From a virus: a DNA stretch of 64,000 nucleotides. The notes beneath the pieces were generated by a model. It saw only the letters and a program-made list of their open reading frames with translations. It did not search any database and was not told where the DNA came from. The position numbers and the translations under genes are program-made. Where the stretch lies: the IMG/VR virus record IMGVR_UViG_3300022888_000583; one strand, written 5' to 3'. Of the stretch, positions 1 to 64,000 are shown in pieces; the stretch's first letter is position 1, and each line of letters starts with the position of its first letter.

Positions 1-119
1 TTAATTGTTTTCGGACCGCCATATTGACTTGTTTTTTCACATTTGTTTTAATTTCTTTTCGTACCACTTCTCTGATAATTGAAACTAATTCTGATTTTTT
101 CATAATATACTCCTTTGTT

Positions 120-365
120 CTATGATCATGGAAGCGGGACTGGTGTCACCGGAGTTCCTGATAAATAAATTCCTGTTCTAAATCAAACATCAATGATTGT
201 CGCCATACTGTTGGCAACTACTGATGCGGGTGCTCCACTCATTCCAATTGGAATTATTGGTGCAAATAATAATGGTGTAACTGGAGGAACATTTGGACCT
301 CCCGTTCCTGGGATTGACGACGCTACTACAGCGAATTGTAAAAATGCCGCTTGTAATAATGGCAA
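120..365 (-). CDS. Gly/Pro-rich low-complexity protein; reads through an in-frame TGA at 183-185 and ends at TAG 120-122; may extend upstream; possibly fibre-like
   Basis: Minus ORF 183..365 is closed by TGA; the same frame stays open down to TAG at 120. Gly/Pro-rich composition. Confidence 0.25.
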
Positions 366-574
366 TGCTCCAGCTGGTGGAAACTTGGGACCTATCGTTG
401 CAACAAATGCAGATTTGGCCCCAGCTAGATTACCCCCCGCGATTGGAAATAATGCCTGTTGAAAATATCCACCTAGGGCATCGGCTCAAGCTTGGGGCGT
501 AACGTCTTTCCCCGCTTCCATTGTCATCAAATCTGTTAAATTCTGTGCTAATATTGGTTGTAATAATGGCATTA

Positions 575-1687
575 TTAAAGTGTCTTATTCTGTGGACTCA
601 ACATTTGAGCCAATCTAGTTTTTATACCCGCAAACTGTGCCGCATTAACTGGAGGACCACTTGGGCCAACACCAGTTGGAACGGTTGTTTGTGTAATAGC
701 ATCTATTAATTCTTCTAGCAATCCCAACAACGCGTCTCCCAATACAATAGGTTCTGTGGCGTCATCTGATCCCAATTTTATTTCTGGTGATTCAACTACC
801 ATCTTAGTAGTGGCACCAATGACAACATTATTATTGGACAATATTCCAATATCTCCACCGTTCTTAGTATTAAATATCAACTTATCAGAATTTAGTATAA
901 TTTGTTTACCTTCATTTAGAGCTGGGATTAACGCACTTGGATACCCCTGAATAATCGTACTTTCTTCATCGGATAACATTCATATTGAAGATGCATCGGC
1001 GTCTAAATTTTCATCTATTGGTTTATGCAATACAGACTCGGTATCACTTTTTACGGAGGCCAGTCCAGCATGGTCGGCATCTAATAAATGACCAACTGAA
1101 ATTTTAATATTCGGTGATAGATTCGTTTCTAAACCATTTTTCCCAAAACGGATTCCCTGACCAAATCTGCCATTGAATAGTATGTCACCCTCATACGGTC
1201 ACAATTGTCTAATATCCGTATTTACGGTAAAAGTTTCACCAATTGAAAAATCTTCAATATCTTTGAAATTCGAGCTTATTCCGGGGATGGAATTGGCATT
1301 AACCGATGCGTTTATATTTAATTTTTGAGTATAAAATCTAGAATAGAGATAATCTGCAACAATGACATATTCACCCTTTAATGGATATTCCTTGATGTTG
1401 GTGTCGAGTGGATATATTCATTGTAATTCTTCAATATCCTTGCCACGTTCATCGTGAATAAGCCGTGCCTTTATAGAACCCATTAATGAATAATTTTTAG
1501 AACCATCTGGAAAATCGGGAATATCTGCCTCATCTAACAAAACCTCTAATACTTCAGCGACTTCCAATTCATAGAATTCACTGGAAAATTCCCTAGCTTT
1601 TTGTAATTTATAAACATCATTCAATGTAGTCATGCCCCCGCCGAATGCTGGGAGTGTGAATACTTTATTTGTTTTTCTATGTGCCAT
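575..1687 (-). CDS. Large structural-like protein (~370 aa) once TGA is read as a sense codon
   Basis: ORFs 1418..1687 and 575..979 share a frame. They are joined by in-frame TGA at 1418-1420 and 1199-1201, with no TAA or TAG between. Bounded by TAG upstream and TAA at 575. Confidence 0.5.
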
Positions 1688-2087
1688 CTACAAAATCCTT
1701 TGGTATTATCTGTTCAACGTCCTTCATTGTACTGTCGGCCTTTTTCTTCAATTTATCCAATTCATTTGACGCGTCTTCGATTAATCGTTTCTTTTCATCA
1801 TCGGATATTCCAAATTCCATTTCTGATCCGGATTTACCTTCAGCGGATATTAATTTTTGTATGATGCCAGCCAGCTTGATGAGATTTTCATCATTCTTAA
1901 CTTTGATATCAAAATATTCCTTAATGATAGGCACGATTGTAGCCGCGGACGATTTGTCCTTTATTAATTCGGCCACCTTGGCAATTAATAATTCCAGCTG
2001 CTGTTTATTCTCAGTACTATTTGTATAGATGTCCTCAAATAAACTTGACAAAGTTTTGTCTTTAAAAATTTCATATTCATTGTTCAT
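1677..2087 (-). CDS. hypothetical protein (136 aa, coiled-coil-like)
   Basis: Intact ORF with TAG stop; lies in the minus-strand gene train. Confidence 0.45.
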   Translation of the reverse strand: MNNEYEIFKDKTLSSLFEDIYTNSTENKQQLELLIAKVAELIKDKSSAATIVPIIKEYFDIKVKNDENLIKLAGIIQKLISAEGKSGSEMEFGISDDEKKRLIEDASNELDKLKKKADSTMKDVEQIIPKDFVDGT

Positions 2088-2195
2088 TTTCTGTCCTCTT
2101 AAGATGCGTATTATAACTCAGTAATAAATATAGACAAAGCAAAAAAAGGGCCTTAAATAAATAAGGCCCTCAATAATTCCAATTGTTATCAAATT

Positions 2196-3083
2196 TTACA
2201 AAAATGACCCCGTTGTAGCGGTGTCAACATATCCAGTATTATTGAATTGCTTCAATAATTTTTCATTATGTTTCTTCATTATATTGATAATGCGGGTGAT
2301 ATGCTGAGTCTTGGAACCTGTCAATTCCCTAATCAGTACATACAAATATTTCTTATTGAAATTCTCAATTTCATCACAGGTTTTCAATAAATATATTACC
2401 GAATCCGCCACTCCAATATCCTTTTTCCGCTTAAATACTACTGTTAAATTGTTTTCCCAATACTCTATAAGGTAGTTGATAAATTCGGCTTTATCTTCCT
2501 TTAGATGAACCTGCTTCTGCTCGGTAGTAACATTCCTAACAAAATCAATAACTTCAATACTGTCATGGATTTTCTTTTTAGCATAATTTCTGTTGTTGTG
2601 TAATATCAAATAGTTCTTAACCACTATACTGAAATACGAGAACGCTTTCCCTTTATGTGGTTTGTATTTGTGGATATTCATGATCAAAAATGATACCACT
2701 TCAGCCATAACATCTTCTACTGGGATGTCAAAATAATAAAATTTGAAAGTGTGAATGATATTCTCTGCCAACTTATCAAATGCTGCAGCAATTTCATTTC
2801 TATAAATAACATTCCGCTCTGAATGGGTGCGTACGTGATCATACTCGGCTTCCTTCAAGCATACATTACATACGTCGTCGATATTTACACTTTTAATTTC
2901 CTTAACCTTGGAATTAATTTGATCTTCTGTATAACCCATTTTGATTAAAATTTCGGACTTGGTATTGTACCAATCCGCTGGGTGAGAATTACAACATCTA
3001 CTTAATCTCTCATTGTACCGGACAACCGCATCTTGGGTGTCCAATGTAAAATACATGTTACTCTTTTTCTTTTTTCTTGCCAT
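2196..3083 (-). CDS. hypothetical protein (295 aa); weak resemblance to T4 gp55-type late sigma factors (the ...GKAFSYFSIVVKNYL... segment)
   Basis: Intact ORF with TAA stop and a basic N-terminus. The sigma-like call rests only on remembered motif similarity. Confidence 0.5.
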   Translation of the reverse strand: MARKKKKSNMYFTLDTQDAVVRYNERLSRCCNSHPADWYNTKSEILIKMGYTEDQINSKVKEIKSVNIDDVCNVCLKEAEYDHVRTHSERNVIYRNEIAAAFDKLAENIIHTFKFYYFDIPVEDVMAEVVSFLIMNIHKYKPHKGKAFSYFSIVVKNYLILHNNRNYAKKKIHDSIEVIDFVRNVTTEQKQVHLKEDKAEFINYLIEYWENNLTVVFKRKKDIGVADSVIYLLKTCDEIENFNKKYLYVLIRELTGSKTQHITRIINIMKKHNEKLLKQFNNTGYVDTATTGSFL

Positions 3084-3084
3084 T

Positions 3085-3426
3085 CTATTCCTCTACTAAA
3101 TCTGATAACATTTCCACCACTTCTTTAATCTCATTAAAAACAAAACCTACTTCATCATCTGCTTCAAAAACTCCGGTGGAATCAATTCGTTCCAACTCCT
3201 GTTGGACATTAATAATTTTTCCAGTAAATCCCTCGACCCACTGCTCTAAAAATAAATTCTTCTGAAATTGATTATATATGACATACCCCATTGCCATTAT
3301 TATTAATAGGACACCAAATATCGCGATGCTCCACCAACCAATTCCTAAATATACGTTTATGACTAATAAATTAACCGCTAAAAATCACACGCCCCCAACA
3401 CCAATTAATATTTCTTTTAAATTCAT
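3085..3426 (-). CDS. small membrane protein (113 aa): N-terminal TM helices, acidic C-terminus, one in-frame TGA
   Basis: ATG at 3426-3424 is in frame with ORF 3085..3297 through a TGA. Hydrophobic N-terminal half. Confidence 0.45.
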
Positions 3427-3427
3427 C

Positions 3428-4213
3428 TTATTTCTCCATTCCTTCAAAAATTTCCGTAAATGTGGCCATTGGATCAACCTTAGTCTTCGGTTTTTTCGAT
3501 TCGACCTTTGGTTTGGTCAGTGATTCTTTAATGCTATTAATAGCTTTTTTCTCTTGTTTCGTTTCCAAATTTACTACATTCATACGGGTGTCATATTCCA
3601 TGCGAGTAGCCATCCAATCTGCCCAATGGATAATAAATGGTAGATGATTTTTCATCTGCATTGCATCTGTATATGTATTGAAATATGATTTGTTCAATTC
3701 CTTAAACATTCCATCTGCCAGTCTGATGCCGTACATTTCATTATCCGTAATTTTGATATCGAATTGTTGTAATAAGAATAGTGACCTATCGGTGACATCC
3801 ATAAAATTTAGATCGGGGTTGTACTCATATCTGATACCCCGTTTGATTTGCCAATCCTGACTAACTGGTATATAATAATCGTGATTATAATCACCCAATT
3901 TTCCTAGATCGTGATGCATAGCCGCGAAGATTCTTTCTTCTTCTGTAAAGTCCGTTGTTCCACCAACATGCCGATACATCTTAGCCATTTTATCTGATAT
4001 ATCAATAATATTCAGACAATGCTTTAAATAACCACCCGGTACGGCTAAATGAAAATGATCCTTACCACTAGCAGGTGCTAGTAATAATCTATCTCCAAAA
4101 TGCTCATACATTTTAATTAAATTGTTTTTCCGTTCACCCTCAAATGTATCATCGATAACTTCCATGAATTTATCATAACATTCACCTATTTCTTCTGCTG
4201 TTAATTTAAACAT
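3428..4213 (-). CDS. HD-domain phosphohydrolase
   Basis: The H...HHDLGK motif is typical of the HD superfamily; 261 aa. Confidence 0.6.
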   Translation of the reverse strand: MFKLTAEEIGECYDKFMEVIDDTFEGERKNNLIKMYEHFGDRLLLAPASGKDHFHLAVPGGYLKHCLNIIDISDKMAKMYRHVGGTTDFTEEERIFAAMHHDLGKLGDYNHDYYIPVSQDWQIKRGIRYEYNPDLNFMDVTDRSLFLLQQFDIKITDNEMYGIRLADGMFKELNKSYFNTYTDAMQMKNHLPFIIHWADWMATRMEYDTRMNVVNLETKQEKKAINSIKESLTKPKVESKKPKTKVDPMATFTEIFEGMEK

Positions 4214-4236
4214 AACCTATTCCTTCTTTTTGTTTT

Positions 4237-4594
4237 AGTGGAGTTGGGCGGATTCGAACCGCCGTCCGCAACGTAATCTAAATAAGTCATTCACAAGCTT
4301 AGTATCCTTTTTATATTTGATGTCGGATTTGCTAAAAGGTTACAAAATAATTCCGGGGTTTATACCAACACCCGTGGTGATCCAGTTTGAATTCACTCAT
4401 ACTGTAAAAGTTATCTAATGACGACGTTGATTGCTACTATTAGAATCGTAGGTCAACGCTATAGCGCAATTAAGCTGCTACAGGGTATGCGTAATTTGTG
4501 CCAGTTATTTTCTGTTTGTTTAGTTTTTAGGACTCACTCTGTCCGCTTGCACTTATTGTCAAAAATCATCCCGTCGAATACCAATTACAACCCC
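4237..4594 (-). ncRNA. ssrA: tmRNA (SsrA), ~358 nt; tag ORF reads ...G-T-N-Y-A-Y-P-V-A-A-stop
   Basis: 5' end GGGGTTGTAATTGGTATTCGACGGGAT matches the tmRNA consensus GGGGnnGnnnnnGGnATTCGACGGG. 3' tRNA-like domain has T-arm GGCGGTTCGAATCCGCC and an acceptor stem with a G3-U70 pair. Internal reading frame ends ...TAC GCA TAC CCT GTA GCA GCT TAA. Confidence 0.75.
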
Positions 4595-4597
4595 GGG

Positions 4598-5069
4598 TTA
4601 ATCTATAAGTTTATAGCCCTTATGGCTTCGTTTCCGTTCAACGACTTGTTTATGGAAACTTTTTATATTCATGTCATGTTCACGGCATCATTTACTTAAA
4701 CCGTGAACTTCAAATATCAATCCATTTTCATCAATTAACGTATATGTTTTAGCAGTTAATTGATTTCCTTCATTGAAAGGTGTATTTCCATGTTTCCCCA
4801 AATTTCAATATCCCCTCGTCCCGACTGGAAATTTTGCATTTGTAACAGAAGAGCCTTTTCTACCACCTTCGATCATTGCTATTTCTTGACATTTATCTCC
4901 GTCAATTAGTCCCGCGAGACCTTTTCATGCTACTTCATCTTGTCACCTACCATGCTCTTCAAATAATTTCTTATGTGCTTCTGCATGATCTTCAGGCGTC
5001 AAAGTCTCTATATTTTCTGGGTCGTTTGTACCACCCGCATGTGTCGGTATCTTATGATGTTTATGCTTC
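4598..5069 (-). pseudogene. HNH homing endonuclease, apparently frameshifted (+1) and with several in-frame TGA; lies immediately 5' of the tmRNA
   Basis: Frame A gives MKHKHHKIPT. The adjacent frame gives HAGGTNDPENIETLTPEDHAEAHKKLFEEHG, a classic HNH motif. No ATG leads the HNH frame, and at least 5 in-frame TGA follow. Stop TAA at 4598-4600. Confidence 0.4.
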
Positions 5070-5113
5070 ATATATATAACTATCGTCTGATATTCTCAAA
5101 CGTCTGTATTATT

Positions 5114-5302
5114 TTAATCTTCTCTGTAATTGTCATCGGTGTCAAATCCAGCACCACCATTCGGAATATCATCCATATTGTAATCACTATACGGGTCCTC
5201 ATACTGAGCAATCAGAATATTGTGTGCTTCTTCAACTTTACCTCAATTAGAATCTTCTATTGCTTCTTCTAGCAAACTGAGAATAATATCTAATTTATCC
5301 AT
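5114..5302 (-). CDS. small acidic protein (62 aa) with one in-frame TGA
   Basis: AGGAGG Shine-Dalgarno then ATG at 5302; TAA at 5114; not in the standard-code track because of the TGA. Confidence 0.3.
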
Positions 5303-5560
5303 GTCATTTCCTCCTATAATTTGGTGACTCCTGTCATTAATTAAATAGGAAGAACTTAAATTTTTATCGCATTTATTTGTAAATACTTAAATATTTTAAG
5401 CGGTATCTTTAAATGTTTTATTGATACCCAATGCTAACAGTATCAGTTGGACTCCAATGAGCCAAAATTTTAAAGTTAGATACGCCATTGGGATGGGTAT
5501 AATTATAAGTGGCATTAGCATACATGCTATCATCCATTTGTTGTACATTTATTTTTTCCT

Positions 5561-6655
5561 TTATTTCATTAAATGGGGCTTGGCTTCAATCTGGCCCGCA
5601 CTTGTTACTCGGACAAAATCACAATTGGCCTGAAATGTTTCAATATCAATTGCCCCACAATAACTCATGGCCGATTTTAATCCCTCTACTTGTTCCTTTA
5701 AAATTCTCTTAGCGGAACCTTTAAATTGAACTCGTACACTATTTCCTTCGATGTGGCTATCCTCACCCCTGTCCAATTTAGATGACAACGATGCGGAACC
5801 TCTATATTCCTTATACAGTTGTTCATTTGGATATTTACCCTCACGTTTGAACGTGCCGGGAGTTTCTTTTGTGCCCGCCAATAATGAACCAAGTACAACC
5901 GTACTTGCCCCAGCTCCAATGGCCTTCGCCATATCACCCGGAGTAGTAATTCCACCATTTGATGAAATTGGAACGTGTCCTCCGGCCCACATGGGTTCTC
6001 CACCACCTTGAGTATATACTCTGGTCATGGATTCCACGCATTCCTGTATGGATGAAATCATAGGAATTCCAACACCCGCTCTAATACGTGTTTCACATAA
6101 TGATCCCCCACCAATTCCAACATGAATCCCGTCAGCTCCCCACGCAATCAAGTCCCTAACCGCATCGGCGGTCGCGACCGTTCCCACAAATAATTCAGTT
6201 TGAATGCTGGTTGATTTAAGAAATTTAATCATATTTTTAACACCGATGTGATGCGCGTGTGCAACATCAATCATGAGAATATCAACTCCAGCATTTATCA
6301 ATCTTAAGGCCCGCTCTTTGTCGGCATCCTTGGCACCGATTGCGGCACCAATTGGATACTTGTGAATTTCCAATTCTTCATCGGTATAATCGGCAATCAA
6401 TTGGATGGTCTTTTCGACTTCCTCAACTTGATCATCAATTGACATAAATCTATGTATGAATCCAACCCCACCCTTTTGATACATTAGAGCGGCCATTCTA
6501 GATTCACATATGGAATCCATAGCGGTCGCGATTATTGGAATATCCAATATCCAATTAGTAGTGATGTGGGTCGAAATATCACAATTAGATCGGGAATCAA
6601 CTTCCGAAAATTTCGGTATAATTGAAACATCGTCAAATGTTAAAAATTCTTTCAT
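5561..6655 (-). CDS. guaC: GMP reductase / IMP dehydrogenase-family enzyme (GuaC-like, no CBS pair)
   Basis: GIGGGSLCETR and GIPMISSIQEC resemble GuaC GIGPGSVCTTR; 364 aa. Trp is encoded only by TGG. Confidence 0.7.
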   Translation of the reverse strand: MKEFLTFDDVSIIPKFSEVDSRSNCDISTHITTNWILDIPIIATAMDSICESRMAALMYQKGGVGFIHRFMSIDDQVEEVEKTIQLIADYTDEELEIHKYPIGAAIGAKDADKERALRLINAGVDILMIDVAHAHHIGVKNMIKFLKSTSIQTELFVGTVATADAVRDLIAWGADGIHVGIGGGSLCETRIRAGVGIPMISSIQECVESMTRVYTQGGGEPMWAGGHVPISSNGGITTPGDMAKAIGAGASTVVLGSLLAGTKETPGTFKREGKYPNEQLYKEYRGSASLSSKLDRGEDSHIEGNSVRVQFKGSAKRILKEQVEGLKSAMSYCGAIDIETFQANCDFVRVTSAGQIEAKPHLMK

Positions 6656-6656
6656 T

Positions 6657-7283
6657 CTAAACGCCGTATTTCAGAATTACTTTACTTAGGATAACGTCTC
6701 CACCCTTTTCGGAAACTTCATTAACCGCGGCTTCTGAACCTTCTTGGGTTACGCCGGCCATTGCATCTAAAACCATTACTACTTTGAATCCCTCATCAAT
6801 TGCGTGTAAGGCGGTGAATTTGACACAATAATCTGTTGCCAAACCAACCACATAAACCATATCAATCAAATTGGTTCTAAGTGTATCGGCCACTTCCGTA
6901 ATACCACTTCCATCATTTTCTCTAAATGCACTGAAAGGATGTAGGTTTTTATCTTCACCTTTTGAAAGTAAAATATGAACATCACCAACATTGAAATCCT
7001 TATGAAATTCAGCACCTTTAGTACCATTAACACAATGGACAGGCCATAGCATTTCTGGAATGCTATTCATAACACCCATTGCATAATCATCTAAACCTTG
7101 ATTCTTTGCAAAACTCAATGAATCTTTTGGATGGTAATCCCCAGACGCTAAAATCAAATCAAAATCGCCTTTTTCCATTAATTCATTAATGGTAGGAACG
7201 ATTGCATTTGCACCGTTAACACCCATAGCACCACCTTCACAAAAATCATTTTGTAAATCTACAACAAATAATGCTTTTCTCAT
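6657..7283 (-). CDS. pncA: nicotinamidase (isochorismatase family, PncA-like)
   Basis: N-terminus ALFVVDLQNDFCEGGAMGV is typical of PncA; 208 aa. Confidence 0.75.
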   Translation of the reverse strand: MRKALFVVDLQNDFCEGGAMGVNGANAIVPTINELMEKGDFDLILASGDYHPKDSLSFAKNQGLDDYAMGVMNSIPEMLWPVHCVNGTKGAEFHKDFNVGDVHILLSKGEDKNLHPFSAFRENDGSGITEVADTLRTNLIDMVYVVGLATDYCVKFTALHAIDEGFKVVMVLDAMAGVTQEGSEAAVNEVSEKGGDVILSKVILKYGV

Positions 7284-7284
7284 A

Positions 7285-7797
7285 TTATTCTCCTTTACCT
7301 ATCATGTAGGCTATTACTCTTGAACTTATCTTAAATCCAATTCTTTTATAGTGATCAATTGTCGCTTCAAGTCGATCTTGTGCAACAATTAAAACTTGTA
7401 TCTGTTCACCGTCATCCAGCTTCTGAGCACTTACTTTTTCACATCCAGCCATTCTAGCGGCCCAAACTTCTTCATCTGAACCTCCCGAATTACTCATTCC
7501 CAGAGGATACATTTTGGTGACTGAAGCTTCATATCCAGTTTCTTCAAGCAATTCCCTATCGGCCGTCTCGTATGGGGTTTCCCCTTCATCTACAAGCCCA
7601 GCTGGAAATTCCAATACTTTACAATCAACTGAATGTCTGAAATTTAAAATCATTATTAGATTATCATCCATGTCCGTTGGTATCATATATACCGCTTTAC
7701 GACCTCCAACACGAGATGTGAATTCATAATCATCGTGCCCTTCAACTTCTCGGGCTCGCATTTCCATCCACTTACCACTATATAAAACTTTAGTCAT
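7285..7797 (-). CDS. NUDIX hydrolase (ADP-ribose pyrophosphatase-like)
   Basis: Nudix box GLVDEGETPYETADRELLEETGYE; overlaps the nadE stop by 8 nt. Confidence 0.75.
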   Translation of the reverse strand: MTKVLYSGKWMEMRAREVEGHDDYEFTSRVGGRKAVYMIPTDMDDNLIMILNFRHSVDCKVLEFPAGLVDEGETPYETADRELLEETGYEASVTKMYPLGMSNSGGSDEEVWAARMAGCEKVSAQKLDDGEQIQVLIVAQDRLEATIDHYKRIGFKISSRVIAYMIGKGE

Positions 7798-8608
7798 TCT
7801 GATATTCCCTTATGTATGTTGGGGGTAATGTCTTTTTGTGATTGGATGAAATTATCCGAGACATTATTAGGTTTTGCTTTTCATATGAAATGGGACAATC
7901 GGCTTTCCATTCACTAGATGGAACATCCAAAGATTTTTTATACCACCGTAAAAATGCGTCAAGTTCAACATATGTTAAACCAATCTCATCTTCATCAGTC
8001 TGACCTTCCCATAATCCGGCAGAAGGTGGTTTATTGATAATTGACTTGGGAACTCCTAATTCTCGAGCCAATTCGTATACTTCATCTTTGTAATAGTCAC
8101 CGAGTGGTTCAAAATCAACCGCTCCGTCACCCCATTTTGTGAAGTAACCAATAGCGTGTTCTGTTTTGTTGCCAGTTCCAATGACTAGATAATCCAATTC
8201 GGATGCTACACCGTAAAGAACTGTCATTCTGATTCTAGCTTGAATATTAGCTAGTGTCATCTGGTTCATTTTACCATTACCATTACTATGCATGGCCGAT
8301 GGTCTTATAGCAGATTGAAAATCCATATACATGCCTGATGCATGAATAGTTTGATGATCAACTCCCCTACTTTCATATGCGTAATGCCACATATCAGTCG
8401 AATTTCCATATTCTTCTTCAGTATTGGCCAAAATTGGGATACTTATCGCGTGGACATTTTCTTTTCCGAGTGCTCTAATGGCTAGCTCGAAAGAAACGGC
8501 GGAATCAATCCCGCCGCTCAGTCCAATAACAACCCCAGTTTTGCCAGCACCATGAACATAATCCTTAATCCATTTTTCTAAATGTCTTACTTCTTTTTTA
8601 GTATCCAT
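7790..8608 (-). CDS. nadE: NH3-dependent NAD+ synthetase
   Basis: PP-loop GLSGGIDSAV; 272 aa; preceded by an AAGAGGGG Shine-Dalgarno. Confidence 0.85.
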   Translation of the reverse strand: MDTKKEVRHLEKWIKDYVHGAGKTGVVIGLSGGIDSAVSFELAIRALGKENVHAISIPILANTEEEYGNSTDMWHYAYESRGVDHQTIHASGMYMDFQSAIRPSAMHSNGNGKMNQMTLANIQARIRMTVLYGVASELDYLVIGTGNKTEHAIGYFTKWGDGAVDFEPLGDYYKDEVYELARELGVPKSIINKPPSAGLWEGQTDEDEIGLTYVELDAFLRWYKKSLDVPSSEWKADCPISYEKQNLIMSRIISSNHKKTLPPTYIREYQND

Positions 8609-8620
8609 GTTACCCCTCTT

Positions 8621-8667
8621 TCATACCTGAAGATACAAGATTTAATTGTAAAAGTCAAGCGTTATTT

Positions 8668-8668
<1 letters not shown>
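8621..8668 (-). promoter_or_regulatory. copy 1 of the conserved promoter/leader motif (minus orientation), upstream of nadE
   Basis: Reads CATACCTGAAGATACAAGATTTAATTGTAAAAGTCAAGCGTTATTTTT. Confidence 0.55.
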
Positions 8669-10302
<1,634 letters not shown>

Positions 10303-10308
10303 TTATTT

Positions 10309-11466
10309 TTATTGTAATCCTAACGTGAATTTGCAATTTTCTATTGCTTCTTGTGAATCACTTGTGTTTTTTCCTACATTGTCTGACAATTTAACCGCGT
10401 GAATTTTTCTTGAATTCCTATCGTAAATGCCACTTAATTTTATAACCATGTTCAATGGTATTACTCCAGTATCGTTGGTAAGGTTAGTACCAATTCCAAA
10501 TGAAGTTTTGATTTTATTTCTAAAATGTTCCGTTATTTCTACGGCTTTTGGTACATTCAATCCATCTGAAAATACTATCGTTTTTGACATTGGATCGATT
10601 CCCAATGATTTGTAATGCTCGATAATCTTCTCACCAAACTCAATTGGGTCTCCACTATCGTGCCGAACTCCATCGAATAATTTAGCGAAATACATATCAA
10701 AATCCTGTAAAAATACGTCTGTTGTATATGTATCTGTTAATGCGATACCCAAGCTTCCTCGGTATGTATCACTCCATTTTTCTAAAGATTTGTATGTAGC
10801 TGACTGATATCCGTATTTTGCTCCGTGAAACATAAACCATTCGTGGGCGTGTGTTCCAATTGGAGTAATATCGAATTGTTCAGCTAAATGTACATTACTT
10901 GTACCAACCAAAACGTCATGTAAATTCTCAATAACCAATCGATGAATTTCATAAGAACGCCGGCGCCGTGTACCAAAATCAGCCACCTTGATTTCCGAAC
11001 CTTGAATCATATTCCGTTTTGTGAGAATGCTATTCATTGTTTCGGGCATGTTTGGTAGTGATGATCTTAGATATACTTCAGAAATAATAGCCATTAAAGG
11101 TACTTCCCAAAGGATAGTTCTATACCAAGGTCCCATTATTGACAGTTCCAATTCGTTATTTTCATTGGAAGTCATCGTAACTTCACTTGGATCAAATCTA
11201 TATCCACTTAAAAAATCAAGATACATTCCATCCAAGTATGGAGCCTTATCTTCTAAGAATTTCCGTTCCTTTTCAGTTAATGACAATGTTGCCATAGCAT
11301 TAATTTCACGCTGAATCTCTTCAACGTGTTCGTGGGTGAATATGTTATTCTCTGGATTTCGATTTTTAAATCGGTATTCTACTATTGTATTTGGATAGTG
11401 CTTAACAACCGCGTTCTGCATCGTGAATTTGTACATATCATCATCTAAAATAGATTTTATAATCAT
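10309..11466 (-). CDS. pncB: nicotinate phosphoribosyltransferase
   Basis: 385 aa; N-terminus ILDDDMYKFTMQNAV matches PncB LDTDAYKLHMQQAV. Confidence 0.8.
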   Translation of the reverse strand: MIIKSILDDDMYKFTMQNAVVKHYPNTIVEYRFKNRNPENNIFTHEHVEEIQREINAMATLSLTEKERKFLEDKAPYLDGMYLDFLSGYRFDPSEVTMTSNENNELELSIMGPWYRTILWEVPLMAIISEVYLRSSLPNMPETMNSILTKRNMIQGSEIKVADFGTRRRRSYEIHRLVIENLHDVLVGTSNVHLAEQFDITPIGTHAHEWFMFHGAKYGYQSATYKSLEKWSDTYRGSLGIALTDTYTTDVFLQDFDMYFAKLFDGVRHDSGDPIEFGEKIIEHYKSLGIDPMSKTIVFSDGLNVPKAVEITEHFRNKIKTSFGIGTNLTNDTGVIPLNMVIKLSGIYDRNSRKIHAVKLSDNVGKNTSDSQEAIENCKFTLGLQ

Positions 11467-11479
11467 AACCTTGTCCTTT

Positions 11480-12061
11480 TTAATCTTCTATAAATAGTTT
11501 CCAATTTCCTGAAAGTATCAAACTTTCTGCCTTTTTCCATTTTAATTCTCGTTTTTCTTCATCCCTTGTTATTGTCACCTTTTCATTTCTGCCAAACTTT
11601 CGCTCGGACTTAATTGGTTCCAACTTGACTTCCCGATCAAACATAGTAATTCCATTCAAATGGTCCAATTCGTGTTGAGCGGCGACACATTCTAACATAT
11701 CAATTTCATTTCTACTCAACGATGTAAAACATACACCTGCAGGATAATTATCAGCTGATACTTCTATTGTACTAAATCTTTTTGTTTTTGCTGATTTTCC
11801 GGGGAATGATAGGCATCCCTCATCGTAATAGATTTCCCCAGACTGATTCGTAATTTTTGGATTGATGAGATAAATAGGTTCTTTTACATTGATAACCACG
11901 ACATTCTTTTCAATTCCAATTTGGTTGGCGGCGATTGCCACCCCAGCTTCAGACGTGGATAAAACATCAAATAACTGTGCGGCAATCAGTTCACCTTCTT
12001 CAAGTGAGACATCCACACATTTATTTCTTAGAAGTTTTTCGTCTGTAATAATTTTATTCAT
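11480..12061 (-). CDS. def: peptide deformylase (the track ORF over-extends the N-terminus; likely start MNKIITDEKLL)
   Basis: Motifs GVAIAANQIG, EGCLSFPG and HELDHLNG. Confidence 0.85.
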   Translation of the reverse strand: MNKIITDEKLLRNKCVDVSLEEGELIAAQLFDVLSTSEAGVAIAANQIGIEKNVVVINVKEPIYLINPKITNQSGEIYYDEGCLSFPGKSAKTKRFSTIEVSADNYPAGVCFTSLSRNEIDMLECVAAQHELDHLNGITMFDREVKLEPIKSERKFGRNEKVTITRDEEKRELKWKKAESLILSGNWKLFIED

Positions 12062-12329
12062 CAATGAATCCCATAATTTTCTGATATTCCAGTACTTTAC
12101 CATAATAATAAATAACCATTTCTCCCAAAACATTTTCCTTGGTTGTAATGATTTTCATATAATCAGCGTGAATATCGTCGGGCACAAAGTCCAAATTGTC
12201 CATTACTCCTGGCAATGTACGGTATGCGGAAAGTACATTGGAATGCATTTTCACATACCATTCATACTTTTCAAAATCCGTTAAATCGGTTTGATCCCAA
12301 TCAGTCATTTTATTTCCAAGTCCTTCCAT
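12054..12329 (-). CDS. hypothetical protein (91 aa)
   Basis: ORF overlaps the def start by 8 nt. Confidence 0.4.
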   Translation of the reverse strand: MEGLGNKMTDWDQTDLTDFEKYEWYVKMHSNVLSAYRTLPGVMDNLDFVPDDIHADYMKIITTKENVLGEMVIYYYGKVLEYQKIMGFIDE

Positions 12330-13011
12330 TGGGTCCCACTAATACGATGCCCTTAATATTGTCCTTACCAACTTCTTTTCGGAATTTGGTTTGAGCCTTT
12401 TTGGCTTCGGCAACGGTATCGAATTTTCCCCATGCTCGGTTGTTGTCACTCGCGACAAAGTATTTTTTATTTTTTAATTTATACGGAATTTTAAGTTCAC
12501 CAGATTTGGTTTGAACTTTTACCGTTTTCTTGACGGGCTTTTTCTCAGTCTTAGGACGACCCGGTTTTGCTGTACCGGCGGCCTTTTTCAAAGCAGCTTT
12601 TTTATTTTCATGCCTCTTAATCAATTTGAGACGACGACGTTCGGCCTTTTCCTTAGCGGCCAATTTCTGATCCGCTTTAATTTTCTTAACATCTGATACT
12701 GGTAATGTACCCTTTAATTTGGTCTGTTCCTCGCCCCTATGAAATACGTTTTTGTCCTTATCAACAAATACTTTCATAAACTGCCATCCCCGCGGGCGAC
12801 CACTGGCTTTCTTAGTTTTTACTTCAGTAAATGGAACCCTGCCCATTGTATGTTTATAACAAATTGCACCAACGCTATGTACATCAATTTTTACTTCTTC
12901 TGTACATCCTTCTTCTTTACAAACTACCCATTTGAATGCTACTGATCTTGAATCAAAATCCTTACCAGATGCTTTAGCTTTAGTTCTTTTTGCCAATTTC
13001 TTACGTGCCAT
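12310..13011 (-). CDS. lysine-rich basic protein (233 aa), probably nucleic-acid binding
   Basis: Composition is very K/R rich with a histone-H1-like tail. Confidence 0.5.
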   Translation of the reverse strand: MARKKLAKRTKAKASGKDFDSRSVAFKWVVCKEEGCTEEVKIDVHSVGAICYKHTMGRVPFTEVKTKKASGRPRGWQFMKVFVDKDKNVFHRGEEQTKLKGTLPVSDVKKIKADQKLAAKEKAERRRLKLIKRHENKKAALKKAAGTAKPGRPKTEKKPVKKTVKVQTKSGELKIPYKLKNKKYFVASDNNRAWGKFDTVAEAKKAQTKFRKEVGKDNIKGIVLVGPNGRTWK

Positions 13012-13017
13012 TAAATA

Positions 13018-13383
13018 TTACCCTTCATCGCAGATTGCGATTAATTCATCGGGAGTTCTAACCGACCCATTGTCGGCTTCCCATTTTTTCTCTTCATTTT
13101 TATTAGCGGCTTCCGCCAGTTGACGGGTGTATTTTAGAATAATACGCCTCGCGATATTTATCTGTTTTCTACTCAAGAAATTATTCTTAAGATAGAACTT
13201 CGAAAAAGAAGTCATAATCTCAGCGTGTGCTCCAGAGTATCCAACCCCATTCGCTTCGATTGTGTATTCGGAACTTTGTTCATCGGCGGTCTGTAAATCA
13301 TAAATGACTAACATTCCACGAACAACTGCGTCATCTCTAACGATTAATAAGTTCCTGATATCTTCTTTTTTCCATATTTTCAT
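13018..13383 (-). CDS. hypothetical protein (start taken at the second ATG, MKIWKK, after an AAGGAA Shine-Dalgarno)
   Basis: The first ATG of the track ORF belongs to the promoter-motif ATGA. Confidence 0.45.
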   Translation of the reverse strand: MKIWKKEDIRNLLIVRDDAVVRGMLVIYDLQTADEQSSEYTIEANGVGYSGAHAEIMTSFSKFYLKNNFLSRKQINIARRIILKYTRQLAEAANKNEEKKWEADNGSVRTPDELIAICDEG

Positions 13384-13400
13384 TGTGTTTTCCTTTTCTC

Positions 13401-13448
13401 TCATACCTGAAGATACAAGAAAAAAATGACAAAGTCAAGCGTTATTTT
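13401..13448 (-). promoter_or_regulatory. copy 2 of the promoter/leader motif
   Basis: Reads TCATACCTGAAGATACAAGAAAAAAATGACAAAGTCAAGCGTTATTTT. Confidence 0.55.
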
Positions 13449-13478
13449 GCAATATAGCAAGAAAAATGCCTAATAAAA

Positions 13479-14357
13479 TTAGGCATCTCTCAGTTTGTTT
13501 ACTAATTGTTTGTAGAAAACCAATGGATTAGCACTTGAGGCCAACCCAGATACTTCACCAGCACCAGTTTCTACAATGTGGAAATTAAAATCATTGTCAA
13601 TTCCAATATCAATAGTTAGAAATGGAACATTCAATTCCTTTGCAATTCTGTCCAAATGGATATACATGGAACCATCACCAATATACTTAGGATTTTCACA
13701 TCCATTGGCGTTAAACGATGCCATTTTTCCATTGACAAAAAATGCTCGGAATTCCAATGAGTTTCCATTTTCATCTTTTTTGAAATCGATAAATTCCTTA
13801 GCGACAATTCCCTCATTAAATCCATACATTTTACGACCCCTGATCATATTATGAACAGTCATATTTGCGGCCTGATAGTTTGTAGGATCGGTTACAACCA
13901 ATGCGTTGTCAATACCCTTAGCTGACTTTACATAATCTTTAACGATATATGGTTTGCCGTCCAATTGAGTTTCAACATATTCTGGATTGAAATATTTAGC
14001 TGGAAGTGTCACCGTTTTTGGTGAGTATTTCCGCAATGTTTTTGATGCCATATATGCATATGGAAAGTAATGTACTTTGGTATAGTCATTGTGATTTTGG
14101 AAAAAGGCATAACCTTTATCTTCCAATTCGCCCTGAAACCATTTCATTGTAGCGTCATCCATCATCCAGCCACGATAAAGTAATGTACCTTCACCTTCTG
14201 GAATTTTTTGTAACCACCCGTATCCACCAGCGTCCATATCTGCAAAATCGAACAACATGATATTTTGACCCAATAATTTTAGAGCCTCATATTCTTCTTC
14301 AAATCCGAAATCTGGTTTGTTTTTTTCAAGTGGGTTTTGTGGTAATAAAAAAATCAT
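13479..14357 (-). CDS. hypothetical protein (~292 aa; possibly ATP-grasp-like)
   Basis: ORF follows motif copy 3; the fold guess is weak. Confidence 0.45.
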   Translation of the reverse strand: MIFLLPQNPLEKNKPDFGFEEEYEALKLLGQNIMLFDFADMDAGGYGWLQKIPEGEGTLLYRGWMMDDATMKWFQGELEDKGYAFFQNHNDYTKVHYFPYAYMASKTLRKYSPKTVTLPAKYFNPEYVETQLDGKPYIVKDYVKSAKGIDNALVVTDPTNYQAANMTVHNMIRGRKMYGFNEGIVAKEFIDFKKDENGNSLEFRAFFVNGKMASFNANGCENPKYIGDGSMYIHLDRIAKELNVPFLTIDIGIDNDFNFHIVETGAGEVSGLASSANPLVFYKQLVNKLRDA

Positions 14358-14368
14358 ATCTTTTCCTT

Positions 14369-14417
14369 TCATACCTGAAGATACAAGAAAAAGCCGATAA
14401 AGTCAAGCGGTATTATG
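14369..14417 (-). promoter_or_regulatory. copy 3 of the promoter/leader motif
   Basis: Shares CATACCTGAAGATACAAG...AAAGTCAAGCGG. Confidence 0.55.
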
Positions 14418-14791
14418 CTTTTTCTAAAAATAATTTCCGATAACATTTTTCTCAATCCGCTTCGGCAACGGCGTCCGCTTCGATTTCATATGGGCAATTT
14501 GGAGCGTTATTATACATATTGATATACCGAGACAATCAAACTGGCGATTGATGGTAATGTTTGAATTCGTGTATCATAACAAATATAGTTCTCTGTATAT
14601 CCATTCCTTCCGTTTTTGGATAGATAAATACCTCGTTATCCTCAAATACGAATTCTCCATTGCTGGGGTGATCTTTAGTGTTGTCTATAATCAATTCGGG
14701 TTCAAATCCCTGATATTTACTGACACCATATTCTGTGAGGCATCAGTTGAATATGTTCTTAATAACCTTATTTGTAACTTTTGTAGCCATA

Positions 14792-15274
14792 TTAACCTCT
14801 AAAGCTCTTTCCTAATTCTTCAATATAATCTAAAGCATCTTCCTTATTTGGAAATACAATATCAGATTCCATAAGTACAAACGCGTGTCTATGGATATTG
14901 CCTTCTTCCATCGCTACCACAACGTGTTTGTTGTGCAAATAGGCGGCAGTGATTTCACACACCGACCCAATTGATACTATTTTAGAACCTGTCAAATCCA
15001 CAAATACAATATCCGATTGTTCCACCATCCAATGATCACGACCTACAATTGCCCTATCCGTGGTGATTGGTGATAAATATTTCATCTTCTGACCTTCGGA
15101 AGCTTCACATTTCATTTCCGGTCTAGTGTATTTGGCTTTGCCAAATAATGGGGACAATATGGTATAGTGTTTTTTTAACCGTTTGATAGTGCCGGCCCAC
15201 TTTTTTTCTACATCTTCAAATGTCCCACCTGTAATGGGACCAGCGATGTATAATTTCATTTTATTTTTAAACAT
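14792..15274 (-). CDS. nucleoside 2-deoxyribosyltransferase / DNPH1-like protein
   Basis: MKLYIAGPITGG resembles the NDT/Rcl motif; 160 aa. Confidence 0.4.
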   Translation of the reverse strand: MFKNKMKLYIAGPITGGTFEDVEKKWAGTIKRLKKHYTILSPLFGKAKYTRPEMKCEASEGQKMKYLSPITTDRAIVGRDHWMVEQSDIVFVDLTGSKIVSIGSVCEITAAYLHNKHVVVAMEEGNIHRHAFVLMESDIVFPNKEDALDYIEELGKSFRG

Positions 15275-15352
15275 TTATTTTCTTCTACTTTCTCACATCT
15301 TTTTATCTGCACATGGCTTTGAACAAGTCTTTTTGTATCTGCCATTTTTGTA

Positions 15353-15970
15353 TCATCGTGGGTATGTATAAATTTCATATTCCTGTCCACATACAGGGCA
15401 TTTCAACTGGAAATATTCTTGGATGGTTTTACCTTTGTTCCAAGTATTAGTCAATTCCCCACTTGCAAATTTTTTCTTTTTTGTAATTTTTTGTTTCTCT
15501 GATCCTGCTTTGATACGGGGATCGTCGGATGTTAATCCTTTGTTCCACGGTTCCTGACCCATGTGGGAATCACTATTCTTTTTCCTAGTTTCGGCCGTTT
15601 GTTTATGACCAGTTAAAGCGATAGAAACATTCCGATTGCGTTCAGCTGAATGCCATGGTTGTCCGTTGTTATGCCTCGCCTTAATTATTTTCTTGGAAGC
15701 TTCTGGTGTGCATCCACCTTCACCACCAGGATACAAATTATATCCAATATTGACAGCATCGGTCATTTTAATTCAATATATTTCTCTGATATTCAATTGT
15801 GTTTCATCCTCACAATGCTCTATAACTTCTTTAACAAAATTTTCCTTGCCGTATTTTTTTATTGCTTTTTTCAATATGGACCCCGAACCAATATAGTCGG
15901 GGTCATCATATTTAGATTTCCCTATGTAGAATTTGCCGTTTAAGGTGTTTGTAGTTTTGTATATAATCAT
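15353..15970 (-). CDS. GIY-YIG homing endonuclease (I-TevI-like) with NUMOD-like C-terminus; one in-frame TGA at 15773-15775
   Basis: IYKTTNTLNGKFYIGKS...YIGSGSILKKAIKKYG, then the joint REIY-[TGA]-IKMTDAVNIGYNLYPGGEGG matches I-TevI ERENFWIKELNSKINGYNI, putting TGA at the Trp position. Confidence 0.7.
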
Positions 15971-16033
15971 TGTCTTTCTCCTTCAATAATAAGTATCATC
16001 AAAAAAAGAAAAACACGCTATTACTTTAGCAGT

Positions 16034-16510
16034 CTATTTACTGAAACGATCAGCAATCTCCATTGCAGCCCAGGAGTCTGGTTTTCCAACCGCTGTGAAA
16101 CCAGCACCTGTAATGTAACCAAGACACTCGTTCATAACCGCGTTACTAGCGTGAATTGGATTGCTACTTACATCAGCGTGAATAGCTTCAACGCAATATC
16201 CAGCGTCTTCCAGAATTGGATTCAACCACATTGCTGTTTCTACGGACATGTGAGTTTCTTGAAACAATTTCTGCCTGATAGAAATCTTGTAGCCCAATTT
16301 TTCAACGGTCTCTTTGTAATAACCACGACCACCCTGTCCATCGAACAACACGATAACTGCAGTAATGTACTTAATGCTACCGTTCTTAACTTGACTGTCA
16401 CTTCCGATATACCAAGTCAATTTATCAGTTGGAGCACTTGCAATGTCCTTTAGAATTGTCTGTTCCAAGTCATCGACTTTTTTGCGTGTGAATCTTTGCC
16501 ATTTTGTCAT
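16034..16510 (-). CDS. hypothetical protein (158 aa)
   Basis: Intact ORF. Confidence 0.5.
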   Translation of the reverse strand: MTKWQRFTRKKVDDLEQTILKDIASAPTDKLTWYIGSDSQVKNGSIKYITAVIVLFDGQGGRGYYKETVEKLGYKISIRQKLFQETHMSVETAMWLNPILEDAGYCVEAIHADVSSNPIHASNAVMNECLGYITGAGFTAVGKPDSWAAMEIADRFSK

Positions 16511-16530
16511 TTTATAACCCTTTCTTTAGT

Positions 16531-16585
16531 TTATAGTTGGGTATAATAATTTTTACCCAACCATTATAGTTGGGTATAATAATTG
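16531..16585 (+). repeat. tandem direct repeat 2 x ~22 nt (TATAGTTGGGTATAATAATT), resembling an extended -10 TGnTATAAT element
   Basis: Two identical copies at 16531-16552 and 16564-16585. A third copy lies on the minus strand at ~33282-33299 upstream of tRNA-Pro. Confidence 0.5.
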
Positions 16586-16670
16586 AGGAAGATACTGGAA
16601 TCGAACCAGTGTACCCTTACGGACAGCCTTAGGTTAGCAACCTAGCACATTACCACTCTGTCAATCTTCC
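16586..16670 (-). tRNA. tRNA-Ser(GCT), type II
   Basis: Acceptor GGAAGAT/ATCTTCC; anticodon loop TTGCTAA; long variable arm; T-arm ACTGGTTCGATTCCAGT. Confidence 0.65.
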
Positions 16671-16710
16671 TTGTTAATAAGTATCTGTTAATATGCGTAA
16701 ATACAATTAT

Positions 16711-17373
16711 TTATGCATCAATTGCATGTAATTCTGGTATAAACACCTTTGTAATTTGAACATTTTCAGCGTATGCTAAATCCGTTCCATCTGTTGTCAA
16801 AATATCAATTGCCATTCGGTGACGGAAATTCATAGTATCTTCAATCTGATAAATGCCATCCCAAATGCCCGCACCTGTTACTTCCACATAATCACCCATT
16901 TCGAATATTCCCTTACCATATGCGGGGTCATCCTCTGGCAATCGGTGACTTAATTTTGTATGCATGTCCCAACTAATTGCAATCCATCTATGTTGTGACG
17001 CATTTGGTATATCAATTTTTGCACCACTTGCGGTAATATCTGGGTCGGCATCACATTGGGCTTCGACTGGGTAATAATTTGTTACCCTTACCGCCAATGA
17101 TGTTGGTTTTTCCAATTCGGTTACTCTCGCTTCCAAATCCACAATGTGCTTTAAAGCATCCGTTAAATCTATATATTGTTCATACGCTACCATTTGTAGT
17201 GTATCTATTTCTCCTTGCAAATGTACTTCCATTGGAAATACTGATATTGCATTGTATGATAATACAACCATTAGGCTGAATATTAATGTTACCGACATTA
17301 CTATTAAAAGTAATTTCTTAACGCTCATAATGAGCATTGTCGGTATCTTAATTTCTGGGTCTTCGGTTTTCAT
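16711..17373 (-). CDS. membrane-anchored protein with a 3D/RlpA-like domain (possible peptidoglycan hydrolase)
   Basis: N-terminal TM helix; the C-terminus ...VEVTGAGIWDGIYQIEDT...AIDIL resembles 3D-domain cell-wall hydrolases. Confidence 0.4.
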   Translation of the reverse strand: MKTEDPEIKIPTMLIMSVKKLLLIVMSVTLIFSLMVVLSYNAISVFPMEVHLQGEIDTLQMVAYEQYIDLTDALKHIVDLEARVTELEKPTSLAVRVTNYYPVEAQCDADPDITASGAKIDIPNASQHRWIAISWDMHTKLSHRLPEDDPAYGKGIFEMGDYVEVTGAGIWDGIYQIEDTMNFRHRMAIDILTTDGTDLAYAENVQITKVFIPELHAIDA

Positions 17374-17428
17374 TTTAACTCCTTGTTTTTATTGTAGAAA
17401 TAAGTATCAAATCAAATTATTTCCAGTG

Positions 17429-17500
17429 TAATCTCGGAAGGAATCGAACCTTCATTTCGGGTTTAGGAAACCCACGCACTTTCCGTTGTACTACGAGATC
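17429..17500 (-). tRNA. tRNA-Arg(CCT)
   Basis: Anticodon loop TTCCTAA; T-arm GAAGGTTCGATTCCTTC. Confidence 0.65.
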
Positions 17501-17503
17501 ATG

Positions 17504-17521
17504 TGCCCCCACTTAAGGGGG
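17504..17521 (-). terminator. perfect 6-bp GC hairpin GCCCCC-ACTTAA-GGGGGC between the gene stop and the tRNA 5' end
   Basis: Seen directly; no clear U-tract; could be a terminator or a processing site. Confidence 0.3.
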
Positions 17522-17529
17522 CTAGTTGT

Positions 17530-18369
17530 TTATCGACCTATGGATTTCATTGGTTGTACGGAATCATTCCCGATATTAATAAGAAGGTCAACATTCTCAT
17601 TATCTTTAGCCAACTCTACGATTTCCTTTTGAATTTCAAGTTCACGTAGTCTAAGGTATTCAGAATTTGTCATATTAAATTCTTTCTTATACGCCTTATC
17701 TGCGGTAGCTTTATTCAATTCAGCAGCGGCCCGATTTAATTCTGCAGCAGCTCGAGCATCTTCTGTTTTCTGACGCTGTTTCTGTGCTGCGGTTTTTATC
17801 GTTTCATCCAAAACCAATTGTGGTGGTGTCACCTTACCAATATTAACACGAACGACTTCTAATGGAAGACCCTGTTCTAAAATATATGCTTCGATATTTG
17901 CCCACGCTGATAGAGCCATTGAGTCTGTTACTGCCCCATCGGTTGTCAATGCAAACATGGTTTGTCCACGACCGAAATTTCGAATAAACCCTCTAAATTT
18001 CTTCGCGATTTTATTCTTATACCAATTAACTCCAGCAATTTCATGCAATAGTGGGGTTTTGTTATCCACAATTTTTAATTCGAGAAATGCATCAAAATCG
18101 ACTGGGTTGTTGTCCGCCGTAATAAGATCATTAAAATTCTCTTTATATTCTGTGGGATAGATAATATAAGTTTCATCCGATGTCGTAAACAAAGTCCACC
18201 GGGTTTCCCCAGCAATCAATGGTTCCGGAATGATACCACTCATAAACCCAAAAATAATAGGCTTCCTCACAAAAACCACTTCTTCACCAGCATCCGCTGA
18301 CGATACACTACAATCCATTACTGAAAACGCCATAATGAATATTAACAATACCAACATAAATTTTCTCAT
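17530..18369 (-). CDS. secreted SPFH/band-7 (prohibitin/HflK-like) domain protein
   Basis: Signal peptide MRKFMLVLLIFIMAFSV; C-terminal Ala/Glu-rich coiled region typical of SPFH proteins. Confidence 0.5.
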   Translation of the reverse strand: MRKFMLVLLIFIMAFSVMDCSVSSADAGEEVVFVRKPIIFGFMSGIIPEPLIAGETRWTLFTTSDETYIIYPTEYKENFNDLITADNNPVDFDAFLELKIVDNKTPLLHEIAGVNWYKNKIAKKFRGFIRNFGRGQTMFALTTDGAVTDSMALSAWANIEAYILEQGLPLEVVRVNIGKVTPPQLVLDETIKTAAQKQRQKTEDARAAAELNRAAAELNKATADKAYKKEFNMTNSEYLRLRELEIQKEIVELAKDNENVDLLINIGNDSVQPMKSIGR

Positions 18370-18394
18370 TTTTTCTCCTTTGAGCTTTATGTGT

Positions 18395-18787
18395 TTATAA
18401 CTTATCTACCCCATCTACCAACCAGGTAAATGGAGCTCTTATTGATTTGTCAAACTTAGCCATCATATTAATAGCACCTGCGGGATTTAATGAATGGACA
18501 TAAATAGTTTCATTATTACCTTTCACTCCCTGTTTAACTAACCACTTTGCAAATTCAGAGCCAGTATTTGACTCCTGAATACTTACCATTTGATCTCCAC
18601 CCAAATCATGATCTAAGAAATAGATATCAAAAATGGTATCATATTTATTCCACTTGATTTTGGCATCTTCAATTTCATCAGACCATACGATTTTATAATC
18701 ATCAGTATCTAACAATTCCGGCATGTGTTTATAAAACCATTCCATCCTGTCCATGTCATCTTCAAGTATAAAGACGCTTATGGTCAT
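18395..18787 (-). CDS. hypothetical protein (130 aa; receiver-like acidic pocket)
   Basis: ILEDD...DLGG pattern; weak. Confidence 0.4.
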   Translation of the reverse strand: MTISVFILEDDMDRMEWFYKHMPELLDTDDYKIVWSDEIEDAKIKWNKYDTIFDIYFLDHDLGGDQMVSIQESNTGSEFAKWLVKQGVKGNNETIYVHSLNPAGAINMMAKFDKSIRAPFTWLVDGVDKL

Positions 18788-19374
18788 TATTTAACACCGA
18801 TAATACTGTCTATCAAACCATATTCTACGGCTTCTTCTGCCGACATGAAAAAATTGCGGTCGGCATCTTTTTCAATTCGATTGAGTCTTTTGCCACAAAA
18901 TTTGGCTAACATTTGATTCATTTTCTTTTTGGTTTTTTGAATCTCTTCTGCCGCAATTATGATATCTGAAGCCTGTCCTTGGGCTCCTCCCATCGGTTGA
19001 TGAATCATAATTTTGGAATTTGGTAAAGCAAATCGTTTACCCTTTTCTCCAGCCGCTAACAATAATGCTCCCATACTAGAAGCCTGTCCAACGGCAATCG
19101 TTGAAACATCAGCTTTAATAAAATTCATTGTGTCCATAATGGCCAAGCCAGAAGTAATAATTCCACCGGGGCTATTGATATACAGATTAATATCTTTTTC
19201 ATTATCTTCAGATTCAAGAAAAAGTAATTGTGCAATTACTGCAGTAGATACATTATCGTCAATCGGAGTACTCAAGAAAATAATCCGTTCCTTTAATAGA
19301 CGACTGAAAATGTCATAAGCACGTTCTCCTCGCCCAGTTTGTTCTACAACCATTGGTATTAATTGATTAATCAT
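18787..19374 (-). CDS. clpP: ATP-dependent Clp protease proteolytic subunit
   Basis: [11 protein letters not shown] and MIHQPMGG catalytic motifs; 195 aa. Confidence 0.85.
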
Positions 19375-19377
19375 ATT

Positions 19378-19986
19378 TTAGTCTTCCATTTCTATTTCGA
19401 AAATGGCCGCTAAATTCTCACCATTTTCAATGGCCGTTTGGGCCTTATCGTAATCTTCCATTGTCACACTTTCAATTGGAAATTCACCGATTAGATGAAC
19501 TCCACCATAACCTTGACTATCCTTTTCAGCGTCGGAATACCTACCATTAATTTTATCCTTTTCAAACCCAGTATAAAATTCCAACCGCTCCGTGTCCAAA
19601 TTGATGATATATGCATATTCACAAAAAAGTGAATTGGATAAAAATTCTTCAGAATCTATCATAAATCCAACTTTAACATTTGATTCAAGTAAACCCTGTC
19701 CCTCCCTTAAAAGACAATACCAGTCGTCATCAGATTGGGTTGCAACCCCATCATCAAATAATCCATTGTCCTTGCACAACTGTTTTTGCACAGTAGTTGG
19801 GGTGTCATCTTCATTAACCATAGTAATCGCGTCAAAATCTTCATTCAGATTTTTCAAATCACGACCCCTATTTTCTAAATATAAAATTACATTCTTGCCC
19901 AATTCACTTGGATAAGAATCATAATGATTATATGTTACTTTATGTTCTCCGTTTCTAATAAATCCGAGTGCTCCTCGAGTTCCCAT
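19378..19986 (-). CDS. hypothetical protein (202 aa)
   Basis: Intact ORF. Confidence 0.45.
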   Translation of the reverse strand: MGTRGALGFIRNGEHKVTYNHYDSYPSELGKNVILYLENRGRDLKNLNEDFDAITMVNEDDTPTTVQKQLCKDNGLFDDGVATQSDDDWYCLLREGQGLLESNVKVGFMIDSEEFLSNSLFCEYAYIINLDTERLEFYTGFEKDKINGRYSDAEKDSQGYGGVHLIGEFPIESVTMEDYDKAQTAIENGENLAAIFEIEMED

Positions 19987-20282
19987 GTATCCTCCTTTGG
20001 ATAATAATAATCCGGCAAATCGTCATATTTCAGACTATTTACAGAATCTTCGTTTTTGTCCATTGTTTTTTTCAATTCTTCTGAGCTGATTTCTTTTACA
20101 TCAAGTGCAAATGCGGCACCACCAATTTCGGAAGAATCACGGCCCGCGTGGTGCATGGTCAATGAATGTTCCATAAACCATTCTTCAGCGATACGTTTAA
20201 GATATTCTTCTGAATGTTCTCCCTCAATAATATAATGATGTACGGCACGCACTTGTAAAAACGTGTACTTCTTTTCAGACAA
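19935..20282 (-). CDS. hypothetical protein (TTG start after an AAGGAG Shine-Dalgarno)
   Basis: Sits just downstream of motif copy 4. Confidence 0.4.
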   Translation of the reverse strand: MSEKKYTFLQVRAVHHYIIEGEHSEEYLKRIAEEWFMEHSLTMHHAGRDSSEIGGAAFALDVKEISSEELKKTMDKNEDSVNSLKYDDLPDYYYPKEDTWELEEHSDLLETENIK

Positions 20283-20300
20283 TTTCTGTCTCCTTTTGTG

Positions 20301-20347
20301 TTACCTGAAGATACAAGATTATATTGACAATGTCAAGCTTTATTTTA
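20301..20347 (-). promoter_or_regulatory. copy 4 of the promoter/leader motif
   Basis: Reads TACCTGAAGATACAAGATTATATTGACAATGTCAAGCTTTATTTTA. Confidence 0.55.
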
Positions 20348-20942
20348 TAAATTGTTGATTAAATTCTGTGATTTTGATACGGTTTTGACCGGGAACCCAA
20401 GGACTTTCAGCTTCACGCTGAGCCTTAATTTCGTCTCTAACTGCCATTTTGTGTTGCATTTTATTGACTACTGTGTCCCAATGAACCGGTGTGTAATTCC
20501 ACAAGTCGGTCCCAATGTCAAAGGATAGTTTATCATCCCATTCCGTTGCATTTCCGTGTGAGTGTCCGTATAGGTGCCATGATCCATGAAACGATTTGTT
20601 CCATTCACTCATTTGATAGTGGCACATTGTGATTGATTGTCCATCAATTTTTGTTTCGTACATCGGTTTGATAAATTGAAACTTTTTCTTAGCGTCGCTG
20701 TTGAGCGTATCGTGATTCCCAATGATGAGAATCTTCTGACCGTTCAATCTATCCATCCAATAATCGGGTCGCATCCATGCGAAGTCTCCCAATATATAAA
20801 CCAATGATTTTTCAGTTACAACCGAGTTCCAATTTTCAACCAATGCTTCATTCATTTCATGCACATTGTCATACGGTCTATCACAGTGCCGTATAATACT
20901 TTGATGTGCGAAATGAAGATCAGCGGTAAAAAATCGTTCCAT
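20340..20942 (-). CDS. calcineurin-like metallophosphoesterase
   Basis: Motifs DLHFAH, GDF and GNHD. Confidence 0.7.
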   Translation of the reverse strand: MERFFTADLHFAHQSIIRHCDRPYDNVHEMNEALVENWNSVVTEKSLVYILGDFAWMRPDYWMDRLNGQKILIIGNHDTLNSDAKKKFQFIKPMYETKIDGQSITMCHYQMSEWNKSFHGSWHLYGHSHGNATEWDDKLSFDIGTDLWNYTPVHWDTVVNKMQHKMAVRDEIKAQREAESPWVPGQNRIKITEFNQQFIK

Positions 20943-21092
20943 TTTTATTTTCCTTTATTTGTATAGTGAATGTATTTTCTAGGGATGATGGCCGGTTCAT
21001 CATTGTAATATACAATGCAGTCATCATTTTGTGGTACAAGTTTGTCCCCGGTAATGGGGTTTAAGTCATTTTCAATTCTACTCAAAATCAGT

Positions 21093-21398
21093 TCATTCAG
21101 ATTCGTCTTCATGTTGTTCCTTTTCTTTAAAATGTTCTATTAATTTTATTAATACTTCACCATGGCATGCTTTGGGTTTGCACCAGCATCCTAGTGTTTT
21201 TCCTTCTAATTCGTGTAATGTTTTCATTAATTCAGGTTGTCGAACTACCCACCATTTATACATTTCGATTGCTTCTTCTCTGGTATCTACTTTGTATTTG
21301 GCTAGAGCTTCACCCTTATGTGTAAATGGATTGCCCCACTTTGTAGGGCGGCCGATGTAAATATCAAACGGCTCTTTTTTCACGTGCACGCATTTCAT
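21093..21398 (-). CDS. DUF4326-like small protein (GNPF motif)
   Basis: PFDIYIGRPTKWGNPF. Confidence 0.35.
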   Translation of the reverse strand: MKCVHVKKEPFDIYIGRPTKWGNPFTHKGEALAKYKVDTREEAIEMYKWWVVRQPELMKTLHELEGKTLGCWCKPKACHGEVLIKLIEHFKEKEQHEDESE

Positions 21399-21494
21399 TA
21401 TAACCTCTTATTTTTTTGAGCGGAATGTCGGTAACGATCCGACGTCTTCACGTTGGCAACGTGATATAATGCCATTATACTAATCCCGCAATTT

Positions 21495-21845
21495 CTAGCC
21501 TATACCAAATCCCTGAACACGTTCGTAAAATTTTGGTTTATCTGTTGGTGCCCATTCCTTAGTCTCGGAATCATAAGAAAACCACTGTTCTCCATCTTCC
21601 CTTGGATATGGGTATATCCCAGGTTTAATGTGTTCAATAACAGCCAAATTATAATATCCATCTTCAGACAAGAATGTACCACCACCCATGATACAAGCGA
21701 TGGCATCGGATTCTTCTGGATACCACGCCACACATCTTGTTTTTGTTTCTGGGACAAGATCATATGATAAATCTTCTGACCACATATCCATATCCCAAGC
21801 TTCCTTTGGCACATAAATCGTTGTAACTACATAAATTGATTTCAT
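21495..21845 (-). CDS. hypothetical protein (116 aa)
   Basis: ORF. Confidence 0.4.
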   Translation of the reverse strand: MKSIYVVTTIYVPKEAWDMDMWSEDLSYDLVPETKTRCVAWYPEESDAIACIMGGGTFLSEDGYYNLAVIEHIKPGIYPYPREDGEQWFSYDSETKEWAPTDKPKFYERVQGFGIG

Positions 21846-21846
21846 T

Positions 21847-22068
21847 TTAAATATCCGTTATTGTTCTGTGATTTTTATAGTTGTTCTGGAATTCCAGTAA
21901 ATATTCTTCATTTACCGAATTCTCTCCAACCTTTTCAACTATCCAACCCTCTTCCCAATTACCATTGAGTTTCAATTTGATTGGTTTATTCTTTTTTGCA
22001 AATTTCCAAGGTATCCATGATACTTCTTTAATATTGCCTTTTGCTAGTGTACATTGTTTAAATAACAT
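21847..22068 (-). CDS. hypothetical protein (73 aa)
   Basis: ORF. Confidence 0.35.
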   Translation of the reverse strand: MLFKQCTLAKGNIKEVSWIPWKFAKKNKPIKLKLNGNWEEGWIVEKVGENSVNEEYLLEFQNNYKNHRTITDI

Positions 22069-22071
22069 AAT

Positions 22072-22638
22072 TTAGTCCCATAATGCATAAAAATTGTCTT
22101 TGAATAAATCAAAGGCCTTATCATGCTTTTCTTTACTAATAATTTCACAAGTATTTTTATCGCTATAATGTTTTTTCATGTGATCTGGCAATTTTGCATA
22201 ATCCGTATCGAATATTGCAAATCCATTTACCATTTTTTCCGCCTCTTCAAAACCAGCAATCATTTCATCCAATGTATCTAACCAAGCTTGAAATCCATCA
22301 TCCCGTTCTTTTTTTGTAGCGTCCGCTCCAACAAATGTTGAAGGTGCCCCATGTGTATCTTTTCTTAATTCTTTAAGGGGAGGAAGTATCACTTTAATAA
22401 AATGATAATCCAAGCTCCAAGATGCCGTATCGTCATAACCTCTAATTGCTCTCTGCAATGGACGTTTGATATACGTTCTGTATGGTGCATTATTGAAAAA
22501 TCTATATACTGGCCAATATGTGTGATCAGTAATAGCATCCCAAATTTTGACAATCACTTTCCTGTCCGCCTTTTCTTGTTTCCAGCGAGCTTCCATTTCT
22601 TCAAATGTTTCAGCTTTATTTAATTTTCTTTTGGTCAT
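22072..22638 (-). CDS. hypothetical protein (188 aa)
   Basis: ORF. Confidence 0.45.
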   Translation of the reverse strand: MTKRKLNKAETFEEMEARWKQEKADRKVIVKIWDAITDHTYWPVYRFFNNAPYRTYIKRPLQRAIRGYDDTASWSLDYHFIKVILPPLKELRKDTHGAPSTFVGADATKKERDDGFQAWLDTLDEMIAGFEEAEKMVNGFAIFDTDYAKLPDHMKKHYSDKNTCEIISKEKHDKAFDLFKDNFYALWD

Positions 22639-22655
22639 AATTTTATCCTTTTTAG

Positions 22656-22727
22656 AGCTCTTAAACGGTTACGATCCGATGCTTTCAGATTACGAAACTG
22701 ATGTACTACCGATTATACTATAAGAGC
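22656..22727 (-). tRNA. tRNA-Thr(CGT)
   Basis: Acceptor GCTCTTA/TAAGAGC; anticodon loop TTCGTAA; T-loop ATCGTAA. Confidence 0.55.
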
Positions 22728-22734
22728 ATTTGTG

Positions 22735-22807
22735 TCCTGCCGTGTGGAATCGAACCACAGTCACACCCATACCAAAGGTGTATTCTAACCTTCTAAACTA
22801 CAGCAGG
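22735..22807 (-). tRNA. tRNA-Thr(GGT)
   Basis: Acceptor CCTGCTG/CGGCAGG; anticodon loop TTGGTAT; T-arm TGTGGTTCGATTCCACA. Confidence 0.65.
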
Positions 22808-22810
22808 TTT

Positions 22811-23074
22811 TTACTTACCAACTTTCATATCAAAATTGGCGATTAAATTTTTCACTTTTAGAGGTTCCTCATGCATACCATCTAGAATATAAAATTTATT
22901 CAAAGTAGCTTTCTCGCCCATCATTTTTTGAAGCTTCACAGCTATTTCAAATAGTGTCTCATCATCGACTTCAAAATCAGCATTTATATCTACACAATAT
23001 GTAAACAGAAGTGCTTCAATTATTGCATTCATTTCAACCTTATTTAACTTGTCCACAGTAACCTCCATTACCAA
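22811..23074 (-). CDS. hypothetical protein (87 aa)
   Basis: ORF. Confidence 0.4.
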   Translation of the reverse strand: MVMEVTVDKLNKVEMNAIIEALLFTYCVDINADFEVDDETLFEIAVKLQKMMGEKATLNKFYILDGMHEEPLKVKNLIANFDMKVGK

Positions 23075-23607
23075 ATAATTCGTTTAACATATAAAGCATC
23101 CAAATTGTCTGTAAGCCATACCCCATTTTCAGCTAAATAAAACGGGTGACCATCATTGTGCAATTTTAATGCGTCGATAACCAATATGGCCGGATCAGAA
23201 CCTCTTCGTTTCCCAACCACTTCAGCGGTATTTTCATCCGCTGATAAATGTACATATTGTCTATTACCTTTATTCAATCCATTTTTCATAATCGAATCGA
23301 TATTTTTAGGCGGTGTCCCATGATACAATATTTCCGGTGGAGCAATTGCTTGCAGTTTCAAATCTACTTCGATTGAATGACCTTGCATCGCTCTAACCTT
23401 TTCCCCAGTGATATCAAATGCGTATCTGATTTTTGGACCAGTACTCACTATTTCTTCTAACATTTCCATAGTAAATTTGCCAGTATCTAACAAATCTGAT
23501 ACATTGGCATATCCTTCAGCATCCAATGTAATATCGAATTGTTCTGGCTTGTGTCTCAATATGAGAGCTAGCAATTTACTTTTTTTAGTTAGATTAATTC
23601 CACTCAC
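23068..23607 (-). CDS. kptA: RNA 2'-phosphotransferase (Tpt1/KptA family)
   Basis: LRHKPEQFDITLDAEGYANVSDLL...MQGHS...LYHGT...YVHLS are KptA hallmarks; 179 aa. Confidence 0.65.
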   Translation of the reverse strand: MSGINLTKKSKLLALILRHKPEQFDITLDAEGYANVSDLLDTGKFTMEMLEEIVSTGPKIRYAFDITGEKVRAMQGHSIEVDLKLQAIAPPEILYHGTPPKNIDSIMKNGLNKGNRQYVHLSADENTAEVVGKRRGSDPAILVIDALKLHNDGHPFYLAENGVWLTDNLDALYVKRIIW

Positions 23608-23791
23608 GTAATTTTACTCCACATCTTGGGCAGTTTTTATTCCACACCGCTCTGGTTTCCATAAAGCTAGGTGATACCATTGTATATTCCTTGTGTCCAA
23701 ATATACGGCACCATAATTTTTTAAGCATTATTCTCTTTGTGCTCCTGCCTTTGGACTTCTTTTTTCTCATCATCTTCACGCTCTTTGGCAA
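23594..23791 (-). CDS. small zinc-ribbon protein (65 aa)
   Basis: CxxC pairs. Confidence 0.3.
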   Translation of the reverse strand: MPKSVKMMRKKKSKGRSTKRIMLKKLWCRIFGHKEYTMVSPSFMETRAVWNKNCPRCGVKLREWN

Positions 23792-23954
23792 TCCGAGTGT
23801 ATTCCTTCATTGTGAATCTGGCAACCCAATTGCCATCTTGATTCTTTTCTTGATGAACGGTAACATCATCTCTAATAATTTCCCTATACCGTTGACCTTC
23901 ACTTATAACTTTAACTTCGCCCATAACTTTTCCTTATAATTTAATTTTGATTTG

Positions 23955-24029
23955 TACGAGTGGCAGGATTTGAACCGACGCTTGCCCAGGATGTCGACCT
24001 GGAGCTCTACCAGACTGAGCTACACCCGC
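23955..24029 (-). tRNA. tRNA-Val(GAC) as read (C33 in the loop is unusual)
   Basis: Acceptor GCGGGTG/CACTCGT; D-arm GCTCAGTCTGGTAGAGC; anticodon loop TCGACAT. Confidence 0.5.
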
Positions 24030-24034
24030 ATTTT

Positions 24035-24262
24035 TTACTCTTGTCCTATTGGACCTTCATATAAAATTTTACTGTCACCAGACCCACGCCAAGTAGTCTT
24101 TTCAACTCTGACCATATCGGTGTCAGTTTCCTTGTCATAGTAAGCGTAACATCTGATTGCTCCGCTCCATGATGCTGTATATGTTTCTATACCTGAATTC
24201 TTAGAACCACCACGACTGGTTTGTCCTCTATTACCTTGTACTGTGCCATAAAATTGTGACAT
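24035..24262 (-). CDS. hypothetical protein (75 aa; GGAGG Shine-Dalgarno; the track ORF over-extends across tRNAs)
   Basis: Internal ATG with a strong Shine-Dalgarno; the upstream part of ORF 24035..24400 overlaps two tRNAs. Confidence 0.4.
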   Translation of the reverse strand: MSQFYGTVQGNRGQTSRGGSKNSGIETYTASWSGAIRCYAYYDKETDTDMVRVEKTTWRGSGDSKILYEGPIGQE

Positions 24263-24282
24263 ATAACCTCCATTTTGTTTAG

Positions 24283-24354
24283 CTGATTCATAGGGATTCG
24301 AACCCCAACCTGACAGGCTCAGAACCTGCGATGCTACCGTTACACCATGAATCA
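24283..24354 (-). tRNA. tRNA-Gln(CTG)
   Basis: Anticodon loop TTCTGAG; T-arm TGGGGTTCGAATCCCTA. Confidence 0.6.
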
Positions 24355-24361
24355 ATTTTTG

Positions 24362-24433
24362 CAGCGGCACCCAGAATCGAACTGGAATCACCGGGTTCAA
24401 AGCCCAGTATAATCAACCGTTATACTATACCGC
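24362..24433 (-). tRNA. tRNA-Gln(TTG)
   Basis: Anticodon loop CTTTGAA; T-loop TTCGATT. Confidence 0.55.
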
Positions 24434-24455
24434 TATTCTTATAATAAGTATCGGG

Positions 24456-24800
24456 TTATTCACCCAAAAGTTGTTCTTTTTTTTCAATGTACTCAAACAG
24501 TTCGGTATAATTGTCATCATAATTATATGGACACGCTTCAATAAATTCCAATGGTTTTGCAGTACCATATCGATCATTTTCATCCCAGTGAATTTCACCG
24601 TCTAAAAATCTATCACCAAATTTATATCGTATTCCATAGAACTGTGTTTTAAATCTACCGTCACCTTTGATACAAACACCGTAACCAAAGTTACGACCGT
24701 GAATCTTATAAAATCCACCGTGGACACATTCTTCTATTGTTATCCACTCGTTAATATGTTCTGCTCTCATTTTTCTTATCCTTTTAATTTGTAGGCCCAC
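24456..24800 (-). CDS. hypothetical protein (114 aa)
   Basis: ORF. Confidence 0.45.
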   Translation of the reverse strand: MGLQIKRIRKMRAEHINEWITIEECVHGGFYKIHGRNFGYGVCIKGDGRFKTQFYGIRYKFGDRFLDGEIHWDENDRYGTAKPLEFIEACPYNYDDNYTELFEYIEKKEQLLGE

Positions 24801-24931
24801 AGGGTAATGATCCCAGTTCTACGGTTTAAAAGACCGTTGCTTCACCATTAAAGCTTTAGGCCCAAATTGATTGGTAGAGCTACCCAATCGGCTTTGATAC
24901 AATCTGGGGCTCTATCTCCCATGATCTCCAC

Positions 24932-25135
24932 CTAATTTCTATCTTTACATTGATACTTGCGGTATTCCTTCCAGCTTCTTTTCCGGTGGAATTTATTATA
25001 TGCATTACAGCCCCGATGTGGGTGACATAATGTACAATATCCTTCATCCATTGCTACTTTAAGTCGGTGGATTTTATTGAATAGTGGACTGTTATCAGTC
25101 CAATCATATTCATAATACGTTATTGATTTCATCAT
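24932..25135 (-). CDS. Cys/His-rich small protein (67 aa)
   Basis: C-x2-C and H-x-x-x-C pattern. Confidence 0.4.
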   Translation of the reverse strand: MMKSITYYEYDWTDNSPLFNKIHRLKVAMDEGYCTLCHPHRGCNAYNKFHRKRSWKEYRKYQCKDRN

Positions 25136-25196
25136 AGTTCTCCTTGTTAGGTTACTATGATGCTGTTCCTTTTTTCATATCAATTCCCTTTTGTCA

Positions 25197-25246
25197 ATAC
25201 CTGAAGATACAAGATTATTCTCACAAAGTCAAGCGTTATTTTAATT
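25197..25246 (-). promoter_or_regulatory. copy 5 of the promoter/leader motif
   Basis: ATACCTGAAGATACAAGATTATTCTCACAAAGTCAAGCGTTATTTTAA. Confidence 0.55.
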
Positions 25247-25512
25247 TAATTTCCTGTAAGCGGGGTTCTGTCCTTTAAACTTGCCATTGACCTATTTGCA
25301 TCAACCTTGCTATTATAGAATTGCTCACCTTCTAAGCTATTTTGAATTACATCCTCACCAGTACGAACGACTATTTCGTGTCTTTCAGGGTTTCTGGTTT
25401 GGCATGATTACTACAAACCCTTTTTCTTTACTCATGCCCTAACAGCTTTAACATACAGTCTCCTGAGTTAAGCAACGATGACCCGACTTTCCTCTCCGTA
25501 GAGCGACAAGTC
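25245..25512 (-). ncRNA. rnpB: candidate minimal RNase P RNA (~270 nt)
   Basis: Minus strand carries GGAGAGGAAAGTCGGGTC (P4 5' strand, compare GAGGAAAGTCCGGGCTCC) and GGACAGAACCCCGCTTACAGG (compare ACAGAACCCGGCTTATCGG) with a compensating single-nt deletion on both P4 strands. The 5' TTTTAATTTCTG and 3' CAGGAAATTAAA can form P1. The region is ORF-free. Confidence 0.45.
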
Positions 25513-25527
25513 AGAAATTAAAATGTG

Positions 25528-25610
25528 AGGAAGGTAGAAGAATCGAACTCCTGCCCGTAAGGACACCCAAGGGTTCAAACCTTGTTGCCGGCCATTCAGC
25601 GGTACCTTCC
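25528..25610 (-). tRNA. tRNA-Ser(TGA), type II
   Basis: Acceptor GGAAGGT/ACCTTCC; anticodon loop TTTGAAC (anticodon UGA reads UCA); long variable arm. Confidence 0.6.
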
Positions 25611-25615
25611 ATTTG

Positions 25616-26041
25616 TTAAATTATATTTATATCATATATCCGTTTTTCTATAATTAATGAATCGAGTTGAATAGAAACATCAATAGAATCGATGTCAAAA
25701 TGAATAGAATCATACCACAGATCAACCCGCCATTGATAATCCAATTCCAAACTATCACATTGTGCTTCTTGGCGGCCATACAATAACCAATAATAATTAA
25801 TATTATCATCGGAATATTCTTTAACATGTGCCGTTGTTGCATGAATTGATTTATTTACATTTATAATTTCAAATGAAATTCTATACATAAGTGTTTGTTC
25901 ACCGTACCATTCTGAACTTACAATGAAATATTCAGTAGTATCGGTAATTATCGGATAAATAATGTCTTCAGTAATACATGGTTCTCCACATGACATTATT
26001 AACATTATAATTATTAATATTAGACTTAATTTTTGCAACAT
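25616..26041 (-). CDS. putative lipoprotein (141 aa)
   Basis: Signal peptide with MSCGEPC lipobox-like site. Confidence 0.5.
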   Translation of the reverse strand: MLQKLSLILIIIMLIMSCGEPCITEDIIYPIITDTTEYFIVSSEWYGEQTLMYRISFEIINVNKSIHATTAHVKEYSDDNINYYWLLYGRQEAQCDSLELDYQWRVDLWYDSIHFDIDSIDVSIQLDSLIIEKRIYDINII

Positions 26042-26164
26042 AATTTTATCCCCTTCTTTCCAATTGTCATGTCGTCTGTTGCAACATGTACTTAGAACAT
26101 GTCTTAATTTTGACGATATTTAGACACGTTATTCGCTCATGTCTATATCTTAGACATGTTATTG

Positions 26165-26253
26165 TACTCCCAGCTGGACTTGAACCAACATCTCGACTTT
26201 ATCAGAATCTGACCTGTTTATAAGACAGGGGCTTTACATTAAGCTATGGGAGC
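26165..26253 (-). tRNA. type II tRNA (23-nt variable region); anticodon loop CTTATAA reads UAU; identity unclear
   Basis: Acceptor GCTCCCA/TGGGAGT; T-arm GTTGGTTCAAGTCCAGC; 89 nt. Confidence 0.4.
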
Positions 26254-26258
26254 ATGTG

Positions 26259-26333
26259 TACTCTCGGCAGGACTCGAACCTGCAACCTTTTGGGTCGAAA
26301 CCAAGAACTCTATTCCAGTTGAGCTACGAGAGC
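26259..26333 (-). tRNA. tRNA-Arg(TCG)
   Basis: Anticodon loop TTTCGAC; T-arm GCAGGTTCGAGTCCTGC. Confidence 0.6.
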
Positions 26334-26338
26334 ATGTG

Positions 26339-26409
26339 TACTGGATGGGGGAATTGAACCCGCGCCTTCTCCATGTAAAAGAGAAATTCTACCATTAAAC
26401 TAATCCAGC
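26339..26409 (-). tRNA. tRNA-Val(TAC)
   Basis: Anticodon loop TTTACAT; T-loop TTCAATT. Confidence 0.5.
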
Positions 26410-26415
26410 GTGTTG

Positions 26416-26487
26416 TGCTCCAGAGCAGACTTGAACTGCCATTCTTGGTATATCAGACCAAAGTTCTACCGTTGAACTACTGGAGAA
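26416..26487 (-). tRNA. tRNA-Ile(GAT)
   Basis: Anticodon loop CTGATAT; T-arm GGCAGTTCAAGTCTGCT. Confidence 0.55.
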
Positions 26488-26493
26488 TGTATG

Positions 26494-26567
26494 TACCTCG
26501 AGTTGGAATTGAACCAACGACCTTTGGTTTATCAGACCAACGCTCTAACCAACTGAGCTACCGAGAT
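26494..26567 (-). tRNA. tRNA-Ile(GAT), second copy with a different body
   Basis: D-arm GCTCAGTTGGTTAGAGC; anticodon loop CTGATAA. Confidence 0.55.
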
Positions 26568-26657
26568 AGGTGCGGACTCATGCGGTGTTTTGGGGGAAAC
26601 TTTGCACAAGCCCTAAAAATTGATGTAAGTTGTGTAGTGATAACGAGATACATCTAA

Positions 26658-26739
26658 TGTCGCAGTGGGGAGACTTGAACTCCCGAGTTGCCGAATATGA
26701 GCCGACACTTACACGCCTGTCTCACTGCGAAAATTGTGA
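26658..26739 (-). ncRNA. tRNA-like element (good T-arm and acceptor, no canonical anticodon or D arms)
   Basis: T-arm GGGAGTTCAAGTCTCCC and acceptor CGCAGTG/CACTGCG; ~70 nt. Confidence 0.25.
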
Positions 26740-26876
26740 CTGGAATTTCGTTTGTAACCGAAGTGCACTTCATCATTACAATTGGCCGTTTCTCCCGATT
26801 CATTGTACGGCATTGATTCTAGGGTTATTCCGATTAAATGATAATTGTACCTATACCATTTAAAGTTGTCACATAG

Positions 26877-26949
26877 CGGCCTAAGCCAGATTCGAACTAG
26901 CAACGCGAGGTACTTCACACCTCCGCTCTACCATTGGAGCTATTAGGCC
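26877..26949 (-). tRNA. tRNA-Phe(GAA)
   Basis: Acceptor GGCCTAA/TTAGGCC; anticodon loop GTGAAGT. Confidence 0.7.
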
Positions 26950-26963
26950 ATATTTAATTTTTG

Positions 26964-27045
26964 TCCCGTTAGATGGAGTCGAACCAACATTGTCCATAGA
27001 CGACGGCTTTACAGGCCGCGGGGCATCCACTTGCCCAATAACGGG
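26964..27045 (-). tRNA. tRNA-Tyr(GTA), type II
   Basis: Acceptor CCCGTTA/TAACGGG; anticodon loop CTGTAAA; long variable arm. Confidence 0.65.
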
Positions 27046-27050
27046 TTGTG

Positions 27051-27124
27051 TACTCCCACAGGGATTCGAACCCCGACTAAAAGCTTAGAAGGCTCTTGTG
27101 CTAATCCTGTTACACTATGGGAGC
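27051..27124 (-). tRNA. tRNA-Arg(TCT)
   Basis: Anticodon loop CTTCTAA; T-arm CGGGGTTCGAATCCCTG. Confidence 0.65.
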
Positions 27125-27129
27125 AGTGC

Positions 27130-27315
27130 TTAATCTTTAAACTTGAACCATATTCTTCGGCCCACTTCGATGGTTGCACCGATTGAAATCATTGCCCCAG
27201 CCATAACAAGACCGTGAGACATTAAAGACAATCCAGCGATAAAGTACAATACAAATCTCAATGCTCCGAAATATGTAAATTCCCTATCTATTGCGTATCG
27301 TTCATCTACTGTCAT
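27130..27315 (-). CDS. small hydrophobic membrane protein (61 aa)
   Basis: Track ORF; two predicted TM segments. Confidence 0.3.
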   Translation of the reverse strand: MTVDERYAIDREFTYFGALRFVLYFIAGLSLMSHGLVMAGAMISIGATIEVGRRIWFKFKD

Positions 27316-27342
27316 TTTAATAACCCTTTCTTTTTAAATTTT

Positions 27343-27415
27343 GTACACCCGGTAGGTTACGATCCTACGACCTTGAGTTTAAGAGACTCCTGCTCTGCCA
27401 ACTGAGCTACGGGTG
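27343..27415 (-). tRNA. tRNA-Lys(CTT)
   Basis: Anticodon loop CTCTTAA; unusual T-loop ATCGTAA. Confidence 0.55.
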
Positions 27416-27423
27416 CGTTTGTG

Positions 27424-27497
27424 CAGGGGTATCAGGATTCGAACCCGATCTTCATGGTTTTGGAGACCATCGTGCTACCGTTAAACACTATACCCCT
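27424..27497 (-). tRNA. tRNA-Trp(CCA)
   Basis: Acceptor AGGGGTA/TACCCCT; anticodon loop CTCCAAA. Confidence 0.65.
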
Positions 27498-27504
27498 ATG
27501 TATG

Positions 27505-27579
27505 TAGTCCCCCAGGGAGTCGAACCCTGACATTGAACGGGTCTAAGCCGCACGCCTCTACCAGTTGGGCCAGAGGACC
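27505..27579 (-). tRNA. tRNA with anticodon UAG (Leu-type) but a short variable arm (type I), A73
   Basis: Anticodon loop CTTAGAC; T-arm CAGGGTTCGACTCCCTG; 6-nt variable region. Confidence 0.45.
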
Positions 27580-27593
27580 ATTATTTGTTTTTG

Positions 27594-27666
27594 TAGCATT
27601 GGTGAGATTCGAACTCACACTGGACGATTTTTGAAACCGCTTTCTCTGCCGTTGGAATACAATGCC
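27594..27666 (-). tRNA. tRNA with anticodon CAA (Leu-type) but a short variable arm (type I), A73
   Basis: Anticodon loop TTCAAAA; T-arm GTGAGTTCGAATCTCAC. Confidence 0.45.
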
Positions 27667-27689
27667 ATTTACCTAATTTTAATTTTTGA

Positions 27690-27778
27690 TTGTGGACACA
27701 ATGGGAATCGAACCCATTACGATGTTATTCTAATTTTAAATAAGTGGAAATTGAATTTTGATCGTATCCGATATGTCC
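27690..27778 (-). ncRNA. tRNA-like with a ~40-nt AT-rich insertion (intron-bearing tRNA or degenerate)
   Basis: T-arm ATGGGTTCGATTCCCAT and acceptor GGACATA/TGTGTCC; body not canonical. Confidence 0.2.
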
Positions 27779-27779
27779 T

Positions 27780-28690
27780 TGGTAGGGTTGAGATTATACC
27801 CTTTATAGTATCCCTTTGGGAAGATTATTTATTCCTTCCTGTGTCCACGACAACCCGCTAGGGTCTATACTCTTGCGAGTAGTAAGATACCAGTCCCAGT
27901 AGGTTTAGCCTACCACTCTTATCGTTCAGGTTATCTCCACAGTTACTTATTGCTATTCAATCTTGCAGGACTGACTAAGGTTTTAACACCACTAGAACTT
28001 TCGCCATAAAACATCCGCACCTTGTGAGTTTGGTTGCCCCCGATTCATCCGAAGATGTCAGGGATTAGGGAATTTTGCTCCTAAACGCTGTCGGTCTTTT
28101 TACTTTTCAGTGAAGTGGGAATTGAACCCACACCAGTTCGCTTAGAATGCGAATTGCCTAACCAATGAGGCGATTCATGATGTATTGTGGATATTAGAAT
28201 CTGCGCCGACCAGCGATGGCGTCCTCCCTTTTGAGGAACACATACCATTCAGATTCATACCATTTCCTGGATAAGGAATTTTAGCGGTTCTTAATTATTT
28301 CCAGTTTCACCCTGCGATGAAATGTTTAGTTATACATTACAATCCAGCGTTTTACCACTCATGCAATGCTTTCCCTAGAAAATACACATAATTACTAGAA
28401 TCAAGCCCTCAGTATCCCTACCTTGAACAAGACGCTCTGGCAATCCCTATTGGATTTCTCCTCACCGGCTGTTCCACGACAACCAGATACAATCCTCTCG
28501 TTCCTGGTGGAATCTGAGGTTCATATGTTAAACCATTGTATAGATGTCTCCTATTACTAAGAGCGGCTGTTCTACGAGCCCTTTAGTCCCACTTTCGTAG
28601 GGTTATCTTCATCACCCGAAGGTGAAGCGAATCCATACATCCGAATTCTATAATTTCAAAAAACTTTGACACTCTTTCGTGTCGATGATC
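27780..28690 (-). ncRNA. ~900-nt ORF-free structured region downstream of a degenerate promoter copy; candidate large ncRNA, intron or split tRNA
   Basis: No ORF of 60 aa or more, even allowing TGA as sense. Contains a UUCG tetraloop hairpin (CACCTTCGGGTG), GNRA hairpins (CCTACGAAAGTGGG; GACACGAAAGAGTGTC) and a tRNA-like T-arm (GTGGGTTCAATTCCCAC) at 28112-28135. Confidence 0.3.
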
Positions 28691-28728
28691 AATATACAAG
28701 ATTTAAATGTAAAAGTCAAGCGTTTTTT
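28691..28728 (-). promoter_or_regulatory. copy 6 (degenerate) of the promoter motif
   Basis: AATATACAAGATTTAAATGTAAAAGTCAAGCGTTTTTTT. Confidence 0.4.
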
Positions 28729-28829
28729 TCAATTTTCTTAACTTTTTTTCTCATTCCGTATTTGTATATATATATTAGGTTATAAGCCCAAACACCATTT
28801 TTATTTCAAAAAAGTGATTTTATTTTAAG

Positions 28830-28904
28830 TACTCCCAGAAGGATTTGAACCTCCGACCCCTTGGTTCGTAGCCAAGTGCTCTATTCCAGCTGAGCTATGG
28901 GAGC
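28830..28904 (-). tRNA. tRNA-Arg(ACG)
   Basis: Anticodon loop CTACGAA; T-arm GGAGGTTCAAATCCTTC. Confidence 0.65.
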
Positions 28905-29066
28905 GTGATTTTTACTTTTTGTACTGTATATTTCCACATGGAATTTTTATCATTTTGTTCCTTAACGTACGCTTTAGCGTCCGGTTTGGATTCGTATGCC
29001 GAGTCAATTTCTGAATCTCGGTTTCCATATTTTAATTTACTTAGTACCACATATACAATTTTCATT

Positions 29067-29198
29067 TTACCAGCCTTTTTTGTGTTTAGATTTACGATTA
29101 TATTTAGTCTTATCCTTAAACACTTTCCGAGTTGGAATTGTGGTACGCATCTCAGGTCGGATGCGATTTTTGTCTTTTCTTATTAGTTTCTTTTTCAT
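29067..29198 (-). CDS. very basic small protein (43 aa, or 27 aa from an internal Met)
   Basis: MKKKLIRKDKNRIRPEMRTTIPTRKVFKDKTKYNRKSKHKKGW immediately after motif copy 7. Confidence 0.3.
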   Translation of the reverse strand: MKKKLIRKDKNRIRPEMRTTIPTRKVFKDKTKYNRKSKHKKGW

Positions 29199-29244
29199 AC
29201 CTGAAGATACAAGATTATATTGACAAAGTCAAGCGTTATTTTCG
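29195..29244 (-). promoter_or_regulatory. copy 7 of the promoter/leader motif
   Basis: Full consensus copy. Confidence 0.55.
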
Positions 29245-29264
29245 CTTATTTGAAAATAATTTTG

Positions 29265-29336
29265 ATCCCCCGACCGGCCACGATCCGATACCAAAGCTTT
29301 ACAAGAGCCTTATTCTGCCAATTAAACTACAGGGGA
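29265..29336 (-). tRNA. tRNA-Thr(TGT) (unusual T-loop ATCGTGG)
   Basis: Anticodon loop CTTGTAA. Confidence 0.5.
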
Positions 29337-29348
29337 ATTTGTATTGCT

Positions 29349-29432
29349 CATGCGGTAGGATTCGAACCTACGACGTCGCTCTCGCGAAACAGATTAACAG
29401 TCTGCCACCATCGGCCTCTCGGTCACACATGA
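29349..29432 (-). tRNA. type II tRNA; anticodon loop CTGTTAA reads GUU; identity unclear
   Basis: Acceptor TCATGTG/CGCATGA; variable-arm hairpin TCGCGAGAGCGA; T-arm GTAGGTTCGAATCCTAC. Confidence 0.4.
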
Positions 29433-29434
29433 AT

Positions 29435-30010
29435 TTATATTTTTCTATAAGATTCTATTAATCCCATTTTAAACAATTCTTTTCCAGTAAGAATTTCCAA
29501 TTCAAGTGGGAATCATTCCCACTTAGCTTCATCTTTTGGAGTCTTATAACCCTTTACTTCAACATATTGTTTTTGTTTAATCAAATAAAAATCTGGAGTA
29601 TATCTATGCCCTTTATTTTCATATTCATAATAAAAATTTTCTTTTGGTCTTCTTCATAGGATATCATTATCATCTAATCATTTGGCATAATTTAATTCTC
29701 ATTTGCCATATAATTTAACCATACCATTGCATTTACTATCATATAAATGTGTTCTACTTTTGGAAAATGAATTATGTCATGTTCCATCTTTAATTTTTTC
29801 ATTTATAGTTTTTCGTATTTTTGATTTGGTTTCATCAGATACATTTTGTCTAGGATGACCATCGGTTACTTTTTTTATCCAATTATTTCTATTTGGATTT
29901 GATTTGCAACTAACACTATGCCCTCCTAATTTTCTACCATCATCAAATTTCATTCCACAATGTTTACAAATGCTATTACCAGACCCCTTAAATCTTTTTG
30001 CATTATCCAT
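29435..30010 (-). CDS. zinc-finger / HNH-like endonuclease-type protein (~191 aa) with 4 in-frame TGA, embedded in the tRNA array
   Basis: N-terminus CKHCGMKF...GGHSVSCKSNPNRNNWIKK; the frame runs through TGA at 29777, 29699, 29678, 29654 and 29513 to TAA at 29435. Confidence 0.45.
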
Positions 30011-30089
30011 ATAAATTTCCTCTTTATTATAAGTATTAAAGAATACAAAAATATACAGACTAACGCTCTAAATAGTTTTAAAATTTTTG

Positions 30090-30161
30090 CTCCGACGACA
30101 AGATTTGAACTTGCATTACCCTGTTTAACAAACAGACGCTTTACCCATTAGCTACGTCGGA
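30090..30161 (-). tRNA. tRNA-Asn(GTT)
   Basis: Acceptor TCCGACG/CGTCGGA; anticodon loop TTGTTAA. Confidence 0.65.
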
Positions 30162-30204
30162 AATTGGATTGGGTTTTTGAATAGAACCCTTCTGTAAACT
30201 ATTA

Positions 30205-30281
30205 TGGGGTGACTAGCGGGATTCGAACCCGCACTATCTGGGTCACAGCCGGACGTGCTAACCATTATCACTATAGCCACC
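30205..30281 (-). tRNA. tRNA-His(GTG) with G-1 and an encoded CCA
   Basis: Extra 5' G pairs with C73; anticodon loop CTGTGAC; 3' CCA present. Confidence 0.65.
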
Positions 30282-30300
30282 ATGTATGTTTTTTTGTTTG

Positions 30301-30373
30301 AGTACACGGTCAGAATCGAACTGACGTCCTCCGGGTTTGCAATCCAGTGCCTATGCCTCTCAGCCACGTGTAC
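30301..30373 (-). tRNA. tRNA-Cys(GCA)
   Basis: Acceptor GTACACG/CGTGTAC; anticodon loop TTGCAAA. Confidence 0.5.
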
Positions 30374-30601
30374 ATTAATGGAAACCAATCTCTTTACTGA
30401 GCTACATTGCTTCTAGCTCCCCCGCCGAAACGGATCATCACTATAATGCAAAGACTGGAGTTGAACCAGTGACCACAAGTTTATCAGTCTGGTGCTCTTT
30501 TTAGGTTTCTCAATTGGATTCGAGGTAAGGAATTACACCTTTGTTTTTCTAATACAATGGTTCGTCAACCAAAGCATATACGCCTTTAACGCTCTCAAGT
30601 G

Positions 30602-30674
30602 TAGTTCCATAGGGGATCGAACCCTAATCTCGGGCTTGAGAAGCCCGTATCCTATCCGGTTAGACGATGGAACC
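30602..30674 (-). tRNA. tRNA-Glu(CTC)
   Basis: Anticodon stem CGGGC/GCCCG; loop TTCTCAA. Confidence 0.6.
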
Positions 30675-30680
30675 ATAATG

Positions 30681-30753
30681 TCGTCTATCGGGGAATCGAA
30701 CCCCGCTCTCAGCCTTGAAAGGGCTGTGACATAAACCGATAGTCCAATAGACG
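30681..30753 (-). tRNA. tRNA-Glu(TTC)
   Basis: Anticodon stem CAGCC/GGCTG; loop CTTTCAA. Confidence 0.6.
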
Positions 30754-30758
30754 CTGTG

Positions 30759-30833
30759 TAGCTCCAGAGGGGAACAATCCCTCTTCTCTGCCTTGAAAGG
30801 GCAGTATCCTGTATCATCCTAGACGATGGAGCC
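30759..30833 (-). tRNA. tRNA-Glu(TTC), second copy (T-loop ATTGTTC)
   Basis: Anticodon stem CTGCC/GGCAG; loop CTTTCAA. Confidence 0.5.
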
Positions 30834-30897
30834 AATTATAGAATTTTGTATCAAGTACGAGAATCTGCTTGTGGACAAATATCTATTAAAACCGCCG

Positions 30898-30968
30898 TGG
30901 GTCGTGAAGGAATCGAACCTCCATCCGTGGGGTTACAGTCCAGTATACTACCGTTGTACGAACGACCC
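30898..30968 (-). tRNA. tRNA, anticodon loop CTGTAAC (GUA?) with a weak anticodon stem; possible pseudo-tRNA
   Basis: Good acceptor GGGTCGT/ACGACCC and T-arm. Confidence 0.3.
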
Positions 30969-31027
30969 AAATTGTGAGAATTTTTAATTATATACCGCTC
31001 CCAGATTTTCTCTAACTGGCGGATTGT

Positions 31028-31100
31028 GGATACATGACGGCTTCGAACCCTCATCCTTCTGTTTGCAAAACAGATGCTTTCCCAATTAAGCTAATGACCC
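31028..31100 (-). tRNA. tRNA-Ala(TGC)-like with acceptor mismatches (no G3-U70); likely pseudo-tRNA
   Basis: Anticodon arm TCTGT-TTTGCAA-ACAGA. Confidence 0.3.
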
Positions 31101-31183
31101 GACTGCAAATTCTTTACAGGATAGTGCTAGACTGAAGGAACACCTTTGACCTATGATCACTTGATCTCCGGCTGTGTTACTTG

Positions 31184-31255
31184 TGGAGTTACTCGGTTAC
31201 GATCCGAGGACTTCTGGTTGCAAACCAGAGATTTTCCCGATTAAACTATAACCCC
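31184..31255 (-). tRNA. tRNA-Ala(TGC)
   Basis: Acceptor GGGGTTA/TAACTCC with G3-U70; anticodon loop TTTGCAA. Confidence 0.65.
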
Positions 31256-31261
31256 ATTGTG

Positions 31262-31333
31262 CGGAACTGATGGGTAACGATCCCACTTCCACGGCTTGAC
31301 AAGCCGTTGTCCATGCCTACTGACTCCAGTTCC
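31262..31333 (-). tRNA. tRNA-Asp(GTC)
   Basis: Anticodon stem ACGGC/GCCGT; loop TTGTCAA. Confidence 0.65.
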
Positions 31334-31557
31334 AGATATCCATTGTACTTCTGAATGTACCTTAAATTACCATTGTAATTATGATGCAGGATTGGCATCA
31401 GCGGTTTCGGTAAGTGAACCTGCTGAATATCGTATCACTTCTGTCGCAGTGACCAGACCTTGGTTAATTTCGACTCATATACCAAGAATGAACCGGAACG
31501 CTATGACCCCATATCGTCCCATAGGGAGTACGCTAGTACTATTTCAGATTTAGTGGC

Positions 31558-31625
31558 GGGGCCAGAAATCGCATCTGGAAACGTGAGCTTATGAGGCTCC
31601 GTGGCACTTAGCTCCCCGCAATGTA
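31558..31625 (-). ncRNA. small structured RNA / tRNA-like (possible CAU anticodon loop CTCATAA, reduced D-arm)
   Basis: Acceptor-like GCGGGGA...CCCCGC; T-arm-like CCAGATGCGATTTCTGG. Confidence 0.2.
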
Positions 31626-31629
31626 TATT

Positions 31630-31863
31630 TTAATATAATTGGTTTTTGTATAGTGCTCTATAACGAGTGGTGTCCCCGTCATTGATAATTGTGTATGTTC
31701 CATCGCTATCCGCTACAAGTTCCAATATCGGATCAACTTGTTCCAAGCTTTCCAATGCCGAATTATGAACTTGTTCTTCAGTATAACTTAGGAATAGGAA
31801 TGCGAAAATTACGGTAATCCATATTACCCGTGTCCAATGATTTTTTGTAATCTTAAACATCAA
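31630..31863 (-). CDS. small secreted/membrane protein (77 aa)
   Basis: Track ORF; hydrophobic N-terminus. Confidence 0.35.
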   Translation of the reverse strand: MMFKITKNHWTRVIWITVIFAFLFLSYTEEQVHNSALESLEQVDPILELVADSDGTYTIINDGDTTRYRALYKNQLY

Positions 31864-31869
31864 AAACCT

Positions 31870-32214
31870 CTAGTCGCAAAAGCATGACACTACATGGTCA
31901 ATGGTAACTGGCAGATGTAATTCTGCATCTGAATTATGGATAGCATTACTTGTGCGATATCCTTCTTCATAATATTCTTTTCTAGGAGAATACAATTCCC
32001 GTTCGATGTCAGCCTTAACTGTGGCCGAAACTTTATCCGTAGGAAACCACGCGTCCAAATCAATAATATTATATGAAGATGGATCGCTATGGCTCTGTGA
32101 AATTACCATTACTATCATTTTGTTACCTTTATTTTTTAGGAGTAAATTTATCACTAAAGATGTAATTGAAAGCCCAATCGCTTTCATATCTCCCAAGTGA
32201 TAATACAAGTACAA
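31870..32214 (-). CDS. hypothetical protein (114 aa)
   Basis: Track ORF. Confidence 0.35.
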   Translation of the reverse strand: MYLYYHLGDMKAIGLSITSLVINLLLKNKGNKMIVMVISQSHSDPSSYNIIDLDAWFPTDKVSATVKADIERELYSPRKEYYEEGYRTSNAIHNSDAELHLPVTIDHVVSCFCD

Positions 32215-32418
32215 GACCTTCGCCTATCAATAATATTCCATAAATGAAATATTTCCAATTTGTTGAAGCTTTTACATGTCGTCTAATTTTGTTACTCATT
32301 TTTTCCTTTTTAATTTTAATAGGAGCTATGAGGAAAGCATTTCACTTCCATCTGATTATTTCCGCAGTACCGAACTGTTTGATAACCCGCATTCTGTTAT
32401 ACTATCATAGCGTGTTTG

Positions 32419-32491
32419 GCGAGTACACCGGGATCGAACCGGCAACCTCCGGCGTGACAGGCCGGTGTGCTTCCACTTGCACCTCTACTCG
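32419..32491 (-). tRNA. tRNA-Asp(GTC), second copy, CCA encoded
   Basis: Anticodon stem CCGGC/GCCGG; loop CTGTCAC. Confidence 0.55.
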
Positions 32492-32708
32492 AGATAAGCT
32501 CATGTGGTTTACAAATCCACTTCTAAAACCAATGCATCAGTCTCCAAGTATAGAGCGATACTTAAAATCATTTTTTAAAAGAAGTGATTTTCAAACTTTG
32601 GTTACCTTCAGTTTCCTTGAAAACACCTTTCTTAGACCCAAGATGAATGGAAGGCCCCTAATTAACCCCTAGGAAGGCGGTGTTTACTGTCACCGCAGTG
32701 TAATTTGG

Positions 32709-32783
32709 AACGGGATATCAGATTCGAACTGATACTTTAAGATTGGAAGTCTCGCGTGCTAAGCCGTTAAACACTAATCCCGC
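32709..32783 (-). tRNA. tRNA-Gly(TCC)
   Basis: Anticodon loop CTTCCAA; T-arm ATCAGTTCGAATCTGAT. Confidence 0.6.
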
Positions 32784-32834
32784 ATTGGTCGGATTGGGAA
32801 CTTCTCCATAGTGGATAATTCCCGCTCCTGTTTG

Positions 32835-32908
32835 TACACCCGGTAGGCAACGATCCTACAACCTTGGGCTTAAAAGGCCCCTGCTCTGCCAAATTGAGCT
32901 ACGAGTGC
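32835..32908 (-). tRNA. tRNA-Lys(TTT)
   Basis: Anticodon loop CTTTTAA; T-loop ATCGTTG. Confidence 0.6.
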
Positions 32909-33136
32909 ATAAAATTTTTGGAGTAGATTTCCATTATCACCCTGCAGGAATGAAATGGTACTCCACGGTCACAAAAAGTTTGAGTGAGATTCGAACCCAC
33001 CAGCTTACTGTATATTAGTCAAATTGAAACCCTTCGAATTGTTTCAACCTGAGAATATTCAGTAGCATCTGCCCTACTGCATCCATTCCCGTTAACCACG
33101 CTTTTGTATAAATTTTTTGTCTGGGGTGCAGGAGTC

Positions 33137-33209
33137 GAACCTGCCAAAACCATGTTTCCAAAACACAGCCGCCACCCCGACTGTTACCCCAGTTATGTAG
33201 CCCCCAATT
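33137..33209 (-). tRNA. tRNA-Pro(TGG)
   Basis: Acceptor CTGGGGT/ACCCCAG; anticodon loop TTTGGAA. Confidence 0.55.
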
Positions 33210-33531
33210 AAGGGGACTACTATATGTCAAATAATCACACGAGATACCTCGTAGTAACTATTTTGTTTTTTTACTATTATACCCAACTGTCAAAAAACCG
33301 ATGTGGCTGTACAATCACTAACAGCTGTGTAACTTCCCGTCAATTGGGTGATGAGCCCAAGCTAGACTGACACAACGAAGGTCAGTCGGCGATTTACATT
33401 TTTCTCCAATCGCAAATTATATAAAAGTGCAGTGAGCTTTAGAATTCTCACATTTCCAGCTGAAAGGCCGGCGACTTACCCTTAGTCCATACACATTCTT
33501 TCAAAAATCTTAGAAACTTATTCCGTTTCTA

Positions 33532-33600
33532 TCATACCTGAAGATACAAGATTATATTGACAAAGTCAAGCGTTTTCTTTGATTATCTTCATTTATTTTT
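33532..33600 (-). promoter_or_regulatory. copy 8 of the promoter motif, with the extended upstream AAATAAATGAAGATAATCAAAGAAAACG element
   Basis: Full consensus; drives a ~300-nt non-coding leader into tRNA-Pro. Confidence 0.55.
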
Positions 33601-33630
33601 CAATAAGCCGAGAAACCTTTTCGTTTCTCA

Positions 33631-33690
33631 CATACCTGAAGATACAAGATAAAAATGACAAAGTCAAGCGTTTTCTTTGATTATCTTCAA
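33631..33690 (-). promoter_or_regulatory. copy 9 of the promoter motif (tandem with copy 8, ~100 nt apart)
   Basis: CATACCTGAAGATACAAGATAAAAATGACAAAGTCAAGCGTTTTCTTTGATTATCTTCA. Confidence 0.55.
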
Positions 33691-33699
33691 TTATTTTTG

Positions 33700-33774
33700 T
33701 ACCCGCCCCGAGGCTCGAACTCGGAACTACTGGATTTTAAGTCCAGTCCCTCTTTCCATTTGGGGTAGACGGGC
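33700..33774 (-). tRNA. tRNA with anticodon UAA (Leu-type), short variable arm (type I), A73
   Basis: Acceptor GCCCGTC/GGCGGGT; anticodon stem CTGGA/TCCAG; loop CTTAAAA; T-arm CCGAGTTCGAGCCTCGG. Confidence 0.55.
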
Positions 33775-33794
33775 ATTTCTCTTTCAAATATCTT

Positions 33795-33838
33795 AATCAA
33801 GATACAAGATTATTTTCACAAAGTCAAGCGTTATTTTC
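33795..33838 (-). promoter_or_regulatory. copy 10 (partial) of the promoter motif
   Basis: AATCAAGATACAAGATTATTTTCACAAAGTCAAGCGTTATTTTC. Confidence 0.4.
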
Positions 33839-34132
33839 AATATTTCTGCAAATAAAAAAAGGTGGAACTCTGTCCACCTTCTTATAATCTTTTTATGTTG
33901 TTACGTTCTACAAGAAGGTGGGGGTTTTCGGTTGGGTTTTAGGTTCATTGGCATAATCAAATGATCCACAAATCCCGTCTGGGCGTAAATTGCCGAGGGA
34001 TGTATGATGCCATGTACTCTCTTGTATTCTGTAATAGTTTTGCATTGAAAATTATATTCCTTATTTGCGTTATTTGTATCAAGTATATATATCATGTTGA
34101 TACGGAAAAACGCGGTTTTTTATTGCTTTTTT

Positions 34133-34648
34133 TTAATTATATTCCAAAGTAATTGTGAAATTGCCTGAGCCGTTTCCTGCAGCTGCTGTATATACTCCAG
34201 TCGCTTGACCCGACAATGTTCCAAGGTTTCCACCAACCCACAATTTATAGCCGGATGCACCCAATGTAACATTGGCACCATTACTGACAACAGCGGACGC
34301 CGCTTGAGTTGTTTCATGACCAAATACCGATGGTGTATATGTAATTGTATTTGTTTCATCACCGAGGGTTACTGAGGCGTCATATGATACGTTTACATCG
34401 ACTCCATTTGAGCCGCCCATTGTGAACTCACCCATTGTATAAGTTTGTCCCAAATCGGTGTGAGACACGTCCTTCGGGTCCATGATTGGGGTTGAGGTTG
34501 CAGACAATGCTCCGAAATTAATCGCGACGTCATTAACTAATGTTAATTCAGCTTGAACGGTAGCGGTCACCGTTGCTTCTGCTGATGTCTGTCCAAATGC
34601 CCCTATGGCCATTATGAACATCATCATAAATATTAAATATTTTTTCAT
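34133..34648 (-). CDS. secreted Thr/Gly/Ser-rich beta-rich protein (171 aa), possible surface or structural protein
   Basis: Signal peptide MKKYLIFMMMFIMAIGAFGQ. Confidence 0.5.
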   Translation of the reverse strand: MKKYLIFMMMFIMAIGAFGQTSAEATVTATVQAELTLVNDVAINFGALSATSTPIMDPKDVSHTDLGQTYTMGEFTMGGSNGVDVNVSYDASVTLGDETNTITYTPSVFGHETTQAASAVVSNGANVTLGASGYKLWVGGNLGTLSGQATGVYTAAAGNGSGNFTITLEYN

Positions 34649-34728
34649 AGTTTTTTTCTCCTTTTATATAAATATCACCATTTTTATCTTAATATCGATC
34701 TATGATTCCGAGCTTGAGATATATCACA

Positions 34729-35451
34729 TTATGGTTTTAATCCAGCCTTATTTATAAATTCATCGCTGGGATTTACCTTATCTTTAATTTCTACCAGGGG
34801 CGGCTCAATGACTGGGTGGCCATAAGTGCCTTTGGAATATTCTATATCGTCATCCCCCAATTTAAGTTTCTCATAGGATTCGTCACCATACATGGATTCT
34901 TTTTTCTTCCATTTGAATTTATCCCAGAAACTCTTTTTAGGTTTTGGGCTAGCTTCATATAGTGCTTGTGCATAATCTAACAATACCATATTTGCCGCAA
35001 CAACCAATGTGATTGCAAGTGGATCAAATACGAATATCAATATGAATATAAAGAATTTAACTACTGTATCAACCGACGTTTCGAATGCTTGAGCAATGAA
35101 TATAACAGGGCCAACATCGACCCCCGATTCAACCAAACCAATTTTCAAGTCTGATATCGTAGTAGTGAGCTCATAGATTCTATCACTTATCGGATTAATT
35201 TTTTCCATAAATCCAGCTCGAGCTTTTCGTTTCGCTGTAGCATAATTATCCGGCATTGCATCTATTTCAGATTTCATTTCATCTTGTAAAAACGCTTTAT
35301 CGATTTTTAACTGTTCTACTTGTTCCTGATATACTTGTAATTGTGTAGACTGAGTTTCAAAATCCAATGTCGCACCTTGATACGCGTTGGATAGATAACC
35401 GAAAATGCCAGCACTGGTAATTAATACCAATACCAATACCGCCACCATCAA
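34729..35451 (-). CDS. membrane protein with coiled-coil (240 aa)
   Basis: N-terminal and central TM segments. Confidence 0.5.
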   Translation of the reverse strand: MMVAVLVLVLITSAGIFGYLSNAYQGATLDFETQSTQLQVYQEQVEQLKIDKAFLQDEMKSEIDAMPDNYATAKRKARAGFMEKINPISDRIYELTTTISDLKIGLVESGVDVGPVIFIAQAFETSVDTVVKFFIFILIFVFDPLAITLVVAANMVLLDYAQALYEASPKPKKSFWDKFKWKKKESMYGDESYEKLKLGDDDIEYSKGTYGHPVIEPPLVEIKDKVNPSDEFINKAGLKP

Positions 35452-35481
35452 ATACGTTTTAAGCCATATATTTAGTTTATC

Positions 35482-35673
35482 TCAATACCTATATAAAAAT
35501 GATGCAGATACCAATTTACCGAATTCCAAACTACTAGCCATTACAATGACTTGGGTAGTTGCACCGGCAAATAATTTTGCCAATCCGAATACGGAAAAGA
35601 ATGCTGCACTAGCGGCTATAGAAAATGCCGCAAGCCCTAAAAGAATAGGGAATAATATGCCCTTTGATTTCAA
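35482..35673 (-). CDS. small membrane protein (63 aa)
   Basis: Hydrophobic. Confidence 0.35.
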   Translation of the reverse strand: MKSKGILFPILLGLAAFSIAASAAFFSVFGLAKLFAGATTQVIVMASSLEFGKLVSASFLYRY

Positions 35674-36127
35674 TTGTTATCTCCTAATTGTTGTCATCAA
35701 TTTCCAATTCGATAAAATTCTGGATGGCTTCGGATGCCGTTTCGGCTTCCTTAATCATTTGTTCCACTACTGGATTTTGATATTGATCTGTTACTTCTTT
35801 TAATTTTGTAAGTATCAATGTAAGTCTATCAATTTTGTTTTGTACCTGTGTTCCATATCTCATTATAAAACTCCTATGCGTTTGCCATTAATTCGCGCTG
35901 GGATCATAATACCATCGCGAGAAATTCATCGTCCGTCATATCATTAATCTGCTGTTTAGCGTCTTCACCACTTAAATGTGAATTCTTATATTGGACATCA
36001 TTGACATAATCAATTTCTTTAGAATTGAAGTCTATATATTCCATTACCTTTTTTAGATCATCATCTTTTTTTGGCATAAAAATTCCCTTCTAATATAAAT
36101 AGTGAATTATCTCAAAAGACGGATGAA

Positions 36128-36147
36128 TTTGGGGGCCCGAAAGCCCC
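36128..36147 (-). terminator. GC-rich hairpin GGGGGC-TTTCGG-GCCCCC downstream of the Hsp20 gene
   Basis: Perfect 6-bp stem followed by AAAUUCAUCCGUCUUUU on the minus transcript. Confidence 0.35.
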
Positions 36148-36155
36148 CAAAATCC

Positions 36156-36614
36156 TTACTCGATTTCAATTTCCTTTTTGATTTTATCATCGGGAACCAA
36201 CTTAGGAATGATGATGGTCAATTCTCCATCTTCAAACTTAGCACTGATTTTATCACTATTAAGTTTATCATCCAATCGAATCTTGCGTTGGAATGATGAT
36301 TTCTTAATCTCACTCCAGATCACTTTACAGCATTGCTCACCATCATCTTCAGATTTCGGACGCCTAGTCCCTGTGATAGTTAGCATGTTTCGTTCAACAT
36401 TAATATCCAAATCCTTCTTGGACAGCCCAGGAATCTCCGCAATCAATTTAACGGAATCTACATATTCATATGCGTCCATTTTAGGATATGCTCCTACAGC
36501 GCATGAAATGTTACTGTTTTTTAGTTCTGGGAATTCTTTTAAAAACCAATCGTCAAATAGGTTATCTAGTGGTGCCAAGTTTGGAAAATTGGCGTGTATA
36601 GCTGCTCTTTTCAT
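36156..36614 (-). CDS. small heat-shock protein (Hsp20/alpha-crystallin family)
   Basis: 152 aa; C-terminal ...FEDGELTIIIPK motif typical of IbpA/Hsp20. Confidence 0.7.
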   Translation of the reverse strand: MKRAAIHANFPNLAPLDNLFDDWFLKEFPELKNSNISCAVGAYPKMDAYEYVDSVKLIAEIPGLSKKDLDINVERNMLTITGTRRPKSEDDGEQCCKVIWSEIKKSSFQRKIRLDDKLNSDKISAKFEDGELTIIIPKLVPDDKIKKEIEIE

Positions 36615-36924
36615 AATTTTTCTCCTTACATTTTGAAAGTCAACATATTAGTCTAACTATGGGAATGCCCTCATATTGAGCGACTATTCCCCTGTACTAA
36701 TATATATCATCGAAATGCCGAAAACCGCTATCTTTTTAAATAAATTTTACCGATCCCTTGGGCACAAACCACAATTTACCCGTTCCATCTGTTACTCTAT
36801 ATGTACCATTTTCTTGGGTCATAACTGTGACCTTTTCTCCTTTGAATAATTTACCAACTGACGTTTGTACATTTTCAATGAGTTCCGCTTTTTTATCAAC
36901 TTTATTTTCCATATTTATATTTCC

Positions 36925-37209
36925 TTAATTTATGAATAATCGTGCCTGTTCCGCAATATCTCCAATCGCGGCGTCGTATGCACCCCTATCAATGTTTGCC
37001 AGAGCTTGTTTAGCTCTTTCATTGGAAAAGGGGCTATCATATGATTTTCCACCATATGAATATTTTTGTTCTGTGCTTGAAGAAAGCCGTTTCAATATAG
37101 ATACCACTTCCTTAAATTCGACAAATGCCGAATATGTTTGTGCCAATTTTCTTGAATGATCGGCCATTATTAAAAATTTTTCGTATTCACTCCAGCTATC
37201 TCGTTCCAT
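36925..37209 (-). CDS. hypothetical protein (94 aa)
   Basis: ORF. Confidence 0.4.
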   Translation of the reverse strand: MERDSWSEYEKFLIMADHSRKLAQTYSAFVEFKEVVSILKRLSSSTEQKYSYGGKSYDSPFSNERAKQALANIDRGAYDAAIGDIAEQARLFIN

Positions 37210-37284
37210 ATATTTTTCCTTTATTATTAGATGCGCGTAAGGGTGTGGGAGAGCATCCGCCCTCCCACTTTTTGATGAGAAATC

Positions 37285-38424
37285 TTATGATTTCATGAAC
37301 TGACCGAAGTCGTCATTTGTAAATAGGTTTTTACGACCCGGTTCATCTCCAGTATCAGCTGGGATGAATTTTTGTACAATCTGTTTTAGATATGTACGTT
37401 CACTGTCCGGACCTCCTTCAGCATCATACTGAGCATATACTGAAGCTTCGAATGCTTCCTCAAAAGTAAACCCGTCGTATAATAGACTTGCCAATTCCAC
37501 AGATGTACGAGTGGAAATGAATGAAGTCAATTTACCGGAGTCACTAAATACCTCGTTCCGAGTTTGGTGAACAACTTCTGCCACATTTTTCAATGTATCA
37601 GTATCCACTTCGTCGAATAGAAGGTGGAGTAAATCAAATTCCTGATTCTTATCCAATAAATCCATTTCGATTACTGTGAATCTGTCCATAAGAGCCCAGT
37701 CCATTGTCCGAGTGGATGTATATTCATTACCGATGTTGGCGGTAGCCACAAAGGTTACACCTTCAGCGACATTGATAACAGCTTGGTCATCACGTTCGTC
37801 TAAACGAATATAACGCTGTTCCATATCCAGAGGTGTCATAAGAATGTTCCATGCCTCGGGGTTTGCCCGAGAAAGTTCATCCAATAGGATAATTGCATCC
37901 TTGGTTTGAATTGCCCGAATAAATTCGGAGTCAGCAAAGTAAGTTCCCTGATCCTGCTTGTAGTGTACATTACCAATCAAAGCTGATCTGGGGTCTTGAG
38001 TAGCACCCAAGTTAAAATTGAAGAATGGTAATTCAAGAGCGGCCGCTAATGACTTAGCCGCTAATGTTTTTCCACAACCAGCTGGGCCGGTCAACATTAA
38101 ATTCTTACCACGTTTTGCGGTACGAACCAGATATTTCCATTTTAAATCCGAAATGAAAAGTCGGGTAGGTTTGATTGAAGGAGCGTTTGCAATAGCTTCC
38201 TTAATCTCAGCATTAAAATCGACCTTTAATTCGACCATGCTCATAGGTACGTGTACCCACATATTTTCATCAGCGTCAAATAGCTGAAGAGCGGTACCGT
38301 CATTGAAAGCGGACTTTCTCAAATCCAATTCAATATCAGATGTCCAATCCTTCCCAGCCGAATCTGTCGCCAAATACTTCTGCCCTGATTTTTCAATTGT
38401 TACGAATATTGTTTCATTACTCAT
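37285..38424 (-). CDS. MoxR-like AAA+ ATPase (AAA_5 family)
   Basis: Walker A LMLTGPAGCGKT; Walker B ILLDEL. Confidence 0.75.
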   Translation of the reverse strand: MSNETIFVTIEKSGQKYLATDSAGKDWTSDIELDLRKSAFNDGTALQLFDADENMWVHVPMSMVELKVDFNAEIKEAIANAPSIKPTRLFISDLKWKYLVRTAKRGKNLMLTGPAGCGKTLAAKSLAAALELPFFNFNLGATQDPRSALIGNVHYKQDQGTYFADSEFIRAIQTKDAIILLDELSRANPEAWNILMTPLDMEQRYIRLDERDDQAVINVAEGVTFVATANIGNEYTSTRTMDWALMDRFTVIEMDLLDKNQEFDLLHLLFDEVDTDTLKNVAEVVHQTRNEVFSDSGKLTSFISTRTSVELASLLYDGFTFEEAFEASVYAQYDAEGGPDSERTYLKQIVQKFIPADTGDEPGRKNLFTNDDFGQFMKS

Positions 38425-38453
38425 TTTTTATCCCTTATTTGTTAATTTTTTTC

Positions 38454-38500
38454 CATACCTGAAGATACAAGATTATTCTGACAAAGTCAAGCGTTATTTT
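38454..38500 (-). promoter_or_regulatory. copy 11 of the promoter motif
   Basis: Full consensus. Confidence 0.55.
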
Positions 38501-38513
38501 AATTATTTTCATT

Positions 38514-40877
38514 TTATTTTGAAGTCATTAAGAATTTTTTATTCATCACTTTCGAGACTTCGATTACAGATGTCACGTCAATAAACTGTGCATCTTTTCC
38601 ATACATTCTGCGGAAATCATTACCGTCACTTCCGTGACCGCTTCCACCGACATAGTATGAAATTATTTCCATACCCATACCACGTAATTTCTTAATGGCT
38701 GTTCTAGTTTGTTCAATTGCGTTTTGTCCGCCGTAATTAGCTCCTGGGAAGTAAGGCATTCCGTCTGAAAAATTCAAGAAGAATTGTTCACGTCCACCGT
38801 CAGCTTTAAATACTTCATTCATTGAAGCTTCATAACATAATCCTTCTGGAGTACAAGAACTAAGTGATACCGCCGACATTACTTTGATATAGCGTTTGAT
38901 TGAATCTTTGCGACTATCATATACGACTGCAACAAATGGTAGTTCACGACCATTAACAGGCTGCTGACCTCTAATTGTAATTACCACATCAATGTTTCCA
39001 CTCATTTTCGATGCTTGTACAATCGCTGATACAGATTTTAAGACCTGATCCCAATAGCTACTCATTGAGCCACTAGCGTCGATTGAAATTTGTAGAAGAG
39101 CGTCTTTATACTGTTCGACCTGAAATTGATCGAATACATTCGCGTTTCCACATCCCAGTTCAGCGATAAGGCGTCTGTTGATTTTGCCAGTATCCTTACG
39201 TGGATAGGTTGTAGTACGAGTCTCATTTCGGACTTTAAGTTTCTTGCCAAGTAATTTACCTAAGACAATACCCTTTTTAATATCTTCTTCAGAGCTTCCA
39301 CTGCTGTAATATGATGGAGTAAAACAGTTAAACAAATTACTGGTCAACATTGAATCGGTTACTTTGTTAACTACCATACATTCAAGCTTTTCATAACTGC
39401 CGTTGAATTCAATCTTAGGCATTTTCACAGCCGCGTCTGAAAGTACTTCTAATTTTTCTTGAGTCTCAGTATCCACGGATTCTTTTTCAATATTTCCATT
39501 GATAAAATCTGCTTGTCTTTTCAAAGCTTCAGCTAATTTTTCAGCTGCCTTTTTACCAAGTTTTCTATTGCCCCTTTTGCCGAGCATTTTCTTAATATTT
39601 TCTTTAATTTCGTCAGTAGTATCCTGTCCGTAATTTCCAGACTGATCTCCACTATCCCCATCTTTTTCATCATCGCCATCTTCGTCGGAATCTTCATCCC
39701 CACCAGAACCATCGGAGTCCTTTTCTTCCTCAGTATCTTCGTCCCCGCCTCCGCCGGAACCATCTTCGGAATCTTTATCTTCCCCGTCTTCTTTTTCTTC
39801 ATCTCCGCCAGAACCACCGCCATCTTCAGATTCTTCATCTTCATTTGAACCGTTGTTGGAACCCTCGCCGCCTTCGCCGCCCTCGTTCTCTTCTTTTTCG
39901 TCCTGATCCTTTTTATCTTTTTTCTCTTCTTCGTCATCTTCAGTTTGGTCATCCCAGTTATTACCGGGTTGTGGAGAACCTTCTCCATCACCATCACCGA
40001 GTTGACATTCACCGTCACCCTTGCTGGGCTTTCCATCTTTGCTGGATTTTCCTTTGTTACCCTTTTTCTCTTTTTGCTTTTTCAAAGGATCGATATATTC
40101 CAAAATGGTATCGAAAATTGAAATGGCCACCTGCAGTACTTCTTCAGTACTGATAAGACGACCGATATTTGGTAAGTCAATAAGATTGTAAATTTCCTGT
40201 AAGCCAGCCAAGTCGGTTGGTTGTACATATGGATTTACAATGTTGGTAATATAAAACATATACGATTCGAAATTTTCCTTACCACGAGCCTGACCACTTC
40301 TAATCATATCAGAAATTTCTTCAGAGTTCCAGTAACGGTCATATAGTGAATCGTAGTATCCAGTGTATCCCGGAGAAGTACGATAGATGAAACTATCAAT
40401 TCTACGGTCTTCAACGATATTGGTTAATATCATTAATGCTTGGATGATTTGTTCATCCACAAATTTTAATTTACGAGCCTTAATAACCACATCCCGCATT
40501 TTACTATTTAGGTGTGTAGTAACCATACTAGGAAGTCTTTTGAGTAAATCAAAATCACTTAATAAAATATGTGAACCCTCATGGAGAGCCAAACCTACAA
40601 CCGAGTCAAATGTTTCGGGGTTAATTTTAGATGTAATAAAAACGTCTTCACCAGTGGTGGCAGACATTCCTTGATTGTTGTTGAAAAACTTCACGGGAAT
40701 ATTTTTCCCAGATACAATCCTTACAAAGTTTCCAATAGAGCGTTGGTATTTTGACAATTCGAAAATGTCAATTTCATCACCTTCACCGAGTTTTCGTTCC
40801 CAGTAATCGCCCAGCCAGAAGTTAGAAGTTTTAGTATCTTTTTTTCCGTCTTTTAATTTTGGTGCAAATAATCCCAT
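38514..40877 (-). CDS. VWA-domain protein (MIDAS DASGSMSS) with an N-terminal HExxH motif (LALHEGSHIL) and a ~170-aa acidic Asp/Glu/Gly low-complexity linker; partner of the MoxR ATPase
   Basis: 787 aa; DxSGS at the C-terminal VWA; HEGSH near the N-terminus; purine-rich repeats at 39600-40060. Confidence 0.65.
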   Translation of the reverse strand: MGLFAPKLKDGKKDTKTSNFWLGDYWERKLGEGDEIDIFELSKYQRSIGNFVRIVSGKNIPVKFFNNNQGMSATTGEDVFITSKINPETFDSVVGLALHEGSHILLSDFDLLKRLPSMVTTHLNSKMRDVVIKARKLKFVDEQIIQALMILTNIVEDRRIDSFIYRTSPGYTGYYDSLYDRYWNSEEISDMIRSGQARGKENFESYMFYITNIVNPYVQPTDLAGLQEIYNLIDLPNIGRLISTEEVLQVAISIFDTILEYIDPLKKQKEKKGNKGKSSKDGKPSKGDGECQLGDGDGEGSPQPGNNWDDQTEDDEEEKKDKKDQDEKEENEGGEGGEGSNNGSNEDEESEDGGGSGGDEEKEDGEDKDSEDGSGGGGDEDTEEEKDSDGSGGDEDSDEDGDDEKDGDSGDQSGNYGQDTTDEIKENIKKMLGKRGNRKLGKKAAEKLAEALKRQADFINGNIEKESVDTETQEKLEVLSDAAVKMPKIEFNGSYEKLECMVVNKVTDSMLTSNLFNCFTPSYYSSGSSEEDIKKGIVLGKLLGKKLKVRNETRTTTYPRKDTGKINRRLIAELGCGNANVFDQFQVEQYKDALLQISIDASGSMSSYWDQVLKSVSAIVQASKMSGNIDVVITIRGQQPVNGRELPFVAVVYDSRKDSIKRYIKVMSAVSLSSCTPEGLCYEASMNEVFKADGGREQFFLNFSDGMPYFPGANYGGQNAIEQTRTAIKKLRGMGMEIISYYVGGSGHGSDGNDFRRMYGKDAQFIDVTSVIEVSKVMNKKFLMTSK

Positions 40878-40894
40878 TTTTTATCCTTTTTCTT

Positions 40895-40944
40895 TCATAC
40901 CTGAAGATACAAGATATTTATGACAAAGTCAAGCGTTATTTTAC
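40895..40944 (-). promoter_or_regulatory. copy 12 of the promoter motif
   Basis: Full consensus. Confidence 0.55.
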
Positions 40945-41915
40945 GCTTTTGCTTTCTTTTTTTCATATCTGATTTTAATTTTTCCGTATGTTGTGTTAAT
41001 CTTATTTACCTGACGAGGTGTAATAAAATTACGACTATTCAGTTGTCTCTTGATGGAAACAATTGTGTCGTATGATGTGTACTGACCAGCTATAGGCCTG
41101 CCAATTAGATTGGCGTCCACGTATTCAATCATTCCAATAAGTTCATCGACCTTTGAATTGATTTTGAGGAGAGCAGATTCTCTAGCCAAGATATTCTCAG
41201 GACTGTTCTGTTCTACTATACGATTGATAATAACTTCCATTTTGGGAGAAATGTTACGACCCTGTATCAGAGCGTTAAACATATCCCTATCAAAAGGTTT
41301 GGCTGTACCATTATCCACAATACCCTTAAGTACTGAAATCTGTTCCCTGTAAGTAACAAAATTGTACTTAACTTTTTCAATGGATTCACGAAGATATGAA
41401 GCGAAGCTATCAGAGATAACCTTGCCATGTACGATGTAATCGTATCCACTTCTAATGACGCCTCCGCCATAACCAGCTTCCATAATATCTTTAATGATGG
41501 GAAGCTCCTCAGCGAATTCGACTAAATTCTTCTCACGGGTCTTACGAGCCTTAGCGGCCTTAGCAAGTTCCCTGACATTCCTACTGATGTTCATAACCAG
41601 TGGATCGTTTTGTCCAAGAATCAAAGCCAGACAATCAATGCCCACTTTGTAATTGGTAATCCCGTTCATATTCGATGCTTCAATAACTGAAACATACCTG
41701 AGATGTGATCCACAAAAATCACATTTGGGTGTTAAATCCAAATCATTGTCACCCTTACGTTCTACGATTTTTCCATTGGCTTCCATAACAGAATCCCTGA
41801 ATTGTGAATCAAATACAAAAACGCCAGTCATATCATTTTCTTCAACGATATGCCTGACGTCCAATTTCCATCTTTTGCTTATTTCTTTTTTCAATTTATT
41901 CTCTTTTCTTATCAT
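40941..41915 (-). CDS. hypothetical protein (324 aa) with a CxxC zinc-ribbon segment
   Basis: ORF directly after motif copy 13. Confidence 0.5.
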   Translation of the reverse strand: MIRKENKLKKEISKRWKLDVRHIVEENDMTGVFVFDSQFRDSVMEANGKIVERKGDNDLDLTPKCDFCGSHLRYVSVIEASNMNGITNYKVGIDCLALILGQNDPLVMNISRNVRELAKAAKARKTREKNLVEFAEELPIIKDIMEAGYGGGVIRSGYDYIVHGKVISDSFASYLRESIEKVKYNFVTYREQISVLKGIVDNGTAKPFDRDMFNALIQGRNISPKMEVIINRIVEQNSPENILARESALLKINSKVDELIGMIEYVDANLIGRPIAGQYTSYDTIVSIKRQLNSRNFITPRQVNKINTTYGKIKIRYEKKKAKA

Positions 41916-41960
41916 ACCTGAAGATACAAGATTATATTGACAAAGTCAAGCGTTTTCTTT
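41912..41960 (-). promoter_or_regulatory. copy 13 of the promoter motif
   Basis: Full consensus. Confidence 0.55.
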
Positions 41961-42168
41961 AAAAAACTTCGATTATTTTGCTCTCTTTAATTGATTTAAC
42001 ATCGAAATCCATCGCTGTGCCTTCCAGAAATTTGTAGACTGCGGCCTCCACAATGGTTGGGGTGTCGCCTTTGACCAAATATTTTTCGGTCTTTTTCTTT
42101 TCTTTTGTTCCATTTCTAGTTTCAATAATCTCTACAAATACAACATCTGCTTCAAAGTACTTTTCCAT
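41959..42168 (-). CDS. hypothetical protein (69 aa)
   Basis: ORF. Confidence 0.4.
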   Translation of the reverse strand: MEKYFEADVVFVEIIETRNGTKEKKKTEKYLVKGDTPTIVEAAVYKFLEGTAMDFDVKSIKESKIIEVF

Positions 42169-42320
42169 ATAACCTTATTCTCCTTTTGTGATATATTTGT
42201 ATATCGTTTTGGCATTTTCTATTAAACTTGAAGTGTCACCACAACATCCCGATCCACTTGCTAGTTCTAAAGCCATTAATCTGTAATCTCTTTTTTGTTC
42301 ATCTGTAATCATAGTATAAC

Positions 42321-42554
42321 CTATTCCTCTCCATATAATGAGAATTGTTTTGGTGGCTCCGGTTGTTTTTCAGGGTCAGGTCGAACCACAAATACCTTAC
42401 CTTCTTTTGCATCAATATGAAATTCCGTTAGACCGGTTGTTTCAAATGCATATTGTAATCCTTCTGTTAAACTGATGAATATTTCTTCAGTACTATCGTG
42501 TACATCTACCCATCTATCACCAGGAGGATATCTTTTTAGAATCGCTTCACGCAT
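42321..42554 (-). CDS. hypothetical protein (77 aa)
   Basis: ORF; ATG one codon after the TAA of the upstream gene. Confidence 0.4.
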   Translation of the reverse strand: MREAILKRYPPGDRWVDVHDSTEEIFISLTEGLQYAFETTGLTEFHIDAKEGKVFVVRPDPEKQPEPPKQFSLYGEE

Positions 42555-42800
42555 TTACGACAACGATTCAGTTATCACATTTTTCGGTTGTGCACCGACA
42601 AATCGTTTTATTTCATTTCCATCTTCTTCAATAACCACGGTGGGTACTGATCGGATGCTATATTTTTGAGCGGACATCCTGTCCAAATCGATGTCCATTA
42701 TCTGAACTGAATAACCCTCAGCGGCTATTTGTTCCATTATTGGTTTAAAATGCTGACAGGGCGTGCATCATTGGGCCGAGAAATATTTTGCTACTTTCAT
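42555..42800 (-). CDS. glutaredoxin/NrdH-like thioredoxin-fold protein (81 aa); active site read as W-C-T-P-C with the W encoded by TGA
   Basis: MKVAKYFSAQ-[TGA]-CTPCQHFKP...RSVPTVVIEEDG; the TGA sits exactly at the conserved Trp of WCxPC; stop TAA. Confidence 0.65.
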
Positions 42801-42802
42801 AT

Positions 42803-43798
42803 CTATTTTCCTTTTTCCATTTTCATATAATTTTGTTCTACTAATTTTTCCGTCCAGCTTTGAGTAATATATTCAAAGGTAAATGTTGCCCCATGTATCT
42901 TAGAATACGCCTGTGCGATTTTCTGGGGATGGAATTTTCCAATATCCATCGTTTTGCCATCACCAAATACCAGTACTGTTTTGTTTCTAACTTCAGGACC
43001 ACTATATACAATGGCGTCCTGACTATATTTTTTACCCAATTTCTTTATCAAATCATATGATATTCCGGGTACGAATAGACTAGGCTCTTTTGTATTTACC
43101 AATTTGTCCTTTGATACATTTGCATAATCTGCACCATCTGGAGCCTCTTGCCAATGACCTTCCATTTTGAAAAATCCCAATCCTCTACTTTTCAGTATCG
43201 CTTCAAGTTGGTGCAATCCGGCCATATTTTGTTTCCGAGTATTACCTGCTCTCCATGATGTCAATATTCCATACGATTCGGCTTTTTGCTTTTGGGTGTG
43301 TTGCCATACTCTACCCAATGACATTTCATTCAATTTTTCTGAATTGCCCCGAGCTTTAAAAATATCCAATATGGAAATCCCATCTTTGAATTTAAATGCC
43401 TCATTCCATTGTAAAACTTCACGACTACTACTCACTTCCAATTTATTATTTTTTACCGCCAATAATCTAAATGTAAAAAAAATGGAACCTTTTTTGCTCA
43501 CTTTGTACGTTCAATCCCACAAAGCATTTTTGTGCCGTTTTGCCCAAAGCCAAGTTTCAGCAGTTCAAGAACCCCTAACATTTCTAGTTCTAATCCAGCC
43601 CCTTTTCATGGCCGCTATCATTATTTCTTCTCGAGCTTTACCTTCATGCCCCAATGGTTCACCATGCTTCTTAAATAATTCTCTGATTTTCTCAATAGTA
43701 GTACCAAATGTTTTTGGCTCTTTAATCATATAATCAATATGAGTAGTTGGTACTTCGTGTATAACTCCTCATTTTGATATCCAATATGCTTCCGTCAT
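42803..43798 (-). CDS. hypothetical protein (~332 aa) with at least 4 in-frame TGA and also TGG Trp codons
   Basis: ATG at 43798 is in frame with ORF 42803..43501 through TGA codons (...ISKWGV..., ...RGSWTAETWLW..., ...ALWDWTYK...). Confidence 0.5.
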
Positions 43799-43938
43799 AA
43801 TAATTAGTTCCTTTCGTCTATTAATATATATAAGCCCACATTAGAAAGCACACTTTTATTTAGCATTAATCAGGGCATATTAAAAAATATGCCCCGATTC
43901 AAATGAAAAAAGATTCTGTTTTTTGGGAATTACATTAT

Positions 43939-44841
43939 CTTAGTACCGCACGATGCACAATACTTCCAACCTTTTCTTGTTTTCACACCACATCCGGTGC
44001 AATATACAACCAAGTCCTTCTTTTCATTCGGCTTCTGGCTCACTGGCAACAAATGATATTCTACAAAATGAGAACGTCACGCATTGAATGTGCCAAATTC
44101 GGTAACAAATTCCTGTTTAGATTCGGAACCTTTGTCCACTCTACCAGTTTCAACGGATTTTTTTTGCTTTGAAACCCTAAGCTGATCACGGGGGTTAGCC
44201 GCTCCCAAGCCCACATTGCCATTGCTGGTAAGTGTAACATTTGAATTGGTGAACGCGGTGGTGGAATCTGTTAATAGCATTCTAGCATCACCTCCCGTTG
44301 AACTTCCCGACCCTACAAAATAATTACCGGCACTGATGCCATCATAAACAAATGGATTCGAATACAAGTATGGATTCGTTGTGGTTCAGGTTGTCGTCGT
44401 TGTTAACCAATTTGGAAAATACTCAATTTCATCGTAAAACTCTACGGTCACAACTCCATTATTTCTAATGGCATGTTTAACCGCATCGGTGTCTTCAACA
44501 TCATATGTACTAAATAAAAACCTTTTTGAGTTATTTAGAAACCTTTCTAAGTACTGATGTTCACCCGGTTTTAAGATGAAGCCGGCATCGCTTATGTAAC
44601 TGCCATTGACCAATATCTTGGCCAATCACTTTTTTGTACTGTGATTCGTTAATTCTATCTCGAATTCAGTACCATCTTTTAAATAGATATTACTACCGTA
44701 TTTCTTAATTCTGTTTTTTTTGATTGAAATGTCTGCGTCTGGATATCGCACATTTTCACGAATTGCTACGTTATTACTCATAACTTCTTCTCCCTTGCTT
44801 TTAGCTACACTCACCTTATAGATTGTTGCCGGAATTGACAA
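43939..44841 (-). CDS. hypothetical protein (~300 aa) formed by three track ORFs joined through 3 in-frame TGA; C-terminal CxxC...CxxC zinc ribbon
   Basis: TGA at 44626, 44386 and 44077; the frame runs to TAA at 43939-43941. Confidence 0.5.
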
Positions 44842-45234
44842 CTCCAGAGATTATCATAATCTCCTACAAAATGAATTGAGACCTTTATATAATTAAATAT
44901 AAGGAAACTAAAAAATGTCAGGAGAATAATGACCAAAAATTTAATATTTCGTCAATGAAATTTTCTTTATAATATATCCGAGCCATAGCCCTTTTATGTT
45001 TATTCTTCATTTCCTGATCTTTCATCCGATTATGCATGGCTGTAATATCATACGATTTTTTTCTTTTCATCTGAAATATCAGATAGCAATGTTCCACCAA
45101 CCGCGTGCCATCCATCCTCATCAAATGCCACCGCTGTCAATGGTTCGGGTGTCCATGTAAATCCCGTTTGAGTTAATAATTCATCCATCGTTCTTTCCTA
45201 ACATTATAAGGTGATTCATACATCTCACCTAATT

Positions 45235-45912
45235 TTATTTTGTATCTTCTTCTTCTAAGTTAATATCTTTAACCTCGGTATCACTCTCACCTAAAGTTTT
45301 TAAGTATTTCCTCTTTACCCTTTTATCTAAATAATAGATATAAATATTTTTTGATACTCTGGTCTCCCAAAAGATATTAGGATCACCAGCATCGTATCGA
45401 GCTTTGATAGCTCTACCATACGGCCGTTTGTCCTGATTCAATGTCCTAGAATGATATTGCCTACCATCTACCATCAGTACCTTGCCCGCCGCGGTAACAC
45501 CCGCTCGGTGGAAATTGGTAGCTTGATATATAATACCTTCATGACCATAATGCCTGTCCGCAAATGATACAATCACTTCACAGTCGGTATTCTTTTTTAG
45601 CCATTTAAAGGTTTGACCAATGAAATAGCTTTCAGTATTTTTTGGGGTGTCATCTATACAGACTAACCTCCTCAGTTCCCAACATCTCAATGGGTTGTCT
45701 GGATTATATTTGCTAGCGATTGCTGGCATTCCTGGGTTGCCATATATCATGGCACCTATCATATCATACAATCCAAATTTATTTTCCTTTAACAACGCAA
45801 AACAATGCAACGAGTGGACACCATTAATATTATGTGAATAATGATGCTTCTCTATAAACGCCGATATCTGTTTGCGTGGAACTTCTCTAACTATAAATTC
45901 AGTTACGCTCAT
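45235..45912 (-). CDS. hypothetical protein (225 aa; IEKHHYSH motif; possibly a Mom-like modification enzyme)
   Basis: ORF; ATG directly after the TAA of the RNA ligase gene. Confidence 0.45.
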   Translation of the reverse strand: MSVTEFIVREVPRKQISAFIEKHHYSHNINGVHSLHCFALLKENKFGLYDMIGAMIYGNPGMPAIASKYNPDNPLRCWELRRLVCIDDTPKNTESYFIGQTFKWLKKNTDCEVIVSFADRHYGHEGIIYQATNFHRAGVTAAGKVLMVDGRQYHSRTLNQDKRPYGRAIKARYDAGDPNIFWETRVSKNIYIYYLDKRVKRKYLKTLGESDTEVKDINLEEEDTK

Positions 45913-46998
45913 TTATTTATCTTCACTCCTCATACCCATTCCTACAAATCCAGTAGTCAATACTGGTTTGATTGATTTCCAGATCAAGTCTGAATAATCC
46001 CAGTCCTTTTTCATTTTGAATAATATAGACCTGTGAGTTTCTTCCTTTACTCGATCCGCAAAGTCACGCTGAACTTCAGATTCTTCTGGTGCCTCTGGAT
46101 AGTGTGAGTAAAACATTTTCATATTTTCCATGACCCTATTATAATCACTAAGTGCTTCACGCTCTACTTTATTATATTCCATAGTCAGTTGACTACATAT
46201 TGAGTTAGCCCATCTGTGTAATTCGTCTGGTATGCCAATTATGACATCCTGAACATTACCACCACTTGACAATGTTTCCCAAATCGTTTTTTCATTTATT
46301 CTAGTTACAACCCTATGCTTTTCAACATAGTTGGCAAATTTAACCTTAACCCTATATCCATCGAATAAGCATACAAAACCTTCTTCATTTTCCAAATCAA
46401 GTTCCTGTAATTGTGCCAATGTCATTTCATCGAAATCGAATTTCTTAACAACTTCAAATCCCAATTCATAATCGAGCGTCTCGTTAGCCGTATCATTATC
46501 CATAATAGTAAGCAATACCAAATCGTCTTTGGTTCCATAGTCAACTACGATTCTACCAGTTGGTGAAATCAATTCGAATATATAGGTTTTGCCTTCTTCT
46601 ATCTTATCGATAAAATCATCGTGTTTGGATTCCAATATTTCCTTACCGTAAATCGCGGTGTCTGATGTAAATGATCCTCTGGACACAACCAATGTCTGAC
46701 CTTGATATTTGAATATCTCAATAAGTGAACCATCCAATTTTTCGAAGACTACCATTTCTGTATCTTCTGGAATGTTTGCTTCAGGTTCTTCGTAGTTGAA
46801 AAACTTAGGTAATGGGCGAGCAACAATGTTGCCCTCACCATCAAGAACCAAACCACGACACATCATAGTCCATTCATTCCAATGTCTTTCGAATTGGGCA
46901 GACTGGGTATAATTGTATATGTACAAATCTAGATCAGGATGCTTGTTGACCCTAATATATTTTTTATCGATCTCTTCCTGGGGTATTTTTATTTTCAT
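45913..46998 (-). CDS. RNA ligase, T4 Rnl1-like
   Basis: Nucleotidyl-transferase motif I VFEKLDGSLIEIF (compare Rnl1 KEDGSL); motif V RVKVKF; 361 aa. Confidence 0.65.
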   Translation of the reverse strand: MKIKIPQEEIDKKYIRVNKHPDLDLYIYNYTQSAQFERHWNEWTMMCRGLVLDGEGNIVARPLPKFFNYEEPEANIPEDTEMVVFEKLDGSLIEIFKYQGQTLVVSRGSFTSDTAIYGKEILESKHDDFIDKIEEGKTYIFELISPTGRIVVDYGTKDDLVLLTIMDNDTANETLDYELGFEVVKKFDFDEMTLAQLQELDLENEEGFVCLFDGYRVKVKFANYVEKHRVVTRINEKTIWETLSSGGNVQDVIIGIPDELHRWANSICSQLTMEYNKVEREALSDYNRVMENMKMFYSHYPEAPEESEVQRDFADRVKEETHRSILFKMKKDWDYSDLIWKSIKPVLTTGFVGMGMRSEDK

Positions 46999-47243
46999 TT
47001 CTTTTTCTTCCTTCGATCTTCTTCAGACCATTTGTCCCAATTCAACACATAATCTAATATGCATTCATGTCCCCATCTTTTTTTGTGTCTAACCCACCAT
47101 TTGTAAATAACAACATCGCTATCATCATAAGCAGATGGGCAAGTTCCTAGTACATGAATAAGAATTGGTTTTCTTGACCAACCGGGATATATGTGAAATT
47201 TATCACCAGCTTTAAAATTCTTAGTTACTATGTCAAAATTCAT
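46995..47243 (-). CDS. hypothetical protein (82 aa)
   Basis: ORF. Confidence 0.4.
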   Translation of the reverse strand: MNFDIVTKNFKAGDKFHIYPGWSRKPILIHVLGTCPSAYDDSDVVIYKWWVRHKKRWGHECILDYVLNWDKWSEEDRRKKKK

Positions 47244-47244
47244 T

Positions 47245-48027
47245 CTATTTGTCCTCGGTTATAATTAAGTCGTGGTAATATTCTTCATAGAAATCTACCA
47301 TCTGTTCACTAAAGAAATTCTTATCAGCATTCTCTGGTAGTCGTTTGTTTAACGCCACCTGAACCATTTCCTTCTGCAGGATGTCATCCAACGCCTTAGC
47401 GTGGGACTCGAATTCAGTTCCATTTTTGAATTCCTTACCGGCTCTGATATTTATCAACAAGTCCAAGTCTCGGCCTGAAAACTTAGTAGTCAGAGTTCCT
47501 TTGGTCATCATCTCAATTCCATTGATTAACATTCTGATAGTATGCATAGCATATTTAGAATCATACGCGTCATCCTTAGGACCATATTTATATTGTGGTC
47601 TGATTTGACCATGGCCAGCTCTATTGGAATTCCTAATCATTTGAGACCTAGCGAATCCGGCATAAGCCTTTCCCGACCTTTGGGTAATTAATTTATCCCT
47701 ATGGACAAGAAAATATTCATTGAATAGTGGATGTATCACTTTAATCATGTCATCCATAAATAGCAATTCAAAAATATTTGGGTTGGAATTCAATGCAAGT
47801 GAAATAAACTTATGCAGTGAATGCAACGCAATATCTTCTAACTTGTAACTTACCGATTCTCGTTTATTAAATCCATAAATCACATCTCTGGTATTTGCAA
47901 ATACTCCCCTGTAATCATAATCTGATTCTGGGGTGAAAGTACCATGCGCACGAGAACCATCCAATACTAAATATAGCAGATTCGGTTCGTCCTCTTGGAT
48001 CATGTTTACAATTTTTCGTTGTGCCAT
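47245..48027 (-). CDS. Pol-beta-like nucleotidyltransferase (GS...D.D motif)
   Basis: LYLVLDGSRAHGTFTPESDYDYRGVF. Confidence 0.5.
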   Translation of the reverse strand: MAQRKIVNMIQEDEPNLLYLVLDGSRAHGTFTPESDYDYRGVFANTRDVIYGFNKRESVSYKLEDIALHSLHKFISLALNSNPNIFELLFMDDMIKVIHPLFNEYFLVHRDKLITQRSGKAYAGFARSQMIRNSNRAGHGQIRPQYKYGPKDDAYDSKYAMHTIRMLINGIEMMTKGTLTTKFSGRDLDLLINIRAGKEFKNGTEFESHAKALDDILQKEMVQVALNKRLPENADKNFFSEQMVDFYEEYYHDLIITEDK

Positions 48028-48045
48028 TTTTTATCTCTTTTCTTC

Positions 48046-48093
48046 TACCCTGAAGATACAAGATAATATCCACAAAGTCAAGCGTTTTCTTTA
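48046..48093 (-). promoter_or_regulatory. copy 14 of the promoter motif
   Basis: ACCCTGAAGATACAAGATAATATCCACAAAGTCAAGCGTTTTCTT. Confidence 0.5.
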
Positions 48094-48294
48094 ATCTTTT
48101 CCCGTAAAATCTACTACGTCGACCATCTCATGTTCCACGTGAATATCGGGCAAATCGTCGGGTTGTCCCCATTCTTTTAATGCTACTGTGATTAGAGTTG
48201 CTAGGGTATTCCTAGCTGTTTCTGATGCTAAATTCAGTTGGCTTTCAGCTACATCCTCTAACACGTCTTTAATTATTTGTTTCGTTTTAGGCAT
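48091..48294 (-). CDS. hypothetical protein (67 aa)
   Basis: ORF. Confidence 0.35.
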   Translation of the reverse strand: MPKTKQIIKDVLEDVAESQLNLASETARNTLATLITVALKEWGQPDDLPDIHVEHEMVDVVDFTGKD

Positions 48295-48631
48295 AATCTT
48301 CCTCCTCGTCGGGGTAATTGACCCCGCAGTCTTTTACCATATCCCATAATAGAGATGATGGATATGTATCAAATACAACATCTTCGTTGCCGTATTTTTC
48401 CACTAAAATTTTAAATTCGGCATCGGTCATATCATTCATAAGACCACCAGATGCACAGAGTTCACAATGTACAACATCGATTCCCTCATCTTGAACCACT
48501 TTCCAATATGGACATGCGTTGATTTTATATACCCAACCGTTTTCTTCACATGGAAATTCCTTCGGTGTATAACAATATACTCCCTTTGGTACTACACTTT
48601 CATCTAGATTATTCACGCCCATGAAAATCAC
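48287..48631 (-). CDS. hypothetical Cys-rich protein (114 aa)
   Basis: ORF. Confidence 0.4.
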   Translation of the reverse strand: MIFMGVNNLDESVVPKGVYCYTPKEFPCEENGWVYKINACPYWKVVQDEGIDVVHCELCASGGLMNDMTDAEFKILVEKYGNEDVVFDTYPSSLLWDMVKDCGVNYPDEEEDYA

Positions 48632-48959
48632 TCCCTCTTAATAATTGACCATTGATAGATTCTTTAATACCATTCATTAAATCTTCAGTATTATTCATGG
48701 CATATCGTTCGACATCACCATCTTTAAATGGGTATATTTCCCAATATGGTTCTCCAAAATATCCCAGGTTTTCATAACAATCCAAATACACACTAACATG
48801 TGCATTTTCAAATGTAACAGCAAATCTCACTATAGCACCAGTTGATGGTGGAATAATCTTAACATTGAATTCTTCTGGAAAATTTAATGTCGGGATTTCA
48901 CTGGCCCATTTTAACCATTCCTCTTCTTGTTCAACTTTTATTCTATTTTCATTTATCAT
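48609..48959 (-). CDS. hypothetical protein (116 aa)
   Basis: ORF. Confidence 0.4.
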   Translation of the reverse strand: MINENRIKVEQEEEWLKWASEIPTLNFPEEFNVKIIPPSTGAIVRFAVTFENAHVSVYLDCYENLGYFGEPYWEIYPFKDGDVERYAMNNTEDLMNGIKESINGQLLRGSDFHGRE

Positions 48960-48963
48960 GTTA

Positions 48964-49317
48964 TTACCTATCCCGAAATTTTCTATAAATTTTCCTGATT
49001 GTTATGAAAGCAACCGGCCTCATAAAGGGGCAGTCATTTTCGGTATTGGTTGAAGGAAATCCATATTCATAATTTTTATGATAGTTATTTAGTTCCTCAT
49101 ATTTAACCCAATGAGCCCATTTATCAAATGAATCCGATCTCGCCGTATGCCAACAATCATGATCCATCGCCCACAGTCGTTCTTTTTCGGTTTTCTGGGA
49201 AGGCAAATCACATTGATCTGCCCCAGTACCCCTATACCTTCTGGTACAATCTTTACATTGTCCAGTAAAATATCCATTGTCTATTTTAGGCCGGCCCATT
49301 TCTGCAGATAGTACCAT
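48964..49317 (-). CDS. Cys/His/Trp-rich protein (117 aa)
   Basis: ORF. Confidence 0.4.
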   Translation of the reverse strand: MVLSAEMGRPKIDNGYFTGQCKDCTRRYRGTGADQCDLPSQKTEKERLWAMDHDCWHTARSDSFDKWAHWVKYEELNNYHKNYEYGFPSTNTENDCPFMRPVAFITIRKIYRKFRDR

Positions 49318-49472
49318 CCACCAGAACCAGTGAATGCCCAGTAATTGTACCCAGTAAATACCGCATACAATATAAAGGATAAATTAAATATCCCTACTGC
49401 TAAAAATGCCTGTATTGCAAAAATTCCAAATAAAATCATTAATGCAAATTGAAACCATAAATGTCCGTTCAT
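49281..49472 (-). CDS. small membrane protein (63 aa)
   Basis: Hydrophobic. Confidence 0.3.
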   Translation of the reverse strand: MNGHLWFQFALMILFGIFAIQAFLAVGIFNLSFILYAVFTGYNYWAFTGSGGWYYLQKWAGLK

Positions 49473-49637
49473 AACCTGTTATTCCTTTTTTATATATGTT
49501 TATAATTAAACCACGCGATGAGTAACCCTACCCCCGCGTATATCCAATCGCCCAAAACGATTGACAGTATAAATACTATTATTCCACATCCTGTCCCAAC
49601 ATAGGCCAGAAAATTTTTCTTAGTTTGATCCATTTTA

Positions 49638-49952
49638 TTATCCTTCCAAGATGTCAATATCTTCCGATATTCCTTCTTCGTGTAACATTTCTATGACATC
49701 ACCCTCAACTTCCATTTCATCCGCCCAGCCCCATTCGTCTGATTCAACGGCCTGTTCCGCAATTTCAATTGCGTCCTGTTCATCGTCGGCACGGACAAAT
49801 ACAGTTTCTTCACCATGCTCATAAGTAGTCTTTGTGAATCTAACCTCAACCTTATAGATAATCATATCATCATCTTCCAGTTCTTTTACTATCCGGCTTT
49901 CTCCACCAAATAAATCTGGATGCTGGACTCCAGTACTAATAACCCTTGTCAT
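49638..49952 (-). CDS. acidic hypothetical protein (104 aa)
   Basis: ORF. Confidence 0.4.
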   Translation of the reverse strand: MTRVISTGVQHPDLFGGESRIVKELEDDDMIIYKVEVRFTKTTYEHGEETVFVRADDEQDAIEIAEQAVESDEWGWADEMEVEGDVIEMLHEEGISEDIDILEG

Positions 49953-50332
49953 TATTGATCCTCTGTTTTTTCGTTTACTATTTTTTCAATTTTTTGAGAC
50001 GCATACTCTTCACCATTTTTGATTATAGCATGTGTCGTTTTACTAATAAAACTTACCATTTCCAATATCTGTGCTTCAGAATAAATTTCTTTAGCTTTAT
50101 ATGTGGCGTTTATATTCAACAAAGTTTCGGCCATATCACCCATCAGATGGGCAAGTGACAATAATTTTTTCTCAGTACCATACAGTGCCATATTTAGTGT
50201 CGCTTGATTTTTCTTCAACAGTCCGATAGTTTGTGCCATTTCAATTTTATCAGCTTTAAGGATTTCATTCATATCCTTGTAATCGTCTGCCAAATTTTTA
50301 TATTCAGTTTCTTTAGATTCAAACCAGCTCAT
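49952..50332 (-). CDS. coiled-coil hypothetical protein (126 aa)
   Basis: ORF. Confidence 0.4.
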   Translation of the reverse strand: MSWFESKETEYKNLADDYKDMNEILKADKIEMAQTIGLLKKNQATLNMALYGTEKKLLSLAHLMGDMAETLLNINATYKAKEIYSEAQILEMVSFISKTTHAIIKNGEEYASQKIEKIVNEKTEDQ

Positions 50333-50572
50333 ATACAGTCTCCATTTTATTAATAAGTATCAAGTTCCAAGTCGAAACGATACTATTATTTAGGGCTTTT
50401 TTCATACACCGGTTTGATTGATCCCCGCATACCGTGGGTAGCTTGGACAAAGTTGTTGAATTTTGTCTGAGCTTCCTTATCATTATTAGCGGATAATTGA
50501 ACTTGAGAGCCCTGACCATTAACCAAATTGTACGAAATTTTGTACAAATACTTTTTCATTTTATATTCCTTT

Positions 50573-51244
50573 TTAGTCGTCATATGATAAAATGTCATCT
50601 GAGCTATTATCTTCTTCAGTGACCATTTCTACTTTTGGTGTGTCATCGACCGATTCAATTTTTATGGAAGTAATCGTTTTCCATACCTTTCCAAACCGAA
50701 ATTGCCCATTCATTTTTTTATATGTATGGTAGCAATACCAACCGGCTAGTATGTTAATAGGTGGTGTAATCCAATTCCCAATTAATACATTCAGAACAAC
50801 ACAAAATATATTAAACCACATTAAACCAAATATCCATTTGGCCCCTTTATTTTCCAGCTTCTTCAAATCCGTATCAATTTTTTGTGTCAATGAGCCGAGT
50901 GGACTTGGTGGAGCACAAGGTACTTGTGGCCAAATACAATCCGCGTATGGTATTGGTTTCATGTGTACTGGCAATGAACTTCTATAATCGTCAAATGTCT
51001 TAAACCATGTCCAAGCGTTTGACCCTTGAATTTTAATTCTAGATTCTGCTAGAGCCTTATCATGGGTTATAATGGTAACATCAGTTGCGGTGCCTATATT
51101 TATGGCATCCTTTGCAACGAAGCAATCTATCAATAGAATAGTTGTTACTCCTTGAAGATTTAATTTTTCTATATGTTTATCCCTGAGCCTAACTGTAGTT
51201 AATCTGCTTTGGGGCATGTCTATATTTATTACATATGGTATCAT
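50573..51244 (-). CDS. hypothetical protein with C-terminal TM region (start taken at internal MIPYV, abutting the upstream gene)
   Basis: The N-terminus of track ORF 50573..51430 overlaps ORF 51246..51659 in another frame. Confidence 0.4.
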   Translation of the reverse strand: MIPYVINIDMPQSRLTTVRLRDKHIEKLNLQGVTTILLIDCFVAKDAINIGTATDVTIITHDKALAESRIKIQGSNAWTWFKTFDDYRSSLPVHMKPIPYADCIWPQVPCAPPSPLGSLTQKIDTDLKKLENKGAKWIFGLMWFNIFCVVLNVLIGNWITPPINILAGWYCYHTYKKMNGQFRFGKVWKTITSIKIESVDDTPKVEMVTEEDNSSDDILSYDD

Positions 51245-51245
51245 T

Positions 51246-51659
51246 TTAGAAATTGTTATCGTAAAATTTGATTGCAGTATCACCCATGCTAAATCTACGC
51301 CCGTGCTTATCAAACCAATGTTTCTTAGCCTTCGACCATCTGATTGTTTCCAATCGATTGTTTTCATTGGATGTGATTTTCCATTCCTGAGAATAGTTAT
51401 CAAAGTGTCCAACAAATCCACCGAGTGCAACCAACTTAGCTGGTTTAATCATTTCAGAATCCATCGCTCGAATTATTACTTTACCAGGAGTTCGTACTTC
51501 TACAACTTCCCAAGGTTCCACATCTGTATATCCACAGAAGTTAGCAAATTCTTTTATTTCGTGGCGCTTTTCATTTTCGATGTCACGTTCAATTTTCTGT
51601 TCGATTCTCATCGCTTCCATTTTTGCAGTGTGTTCTTCACGTGTCATTTTTATAGTCAT
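51246..51659 (-). CDS. hypothetical protein (137 aa)
   Basis: Track ORF. Confidence 0.45.
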   Translation of the reverse strand: MTIKMTREEHTAKMEAMRIEQKIERDIENEKRHEIKEFANFCGYTDVEPWEVVEVRTPGKVIIRAMDSEMIKPAKLVALGGFVGHFDNYSQEWKITSNENNRLETIRWSKAKKHWFDKHGRRFSMGDTAIKFYDNNF

Positions 51660-51660
51660 T

Positions 51661-51882
51661 TTAATTTTCCCTTGCTTCTACAATTAATTCGTATGGCATA
51701 ATTCCACCATCCAATAAATTTAAATTGGTTGGTCTAACTGCGTATATACAATCCCGATCAGTTAAATACATTTCTCGTAAAAATGTTATTTCCTCTGGTC
51801 TATCCATGCTGGTCAAATGGTAATAAGTACCACGTGACGTTGCTATTAAAAATAAATTCATTTCTTTTCCTTTTCTTATCAT
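51661..51882 (-). CDS. hypothetical protein (73 aa)
   Basis: ORF directly after motif copy 15. Confidence 0.4.
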   Translation of the reverse strand: MIRKGKEMNLFLIATSRGTYYHLTSMDRPEEITFLREMYLTDRDCIYAVRPTNLNLLDGGIMPYELIVEAREN

Positions 51883-51927
51883 ACCTGAAGATACAAGAAA
51901 AAAATGACAAAGTCAAGCGTTATTTTC
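51879..51927 (-). promoter_or_regulatory. copy 15 of the promoter motif
   Basis: Full consensus. Confidence 0.55.
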
Positions 51928-52243
51928 GCGAAATGGAAACTTTTATATACAAATAATTGTACTGACATTCACTATTATGTACTGGATAACACGATATTCT
52001 ATGACCGTCAACTTTTACTGGACCGTCACGCCAATGGTCATAATTATTTACCAATAACCATGCAATTCTAAACGAGTCAAATGTCCAATGTGAATTCGCT
52101 TGTGGTAATGGAATCTTTATATGGAAATCGCCGTCTAACAATTCTTCCAATTCGGCCAATCTATGATGCACGTCATTGGGCAATTGGTCATTCGCGTATT
52201 CAACCATCTGTTCTACTATTTTTTGTTTATCATTTTCTATCAT
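51920..52243 (-). CDS. hypothetical protein (107 aa)
   Basis: ORF after motif copy 16. Confidence 0.4.
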   Translation of the reverse strand: MIENDKQKIVEQMVEYANDQLPNDVHHRLAELEELLDGDFHIKIPLPQANSHWTFDSFRIAWLLVNNYDHWRDGPVKVDGHRISCYPVHNSECQYNYLYIKVSISRK

Positions 52244-52288
52244 ACCCCAAGATACAAGAAAAAAAGCACAATGTCAAGCGTTTTTTTA
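52241..52288 (-). promoter_or_regulatory. copy 16 (variant) of the promoter motif; the leftward arm of the divergent promoter region
   Basis: CATACCCCAAGATACAAGAAAAAAAGCACAATGTCAAGCGTTTTTTT. Confidence 0.5.
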
Positions 52289-52344
52289 GCCTTTTTCGCT
52301 TGACTTCTTCCTATTTATCTTGTATCTTGATACATGGAAAAGGT

Positions 52345-52413
52345 AAAATAAATGAAAATAAGCGAAGAAATCGCTTGACTTTGTCAATATAATCTTGTAT
52401 CTTCAGGTATGAG
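52345..52413 (+). promoter_or_regulatory. copy 17 of the promoter motif, plus orientation, with the extended upstream element; the rightward arm of the divergent region
   Basis: AAATAAATGAAAATAAGCGAAGAAATCGCTTGACTTTGTCAATATAATCTTGTATCTTCAGGTATGA. Confidence 0.55.
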
Positions 52414-52428
52414 AGAAAAGGAATAATA

Positions 52429-52704
52429 ATGAAAAAATTAACAATATACAATACAGAGAATTTCAACCCAGTCGGTCCTGGTACGGAATTAATAGTAGAT
52501 GAGGATACCTATCAATACGAGGTTATCGATGTGTTACGCAGTTATTTTGCAACATCCGATAGACTAAATGAATCGTATAAAGCGGTAGGAGTCCCAGTTC
52601 AATCCCACGTGGTGGCCATTGTATGGCAAGACGATGGGGTATTTCAAAAAGAATTAGACAATTGGATTAAGGTTCAATTGAGAGAATACAACCAAGGAAA
52701 ATAA
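52429..52704 (+). CDS. hypothetical protein (91 aa)
   Basis: ORF. Confidence 0.45.
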   Translation: MKKLTIYNTENFNPVGPGTELIVDEDTYQYEVIDVLRSYFATSDRLNESYKAVGVPVQSHVVAIVWQDDGVFQKELDNWIKVQLREYNQGK

Positions 52705-52705
52705 A

Positions 52706-53398
52706 ATGTCAATTTATGTATGTGGTGATGTCCACGGAACAAACGATATCAGGAAACTAAATTCCCGCAATTGGCCGGAGAAAAAAGTACTTACCAAAAG
52801 TGATACTCTTATTCAGCTTGGTGATTTTGGTCATCTGTGGACTAACGTCCCCGATAGACGAGAAAAATGGTGGATTAAATGGTTTGATGAACAACCATAT
52901 ACTACAGCCATTGTACCTGGTAATCATGAGAATTACCATAGAATTAATGCACTTCCCGAAGAGGAAAAATGGGGCGGCACTGTAAAGCGTGTTTCCAAAT
53001 CCATATTCATTCTGAATCGTGGAGAGATTTATACCATTGAGGGCAAGACATTCTTCGCTTTTGGTGGAGCACAATCTACTGATAAAGAATGGCGTGTAAT
53101 CGACGTGTCTTGGTGGGAAGATGAACTTCCTTCAAAGGCGGAAGAAGATCATGGACTGGATAGTCTGAATGCGGTTGGTAATGAGGTTGACTTCATAGTA
53201 ACCCATACAGCTCCTGCAGATGTTGTCGGGCGTTGTCTCGGCCGCTGGGATAGGTACAACGATCCAGTTTCAAATTATCTGTCATTCATTGAGGAAACTA
53301 CTGAATATGGAGACTGGCATTTTGGTCACCTCCACGAAGATAAATCATTTGGAAAATTCCATTGTCACTATAACGCTAAACCTAAGAAGATTGTATAA
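52706..53398 (+). CDS. Ser/Thr protein phosphatase-like metallophosphoesterase
   Basis: Motifs GDVHG, GDFGH and GNHEN. Confidence 0.7.
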   Translation: MSIYVCGDVHGTNDIRKLNSRNWPEKKVLTKSDTLIQLGDFGHLWTNVPDRREKWWIKWFDEQPYTTAIVPGNHENYHRINALPEEEKWGGTVKRVSKSIFILNRGEIYTIEGKTFFAFGGAQSTDKEWRVIDVSWWEDELPSKAEEDHGLDSLNAVGNEVDFIVTHTAPADVVGRCLGRWDRYNDPVSNYLSFIEETTEYGDWHFGHLHEDKSFGKFHCHYNAKPKKIV

Positions 53399-53703
53399 TG
53401 GGATTATTTGTTGAATATGTAAAATGGGGCATATCCTTTGGAATGGGCCCCGATGATGAAGATGAAATGGTTGATAAAATACAAGCCGTTGTCGATGTTA
53501 AGGGGTTGGAAGATATAGGTTGGGAATTGGACAATGTAATGGATTATTGTGAAGATGTAAAAATTGATGGTTCATACAATTATGGATTCAGTATTTATTT
53601 TCACATCAGGGGTGGAGAAGGTGGAGCTGTACAACTTATGGATGAATTTGAAGAGCACGCCAAAAATGCAGAAAAAGAAATCAGAAAGTATTTCGGTATC
53701 TAA
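53398..53703 (+). CDS. hypothetical protein (101 aa)
   Basis: ORF. Confidence 0.4.
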   Translation: MGLFVEYVKWGISFGMGPDDEDEMVDKIQAVVDVKGLEDIGWELDNVMDYCEDVKIDGSYNYGFSIYFHIRGGEGGAVQLMDEFEEHAKNAEKEIRKYFGI

Positions 53704-53719
53704 CATGGGAGATTTGAGA

Positions 53720-54064
53720 ATGAAAGCCAAATTCTTTACTGGCAAATATAAACATAAAGTAATGGTCGTGGATTACGCTTCCAGTAGAAATGTATTTATT
53801 ATACAATCTACTGGTGAAGAAATACCAACGGATCAGGGAACGATATTGCTATATGGTGAGGATACTAGAATTGTATATGACAAGACTGGTCAGACTTATT
53901 TACAAGAATTAGATCATGGAATGTGGGTAACTCCGATTCCAGTTGATTTTCCAGATACATGGGAACCAGAATCAAAGCATGGTAGGATTGTATTGGAACA
54001 TACTGCCGAAGAAGGCTTTATGAGTTTATTAAAAGATTGTGGATTTGCAGGATTTACCGGATGA
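53720..54064 (+). CDS. hypothetical protein (~114 aa; start at MKAKFF after a GGGAG Shine-Dalgarno)
   Basis: The track ORF over-extends upstream. Confidence 0.4.
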   Translation: MKAKFFTGKYKHKVMVVDYASSRNVFIIQSTGEEIPTDQGTILLYGEDTRIVYDKTGQTYLQELDHGMWVTPIPVDFPDTWEPESKHGRIVLEHTAEEGFMSLLKDCGFAGFTG

Positions 54065-54219
54065 TAGGGACTGTGTTATTAATGGCACCACCGGTCGGAA
54101 CCAAATTGCTAATAGGACAAATTATTGGAATTTCATTTTTGATAATAGTACCACTTGGAATGTGCTGGATGTTATGGACTGTCATAAACAGTAAACACAA
54201 ATCACCACTTGAAAAATAA
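54061..54219 (+). CDS. small membrane protein (52 aa)
   Basis: ATGA overlap with the upstream stop. Confidence 0.3.
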   Translation: MIGTVLLMAPPVGTKLLIGQIIGISFLIIVPLGMCWMLWTVINSKHKSPLEK

Positions 54220-54280
54220 ATGAAAATAAGCGAAAATAACGCTTGACTTTGTCAATATAATCTTGTATATTGACCTATGA
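54214..54280 (+). promoter_or_regulatory. copy 18 of the promoter motif (plus orientation)
   Basis: AAATAAATGAAAATAAGCGAAAATAACGCTTGACTTTGTCAATATAATCTTGTATATTGA. Confidence 0.55.
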
Positions 54281-54320
54281 TAAAAAAGATAGAATTTACA
54301 AATAAAATAGAGGAAAAATT

Positions 54321-55049
54321 ATGTTAAATAAACGTAAAATTGAACTTCAAATTGCAGCTCCTAAAATTAAGCGGAAGGAAATTGCCGACGCTATGGAAGA
54401 TACTTCCAATGTGATTAATCGGAATGGTTACTTCAAGCTTAATTCCAAGCGCCACGATGTCAAAGTTGGCATCCGCCGTAAGGATGGGAAATTCAAGTGG
54501 AAATTTGAAGACGGTGTAAAAGAAGCCGTAACTGAATTTCTTGGGGACATGGATATCACATATGAAGATGTGAAGTTTACAATGCCGGCGACGACATTGA
54601 GTTCCATTAAATATGGTACTGATTTTATTCTTGAAAAAATCTCTGAAGATCAGGAACAGGAATATCGTGACTTTGTAAAGAACAATGCTTTATTCGCAAT
54701 CGTTCAGGACATTCAAAAGTATTCACGAATTGTATTGGGCAAACGATACAATCTTGATATGGACTTGGTTCTAATGGGTGAAAAAATTGACAGTATTAAT
54801 GACATTCTCACAGATCGATTTATCAAAATGTGGAAACAAAATATGGGAGACAATGAGCGTAAGGCTTTGGAACTCACCATGTCATTATTTAACACTGCTA
54901 CTGAAAATGTAGAACATACATTTGAGATTTCAGTTAATAACTCAAGTCCTTCTACTTACATTTATGGGGTAGATGATAATAAAAAATCAAGTGATAAAAA
55001 AGCCGTTGTATTTGGTGACGTATCACAATGGATTACGAGGTCAATTTAA
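54321..55049 (+). CDS. hypothetical protein (242 aa)
   Basis: ORF. Confidence 0.5.
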   Translation: MLNKRKIELQIAAPKIKRKEIADAMEDTSNVINRNGYFKLNSKRHDVKVGIRRKDGKFKWKFEDGVKEAVTEFLGDMDITYEDVKFTMPATTLSSIKYGTDFILEKISEDQEQEYRDFVKNNALFAIVQDIQKYSRIVLGKRYNLDMDLVLMGEKIDSINDILTDRFIKMWKQNMGDNERKALELTMSLFNTATENVEHTFEISVNNSSPSTYIYGVDDNKKSSDKKAVVFGDVSQWITRSI

Positions 55050-55304
55050 GTGTCGCAATTTAAATTTAAGGTATTCAATGAGAGAAAACCTGAACAACAA
55101 AAGCCCCTATGGGCACCTCACCAACTAATTTCAGCCGCTATTGCTACAATAGTGGCTGGTATTATGATCATCATATCATTATTTACCATGATATCCACTT
55201 CAGCTTTATTTCCAGGATTGTATGGAATAGCTATGGGGTGGGTAATCAGTAAGTTGCCATTTTGGTTATATGGCAATTTCATAGTGCCTACACCTAATGA
55301 CTAA
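55050..55304 (+). CDS. small membrane protein (84 aa; GTG start)
   Basis: Two TM helices. Confidence 0.35.
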   Translation: MSQFKFKVFNERKPEQQKPLWAPHQLISAAIATIVAGIMIIISLFTMISTSALFPGLYGIAMGWVISKLPFWLYGNFIVPTPND

Positions 55305-55707
55305 AAATGATTGGGTCGATATTATACGGAAATCACCAGATGATGATTTAGATGATCTTATCGACAACATGGTTAAGTCCAATGAACTAACAAGAGATTT
55401 GGGATCACGGTTGGCCGACACCTTGAAGGTAGTTCGGTTAGCTCTCAAGAAATACTTCCCAAAACAATTTGATTTTTCTGTGATAAAACGATCTGTCAAT
55501 GCACAGGAAATTCTCATAGAAATAGAAATGGTAGAAGTTCCCAAAGGATTTGATACCAATTCAGAGATAGGCAGATTCAATGTAATGAATATGTCCAAAG
55601 TATTTAATGAAGTATATAAATACATCGGTTGGAATGAGCAGTATCGAGTTGAATATACCATCAAGGAAAAGAAACCTATAATTATGGTAAAAATGATATT
55701 AAGATAG
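55297..55707 (+). CDS. hypothetical protein (136 aa)
   Basis: ORF. Confidence 0.45.
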   Translation: MTKNDWVDIIRKSPDDDLDDLIDNMVKSNELTRDLGSRLADTLKVVRLALKKYFPKQFDFSVIKRSVNAQEILIEIEMVEVPKGFDTNSEIGRFNVMNMSKVFNEVYKYIGWNEQYRVEYTIKEKKPIIMVKMILR

Positions 55708-55723
55708 TATAAGGAATTAAAAT

Positions 55724-56011
55724 ATGACCCCAGGATTATGGGTATTCATTATTGCAGTTACAATAATGACCGGAAATAGAGCAATTGAAAAATCGGTGGA
55801 TTATCGAAAACGCCGAAAGCATAGTGGTGGAATTGATAGGTACGATTTAATAGCTACCGAGAAAATGATATTGGAACGTGTGGCGTTAATAACTGATAAA
55901 GTAAATGAAATGGATGTGCAGTTTGCTGACAGATTAAATGAAATAGAAAAATCTATCCCAAATACCATAAAGGATTATCACATGGAAAACATCATGGAAC
56001 AGGACGACTAA
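55724..56011 (+). CDS. hypothetical protein (95 aa) ending ...NIMEQDD
   Basis: Its C-terminal tail is shared with 60364..60675. Confidence 0.4.
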   Translation: MTPGLWVFIIAVTIMTGNRAIEKSVDYRKRRKHSGGIDRYDLIATEKMILERVALITDKVNEMDVQFADRLNEIEKSIPNTIKDYHMENIMEQDD

Positions 56012-56012
56012 A

Positions 56013-56330
56013 ATGGGTGTGTATTGTGGAAAGTGTAAGTACTACAAGCACAAATCCGGTGCATATATAGATACCGAATATAGGTGCAAAAAATTTACCG
56101 AAGAGAAAATTCACGAATCTCCAACCCAGAGAAGAGTGGAAATTATGTATGGTGACGCACAAGAAATAAATAAGGGCAATGACTGTGCAGATTTTGAATA
56201 CTCCAATTGGAGATTTATTCAGAAGCGCCGGCATCAAGCTATGAAAAAGCAGGAACAACTCAAAGCCGCTTGGGAAAGTGTTGAAGTAATTGATACTAAT
56301 GAAGAAGAATTATTGGAGGACGACAACTAA
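56013..56330 (+). CDS. Cys-rich small protein (105 aa), paralog of 60364..60675
   Basis: CGKCKY...KGNDCADFEY...IQKRRHQAMK parallels CGDCKY...KDNDCNAFRY...IKQKRRDKAIK. Confidence 0.45.
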   Translation: MGVYCGKCKYYKHKSGAYIDTEYRCKKFTEEKIHESPTQRRVEIMYGDAQEINKGNDCADFEYSNWRFIQKRRHQAMKKQEQLKAAWESVEVIDTNEEELLEDDN

Positions 56331-56656
56331 TGATGAGAAAAATAGTTATAAAAGAATACGAAATCCCAATTCAAGATGAAGTAACATTGGAACTTCCAGC
56401 CGGCTCTGATATTATCAAAGTTGGTCAGCATTTTGAACACACCGATAAATTACGGATGTGGGCGAGAGTTCCTAAAAAAATAAACGGGGTTAGGGATCAA
56501 TACACGATATATATAATAGGAACCAATGTTCTAGCTGATATGCATCCATTTGGAAAACATCTAGAAACGGTTATAACAAAGGACAACGTATGGCATATAT
56601 ATTATGTCGACGTCATAAGAAACGATTACGATGAAAGTAATATACAAGGAGAATAA
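56330..56656 (+). CDS. hypothetical protein (108 aa)
   Basis: ORF. Confidence 0.4.
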   Translation: MMRKIVIKEYEIPIQDEVTLELPAGSDIIKVGQHFEHTDKLRMWARVPKKINGVRDQYTIYIIGTNVLADMHPFGKHLETVITKDNVWHIYYVDVIRNDYDESNIQGE

Positions 56657-56657
56657 A

Positions 56658-56852
56658 ATGAAATTTTATTTAATTACATCAGCTCAGAATCCTGAGCTAG
56701 AAAACGGTCACATGAGATTTAAAACTGAAGTATACCATGGCAATCTCGCTGGGTGGCATTTAAGCCAGAACCAAGAAACAGCTACATACTTAATCAACGC
56801 TGAAGAAATTTCAGTTGATGAATATGGTCATCTGAAGAAATCTTTGGGTTAA
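56658..56852 (+). CDS. hypothetical protein (~64 aa; GGAG Shine-Dalgarno)
   Basis: ORF. Confidence 0.35.
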   Translation: MKFYLITSAQNPELENGHMRFKTEVYHGNLAGWHLSQNQETATYLINAEEISVDEYGHLKKSLG

Positions 56853-56855
56853 ATT

Positions 56856-57083
56856 ATGTACGTTGAAACAGTACAAACAACCGAGTCAATCAAATTCGAG
56901 ATTGACAATTGGATGGGTGGCCTGATTATCTCAGGTGAACAGCCTACCAAAATAGTAGTAACTCAAAATGAATGGAAGCTATTAACGGAAGGTGATTACA
57001 TCACAGTCGGACCTGACGATAGCTATAAATATGAATTCGATGAAATGTTTTACAACATTATAGTTGATACCGACGGTGACTAA
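56856..57083 (+). CDS. hypothetical protein (75 aa)
   Basis: ORF. Confidence 0.4.
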   Translation: MYVETVQTTESIKFEIDNWMGGLIISGEQPTKIVVTQNEWKLLTEGDYITVGPDDSYKYEFDEMFYNIIVDTDGD

Positions 57084-57297
57084 AATATTCGAATCCCCAG
57101 CTGGGGGCAAAACAGTCTATAGCCGAGAAGCAGGAGAATCAGAACGTACTCTTGAATCGGCTCCAGACGAATTTTGCGTAACGTGTGATACCGAGACTCC
57201 GTATAAAATAACCGACCATATTGATATGCGTCAACACTATGTAGAGGGTGCCGGTCAATTGTGTAAGGATTGTTGGGACAAAATATATGGAGCATAA
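57064..57297 (+). CDS. hypothetical Cys-containing protein (77 aa)
   Basis: ORF. Confidence 0.35.
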   Translation: MIPTVTKIFESPAGGKTVYSREAGESERTLESAPDEFCVTCDTETPYKITDHIDMRQHYVEGAGQLCKDCWDKIYGA

Positions 57298-57484
57298 ATT
57301 GAACAAAACCGATTTGGGTGGCCTTATGGATTTTATCCAAGAGCGGATGGATGAATGTGAAGTGTCTAAAAAAGAACATGACGATCTAGTATTGACCTAT
57401 GACGAATTGTTAAGAATTGGAATCGCTATCAATCAACACGTATTGGCCCACCACCTAGAGGAGGTACCAGATGTTCCACGGTAG
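57248..57484 (+). CDS. hypothetical protein (78 aa; true start may be the internal MEHKLNK)
   Basis: ORF. Confidence 0.35.
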   Translation: MPVNCVRIVGTKYMEHKLNKTDLGGLMDFIQERMDECEVSKKEHDDLVLTYDELLRIGIAINQHVLAHHLEEVPDVPR

Positions 57485-57797
57485 AGCAGTAGTAATAAAA
57501 GACGTATTAATCAATGATAAGGTTGTCCATGAAGTAGGAAAGCGTGGAAATATTACCGCTTTCTTGCCTGAACAGGAGAAGTATGCGGTTATGTTTCCCA
57601 ATTGGGGCAAGGATAATCCAGAAGCATGGGTTAATTATAGTAGTAAAAAAGATTTTGATGAATATTTTGACTATCTATATGTATGTGAGAACCATTGTGA
57701 ACTAAAATCATTGGGTAAATTAGTAACTGGAACAGAAGAAAACCCCATTAATGAGGAATATTCTAAGGAATTGGATCACGTTATCGGCACTGATTAA
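57471..57797 (+). CDS. hypothetical protein (108 aa)
   Basis: ORF. Confidence 0.4.
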   Translation: MFHGRAVVIKDVLINDKVVHEVGKRGNITAFLPEQEKYAVMFPNWGKDNPEAWVNYSSKKDFDEYFDYLYVCENHCELKSLGKLVTGTEENPINEEYSKELDHVIGTD

Positions 57798-57855
57798 TAT
57801 ATTATAACATTTTTCACTTTATAGATAGTTATATATATAGAATCAGGAGATAATT

Positions 57856-58128
57856 ATGAACATGAAATTGACAACACTGCTTAACCAAAATGGTAAGCTT
57901 GTTAATAATGATAGGTTAAAGCGCCTTACCAAAAAAGTTAAACAAGATAAGAAAAAAATCATGGGTTTGGCCGAGACATACAATTCCAAGTACAAGACTG
58001 AAATTATAGAAGGTACTAAAAAAAGGCAGTTGTTAATAGCAGCGGGTGAGAAAGAAGGACTAACCGAAGCACAAGTTATAGGATCGTCCGGCTTTTTACC
58101 CACATTGAGTACACCCATATTGAACTGA
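57856..58128 (+). CDS. hypothetical protein (90 aa)
   Basis: ORF. Confidence 0.4.
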   Translation: MNMKLTTLLNQNGKLVNNDRLKRLTKKVKQDKKKIMGLAETYNSKYKTEIIEGTKKRQLLIAAGEKEGLTEAQVIGSSGFLPTLSTPILN

Positions 58129-58140
58129 TTATTCTTCTTT

Positions 58141-58419
58141 ATGAATGAACATAAGGATTCTATGCAGGACGACGAACGTAAACAATTAAACGAACAGGTA
58201 GGGCACATGACCCATAAAGAAGTTGATGTTATGGAGAACACCCCTGAACTGTTTGAATATTTGTACGGGAATATCACAATGGGGACATTCAGTAAATTGA
58301 AGAAATTAAAAAGGTTATCAAAAAGTCCAAACGAAAACGAAGCATTCAGAGCATACAGAAAATGTCTGAAATTGTGTGAGCAATACAACGTGGAGTTTGA
58401 CAAAATACCAACAGGATAA
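58141..58419 (+). CDS. hypothetical protein (92 aa)
   Basis: ORF. Confidence 0.4.
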   Translation: MNEHKDSMQDDERKQLNEQVGHMTHKEVDVMENTPELFEYLYGNITMGTFSKLKKLKRLSKSPNENEAFRAYRKCLKLCEQYNVEFDKIPTG

Positions 58420-58423
58420 AATA

Positions 58424-58813
58424 ATGAGAACACCAATATTATCATTGACTAAAAAAGATTTCCATATCAGATGGTTTTCAGGTTCTGGTGCCGGTGGCCA
58501 GCATCGTAACAAGTCGGATAACTTGTGTGAAATTACTCACATTGAAAGTGGGATCAAACAAAAATGCACCGCCCACAAATCAAGAGAACAGAATAAGAAG
58601 GAAGCATTCAAGAATCTATGTGCCAAGCCAGAGTTCAAATTATGGTTGGCAAAAAAGACTGGAACGTATGTTGAAGTCAAACGAGATATGGATGTTGTTA
58701 GAAATTACAACTATGGCCGCAATGAAGTGAAAGACCATAGGACAGGCAAGAAATACAAACTAGACAAAATCCTAAAAGGTGAACTAGACCAAATTAGGAA
58801 AGACTACAGATAA
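58424..58813 (+). CDS. arfB: GGQ-motif peptidyl-tRNA hydrolase domain protein (ArfB/YaeJ-like ribosome rescue factor)
   Basis: FSGSGAGGQHRNK is the GGQ motif of class-I release factors and ArfB; ~129 aa; basic C-terminal tail. Confidence 0.6.
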   Translation: MRTPILSLTKKDFHIRWFSGSGAGGQHRNKSDNLCEITHIESGIKQKCTAHKSREQNKKEAFKNLCAKPEFKLWLAKKTGTYVEVKRDMDVVRNYNYGRNEVKDHRTGKKYKLDKILKGELDQIRKDYR

Positions 58814-58822
58814 GGAAATGTT

Positions 58823-59101
58823 ATGAAATTATTACCAAACAATGATCGGGTATTGGTGCGAGTAGAGCTACCAGAGGAAGTTACAGAATCGGGATTAATC
58901 ATTCCACAAAGTGCACAGGAAAATGTTTCCCGTGGCATCATTGAGGAACTAGGCAAAGATGTACATAGTAGCGATGGTGAAGACGTATTACAAAAAGGCG
59001 TCACCGTGGTATATGAAAAATTCAAAGGAACAGAAGTCGAACACGAAGGTACAAAATATATTGTATTGCGTGAAGAAGACATTGCAGCAGTACTAAGGTA
59101 A
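58823..59101 (+). CDS. groS: co-chaperonin GroES (Cpn10)
   Basis: 92 aa; LPNNDRVLVRVELPEEVTESGLIIP...GTKYIVLREEDIAAVL fits the GroES pattern. Confidence 0.7.
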   Translation: MKLLPNNDRVLVRVELPEEVTESGLIIPQSAQENVSRGIIEELGKDVHSSDGEDVLQKGVTVVYEKFKGTEVEHEGTKYIVLREEDIAAVLR

Positions 59102-59104
59102 GCC

Positions 59105-59671
59105 ATGACTTGCATAGTAGGGATGGTAGATAAGAAGAACAGGAAGATGTATATGGGCGGTGATTCCGCTGGAGTCTCTGGTCTGGATATTACTGTTAGA
59201 TCGGATGTCAAGGTTTTTAAAAATGGACCCATGCTATTTGGATATACCTCATCATTTAGAATGGGCCAGCTATTAAGATTTAAATTAAAGATTCCCAAGA
59301 ATACTTGTAAAGATGATTATGAATATATGTGTACCACTTTCGTAGATGCGGTTAGGGAAGTATTCAAAGATAATGGATATTCACATGTAAATAATAATGA
59401 GGAAACCGGCGGAACATTCTTGGTGGCATACAAGGGAAAAATATATTCTGTACAAAATGATTTCCAAGTTGGAATGAGCATGGAGGAATATGACAGTTGT
59501 GGATGTGGTAAGTATTATGCATTGGGTTCATTGGATAGTACACGCTTCAATGATTTTGGAAAAGTGCATACTATAAAAATACCACATCAAGTGAACACCG
59601 CTCTCATGGTAGCGGCATACAGAAGTGGTGGAGTAAGAGCTCCATTTATTGTTATAGATAAAGGTTATTAA
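59105..59671 (+). CDS. HslV / proteasome-beta-like Ntn peptidase
   Basis: N-terminus MTCIVGMVDKKNRKMYMGGDSAG parallels HslV [21 protein letters not shown]; 188 aa. Confidence 0.5.
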   Translation: MTCIVGMVDKKNRKMYMGGDSAGVSGLDITVRSDVKVFKNGPMLFGYTSSFRMGQLLRFKLKIPKNTCKDDYEYMCTTFVDAVREVFKDNGYSHVNNNEETGGTFLVAYKGKIYSVQNDFQVGMSMEEYDSCGCGKYYALGSLDSTRFNDFGKVHTIKIPHQVNTALMVAAYRSGGVRAPFIVIDKGY

Positions 59672-59672
59672 G

Positions 59673-60056
59673 ATGGGAATGTACACCGAATTCAAATTCG
59701 ATGCAAAATTAAAAAAAGATACACCAATCGGCGTTATAGGCATATTGGAATATATGATGAACTGGGATAGGGATATTACTAACATATTGCCAGCACATGA
59801 ATTTTTTCAATGTGATAGATGGAGCATGTTATTCAGATGCAACAGTGCATATTTCGATACTCCAGAAGTTCCAGAGATACAAGAAATTAATGGGCAGTAT
59901 CAATTGTCCGTACACTCCAGCTTAAAGAATTACGGCAGTGAAATAAGTAATTTCTTAGATTGGATTGATCCGTATCTGGACGAGCCAACTGGTAAAGTGA
60001 TTGGTCATCATCAATACGAAGAAGACGAATATTTAACTTGGTCAATTAAAAAATAA
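59673..60056 (+). CDS. hypothetical protein (127 aa)
   Basis: ORF. Confidence 0.4.
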   Translation: MGMYTEFKFDAKLKKDTPIGVIGILEYMMNWDRDITNILPAHEFFQCDRWSMLFRCNSAYFDTPEVPEIQEINGQYQLSVHSSLKNYGSEISNFLDWIDPYLDEPTGKVIGHHQYEEDEYLTWSIKK

Positions 60057-60090
60057 AGCTTGACTTTGTCAATATAATCTTGTAGATTAA
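60050..60090 (+). promoter_or_regulatory. copy 19 (partial) of the promoter motif, plus orientation
   Basis: AAAGCTTGACTTTGTCAATATAATCTTGTAGATTAAAAGG. Confidence 0.5.
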
Positions 60091-60102
60091 AAGGTACAGA
60101 AA

Positions 60103-60354
60103 ATGAACGATAAATGGGATTACACCAAAATTAAATATTACATTGATTGCGAGGGTCGTATATGGTCTGGCCCATTTCCAGCAGTTAATAATTACCATTA
60201 TAAAACTGGAGACGTATTTGCCAGTTCAGATGTACCAGCTTATTGTGCAGAAATTACACCATTACAAGCCGCAGAATTAATGCGAGACTTGGATGTTATA
60301 TTAGAAGAGGATAATGAAGATGAATATCAAAGTGACGATAACATGCCATTCTAG
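60103..60354 (+). CDS. hypothetical protein (83 aa)
   Basis: ORF. Confidence 0.4.
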   Translation: MNDKWDYTKIKYYIDCEGRIWSGPFPAVNNYHYKTGDVFASSDVPAYCAEITPLQAAELMRDLDVILEEDNEDEYQSDDNMPF

Positions 60355-60363
60355 GATATCACA

Positions 60364-60675
60364 ATGAAATCATATTGTGGAGATTGTAAATATTTAACCT
60401 ATGTAATGGACTATGGATCATTATCCATACACAATACAAAACCGGCTTGCAAGGCCGTTCTTAACTGCAGGGTCACAGACAACTGGAAACAAACCGGAAA
60501 TGTAACTCAATATGGTGATCCAAAAATAGACAACAAAGACAACGATTGCAACGCGTTTCGATATCCACGGAAACATTGGATTAAACAGAAAAGGCGTGAC
60601 AAAGCTATTAAGCTGGAAATGCAGAATGCCGCATTGCAAAAAGAAAATGATAATATTATGGAGCAGGACGATTGA
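60364..60675 (+). CDS. Cys-rich small protein (103 aa), paralog of 56013..56330, ending NIMEQDD
   Basis: See 56013..56330. Confidence 0.45.
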   Translation: MKSYCGDCKYLTYVMDYGSLSIHNTKPACKAVLNCRVTDNWKQTGNVTQYGDPKIDNKDNDCNAFRYPRKHWIKQKRRDKAIKLEMQNAALQKENDNIMEQDD

Positions 60676-61589
60676 AAAAATATTTTATTACATTTGGAAA
60701 TGGTCAATTTACCAAACAGCGGGATCGGGTTGCCTTAGAAGCAATGGAAACGAAATGGTTCGATGAAATCATTGTGGAGTCTCCAGAAACTATTAAAGAT
60801 TTTATTAATTTACATGATCAATTTTTTAAGAATAATAACAGAGGTTTTGGGTATTGGTTATGGAAGCCATATATTATTTTTAGACAACTCAATAAAATGT
60901 CAGCTGGCGATTGTTTATTTTATACCGACGCTGGGGCGAGCATATTACCACATAGGGAAAACCGATTTAATGAATATGTTGAAATGTTAAAACAATCAAA
61001 CACCCCAATACTCGCATTTTCTGGCAATGTTTACTATGAACGGCAGTTTCAAAAAATGCAAACCCTGAAACGATTTGATCTTCACAATGACGATTCTTTT
61101 CTCAAAAGTCCACAGATTGAAAGTGGTGTAATCGCATTTAAAAAATCAGAATATACTATGGACGTTGTTAAGAAATGGTTGGACGTGGTGGTGGAAAATA
61201 ATTATATATATGTCAATGATACCATTTCAGATGAACACGAAGAATTTATTGACAACAGGCATGACCAATCAATATTGAGTATATTATGCAAACTCAATTC
61301 GGCACATATGCTTGTAGAAGATGCATATGGTGAGGGTCCATTTTTCTCAAGTAGACAGACCGATAATGGATTAAGGGATTATGCACCGGATTGGTGGAGA
61401 ATGGAACTCGATTATTTGGGCCTTAAAAAGCACCCATGGATTTATGATTGGTTGGGAAATAAAAAGGCCAGCTGGTGGAAATCCGAATCCGATTACGATG
61501 AAGATAAACATATAACAGAACATGATTATTGTGAATATCGTAGAATAGAATGGTCACTTGGTCATTCACGAAAAAAGTTTAGGATATAG
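60672..61589 (+). CDS. hypothetical protein (305 aa, Trp-rich, every Trp encoded by TGG)
   Basis: Long intact ORF. Confidence 0.5.
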   Translation: MKKYFITFGNGQFTKQRDRVALEAMETKWFDEIIVESPETIKDFINLHDQFFKNNNRGFGYWLWKPYIIFRQLNKMSAGDCLFYTDAGASILPHRENRFNEYVEMLKQSNTPILAFSGNVYYERQFQKMQTLKRFDLHNDDSFLKSPQIESGVIAFKKSEYTMDVVKKWLDVVVENNYIYVNDTISDEHEEFIDNRHDQSILSILCKLNSAHMLVEDAYGEGPFFSSRQTDNGLRDYAPDWWRMELDYLGLKKHPWIYDWLGNKKASWWKSESDYDEDKHITEHDYCEYRRIEWSLGHSRKKFRI

Positions 61590-61592
61590 AAA

Positions 61593-61823
61593 ATGGAAAC
61601 GATTAAAGAAATAGTACAGGACAACTACGCCATACTGGATTACATTTGTGAAGGTAAATTATATTACACAATAGAAACCAAAGAGCATAAATACCAACTT
61701 GAAATCGATAGTTGTGATGACGAATGGAAAGCTGTATATATCAAGCCTGAAATGAAAGCCATATCTCTAATGCGTTGGATACGCAAAGGTATGGATAATG
61801 ACAAATTTATGGAGATTAGATAA
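61593..61823 (+). CDS. hypothetical protein (76 aa)
   Basis: ORF. Confidence 0.4.
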   Translation: METIKEIVQDNYAILDYICEGKLYYTIETKEHKYQLEIDSCDDEWKAVYIKPEMKAISLMRWIRKGMDNDKFMEIR

Positions 61824-62164
61824 TGAAGCAATTAAGTGATTACAACCAATCAATACGAGATATAGAAGAATACTTTAACCTAGACAAAAACACTTTAGGC
61901 AATTATTTAATCGATGACATGAGAGACGAGTACTGGTATTCAGATGGGGATTCAATCAATTGGACCGATGACGAAGAAATGAAACAGCATCAAATCAACG
62001 ATCCGCATTATAGTGAAGAATTAATGCGTAACGGTTTATGTAAAGGTCCTGAATTTACCTTAGTATTTGCTAATTTGCAAATGGGACATAACAGCGAAAT
62101 CGCAATGATATTTAACAACGAAAATGAGATATTTGAAAATGACACAAAACAAGACTCCAATTAA
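61823..62164 (+). CDS. hypothetical protein (113 aa)
   Basis: ORF. Confidence 0.4.
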   Translation: MKQLSDYNQSIRDIEEYFNLDKNTLGNYLIDDMRDEYWYSDGDSINWTDDEEMKQHQINDPHYSEELMRNGLCKGPEFTLVFANLQMGHNSEIAMIFNNENEIFENDTKQDSN

Positions 62165-62468
62165 AGATTTAAAAAGAGATGCATTAAAGCATTATAATAA
62201 CCTGTCAGATATGGCACTGGAATATGATAGCTTTGTGGCAGACGCGATTAAAGCATACAATCCGGAAGGTGGGTGCTCTAACTGTGACGACCTTATAGAA
62301 GCAATGGAACAAGTAATTGCATACCCAGAGGAAGGAAGTCCTCGGCGTACTGATGATGGATACCCATCTGAATTCGCATACGATAGATTCGCATACGAAC
62401 GGGTAGTAGATTCTCTGCGGAATGCCTTGCGGGAAATCATTAAAGAATATGGCACAGATAGAAAGTAA
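62124..62468 (+). CDS. hypothetical protein (114 aa)
   Basis: ORF. Confidence 0.4.
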   Translation: MRYLKMTQNKTPIKDLKRDALKHYNNLSDMALEYDSFVADAIKAYNPEGGCSNCDDLIEAMEQVIAYPEEGSPRRTDDGYPSEFAYDRFAYERVVDSLRNALREIIKEYGTDRK

Positions 62469-62649
62469 AATAATATTCCTAACTGTTACTTGTAGAATAT
62501 GTAATAGTCGTGTACCACCAGGTACTGCAGTTGTAGTACTCAAGGATTTACAATTCAAGGGATATGATACAAATCTATATTTCCACAAAACATGTTGGAA
62601 AAAAGAACTTGAAATAAACGGAGAATGGAAAAGCAATGTCAATGTATAA
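62449..62649 (+). CDS. small zinc-ribbon protein (~66 aa)
   Basis: CRICNS...HKTC. Confidence 0.3.
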   Translation: MAQIESKIIFLTVTCRICNSRVPPGTAVVVLKDLQFKGYDTNLYFHKTCWKKELEINGEWKSNVNV

Positions 62650-62923
62650 ATTTAAGGTCAGCGTTAGTGATTCAATAAGTGGCACTGATTATGAATACAT
62701 TACCGATGGTCATGTATCAATTGCACAGATTAACGAAATCATTAAAAAGGGTTTGGCCGATGCTGGACAACCATATTATTCTGAACAACCTTGTAATGAA
62801 CAACCACTATATACTCCAGATACTCCAATGGGTATGAATAATAGAATTGGGACACTGGAAGAACGAGTAATAGAACTATTAAAATTTAAAGACGAAATGG
62901 AAATGGAGCACGAAGATGGATAA
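62636..62923 (+). CDS. hypothetical protein (95 aa)
   Basis: ORF. Confidence 0.4.
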   Translation: MSMYKFKVSVSDSISGTDYEYITDGHVSIAQINEIIKKGLADAGQPYYSEQPCNEQPLYTPDTPMGMNNRIGTLEERVIELLKFKDEMEMEHEDG

Positions 62924-63107
62924 TCGATATGTACACATTAAAACAACAAAACGACCCAAACGGACAAAGGTTACATGGGTAGAAACAAAAAGCTACTACA
63001 GCAATTATCATTGTCCATCATGTCACACCCAATATCAGGGTGGACTAAACAGAAGCACGACACGCTTCAAATGTGATTGTGGACAGGAACTTATAGTAGA
63101 TGAATAA
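62916..63107 (+). CDS. zinc-ribbon protein (63 aa)
   Basis: CPSCHT...CDCGQ. Confidence 0.4.
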   Translation: MDNRYVHIKTTKRPKRTKVTWVETKSYYSNYHCPSCHTQYQGGLNRSTTRFKCDCGQELIVDE

Positions 63108-63339
63108 AAAGGACGTATTAGTACCACTTGGAAATCACAAGATTCATTGTGCAACCTATACATATAGTCATGCTATCGTGGCTCAGGTTGATCCTTTTAT
63201 CTTATGCTCGGACACAGGCGACATGATATGGTATAATGAGAAACCAAAAGATTTTAAAAAGGTCGGGGTAGCAGACGACATCTCTTGGGAAGCGGTAGTC
63301 GACAGATTTGAATGGGAGGATTTAGAAGATGAAAATTAA
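63100..63339 (+). CDS. hypothetical protein (79 aa)
   Basis: ORF. Confidence 0.4.
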   Translation: MNKKDVLVPLGNHKIHCATYTYSHAIVAQVDPFILCSDTGDMIWYNEKPKDFKKVGVADDISWEAVVDRFEWEDLEDEN

Positions 63340-63580
63340 TACCGCGAATATGGATTATGGTACAAAAATATTAGAGCTTGGTATAAGCATTGACAGCAGA
63401 GATTATCTAGTAACAATATTGAATAATAAACTACATGGATATAGATTGGTCGGAGAATCTTGGAGCATGTGCTTTGAACAAGACATTATACAATTCCGAG
63501 ATAATATAGATAAAATTATAGAAATAAGCAACAACATGATTAAATTGCTAGGTGAAATAGAATCAATGGGAGAACTATAA
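63329..63580 (+). CDS. hypothetical protein (83 aa)
   Basis: ORF. Confidence 0.4.
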   Translation: MKINTANMDYGTKILELGISIDSRDYLVTILNNKLHGYRLVGESWSMCFEQDIIQFRDNIDKIIEISNNMIKLLGEIESMGEL

Positions 63581-63581
63581 A

Positions 63582-63929
63582 ATGAACCACTACAAAGTAG
63601 TATGTAAAGAATGTGAAACAACCATGAGCCAGTGCCGATGTCCATCGGAATCCAAATCCATCAGGTACGACACCTGCCCCAATTGTACTCCGGCTCCATC
63701 TAAATTGCTTCTCGAAAAAGAATACTCGGTCAACCCCAACGACACCGACAAAACTCCACAATCTTGGGAAAGTGAATCGGACGTATGGCACGCCATAAAC
63801 AATCACTTCGGCAATGAATGGGGCGAGGTCGAATTCTACTCCGGGAAAATTAAAGTAACCGTGGAAATTGTCGAGGATAAGGGGTATCCCCAACAGCCAC
63901 ATATAGAAAAAGGAATATTCGATGAGTAA
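63582..63929 (+). CDS. Cys-rich zinc-binding protein (115 aa)
   Basis: CKECETTMSQCRCP...CPNCTP. Confidence 0.4.
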   Translation: MNHYKVVCKECETTMSQCRCPSESKSIRYDTCPNCTPAPSKLLLEKEYSVNPNDTDKTPQSWESESDVWHAINNHFGNEWGEVEFYSGKIKVTVEIVEDKGYPQQPHIEKGIFDE

Positions 63930-64000
63930 AATAATTTTTGAACAACTAGTCGAAGTCAACCCCAAAGACGCTGCAGCGGATTGGCATCCACGTCAACACG
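63922..64000 (+). CDS. hypothetical protein, 5' partial at the window edge
   Basis: ATG at 63922; the ORF is open to the window end. Confidence 0.3.
   Translation, partial: MSKIIFEQLVEVNPKDAAADWHPRQH

What the first reader, a model, noticed from the sequence alone, without database searches (positions are those of the whole stretch)
45913..48027. RNA end-healing and sealing gene set: Rnl1-like ligase and NTase here, Tpt1/KptA, two metallophosphatases and an HD hydrolase elsewhere
A T4 Rnl1-like ligase (KLDGSL motif) sits next to a Pol-beta-type nucleotidyltransferase. A KptA/Tpt1 2'-phosphotransferase (23068..23607), calcineurin-like phosphoesterases (20340..20942, 52706..53398) and an HD phosphohydrolase (3428..4213) lie in the same replicon. 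Together they could heal and seal tRNAs cut by host anticodon nucleases. The Tpt1 implies a 2'-phosphate junction chemistry different from the T4 Pnkp/Rnl1 pathway.
Basis: partly seen in the sequence, partly recalled or inferred. Interest (0 to 1): 0.7.

Follow-up and report, generated by a model that had tools for sequence, protein, structure and literature searches.

The report
Phage tRNA repair gene set
A large, uncultured, tRNA-rich phage carries a T4-type RNA ligase next to an RNA-end-extending enzyme, with RNA-end-cleaning and NAD-recycling enzymes elsewhere; this is a correct reading of a counter-defence toolkit already described for large phages, not a new kind of system.

Summary
45913-46998(-) is a T4 Rnl1-family RNA ligase with all nucleotidyl-transfer motifs. 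47245-48027(-) is an RlaP nucleotidyltransferase, a family named for its linkage to RNA ligases and now shown to add 1-2 nucleotides to broken RNA 3' ends. RlaP, a small ORF, the ligase and a Mom-like gene are tightly packed. RlaP-then-Rnl1 order is kept in three diverged relatives.

Tpt1/KptA (23068-23607) has its catalytic tetrad. It sits in a 41-tRNA island within 5.2 kb of a calcineurin-type phosphoesterase (20340-20942), a DUF4326 phosphatase-like gene and a cREC domain. In 45 dereplicated viral loci with related ligases, homologues of that phosphoesterase (24/45) and cREC (5/45) lie beside the ligase, so they are credible end-healing partners.

The "2'-phosphate junction" inference is not supported. 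The ligase is Rnl1-type in both domains, not Trl1-type. Both phosphoesterases keep the canonical DxH motif. No 2H phosphodiesterase and no 5' kinase were found in about 91 kb. The HD protein looks like a nucleotidase-type HD enzyme with no repair context.

The combination is already described for jumbo phages (Iyer et al. 2021, 2022). Verdict: new member of a known kind.

The parts
47245..48027 (-). [quoted passage not shown] Predicted to add 1-2 nucleotides to the 3'-OH of a broken RNA.
   Evidence: Pfam PF10127 at 8.2e-22, 78.5 bits against GA 23. phrog_388 at 1e-40. G24-S25, D36, D38 and D65 are invariant in 9 homologues. The family's activity is shown in PMC12776372.
46995..47243 (-). orf82, a small basic-tailed ORF between RlaP and the ligase. 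It starts 1 nt after the RlaP stop and overlaps the ligase start by 4 nt (ATGA). Not a conserved component.
   Evidence: Sequence. No Pfam, PHROG or NCBIfam hit. Relatives have unrelated small ORFs at this position.
45913..46998 (-). T4 Rnl1-family ATP-dependent RNA ligase, 361 aa (adenylyltransferase domain plus helical C-domain).
   Evidence: Family matches. Alignment to T4 Rnl1 shows R48, K65/F67, K87 (KxDG), E142, E206/G207 and K218/K220 conserved, with T4 K119 replaced by R107. AF2 model pLDDT 91. Foldseek top hits are T4 Rnl1 5tt6/2c5u at 6e-18. The family profile matches T4 Rnl1 residues 35-360 at 7e-31.
45235..45912 (-). Mom-like protein, 225 aa, starting directly after the ligase stop codon. 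Probably a co-transcribed DNA-modification (anti-restriction) gene, not a repair component.
   Evidence: Pfam Mom PF25680 at 9e-37 and phrog_1384 at 3e-54. Adjacent to the ligase only in the closest relative, L091. Absent near ligases in 72 IMG/VR loci.
48053..48081 (-). Sigma-70-like promoter match (TTGACT-17-TATCTT), 26 nt upstream of the RlaP start codon. Possible operon promoter.
   Evidence: The number of such matches in the region is no higher than in shuffles, so this is only a consensus match.
23068..23607 (-). Tpt1/KptA NAD+-dependent RNA 2'-phosphotransferase, 179 aa, lying between tRNA genes.
   Evidence: PF01885 at 2.1e-43. NF002014 at 8e-61, 205 bits against a cutoff of 239. PDB 7kw8 at 5e-42. 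The catalytic tetrad aligns as R18-H19, R72 and R116.
22811..23074 (-). orf87, overlapping the Tpt1 stop. Function unknown. 93% conserved in the sister phage.
   Evidence: (no family).
21093..21398 (-). DUF4326 (rhodanese-phosphatase-like) protein, 101 aa. Proposed in the literature to remove terminal phosphates from ADP-ribose derivatives.
   Evidence: PF14216 at 5.5e-25. The proposal is in PMC9503650.
20340..20942 (-). Calcineurin-type metallophosphoesterase, 200 aa (called MPE200 below). Best candidate for the 3'-end healing enzyme (2',3'-cyclic, 2'- or 3'-phosphate removal).
   Evidence: phrog_547 at 5e-48. Motifs D8xH10, GD52, GNH77D and GH126xH128 are present. An HMM built from the ligase-adjacent homologues hits only this ORF, at 1.6e-14. 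Homologues lie within 5 kb of the ligase in 24/45 dereplicated loci.
18395..18787 (-). cREC (cyclic-phosphate-processing receiver) domain protein, 130 aa. [quoted passage not shown]
   Evidence: PF20274 at 6.8e-13, 49.6 bits against GA 27. Homologues lie next to related ligases in 5/45 groups. The prediction is in PMC7824862 and PMC9503650.
52706..53398 (+). Second calcineurin-type metallophosphoesterase, 230 aa (called MPE230 below). Possible alternative 3'-healing enzyme, with weaker support.
   Evidence: PF00149 at 5.9e-12. Motifs D8xH10, GD40, GNH74E and GH207xH209 are present. Homologues lie beside a divergent ligase subgroup in 4/45 groups.
3428..4213 (-). HD-superfamily-like protein, 261 aa, next to the tmRNA gene. 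Probably a nucleotide phosphohydrolase. Not linked to RNA repair by any evidence found.
   Evidence: phrog_28876 at 1e-14. Invariant His/Asp set. AF2 pLDDT 85. Foldseek best hits are HD proteins 1xx7 and YfbR at E 0.045-0.09. Only 4 of 72 ligase loci have a homologue, at 7-9 kb distance.
6657..11466 (-). NAD+ supply and ADP-ribose disposal genes: isochorismatase/PncA-like (6657-7283), Nudix NudE-like (7285-7797), NAD synthase NadE (7790-8608) and nicotinate phosphoribosyltransferase (10309-11466). GroEL (8668-10290) lies between them. They could regenerate the NAD+ that Tpt1 consumes.
16585..33774 (-). Array of 41 tRNA genes, the likely substrates or replacements, all on the same strand as the repair genes. 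No introns.

Best explanation
This is a phage tRNA-repair toolkit of a known type, in two places.

**Sealing module (shown by homology and synteny).** RlaP, a small ORF and Rnl1 are tightly packed and probably co-transcribed. [quoted passage not shown] This is needed when the nuclease also trims a nucleotide, as RloC does. The Rnl1-type ligase then joins 3'-OH/2'-OH to 5'-PO4, recognising tRNA shape through its Rnl1-type C-domain.

**Healing module (inferred from neighbourhoods in other phages).** It lies in the tRNA island.
- The 200-aa calcineurin-type phosphoesterase (MPE200) and/or cREC open and remove the 2',3'-cyclic phosphate.
- Tpt1 uses NAD+ to remove any 2'-phosphate that escapes hydrolysis, either at the end or at the sealed junction.
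- cREC, DUF4326 and Nudix could then break down the ADP-ribose cyclic phosphate by-product.
- PncA-like, NAPRTase and NadE rebuild NAD+ from the released nicotinamide.

**Open points.** Tpt1 is best seen as an accessory clean-up route, not as proof of an obligatory 2'-phosphate junction. The 5' kinase needed for 5'-OH ends is not in the 91 kb examined. It is presumably encoded elsewhere in the genome. The 41 phage tRNAs provide a parallel replace-rather-than-repair strategy.
For: **Enzyme identities and catalytic residues.**

**Packing of the sealing module.**
- 1-nt gap between RlaP and orf82, 4-nt overlap between orf82 and the ligase, and the Mom-like gene abuts the ligase stop.
- RlaP-then-Rnl1 order is kept in three relatives with RlaP identity of 66%, 50% and 47%, while the intervening small ORFs differ.
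- RlaP activity on RNA 3'-OH, and its preference for the broken end of a cleaved-tRNA mimic, are shown in PMC12776372.

**Neighbours of related ligases, 45 dereplicated groups.**
- AAA_33 kinase 31/45.
- MPE200-like 24/45.
- cREC 5/45.
- MPE230-like 4/45.
- HAD_SAK (HAD-superfamily 'Swiss-army-knife' phosphatase) 4/45.

**Healing cluster.** Tpt1, DUF4326, MPE200 and cREC lie within 18395-23607 among tRNA genes. The same order is kept in a sister phage with 58-95% protein identity.

**Biochemical precedent.** A calcineurin-type phosphoesterase heals 2',3'>P through a 2'-phosphate intermediate to ends that T4 Rnl1 seals (PMC1920235).

**Literature.** Published comparative genomics describes the same combination in jumbo phages.
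Against: - No 5' polynucleotide kinase was found in the window, the +-10 kb flanks or 7 kb beyond. An HMM of the kinase family that accompanies related ligases finds nothing, and a Walker-A scan of the window finds only a MoxR ATPase and a 65-aa ORF.
- The ligase module is 22-27 kb from the healing genes.
- Tpt1 is not next to a ligase in three other Tpt1-carrying phages examined.
- The catalytic activities of cREC and DUF4326 are predictions only (PMC9503650).
- MPE200 scores just under the Pfam cutoffs.
- No host or host nuclease is known.
- No biochemistry exists for any protein of this phage.
Confidence: 0.6

Rival explanations
1. One reading: repair follows an obligatory yeast/plant-type route. 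A cyclic phosphodiesterase leaves 3'-OH/2'-PO4, the ligase seals to a 2'-phosphate junction, and Tpt1 is required to finish the job.
For: - A catalytically intact Tpt1 sits in the tRNA island beside candidate cyclic-phosphate-opening enzymes and NAD+ salvage genes.
- Calcineurin-type healing passes through a 2'-phosphate intermediate, and a single mutation can make it stop there (PMC1920235).
- Iyer et al. propose KptA-dependent repair in jumbo phages.
Against: - The ligase is Rnl1-type in both domains. Its profile matches T4 Rnl1 at 7e-31 and no Trl1 ligase at E<=1.
- Foldseek ranks T4 Rnl1 at 6e-18, ahead of Trl1-LIG at 3e-11.
- The 2'-PO4 requirement in Trl1 depends on its own C-domain Arg pair plus a His (PMC11404444).
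- MPE200 and MPE230 both keep the DxH histidine.
- No 2H phosphodiesterase was found by Pfam or by motif.
- The tRNAs have no introns.
- Tpt1 is 22 kb from the ligase.
Confidence: 0.15
2. Tpt1, cREC, DUF4326, Nudix and the NAD+ salvage genes form an NAD+/ADP-ribose counter-defence network that is independent of the ligase. It would restore NAD+ depleted by host NADase defences and destroy ADP-ribose-derived signals or nucleic-acid modifications. Only RlaP-Rnl1 does RNA repair.
For: - The NAD+-related genes cluster at 6.6-23.6 kb, away from the ligase.
- cREC, DUF4326 and Nudix are assigned to ADP-ribose processing in PMC9503650.
- Tpt1 shows no ligase neighbour in three other phages.
- A nucleoside deoxyribosyltransferase-like (DrHyd-type) gene lies at 14792-15274.
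Against: - cREC and MPE200 homologues lie right next to related Rnl1 ligases in many viral loci.
- The genes are embedded among tRNA genes and are syntenic in a sister phage.
- The only established Tpt1 chemistry is on RNA 2'-phosphates (PMC11404444).
Confidence: 0.2
3. The HD protein (3428-4213) and the second metallophosphoesterase (52706-53398) are not RNA repair enzymes. They are nucleotide-metabolism or other phosphohydrolases that happen to be in the same genome.
For: - The HD261 family is a large marine family of 1439 homologues with no repair-gene context.
- Its model most resembles YfbR 5'-deoxynucleotidase and small HD proteins, and only weakly.
- It lies 7-9 kb from ligases in only 4 of 72 loci.
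- MPE230 is on the opposite strand in a block of small unknown ORFs.
Against: - MPE230-like genes lie 0.8-2.7 kb from a divergent ligase subgroup in 4/45 groups.
- HD and calcineurin-like phosphatases are listed as occasional RNA 3'-phosphatases in jumbo phages (PMC7824862).
Confidence: 0.55

Closest known systems
Bacteriophage T4 tRNA repair (Rnl1/gp63 with Pnkp; T4 also encodes the RlaP-family protein NrdC.11)
   Same: - Rnl1-type ligase with the same motifs and a homologous C-domain.
- A phage-encoded RlaP is also present in T4 (PMC12776372).
- The presumed purpose is to undo anticodon-nuclease damage.
   Different: - Only about 20% identity to T4 Rnl1, below the NCBIfam equivalog cutoff.
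- No Pnkp (kinase plus HAD phosphatase) was found in 91 kb.
- The candidate 3' healing enzymes are calcineurin-type and cREC.
- RlaP is operonic with the ligase.
- Tpt1 and NAD+ salvage genes are present.
RlaP-containing RNA repair operons (Burroughs and Aravind 2016 as cited in PMC7824862; Pseudomonas RtcB-RlaP-RtcA, PMC12776372)
   Same: A PF10127 NTase with an intact Pol-beta catalytic triad sits directly beside an RNA ligase.
   Different: - The partner here is an ATP-dependent Rnl1, not RtcB.
- It is about 27-33% identical to the nearest cellular homologues.
- Few close relatives exist: 9 hits at E<=1e-5.
Split kinase / calcineurin-phosphoesterase / Rnl1 cassettes in uncultured viral contigs, and the fused bacterial Pnkp of Clostridium thermocellum
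   Same: - Same ligase clade at 30-38% identity.
- Same small phosphoesterase family as MPE200.
- In CthPnkp this type of phosphoesterase heals ends for T4 Rnl1 (PMC1920235).
   Different: - In this phage the cassette is dispersed, with the phosphoesterase 25 kb from the ligase.
- The AAA_33 kinase is missing from the region seen.
- RlaP takes the place next to the ligase.
KptA/Tpt1-based NAD+-dependent RNA repair proposed for jumbo phages (Iyer et al. 2021, 2022)
   Same: KptA occurs together with RNA ligase, RlaP, cREC, calcineurin/HD phosphatases, Nudix, NAD+ synthesis genes and many tRNAs.
   Different: - No 2H or Macro domain was found here.
- cREC and DUF4326 would have to fill those roles.
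- Tpt1 is rare in phage records, 98 of 50,697.
- This phage has no near relative in the INPHARED collection.
Fungal/plant tRNA ligase Trl1 plus Tpt1 (tRNA splicing)
   Same: A ligase of the same broad superfamily (second-best fold match) and a bona fide Tpt1 homologue.
   Different: - No Trl1-type C-domain match, so no aligned counterpart for its 2'-PO4-binding triad.
- No fused kinase-CPD (cyclic phosphodiesterase) domains.
- No tRNA introns.

Membership tests
[quoted passage not shown] | Nucleotidyltransferase motifs I (KxDG lysine), Ia, III, IV and V | tested here: met
   K87-L-D-G, R48, K65/F67, E142, E206-G207 and K218/K220 align with T4 R54, K75/F77, K99, E159, E227-G228 and K240/K242. 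They are invariant in 53 homologues. T4 K119 is Arg here.
[quoted passage not shown] | Rnl1-specific helical C-terminal domain (the tRNA-specificity domain) | tested here: met
   The family profile aligns to T4 Rnl1 residues 35-360 at 7e-31. The phrog_562 match spans residues 9-349. Foldseek gives a whole-length alignment to 5tt6/2c5u, but TM is only 0.56 because domain orientation differs.
[quoted passage not shown] | Score above the curated equivalog cutoff (TIGR02308) | tested here: not met
   73.7 bits against a cutoff of 242.25. It is a distant member of the family, not an equivalog of T4 RnlA.
[quoted passage not shown] | Seals broken tRNA anticodon loops | not testable with these tools
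   Needs a biochemical assay.
Trl1-type (Rnl6) 2'-PO4-dependent tRNA ligase | Rnl6 C-domain carrying the Arg pair, plus a His, that bind the terminal 2'-PO4 (CthLIG H227/R334/R337) | tested here: not met
   No Trl1 ligase chain is matched by the family profile at E<=1. Fold similarity is second to T4 Rnl1. A residue-level structural superposition was not possible. The family does have a conserved H228-R229 just after motif V, of unknown role.
RlaP (PF10127) | Pfam gathering score and the Pol-beta NTase catalytic residues (G-S, DxD, third Asp) | tested here: met
   78.5 bits against 23. G24-S25, D36, D38 and D65 are invariant.
RlaP (PF10127) | Genomic association with an RNA ligase | tested here: met
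   It is separated from Rnl1 only by an 82-aa ORF. The order is conserved in L088, L090 and L091.
RlaP (PF10127) | Adds 1-2 NMP to RNA 3'-OH | not testable with these tools
   Shown for Pseudomonas RlaP only (PMC12776372).
Tpt1/KptA RNA 2'-phosphotransferase | Pfam gathering score and the Arg-His-Arg-Arg catalytic tetrad | tested here: met
   148.9 bits against 26. R18-H19, R72 and R116 align with the conserved LRH, RxxQGHS and RxxVHLS motifs of solved Tpt1 structures. The NCBIfam equivalog score of 205 is slightly under the cutoff of 239.
Calcineurin-like metallophosphoesterases | Motifs DxH, GDxx, GNH[DE] and GHxH | tested here: met
   Both proteins have all motifs. MPE230 passes the Pfam GA. 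MPE200 is just under it (25.7 against 27) but matches phrog_547 at 5e-48 and PDB 1xm7.
cREC (PF20274) | Pfam gathering score; Rec-like acidic residues | tested here: met
   49.6 bits against 27. E9-D10-D11 and D59/D61 are present. The catalytic function itself is only predicted in the literature.
HD phosphohydrolase superfamily (3428-4213) | H...HD...D metal-binding motif and the HD fold | tested here: inconclusive
   No Pfam or NCBIfam hit. The invariant His/Asp pattern fits. Foldseek hits are nearly all HD proteins, but the best E is only 0.045.
Complete T4-type heal-and-seal pathway | A 5'-OH polynucleotide kinase | tested here: not met
   No P-loop kinase was found in the window, the +-10 kb flanks (L005-L012) or L092. 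The rest of the genome was not available.

The most novel reading that the evidence does not exclude
In this abundant marine phage, Tpt1 has a real physiological substrate. The calcineurin-type or cREC healing step would leave 2'-phosphates, which an Rnl1-type ligase tolerates. Tpt1 would then remove them at the cost of NAD+. cREC, DUF4326, Nudix and the PncA/NAPRTase/NadE genes would form a closed loop that disposes of the ADP-ribose cyclic phosphate and rebuilds NAD+. That would give the first natural role for a Tpt1 outside eukaryal and archaeal tRNA splicing. If the genome truly lacks a kinase, it would also be a kinase-independent variant of phage RNA repair.
Probability: 0.15. Interest if true: 0.7.

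Novelty: new member of a known kind. Interest (0 to 1): 0.3.

Why it matters
The phage is common in metagenomes: the exact ligase sequence is indexed in 129 blocks of the collection. It combines about 41 tRNAs, a tmRNA, an RNA ligase, RlaP, Tpt1 and NAD+ salvage.

It is a compact natural system for two open questions. One is what Tpt1 homologues do in the bacterial and phage world, where no pathway is known to make RNA 2'-phosphates. The other is whether RlaP really works with Rnl1 against nucleotide-excising anticodon nucleases.

As a genomic observation it adds an example rather than a concept. Iyer et al. 2021 and 2022 already describe this gene combination in large phages.

Tried and rejected
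- **Nucleotide match to known phages.** Megablast of 6 kb against 50,697 phage records gave nothing.
- **Search for a kinase.**
  - Pfam or PHROG scans of essentially all ORFs of 100 aa or more.
  - A Walker-A regex scan.
  - An HMM of the AAA_33 kinase family that accompanies related ligases.
  - tblastn with two actinophage Pnkp proteins.
  - All were negative in the window, the +-10 kb flanks and a further 7 kb obtained with the single metagenome DNA scan. Walking further was blocked, because only window proteins can be looked up.
- **Search for 2H or Macro domains.** None found by Pfam or by the HxT/S motif.
- **tRNA introns** that would call for splicing-type ligation. None found. The two over-long tRNAs have long variable arms instead.
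- **Tpt1 neighbourhoods in known phages** (phiCD211, Erwinia Special G, pEa_SNUABM_1). No ligase or other window repair homologue within +-5 kb.
- **orf82 as a conserved adaptor between RlaP and the ligase.** Rejected, because relatives carry unrelated small ORFs there.
- **Mom-like gene as an RNA-modifying partner of the ligase.** Rejected as unsupported. It is adjacent only in the closest relative and in none of 72 viral loci.
- **PDB sequence searches** for RlaP, MPE230 and HD261 gave nothing useful.
- **Promoter scan.** The count of matches is not above the shuffle expectation.


Full report
**Setting.** The window is part of a large uncultured phage.
- It has about 37% G+C. Genes run on the minus strand up to about 52 kb.
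- It has no nucleotide-level relative among 50,697 phage records.
- It carries 41 tRNA genes and a tmRNA, confirmed by Rfam.
- The same phage is frequent in metagenomes. The exact ligase protein is indexed in 129 blocks of the collection, on contigs up to 97 kb.
- Relatives carry T4-associated families (Phage_T4_Y07B, DUF4494, a weak gp25 hit), which suggests a T4-like myovirus lineage. This is an inference.

**The observation.**
- The 361-aa protein at 45913-46998(-) matches Pfam RNA_lig_T4_1 (2.8e-20) and PHROG 562, the T4 gp63/Rnl1 family (1.9e-64 over nearly its whole length).
- Aligned to the T4 Rnl1 crystal structure sequence, it keeps R48 (T4 R54), K65/F67 (K75/F77), the adenylylated lysine K87 in KLDGS (K99), E142 (E159), E206-G207 (E227-G228) and K218/K220 (K240/K242). 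T4 K119 is an arginine here. These positions are invariant in 53 homologues.
- An AlphaFold model built on that alignment is confident (pLDDT 91). Its best PDB matches are the three T4 Rnl1 entries (E about 1e-17). Fungal Trl1 ligase domains come next (E about 1e-10), then the Rnl3, Rnl5 and Rnl2 types. DNA ligases are far behind.
- The family profile aligns to T4 Rnl1 residues 35-360, that is both domains, at 7e-31. It finds no Trl1 chain at E<=1.
- The protein is too distant to pass the NCBIfam equivalog cutoff.

**The nucleotidyltransferase.** The 260-aa protein at 47245-48027(-) is an RlaP (PF10127, 78.5 bits against a cutoff of 23). It has the Pol-beta catalytic set G24-S25, D36-x-D38 and D65, invariant among its few homologues.
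- RlaP means 'RNA ligase-associating Pol-beta'. The family was named for exactly this adjacency (PMC7824862).
- A 2025 preprint shows that Pseudomonas RlaPs add one or two nucleotides to RNA 3'-OH ends and prefer the broken end of a cleaved-tRNA mimic. The same preprint proposes RlaP as an antidote to nucleases such as RloC that also excise a nucleotide. It notes that T4 NrdC.11 is an RlaP (PMC12776372).

**Operon anatomy.**
- The RlaP stop is followed after 1 nt by the start of an 82-aa ORF.
- The stop of that ORF overlaps the ligase start (ATGA).
- The ligase stop is followed directly by the start of a Mom-family gene.
- A sigma-70-like hexamer pair lies 26 nt upstream of RlaP, but such matches are no more frequent here than in shuffles.
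- In three relatives whose RlaP is 66%, 50% and 47% identical, RlaP again precedes Rnl1 on the same strand. Unrelated small ORFs lie between them. In one relative a Nudix gene also lies between them and an Rnl2 follows.
- The RlaP-Rnl1 linkage is therefore conserved. orf82 is not conserved, and Mom is adjacent only in the closest relative.

**The healing enzymes.** I collected 72 viral loci (45 groups after dereplication at 90% ligase identity) that encode ligases 30-38% identical to this one, and clustered their neighbours within 5 kb.

| Neighbour family | Groups (of 45) |
|---|---|
| Small AAA_33 P-loop kinase | 31 |
| 200-220-aa calcineurin-type phosphoesterase | 24 (19 also have the kinase) |
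| cREC domain protein | 5 |
| Second metallophosphoesterase type | 4 |
| HAD 'Swiss-army-knife' phosphatase | 4 |

- Family names come from Pfam.
- HMMs built from these neighbour clusters each hit one window ORF. The phosphoesterase HMM hits 20340-20942 (1.6e-14), the cREC HMM hits 18395-18787 (3.4e-8), and the second metallophosphoesterase HMM hits 52706-53398 (5.6e-7).
The 200-aa one has strong support and the 230-aa one weak support.
- The kinase HMM finds nothing in the window, its +-10 kb flanks or 7 kb further. A Walker-A scan of the window finds only a MoxR ATPase and a 65-aa ORF.
- The usual kinase/phosphoesterase/ligase cassette has been taken apart in this phage. Its kinase is either elsewhere in the unseen genome or absent.

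**Tpt1 and its surroundings.** The 179-aa protein at 23068-23607(-) is a clear Tpt1/KptA. It scores 2e-43 in Pfam and 5e-42 against PDB entry 7kw8, and the tetrad R18-H19/R72/R116 is in place.
- Tpt1 is rare in phages: 98 of 50,697 records, mostly jumbo phages of Erwinia, Dickeya and Klebsiella, plus Clostridioides phages.
- It lies between tRNA genes. It is within 5.2 kb of DUF4326 (21093-21398), the 200-aa phosphoesterase and cREC.
- The same order is kept in a sister phage whose proteins are 58-95% identical.
- Further along are a NudE-like Nudix, an isochorismatase/PncA-like protein, NadE and a nicotinate phosphoribosyltransferase.
- Iyer et al. assign cREC, DUF4326 and Nudix to the processing of ADP-ribose cyclic phosphate, ADP-ribose phosphate and ADP-ribose. 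They explicitly describe KptA, RNA ligases, RlaP, calcineurin/HD phosphatases, cREC and NAD+ synthesis as the RNA-repair and NAD+ wing of jumbo-phage counter-defence (PMC7824862, PMC9503650).
- The gene set fits a loop. [quoted passage not shown] PncA-like, NAPRTase and NadE would rebuild NAD+.
- No NaMN adenylyltransferase was seen.
- All steps after Tpt1 are inferred.

**Does Tpt1 imply a 2'-phosphate junction?** I found nothing that requires it and several things against it.
- The requirement of Trl1-type ligases for a 2'-PO4 rests on a His-Arg-Arg triad, two members of which lie in their unique C-domain (PMC11404444). This ligase has an Rnl1-type C-domain.
- The C. thermocellum Pnkp phosphoesterase, also a binuclear metallophosphoesterase, opens the cyclic phosphate to a 2'-phosphate and then removes it. 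That gives ends which T4 Rnl1 seals. Only the H189D change of the motif-I histidine makes it stop at 2'-PO4 and switch to the yeast ligase (PMC1920235). Both window phosphoesterases keep that histidine: D8-L-H10 and D8-V-H10.
- No 2H phosphodiesterase is present. No tRNA has an intron.
- In three other Tpt1-bearing phages no ligase lies within 5 kb of Tpt1.
- A 2'-phosphate intermediate is nevertheless part of calcineurin-type healing. A mop-up role for Tpt1 is therefore reasonable, and I take it as the most likely reading.

**The HD protein.** 3428-4213(-) has no Pfam or NCBIfam match.
- It belongs to a large, mostly marine family of 1439 homologues with an invariant H...H...HHD...D...H..D pattern.
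- Its model (pLDDT 85) gives only weak Foldseek matches. Almost all are HD enzymes, led by a Pyrococcus HD protein and the YfbR 5'-deoxynucleotidase.
- It is next to the tmRNA gene, not next to repair genes. Homologues are 7-9 kb from ligases in only 4 of 72 loci.
- I would not count it as part of the repair set.

**Verdict.**
- The sequence observation is confirmed.
- The general interpretation, a heal-and-seal kit against tRNA-cutting defences, is well supported by homology, conserved synteny and neighbourhood evidence. It is already in the literature.
- The specific claim of a distinct 2'-phosphate junction chemistry is not supported.
- The missing kinase is the main gap.
- This is a new member of a known kind. 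It is of moderate-to-low interest as a discovery, but a good experimental system for the unresolved question of what phage and bacterial Tpt1 enzymes act on.

Noticed in passing
window 27785-28257 (-): A full-length GOLLD RNA (Rfam RF02032, 190 bits against a gathering score of 150, E 5e-52) sits inside the tRNA array. It overlaps the ARAGORN tRNA-Arg(tct) call at 28107-28180.
   Followed up: no
window 4236-4594 (-); 58424-58813 (+); 58823-59101 (+); 8668-10290 (-); 11480-12133 (-); 18787-19374 (-); 17530-18369 (-): A translation and proteostasis kit is present. It comprises a tmRNA (tag GTNYAYPVAA), an ArfB-like RF-1 domain protein (1e-17), Cpn10, GroEL, peptide deformylase, ClpP and a Band-7/SPFH protein. 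My greedy ORF caller had masked the RF-1 gene with a longer ORF on the opposite strand.
   Followed up: partly
window 26164-26253, 29346-29432, 27504-27666, 33699-33774 (-): Some tRNAs are odd. tRNA-Ile(tat), 90 nt, and one tRNA-Asn(gtt), 87 nt, have long variable arms. All three tRNA-Leu are only 74-76 nt and have short variable arms. None has an intron. The long tRNA-Ile(tat) is conserved in the sister phage.
   Followed up: partly
window 6657-11466 (-) and 14792-15274 (-): An NAD+ salvage set is present (PncA-like isochorismatase, NAPRTase, NadE) with a NudE-like Nudix and a nucleoside deoxyribosyltransferase-like protein. No NaMN adenylyltransferase was seen. A distant relative, L059, also has NadE and NAPRTase within 10 kb of its ligase and RlaP.
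   Followed up: partly
window 45235-45912 (-) vs L091 2681-3355: The Mom-like gene that abuts the ligase is 88% identical in the closest relative, and flanking genes are 78-88% identical. The ligase (69%) and RlaP (65%) are clearly more diverged. This may mean faster evolution of the repair genes.
   Followed up: no
L014, L023-L026, L050-L051 and others (IMG/VR loci), within 5 kb of the ligase: An unannotated 205-243-aa protein family (cluster 5, no Pfam hit) recurs inside kinase/phosphoesterase/ligase cassettes in 10 loci. It may be an undescribed RNA-repair accessory. It is absent from this window.
   Followed up: partly
L063-L066 (IMG/VR loci), ligase region: The ligase gene is split into 147-aa and 215-aa pieces separated by ORFs of 279 and 78 aa. 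This suggests an intron or homing-endonuclease insertion in an Rnl1 gene.
   Followed up: no
window 37285-40877 (-); 42803-43501 (-); 13479-14372 (-); 16034-16510 (-): Other notable genes were seen: a MoxR-type AAA_5 ATPase with a 787-aa partner, an S-adenosylmethionine-lyase-like protein, an R2K-clade ATP-grasp protein, and an RNaseH_like (PF04308) protein beside tRNA-Ser.
   Followed up: no
protein hits P0036, P0045, P0046, P0059, P0068 and others: The nearest cellular homologues of the ligase (38-40% identity, about 338 aa) are chromosomal 'T4 RnlA family RNA ligases' of Flavobacterium species. This may hint at a Bacteroidota host or gene source.
   Followed up: no

What the first reader, a model, noticed from the sequence alone, without database searches (positions are those of the whole stretch)
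52241..52413. Conserved ~48-65 nt promoter/leader motif in at least 19 copies, with a divergent pair at the strand switch
The element AAATAAATGAA..AACGCTTGACTTTGTCAATATAATCTTGTATCTTCAGGTATGA recurs almost unchanged upstream of genes on both strands (see features). It is usually followed within 5-15 nt by a Shine-Dalgarno sequence and the start codon. It contains the palindromic core TTGACAAAGTCAA and a TATAAT hexamer, but TTGACT and TATAAT are only 7 nt apart, so it is not a sigma-70 promoter. The most likely reading is a promoter for a phage-encoded or phage-modified polymerase plus a shared 5' leader. Two copies face away from each other at 52241-52413, exactly where gene orientation switches. 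Copies 8-10 flank a tRNA and a 300-nt non-coding leader.
Basis: seen in the sequence. Interest (0 to 1): 0.75.

Follow-up and report, generated by a model that had tools for sequence, protein, structure and literature searches.

The report
Repeated sigma-70-type early promoters of phage
A roughly 75-base element repeated 20 times in this large uncultured phage is a family of near-identical promoters of the ordinary bacterial (sigma-70) type, each with a short ribosome-binding leader, that drive its tRNA, GOLLD RNA and accessory genes; this is real but expected for a big lytic phage.

Summary
There are 20 copies (16 on the minus strand, 4 on the plus strand; 0.27 expected by chance). All are intergenic and all point the same way as the downstream gene. 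Three copies, not two, sit at the strand switch: 52249-52277(-), 52300-52328(+) and 52375-52403(+).

The TATAAT lies in a variable part of the spacer and occurs in only 7 of 20 copies. The conserved architecture is TTGAC(T/A), a 17-nt spacer, then TATCTT. That is canonical sigma-70 geometry, and A-11 and T-7 never vary. An A-tract, UP-like region lies upstream. Downstream come GTATGA near the predicted start site, a Shine-Dalgarno sequence and the ATG.

Seven positionally orthologous copies in diverged metagenomic relatives show where selection acts. Identity is 95% at -35, 97% at -29..-25, 90% at -18..-13 and 95% at -10. It is only 43-48% in the mid-spacer and the discriminator.

No consensus RNA structure was found. 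No sigma or RNA polymerase gene was found in about 84 kb. The motif is absent from the neighbouring baseplate genes.

Best reading: early promoters read by the host polymerase, organised as promoter-gene cassettes comparable to T4 early promoters and PeSLs. This is a new member of a known kind, of low to moderate interest.

The parts
8630..8658 (-). Promoter core (-35 TTGACT, 17-nt spacer, -10 TATCTT). The ATG of the NAD synthase gene (7790-8608) lies 21 nt downstream. The GroEL stop codon lies 9 nt upstream.
13410..13438 (-). Promoter core. A 12-bp terminator hairpin with a T-run ends 22 nt upstream. The ATG of ORF 13018-13383 lies 26 nt downstream.
14378..14406 (-). Promoter core in front of the R2K ATP-grasp gene (13479-14357). 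Promoter, gene and terminator form a cassette that is absent from relative L050.
20308..20336 (-). Promoter core (-35 TTGACA). A Shine-Dalgarno AAGGAG and a TTG start of ORF 19935-20282 follow.
25204..25232 (-). Promoter core inside the tRNA-rich segment. A short ORF follows.
28691..28719 (-). Promoter core (-10 variant TATATT), 433 nt upstream of the Rfam GOLLD match (27785-28257). It is followed by a GACAC/GTGTC hairpin and a T-run. Relative L076 has no copy at the orthologous site.
29204..29232 (-). Promoter core upstream of small ORFs and tRNA-Arg (28829-28904).
33541..33569 (-). Promoter core. It is followed by a conserved hairpin with a T-run and about 350 nt of non-coding sequence before tRNA-Pro (33119-33192).
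33639..33667 (-). Promoter core, 31 nt after tRNA-Leu. A 7-bp hairpin follows.
33799..33827 (-). Promoter core. An 11-bp terminator lies upstream. tRNA-Leu (33699-33774) starts 24 nt after the -10 hexamer.
38462..38490 (-). Promoter core upstream of the MoxR-type AAA+ ATPase gene (37285-38424).
40904..40932 (-). Promoter core upstream of the 787-aa gene (38514-40877).
41921..41949 (-). Promoter core upstream of the 324-aa gene (40941-41915). The called start codon is the ATG inside the motif's GTATGA.
48053..48081 (-). Promoter core upstream of the RlaP-type nucleotidyltransferase gene (47245-48027).
51888..51916 (-). Promoter core upstream of ORF 51661-51861.
52249..52277 (-). Leftward member of the divergent pair (-35 TTGACA). 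ORF 51920-52243 starts at the motif's own ATG and has no Shine-Dalgarno sequence.
52300..52328 (+). Rightward member of the divergent pair and the most divergent copy. Its upstream region is T-rich rather than A-rich and its spacer is atypical. Its -35 hexamer is 22 nt from that of the leftward copy.
52375..52403 (+). Canonical copy in tandem, 75 nt downstream of the previous one. The ATG of ORF 52429-52704 lies 25 nt downstream. The full element spans 52345-52427.
54243..54271 (+). Promoter core (-10 variant TATATT) upstream of ORF 54321-55049.
60060..60088 (+). Promoter core (-10 variant TAGATT) upstream of ORF 60103-60354. This is the last copy; none occurs in the next 14 kb.

Best explanation
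Each copy is a strong promoter of the sigma-70 family, most likely read by the host's primary-sigma RNA polymerase holoenzyme straight after infection, that is, an 'early' or pre-replicative class.

Anatomy, numbered with TATCTT as -12..-7:
- Phased A-tracts lie at about -65, -54 and -45 (AAAATAAAT ... AAAATAACGC). These are UP-element-like and would be contacted by the alpha C-terminal domains.
- The -35 hexamer is TTGAC(T/A).
- The spacer is 17 bp. Its two ends are constrained (TTGTC at -29..-25 and (A/T)TCTTG at -18..-13) and its middle is free.
- The -10 hexamer is TATCTT.
- The discriminator at -6..-4 is free.
- The start-site region is GTATGA. Transcription probably starts at the A, 6 nt after the hexamer, or at the G, 8 nt after it.
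- In most copies a leader of about 15-30 nt follows, carrying AAGAAAAGGA-type Shine-Dalgarno sequences and the start codon.

The 20 copies divide a roughly 51-kb region (8.6-60.1 kb) into short operons. These encode 41 tRNAs, GOLLD RNA, NAD-salvage genes, chaperone and protease genes, RNA-repair genes, anti-restriction genes and many small ORFs. A back-to-back pair plus a tandem copy fires the two divergent arms at 52.2-52.4 kb. The repeats also act as portable promoter-gene cassettes whose gain and loss differs between relatives.

Shown here: copy number, placement, orientation, geometry, the conservation footprint and the regional restriction. Inferred: which polymerase reads them, the start site, the timing and the strength.
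For: Number and placement.
- 20 copies against 0.27 expected.
- All copies are intergenic and co-oriented. In 13 of 20 the downstream start codon lies 5-49 nt past the -10 hexamer.
- The two halves of the element are never found apart.

Conserved hexamers.
- Over 55 unique copies from the window and relatives, the -35 hexamer is TTGACT 48, TTGACA 7 and CTGACT 1. The -10 hexamer is TATCTT 46, TATATT 8 and TAGATT 1.
- Variation is therefore confined to -10 and -9, the positions least important for sigma-70 (established knowledge).

Selection footprint. Seven positional orthologue pairs were compared with relatives whose alignable DNA is 70-94% identical, mostly 73-79%. Identity by segment:
- -35 hexamer: 95%
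- -29..-25: 97%
- -24..-19: 48%
- -18..-13: 90%
- -10 hexamer: 95%
- -6..-4: 43%
- -3..+3: 86%
- flanking sequence: 43-65%

Other support.
- The generic sigma-70 scan scores the sites at 9-10 of 12 with a 17-nt spacer.
- The motif is absent from 10 kb on either side of the window, including baseplate (late) genes that are co-oriented just to the left.
- No sigma or RNA polymerase Pfam hit appears on genes from -10 kb to +74 kb.
- The downstream genes are typical early or accessory functions: S-AdoMet lyase, Mom, HSP20, RNA ligase, NAD salvage and tRNAs.
- Precedent: T4 early promoters are UP/-35/-10 'uber' promoters with additional consensus regions (PMC2988021). PeSLs are about 50 repeated sigma-70-like early promoter cassettes per genome (PMC2839356).
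Against: - No transcript 5' ends, timing data or host are available. The host polymerase is inferred from geometry alone.
- The -10 hexamer is uniformly the non-consensus TATCTT rather than TATAAT.
- There is no TGn extended -10 element. The invariant G is at -13, not -14.
- Three blocks outside the classical elements are as conserved as the hexamers: TTGTC at -29..-25, TCTTG at -18..-13 and GTATGA at the start site. Sigma-70 recognition alone does not predict this. It could reflect a phage-specific factor or recent copying.
- Only about 84 kb of a larger genome could be inspected for sigma or RNA polymerase genes.
Confidence: 0.72

Rival explanations
1. The element is a distinct promoter class read by a phage-encoded sigma-70-family factor, or by host polymerase altered by an injected or early phage protein (of the sigma-appropriation or ADP-ribosylation kind). 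The extra conserved blocks (CGC at -38..-36, TTGTC, TCTTG, TATCTT, GTATGA) would be its specificity code.
For: The non-consensus TATCTT and the extra blocks are as conserved as the hexamers across diverged relatives. There is no TGn element. T4 shows that phage modification of polymerase (Alt) can favour the phage's own early promoters (PMC2988021).
Against: The -35 hexamer is the housekeeping consensus at the canonical 17-bp spacing. No sigma or RNA polymerase Pfam domain was found on any called gene across about 84 kb. The only -10 variation is at the positions sigma-70 tolerates.
Confidence: 0.15
2. The promoters also carry an operator, which does not exclude the main reading. The inverted repeat TTGAC-N3-GTCAA overlaps the -35 hexamer, or the 10-nt-spaced GTAT...GTAT repeat spans -13 to +2. 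Either could bind a phage regulator that shuts off or tunes all 20 promoters together.
For: TTGTC at -29..-25 is 97% conserved in orthologous pairs although sigma-70 does not need it. GTATGA at the start site is 86% conserved. The palindrome arms are intact in 7 of 20 copies, and 4-bp arms in 12 of 20.
Against: - Many copies and relatives break the outer palindrome position (GTCG, GTGA, TACA) with no compensating change, since the -35 arm is fixed.
- No free-standing palindromes exist outside promoters.
- No candidate DNA-binding protein was identified.
- The same pattern could come from polymerase-spacer contacts or from shared ancestry of the copies.
Confidence: 0.25
3. The repeat's main role is as a substrate for homologous recombination, a mobile regulatory cassette of the PeSL kind that shuffles accessory genes. 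Its sequence uniformity would be maintained by gene conversion rather than by polymerase contacts.
For: - A unit running exactly from promoter to promoter (window 13443-14419: promoter, ATP-grasp gene, terminator) is absent from relative L050, which in turn has a different extra ORF with its own promoter.
- The GOLLD promoter copy is missing at the orthologous site in L076.
- Metagenome scaffolds break at motif copies.
- Precedent: PMC2839356 and PMC4122927.
Against: - Only one clean cassette indel was found.
- Conservation is patterned (two unconstrained gaps), not uniform as pure gene conversion would give.
- Only 2 of 20 copies have the terminator stem-loop that defines PeSLs.
- This is a secondary consequence of being a repeated promoter, not an alternative to it.
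Confidence: 0.3
4. The element acts at the RNA level, for example as a structured leader, a processing site or a small RNA, and not as a promoter.
For: About 20 nt downstream of the predicted start site are conserved. Three copies are followed by small hairpins.
Against: RNAalifold finds no consensus structure (energy 0.0) over the first 30 of 54 unique copies. Single-sequence z-scores average about -1.4. The -35 hairpin is only -2.5 kcal/mol. Most of the conservation lies upstream of any plausible transcript start and follows the bipartite -35/-10 pattern.
Confidence: 0.03

Closest known systems
T4 early promoters (Pe) and other strong early promoters of lytic phages read by host sigma-70 or sigma-A (T5, SPO1, T7 A1-A3)
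   Same: There are many near-identical copies per genome. They combine an UP-like A/T-rich upstream region with -35 and -10 elements at 17 bp. Extra consensus positions lie beyond the classical elements. They sit in front of early and accessory genes and tRNAs (PMC2988021).
   Different: The -10 hexamer is TATCTT rather than TATAAT. There is no TGn element. The -35 hexamer is the pure housekeeping TTGACT (the T4 -35 consensus differs, from my own knowledge). The host and the timing are unknown.
PeSLs (promoter-early stem-loops) of T4-type phages RB49, phi1, PST and nt-1
   Same: They are repeated sigma-70-like promoters with an AT-rich upstream region and a Shine-Dalgarno sequence and ATG at the 3' end. 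They are concentrated in accessory-gene regions upstream of small ORFs. A cassette indel here is bounded by copies (PMC2839356).
   Different: The defining stable stem-loop terminator is missing from most copies: 2 of 20 have an upstream terminator, and the built-in 5-bp inverted repeat is only -2.5 kcal/mol. By its baseplate protein the phage groups with Microcystis phage Mel-JY01, Flavobacterium phage immuto and LR756508, not with T4. Mini-circles were not tested.
Promoters of phage-encoded RNA polymerases (T7-like single-subunit; phiKZ/AR9-like multisubunit)
   Same: They are highly uniform motifs repeated upstream of phage genes.
   Different: From my own knowledge, those promoters are single contiguous blocks around the start site with no -35 element. 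Here the conservation is bipartite at sigma-70 spacing with an unconstrained mid-spacer, and no polymerase gene was seen in about 84 kb.

Membership tests
Sigma-70-family -35/-10 promoter | A -35 hexamer close to TTGACA | tested here: met
   TTGACT in 48, TTGACA in 7 and CTGACT in 1 of the unique copies. All 20 window copies have TTGAC.
Sigma-70-family -35/-10 promoter | A spacer of 17 +/- 1 bp between the hexamers | tested here: met
   The spacer is exactly 17 nt in all 20 window copies and in all related copies.
Sigma-70-family -35/-10 promoter | A -10 hexamer of the form TAnnnT, with A-11 and T-7 invariant | tested here: met
   TATCTT in 46, TATATT in 8 and TAGATT in 1. T-12, A-11, T-8 and T-7 never vary.
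Sigma-70-family -35/-10 promoter | Located upstream of genes and co-oriented with them | tested here: met
   20 of 20 cores are intergenic (18.5% of the window is intergenic) and 20 of 20 are co-oriented.
Sigma-70-family -35/-10 promoter | Primary transcript 5' ends about 7 nt downstream of the -10 hexamer, and holoenzyme-dependent transcription | not testable with these tools
   No transcriptome, host or biochemistry is available.
Extended -10 (TGn) promoter | TG at -15/-14, one base upstream of the -10 hexamer | tested here: not met
   The sequence is CTTG directly abutting TATCTT, so the G is at -13.
UP element | An A/T-rich block at about -40 to -60 upstream of the -35 hexamer | tested here: met
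   AAAATAACGC at -45..-36 is present in nearly all copies, and AAAATAAAT-type tracts lie near -54 and -65 in many. Binding by the alpha C-terminal domain is not testable.
PeSL (T4-type promoter-early stem-loop cassette) | A sigma-70-like early promoter with an AT-rich upstream region, ending in a Shine-Dalgarno sequence and ATG | tested here: met
   definition from PMC2839356
PeSL (T4-type promoter-early stem-loop cassette) | A stable stem-loop acting as terminator within or next to the promoter | tested here: not met
   Only 2 of 20 window copies have an upstream terminator. The TTGAC/GTCAA hairpin is -2.5 kcal/mol. Several relatives do show T-runs upstream.
PeSL (T4-type promoter-early stem-loop cassette) | Indels or replacements between related phages that are bounded by copies | tested here: inconclusive
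   One clean promoter-to-promoter indel (window 13443-14419 versus L050) and one presence/absence of a copy (28691 versus L076) were found. This is too few for statistics.
Phage-RNA-polymerase promoter (T7-like or phiKZ-like) | A single contiguous consensus around the start site with no -35 element, and a phage-encoded polymerase | tested here: not met
   The conservation is bipartite with an unconstrained -24..-19 segment. No polymerase domain was found on genes from -10 kb to +74 kb. The rest of the genome was not seen.

The most novel reading that the evidence does not exclude
The blocks conserved beyond what sigma-70 needs are CGC at -38..-36, TTGTC at -29..-25, TCTTG at -18..-13, the fixed non-consensus TATCTT, and GTATGA at the start site. 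On the most novel reading these form the recognition code of a phage-specific factor: an injected or early sigma-like protein, an appropriator, or a global early-shut-off repressor using the -35-overlapping palindrome. That would make this a private promoter class in a widespread uncultured myovirus lineage. The same repeats would serve as recombination modules that shuffle tRNA, GOLLD and accessory-gene cassettes.
Probability: 0.15. Interest if true: 0.5.

Novelty: new member of a known kind. Interest (0 to 1): 0.25.

Why it matters
The element gives a transcription map for the accessory half of an abundant, uncultured large phage whose individual proteins recur with identical sequence in 93 to 183 blocks of the metagenome collection. 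It shows that the phage's 41 tRNAs, its GOLLD RNA and its translation, proteostasis and NAD-salvage genes lie in a roughly 51-kb region cut into short operons by one promoter class. One copy points at GOLLD, 433 nt upstream of the Rfam match. The canonical TTGACT/17 bp geometry and the strong Shine-Dalgarno use argue for a host with classical sigma-70 and Shine-Dalgarno usage, and against Bacteroidota-type promoters. The element also offers a compact set of natural promoter variants for testing. Beyond that it is an expected feature of large lytic phages.

Tried and rejected
- Megablast of 50000-56000 against 50,697 phage records found no match.
- tblastn with the 787-aa protein, GroEL, RNA ligase and a baseplate protein found only distant relatives: Mel-JY01, Flavobacterium phage immuto and LR756508.
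- A 42-kb stretch of Mel-JY01 lacks the motif and has different repeats of its own.
- Host search failed. The GMP reductase protein gave no confirmed relative in 185,579 genomes. The motif pattern gave only 13 single hits near chance level. These were mostly unrelated loci (repeat hits from a Streptococcus locus and from a shared Clostridia-type locus) and there were no multi-copy contigs.
- A literature search for the literal sequence returned only primers. Searches for GOLLD with tmRNA and phage, and for Mel-JY01, returned nothing relevant.
- The RNA-structure reading was rejected.
- Pairing the spacer TATAAT with an upstream -35 was rejected. The hexamer 17 nt upstream would be AAATAA, and TATAAT is present in only 7 of 20 copies.
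- A second -10 at TATGAN was rejected. No -35 sits at the right distance and the sixth position is not a conserved T.
- A conserved leaderless ORF starting at the motif ATG was rejected as a general feature. In-frame stops follow in several copies (8630, 40904, 52375, 38462), although two called genes do start there.

Full report
**1. The observation**

A degenerate search for TTGAC-N14-CTTGTATCTT with up to 2 mismatches finds 20 sites, against 0.27 expected from dinucleotide-preserving shuffles. The narrower palindrome-plus-TATAAT pattern finds only 12. An independent repeat finder returns the same 16 minus-strand and 4 plus-strand copies as the largest repeat family in the window apart from tRNA similarities.

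I built nhmmer models from the upstream half alone (-60..-24) and the downstream half alone (-18..+20). Each recovers only these same sites, so the halves never occur apart and there are no weaker extra copies at E<=1.

All 20 cores lie in the 18.5% of the window not covered by called ORFs, tRNAs, tmRNA or GOLLD. All are co-oriented with the downstream gene. In 13 copies the downstream start codon lies 5-49 nt after the -10 hexamer.

The strand switch holds three copies, not two. A back-to-back pair sits at 52249-52277(-) and 52300-52328(+), with 22 nt between the -35 hexamers. A tandem canonical copy follows at 52375-52403(+).

**2. Anatomy**

The invariant parts are TTGAC(T/A) and, exactly 17 nt later, TATCTT. 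That is the canonical sigma-70 geometry. The generic scanner also lists these sites with a 17-nt spacer and 9-10 of 12 matches. Generic sigma-70-like sites as a whole are not enriched (87 found against 84.6 expected), so the signal lies in the specific family and not in that scan.

Upstream lie A-tracts: AAAATAACGC at -45..-36, and AAAATAAAT-type tracts near -54 and -65 in many copies. Downstream come three free bases and then GTATGA. Most copies then have a purine-rich Shine-Dalgarno sequence of the AAGAAAAGGA type and the start codon.

There is no TGn extended -10 element, because the invariant G is at -13.

**3. Relatives and the selection footprint**

The same element occurs in multiple copies on many IMG/VR contigs. 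Single hits on other contigs are at chance level.

Over 55 unique copies from the window and relatives, found through either half-model, the hexamers are:
- -35: TTGACT 48, TTGACA 7, CTGACT 1.
- -10: TATCTT 46, TATATT 8, TAGATT 1.

T-12, A-11, T-8 and T-7 never vary. Variation is restricted to the two positions that sigma-70 tolerates best (established knowledge).

Two relatives, L050 and L076, are syntenic with the window. Their alignable DNA is 70-94% identical to it, mostly 73-79%. Seven promoter copies sit at orthologous positions. Identity by segment is as follows:

| Segment | Identity |
|---|---|
| -35 hexamer | 95% |
| -29..-25 | 97% |
| -24..-19 | 48% |
| -18..-13 | 90% |
| -10 hexamer | 95% |
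| -6..-4 | 43% |
| -3..+3 | 86% |
| Flanks | 43-65% |

This is a bipartite promoter footprint with three additional constrained blocks.

**4. Context**

The window belongs to a large uncultured myovirus.
- It carries 41 tRNA genes, a tmRNA and a GOLLD RNA.
- It encodes GroEL and GroES, ClpP, HSP20, peptide deformylase, an RF-1-domain protein, NAD-salvage enzymes, GMP reductase, an Rnl1-type RNA ligase, KptA, RlaP, Mom, S-AdoMet lyase and many small ORFs.
- The exact proteins recur in 93-183 blocks of the metagenome collection.
- There is no close cultured relative. The baseplate protein is 47% identical to that of Microcystis phage Mel-JY01 and 43% to that of Flavobacterium phage immuto.
- A 42-kb stretch of Mel-JY01 does not carry this motif.

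The motif is confined to window positions 8630-60088. It is absent from the first 8.6 kb and the last 3.9 kb of the window, and from a further 10 kb on each side. The left flank encodes baseplate wedge proteins on the same strand.

No called gene from about -10 kb to +74 kb has a sigma-factor or RNA-polymerase Pfam hit.

**5. Mechanism**

The best-supported reading is a family of strong promoters read by the host primary-sigma holoenzyme at the start of infection. Each is fused to a short leader with a Shine-Dalgarno sequence. Together they cut the accessory, tRNA and non-coding-RNA region into operons of 0.1-6 kb and fire two divergent arms from 52.2-52.4 kb.

One copy, at 28691-28719, points at GOLLD, 433 nt upstream of the Rfam match. 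Another starts 24 nt before tRNA-Leu.

T4 early promoters are the precedent. They are UP/-35/TGn/-10 'uber' promoters whose alignments show additional consensus regions (PMC2988021).

What polymerase reads these sites, where transcription starts and when they fire are all inferred.

**6. Rivals**

- **A phage-specific sigma or a modified polymerase.** This is suggested by the fixed non-consensus TATCTT and the extra blocks. The housekeeping -35 hexamer, the 17-bp spacing and the lack of any sigma or polymerase gene in 84 kb argue against it. I give it about 0.15.
- **An operator superimposed on the promoter.** Candidates are the palindrome TTGAC-N3-GTCAA or the GTAT-N6-GTAT repeat. This is compatible with the conservation but untested. 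Many copies break the palindrome.
- **An RNA-level element.** This is rejected. There is no consensus structure, and the hairpin is only -2.5 kcal/mol.

**7. Cassette behaviour**

Window 13443-14419 is one promoter copy, the R2K ATP-grasp gene and a terminator. It is missing from L050 exactly from promoter to promoter. L050 in turn has another ORF with its own copy. L076 has no copy at the site orthologous to the GOLLD promoter.

This resembles the PeSL cassettes of T4-type phages (PMC2839356 and PMC4122927). However, only 2 of 20 copies have the terminator stem-loop that defines PeSLs. The element therefore works like a PeSL, but I do not file it as one.

**8. Host**

The host remains unknown. 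Shine-Dalgarno-like tetramers precede 74% of called starts against a 15% background. That figure is partly circular, because my start-codon choice favoured Shine-Dalgarno sequences. Together with the TTGACT -35 hexamer, it argues for a host with classical sigma-70 and Shine-Dalgarno usage.

**9. Verdict**

The 'not sigma-70' inference is wrong. It is a new member of a known kind, a repeated early promoter family of a large lytic phage. Interest is 0.25.

Noticed in passing
window 27785-28257 (-), probably extending up to about 28685: There is a full-length Rfam GOLLD RNA match (190 bits, gathering score 150) with a tRNA-Arg(tct)-like element embedded at 28107-28180. A motif copy at 28691-28719 lies 433 nt upstream and points toward it, followed by a GACAC/GTGTC hairpin and a T-run. 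Relative L076 has GOLLD but no promoter copy at that site.
   Followed up: partly
window 4236-4594 (-): The phage encodes a tmRNA (Rfam 96.9 bits; ARAGORN tag peptide GTNYAYPVAA). It lies outside the motif-bearing region.
   Followed up: no
window 16585-33774 (-): There are 41 tRNA genes covering most amino acids. They are interleaved with small ORFs and 7 motif copies. This is a very large tRNA complement for a phage.
   Followed up: partly
window 33200-33510 (-): About 300 nt of non-coding sequence lie between promoter copy 33541 and tRNA-Pro. There is no Rfam hit at gathering score. It may be an unclassified non-coding RNA or a long tRNA leader.
   Followed up: no
window 33510-33535 and 33605-33630 (-); L076 near 12430-12460: Short hairpins lie directly after promoter copies 33541 (AGAAAC/GTTTCT plus a T-run) and 33639 (GAGAAAC/GTTTCTC). 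The first is almost identical in the diverged relative L076, although its flanks differ. They may be attenuators, 5' stabilisers or very short RNAs.
   Followed up: partly
window 51920-52243 (-) and 40941-41915 (-): Two ORFs are called from the ATG embedded in the motif's GTATGA, at the predicted transcription start. For 51920-52243 there is no Shine-Dalgarno sequence and no alternative nearby start, so a leaderless mRNA is possible.
   Followed up: partly
window about 5500-21000, 36100-38500 and 58400-59100: A host-like translation, proteostasis and metabolism set sits under these promoters. It includes peptide deformylase, an RF-1-domain (ArfB-like) protein, GroEL and GroES, ClpP, HSP20, Band_7, KptA/Tpt1, and NAD salvage genes (NAPRTase, NAD synthase, nicotinamidase-like, NUDIX). 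Some members (for example GMP reductase at 5561-6655) lie just outside the motif region.
   Followed up: partly
L139 (Microcystis phage Mel-JY01, record 127360-169642): The nearest cultured relative lacks the TTGAC-N17-TATCTT element. It has its own repeated 12-mers, for example AACAACCTAACAGGA (5-6 copies) and CTATATACTGAAAC (4-5 copies), which may be its own promoter class.
   Followed up: no
L120 near 11963-12064; L117 and L118 near 20120-20280: Metagenome scaffolds of the same phage carry gaps or breaks at or next to motif copies and in the tRNA repeats. Assemblies of this phage are therefore fragmented by the repeat.
   Followed up: partly
L128, L129, L135 (Clostridia, Christensenellaceae and Bacteroidaceae-binned MAG contigs): These three contigs appear to share a locus: a TTGACATTGT-N9-TCTTGTATATTATA promoter-like site, a leader of roughly 100 nt and a gene for a secreted-looking protein. 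It is unrelated to the phage and probably a convergent sigma-A promoter.
   Followed up: no
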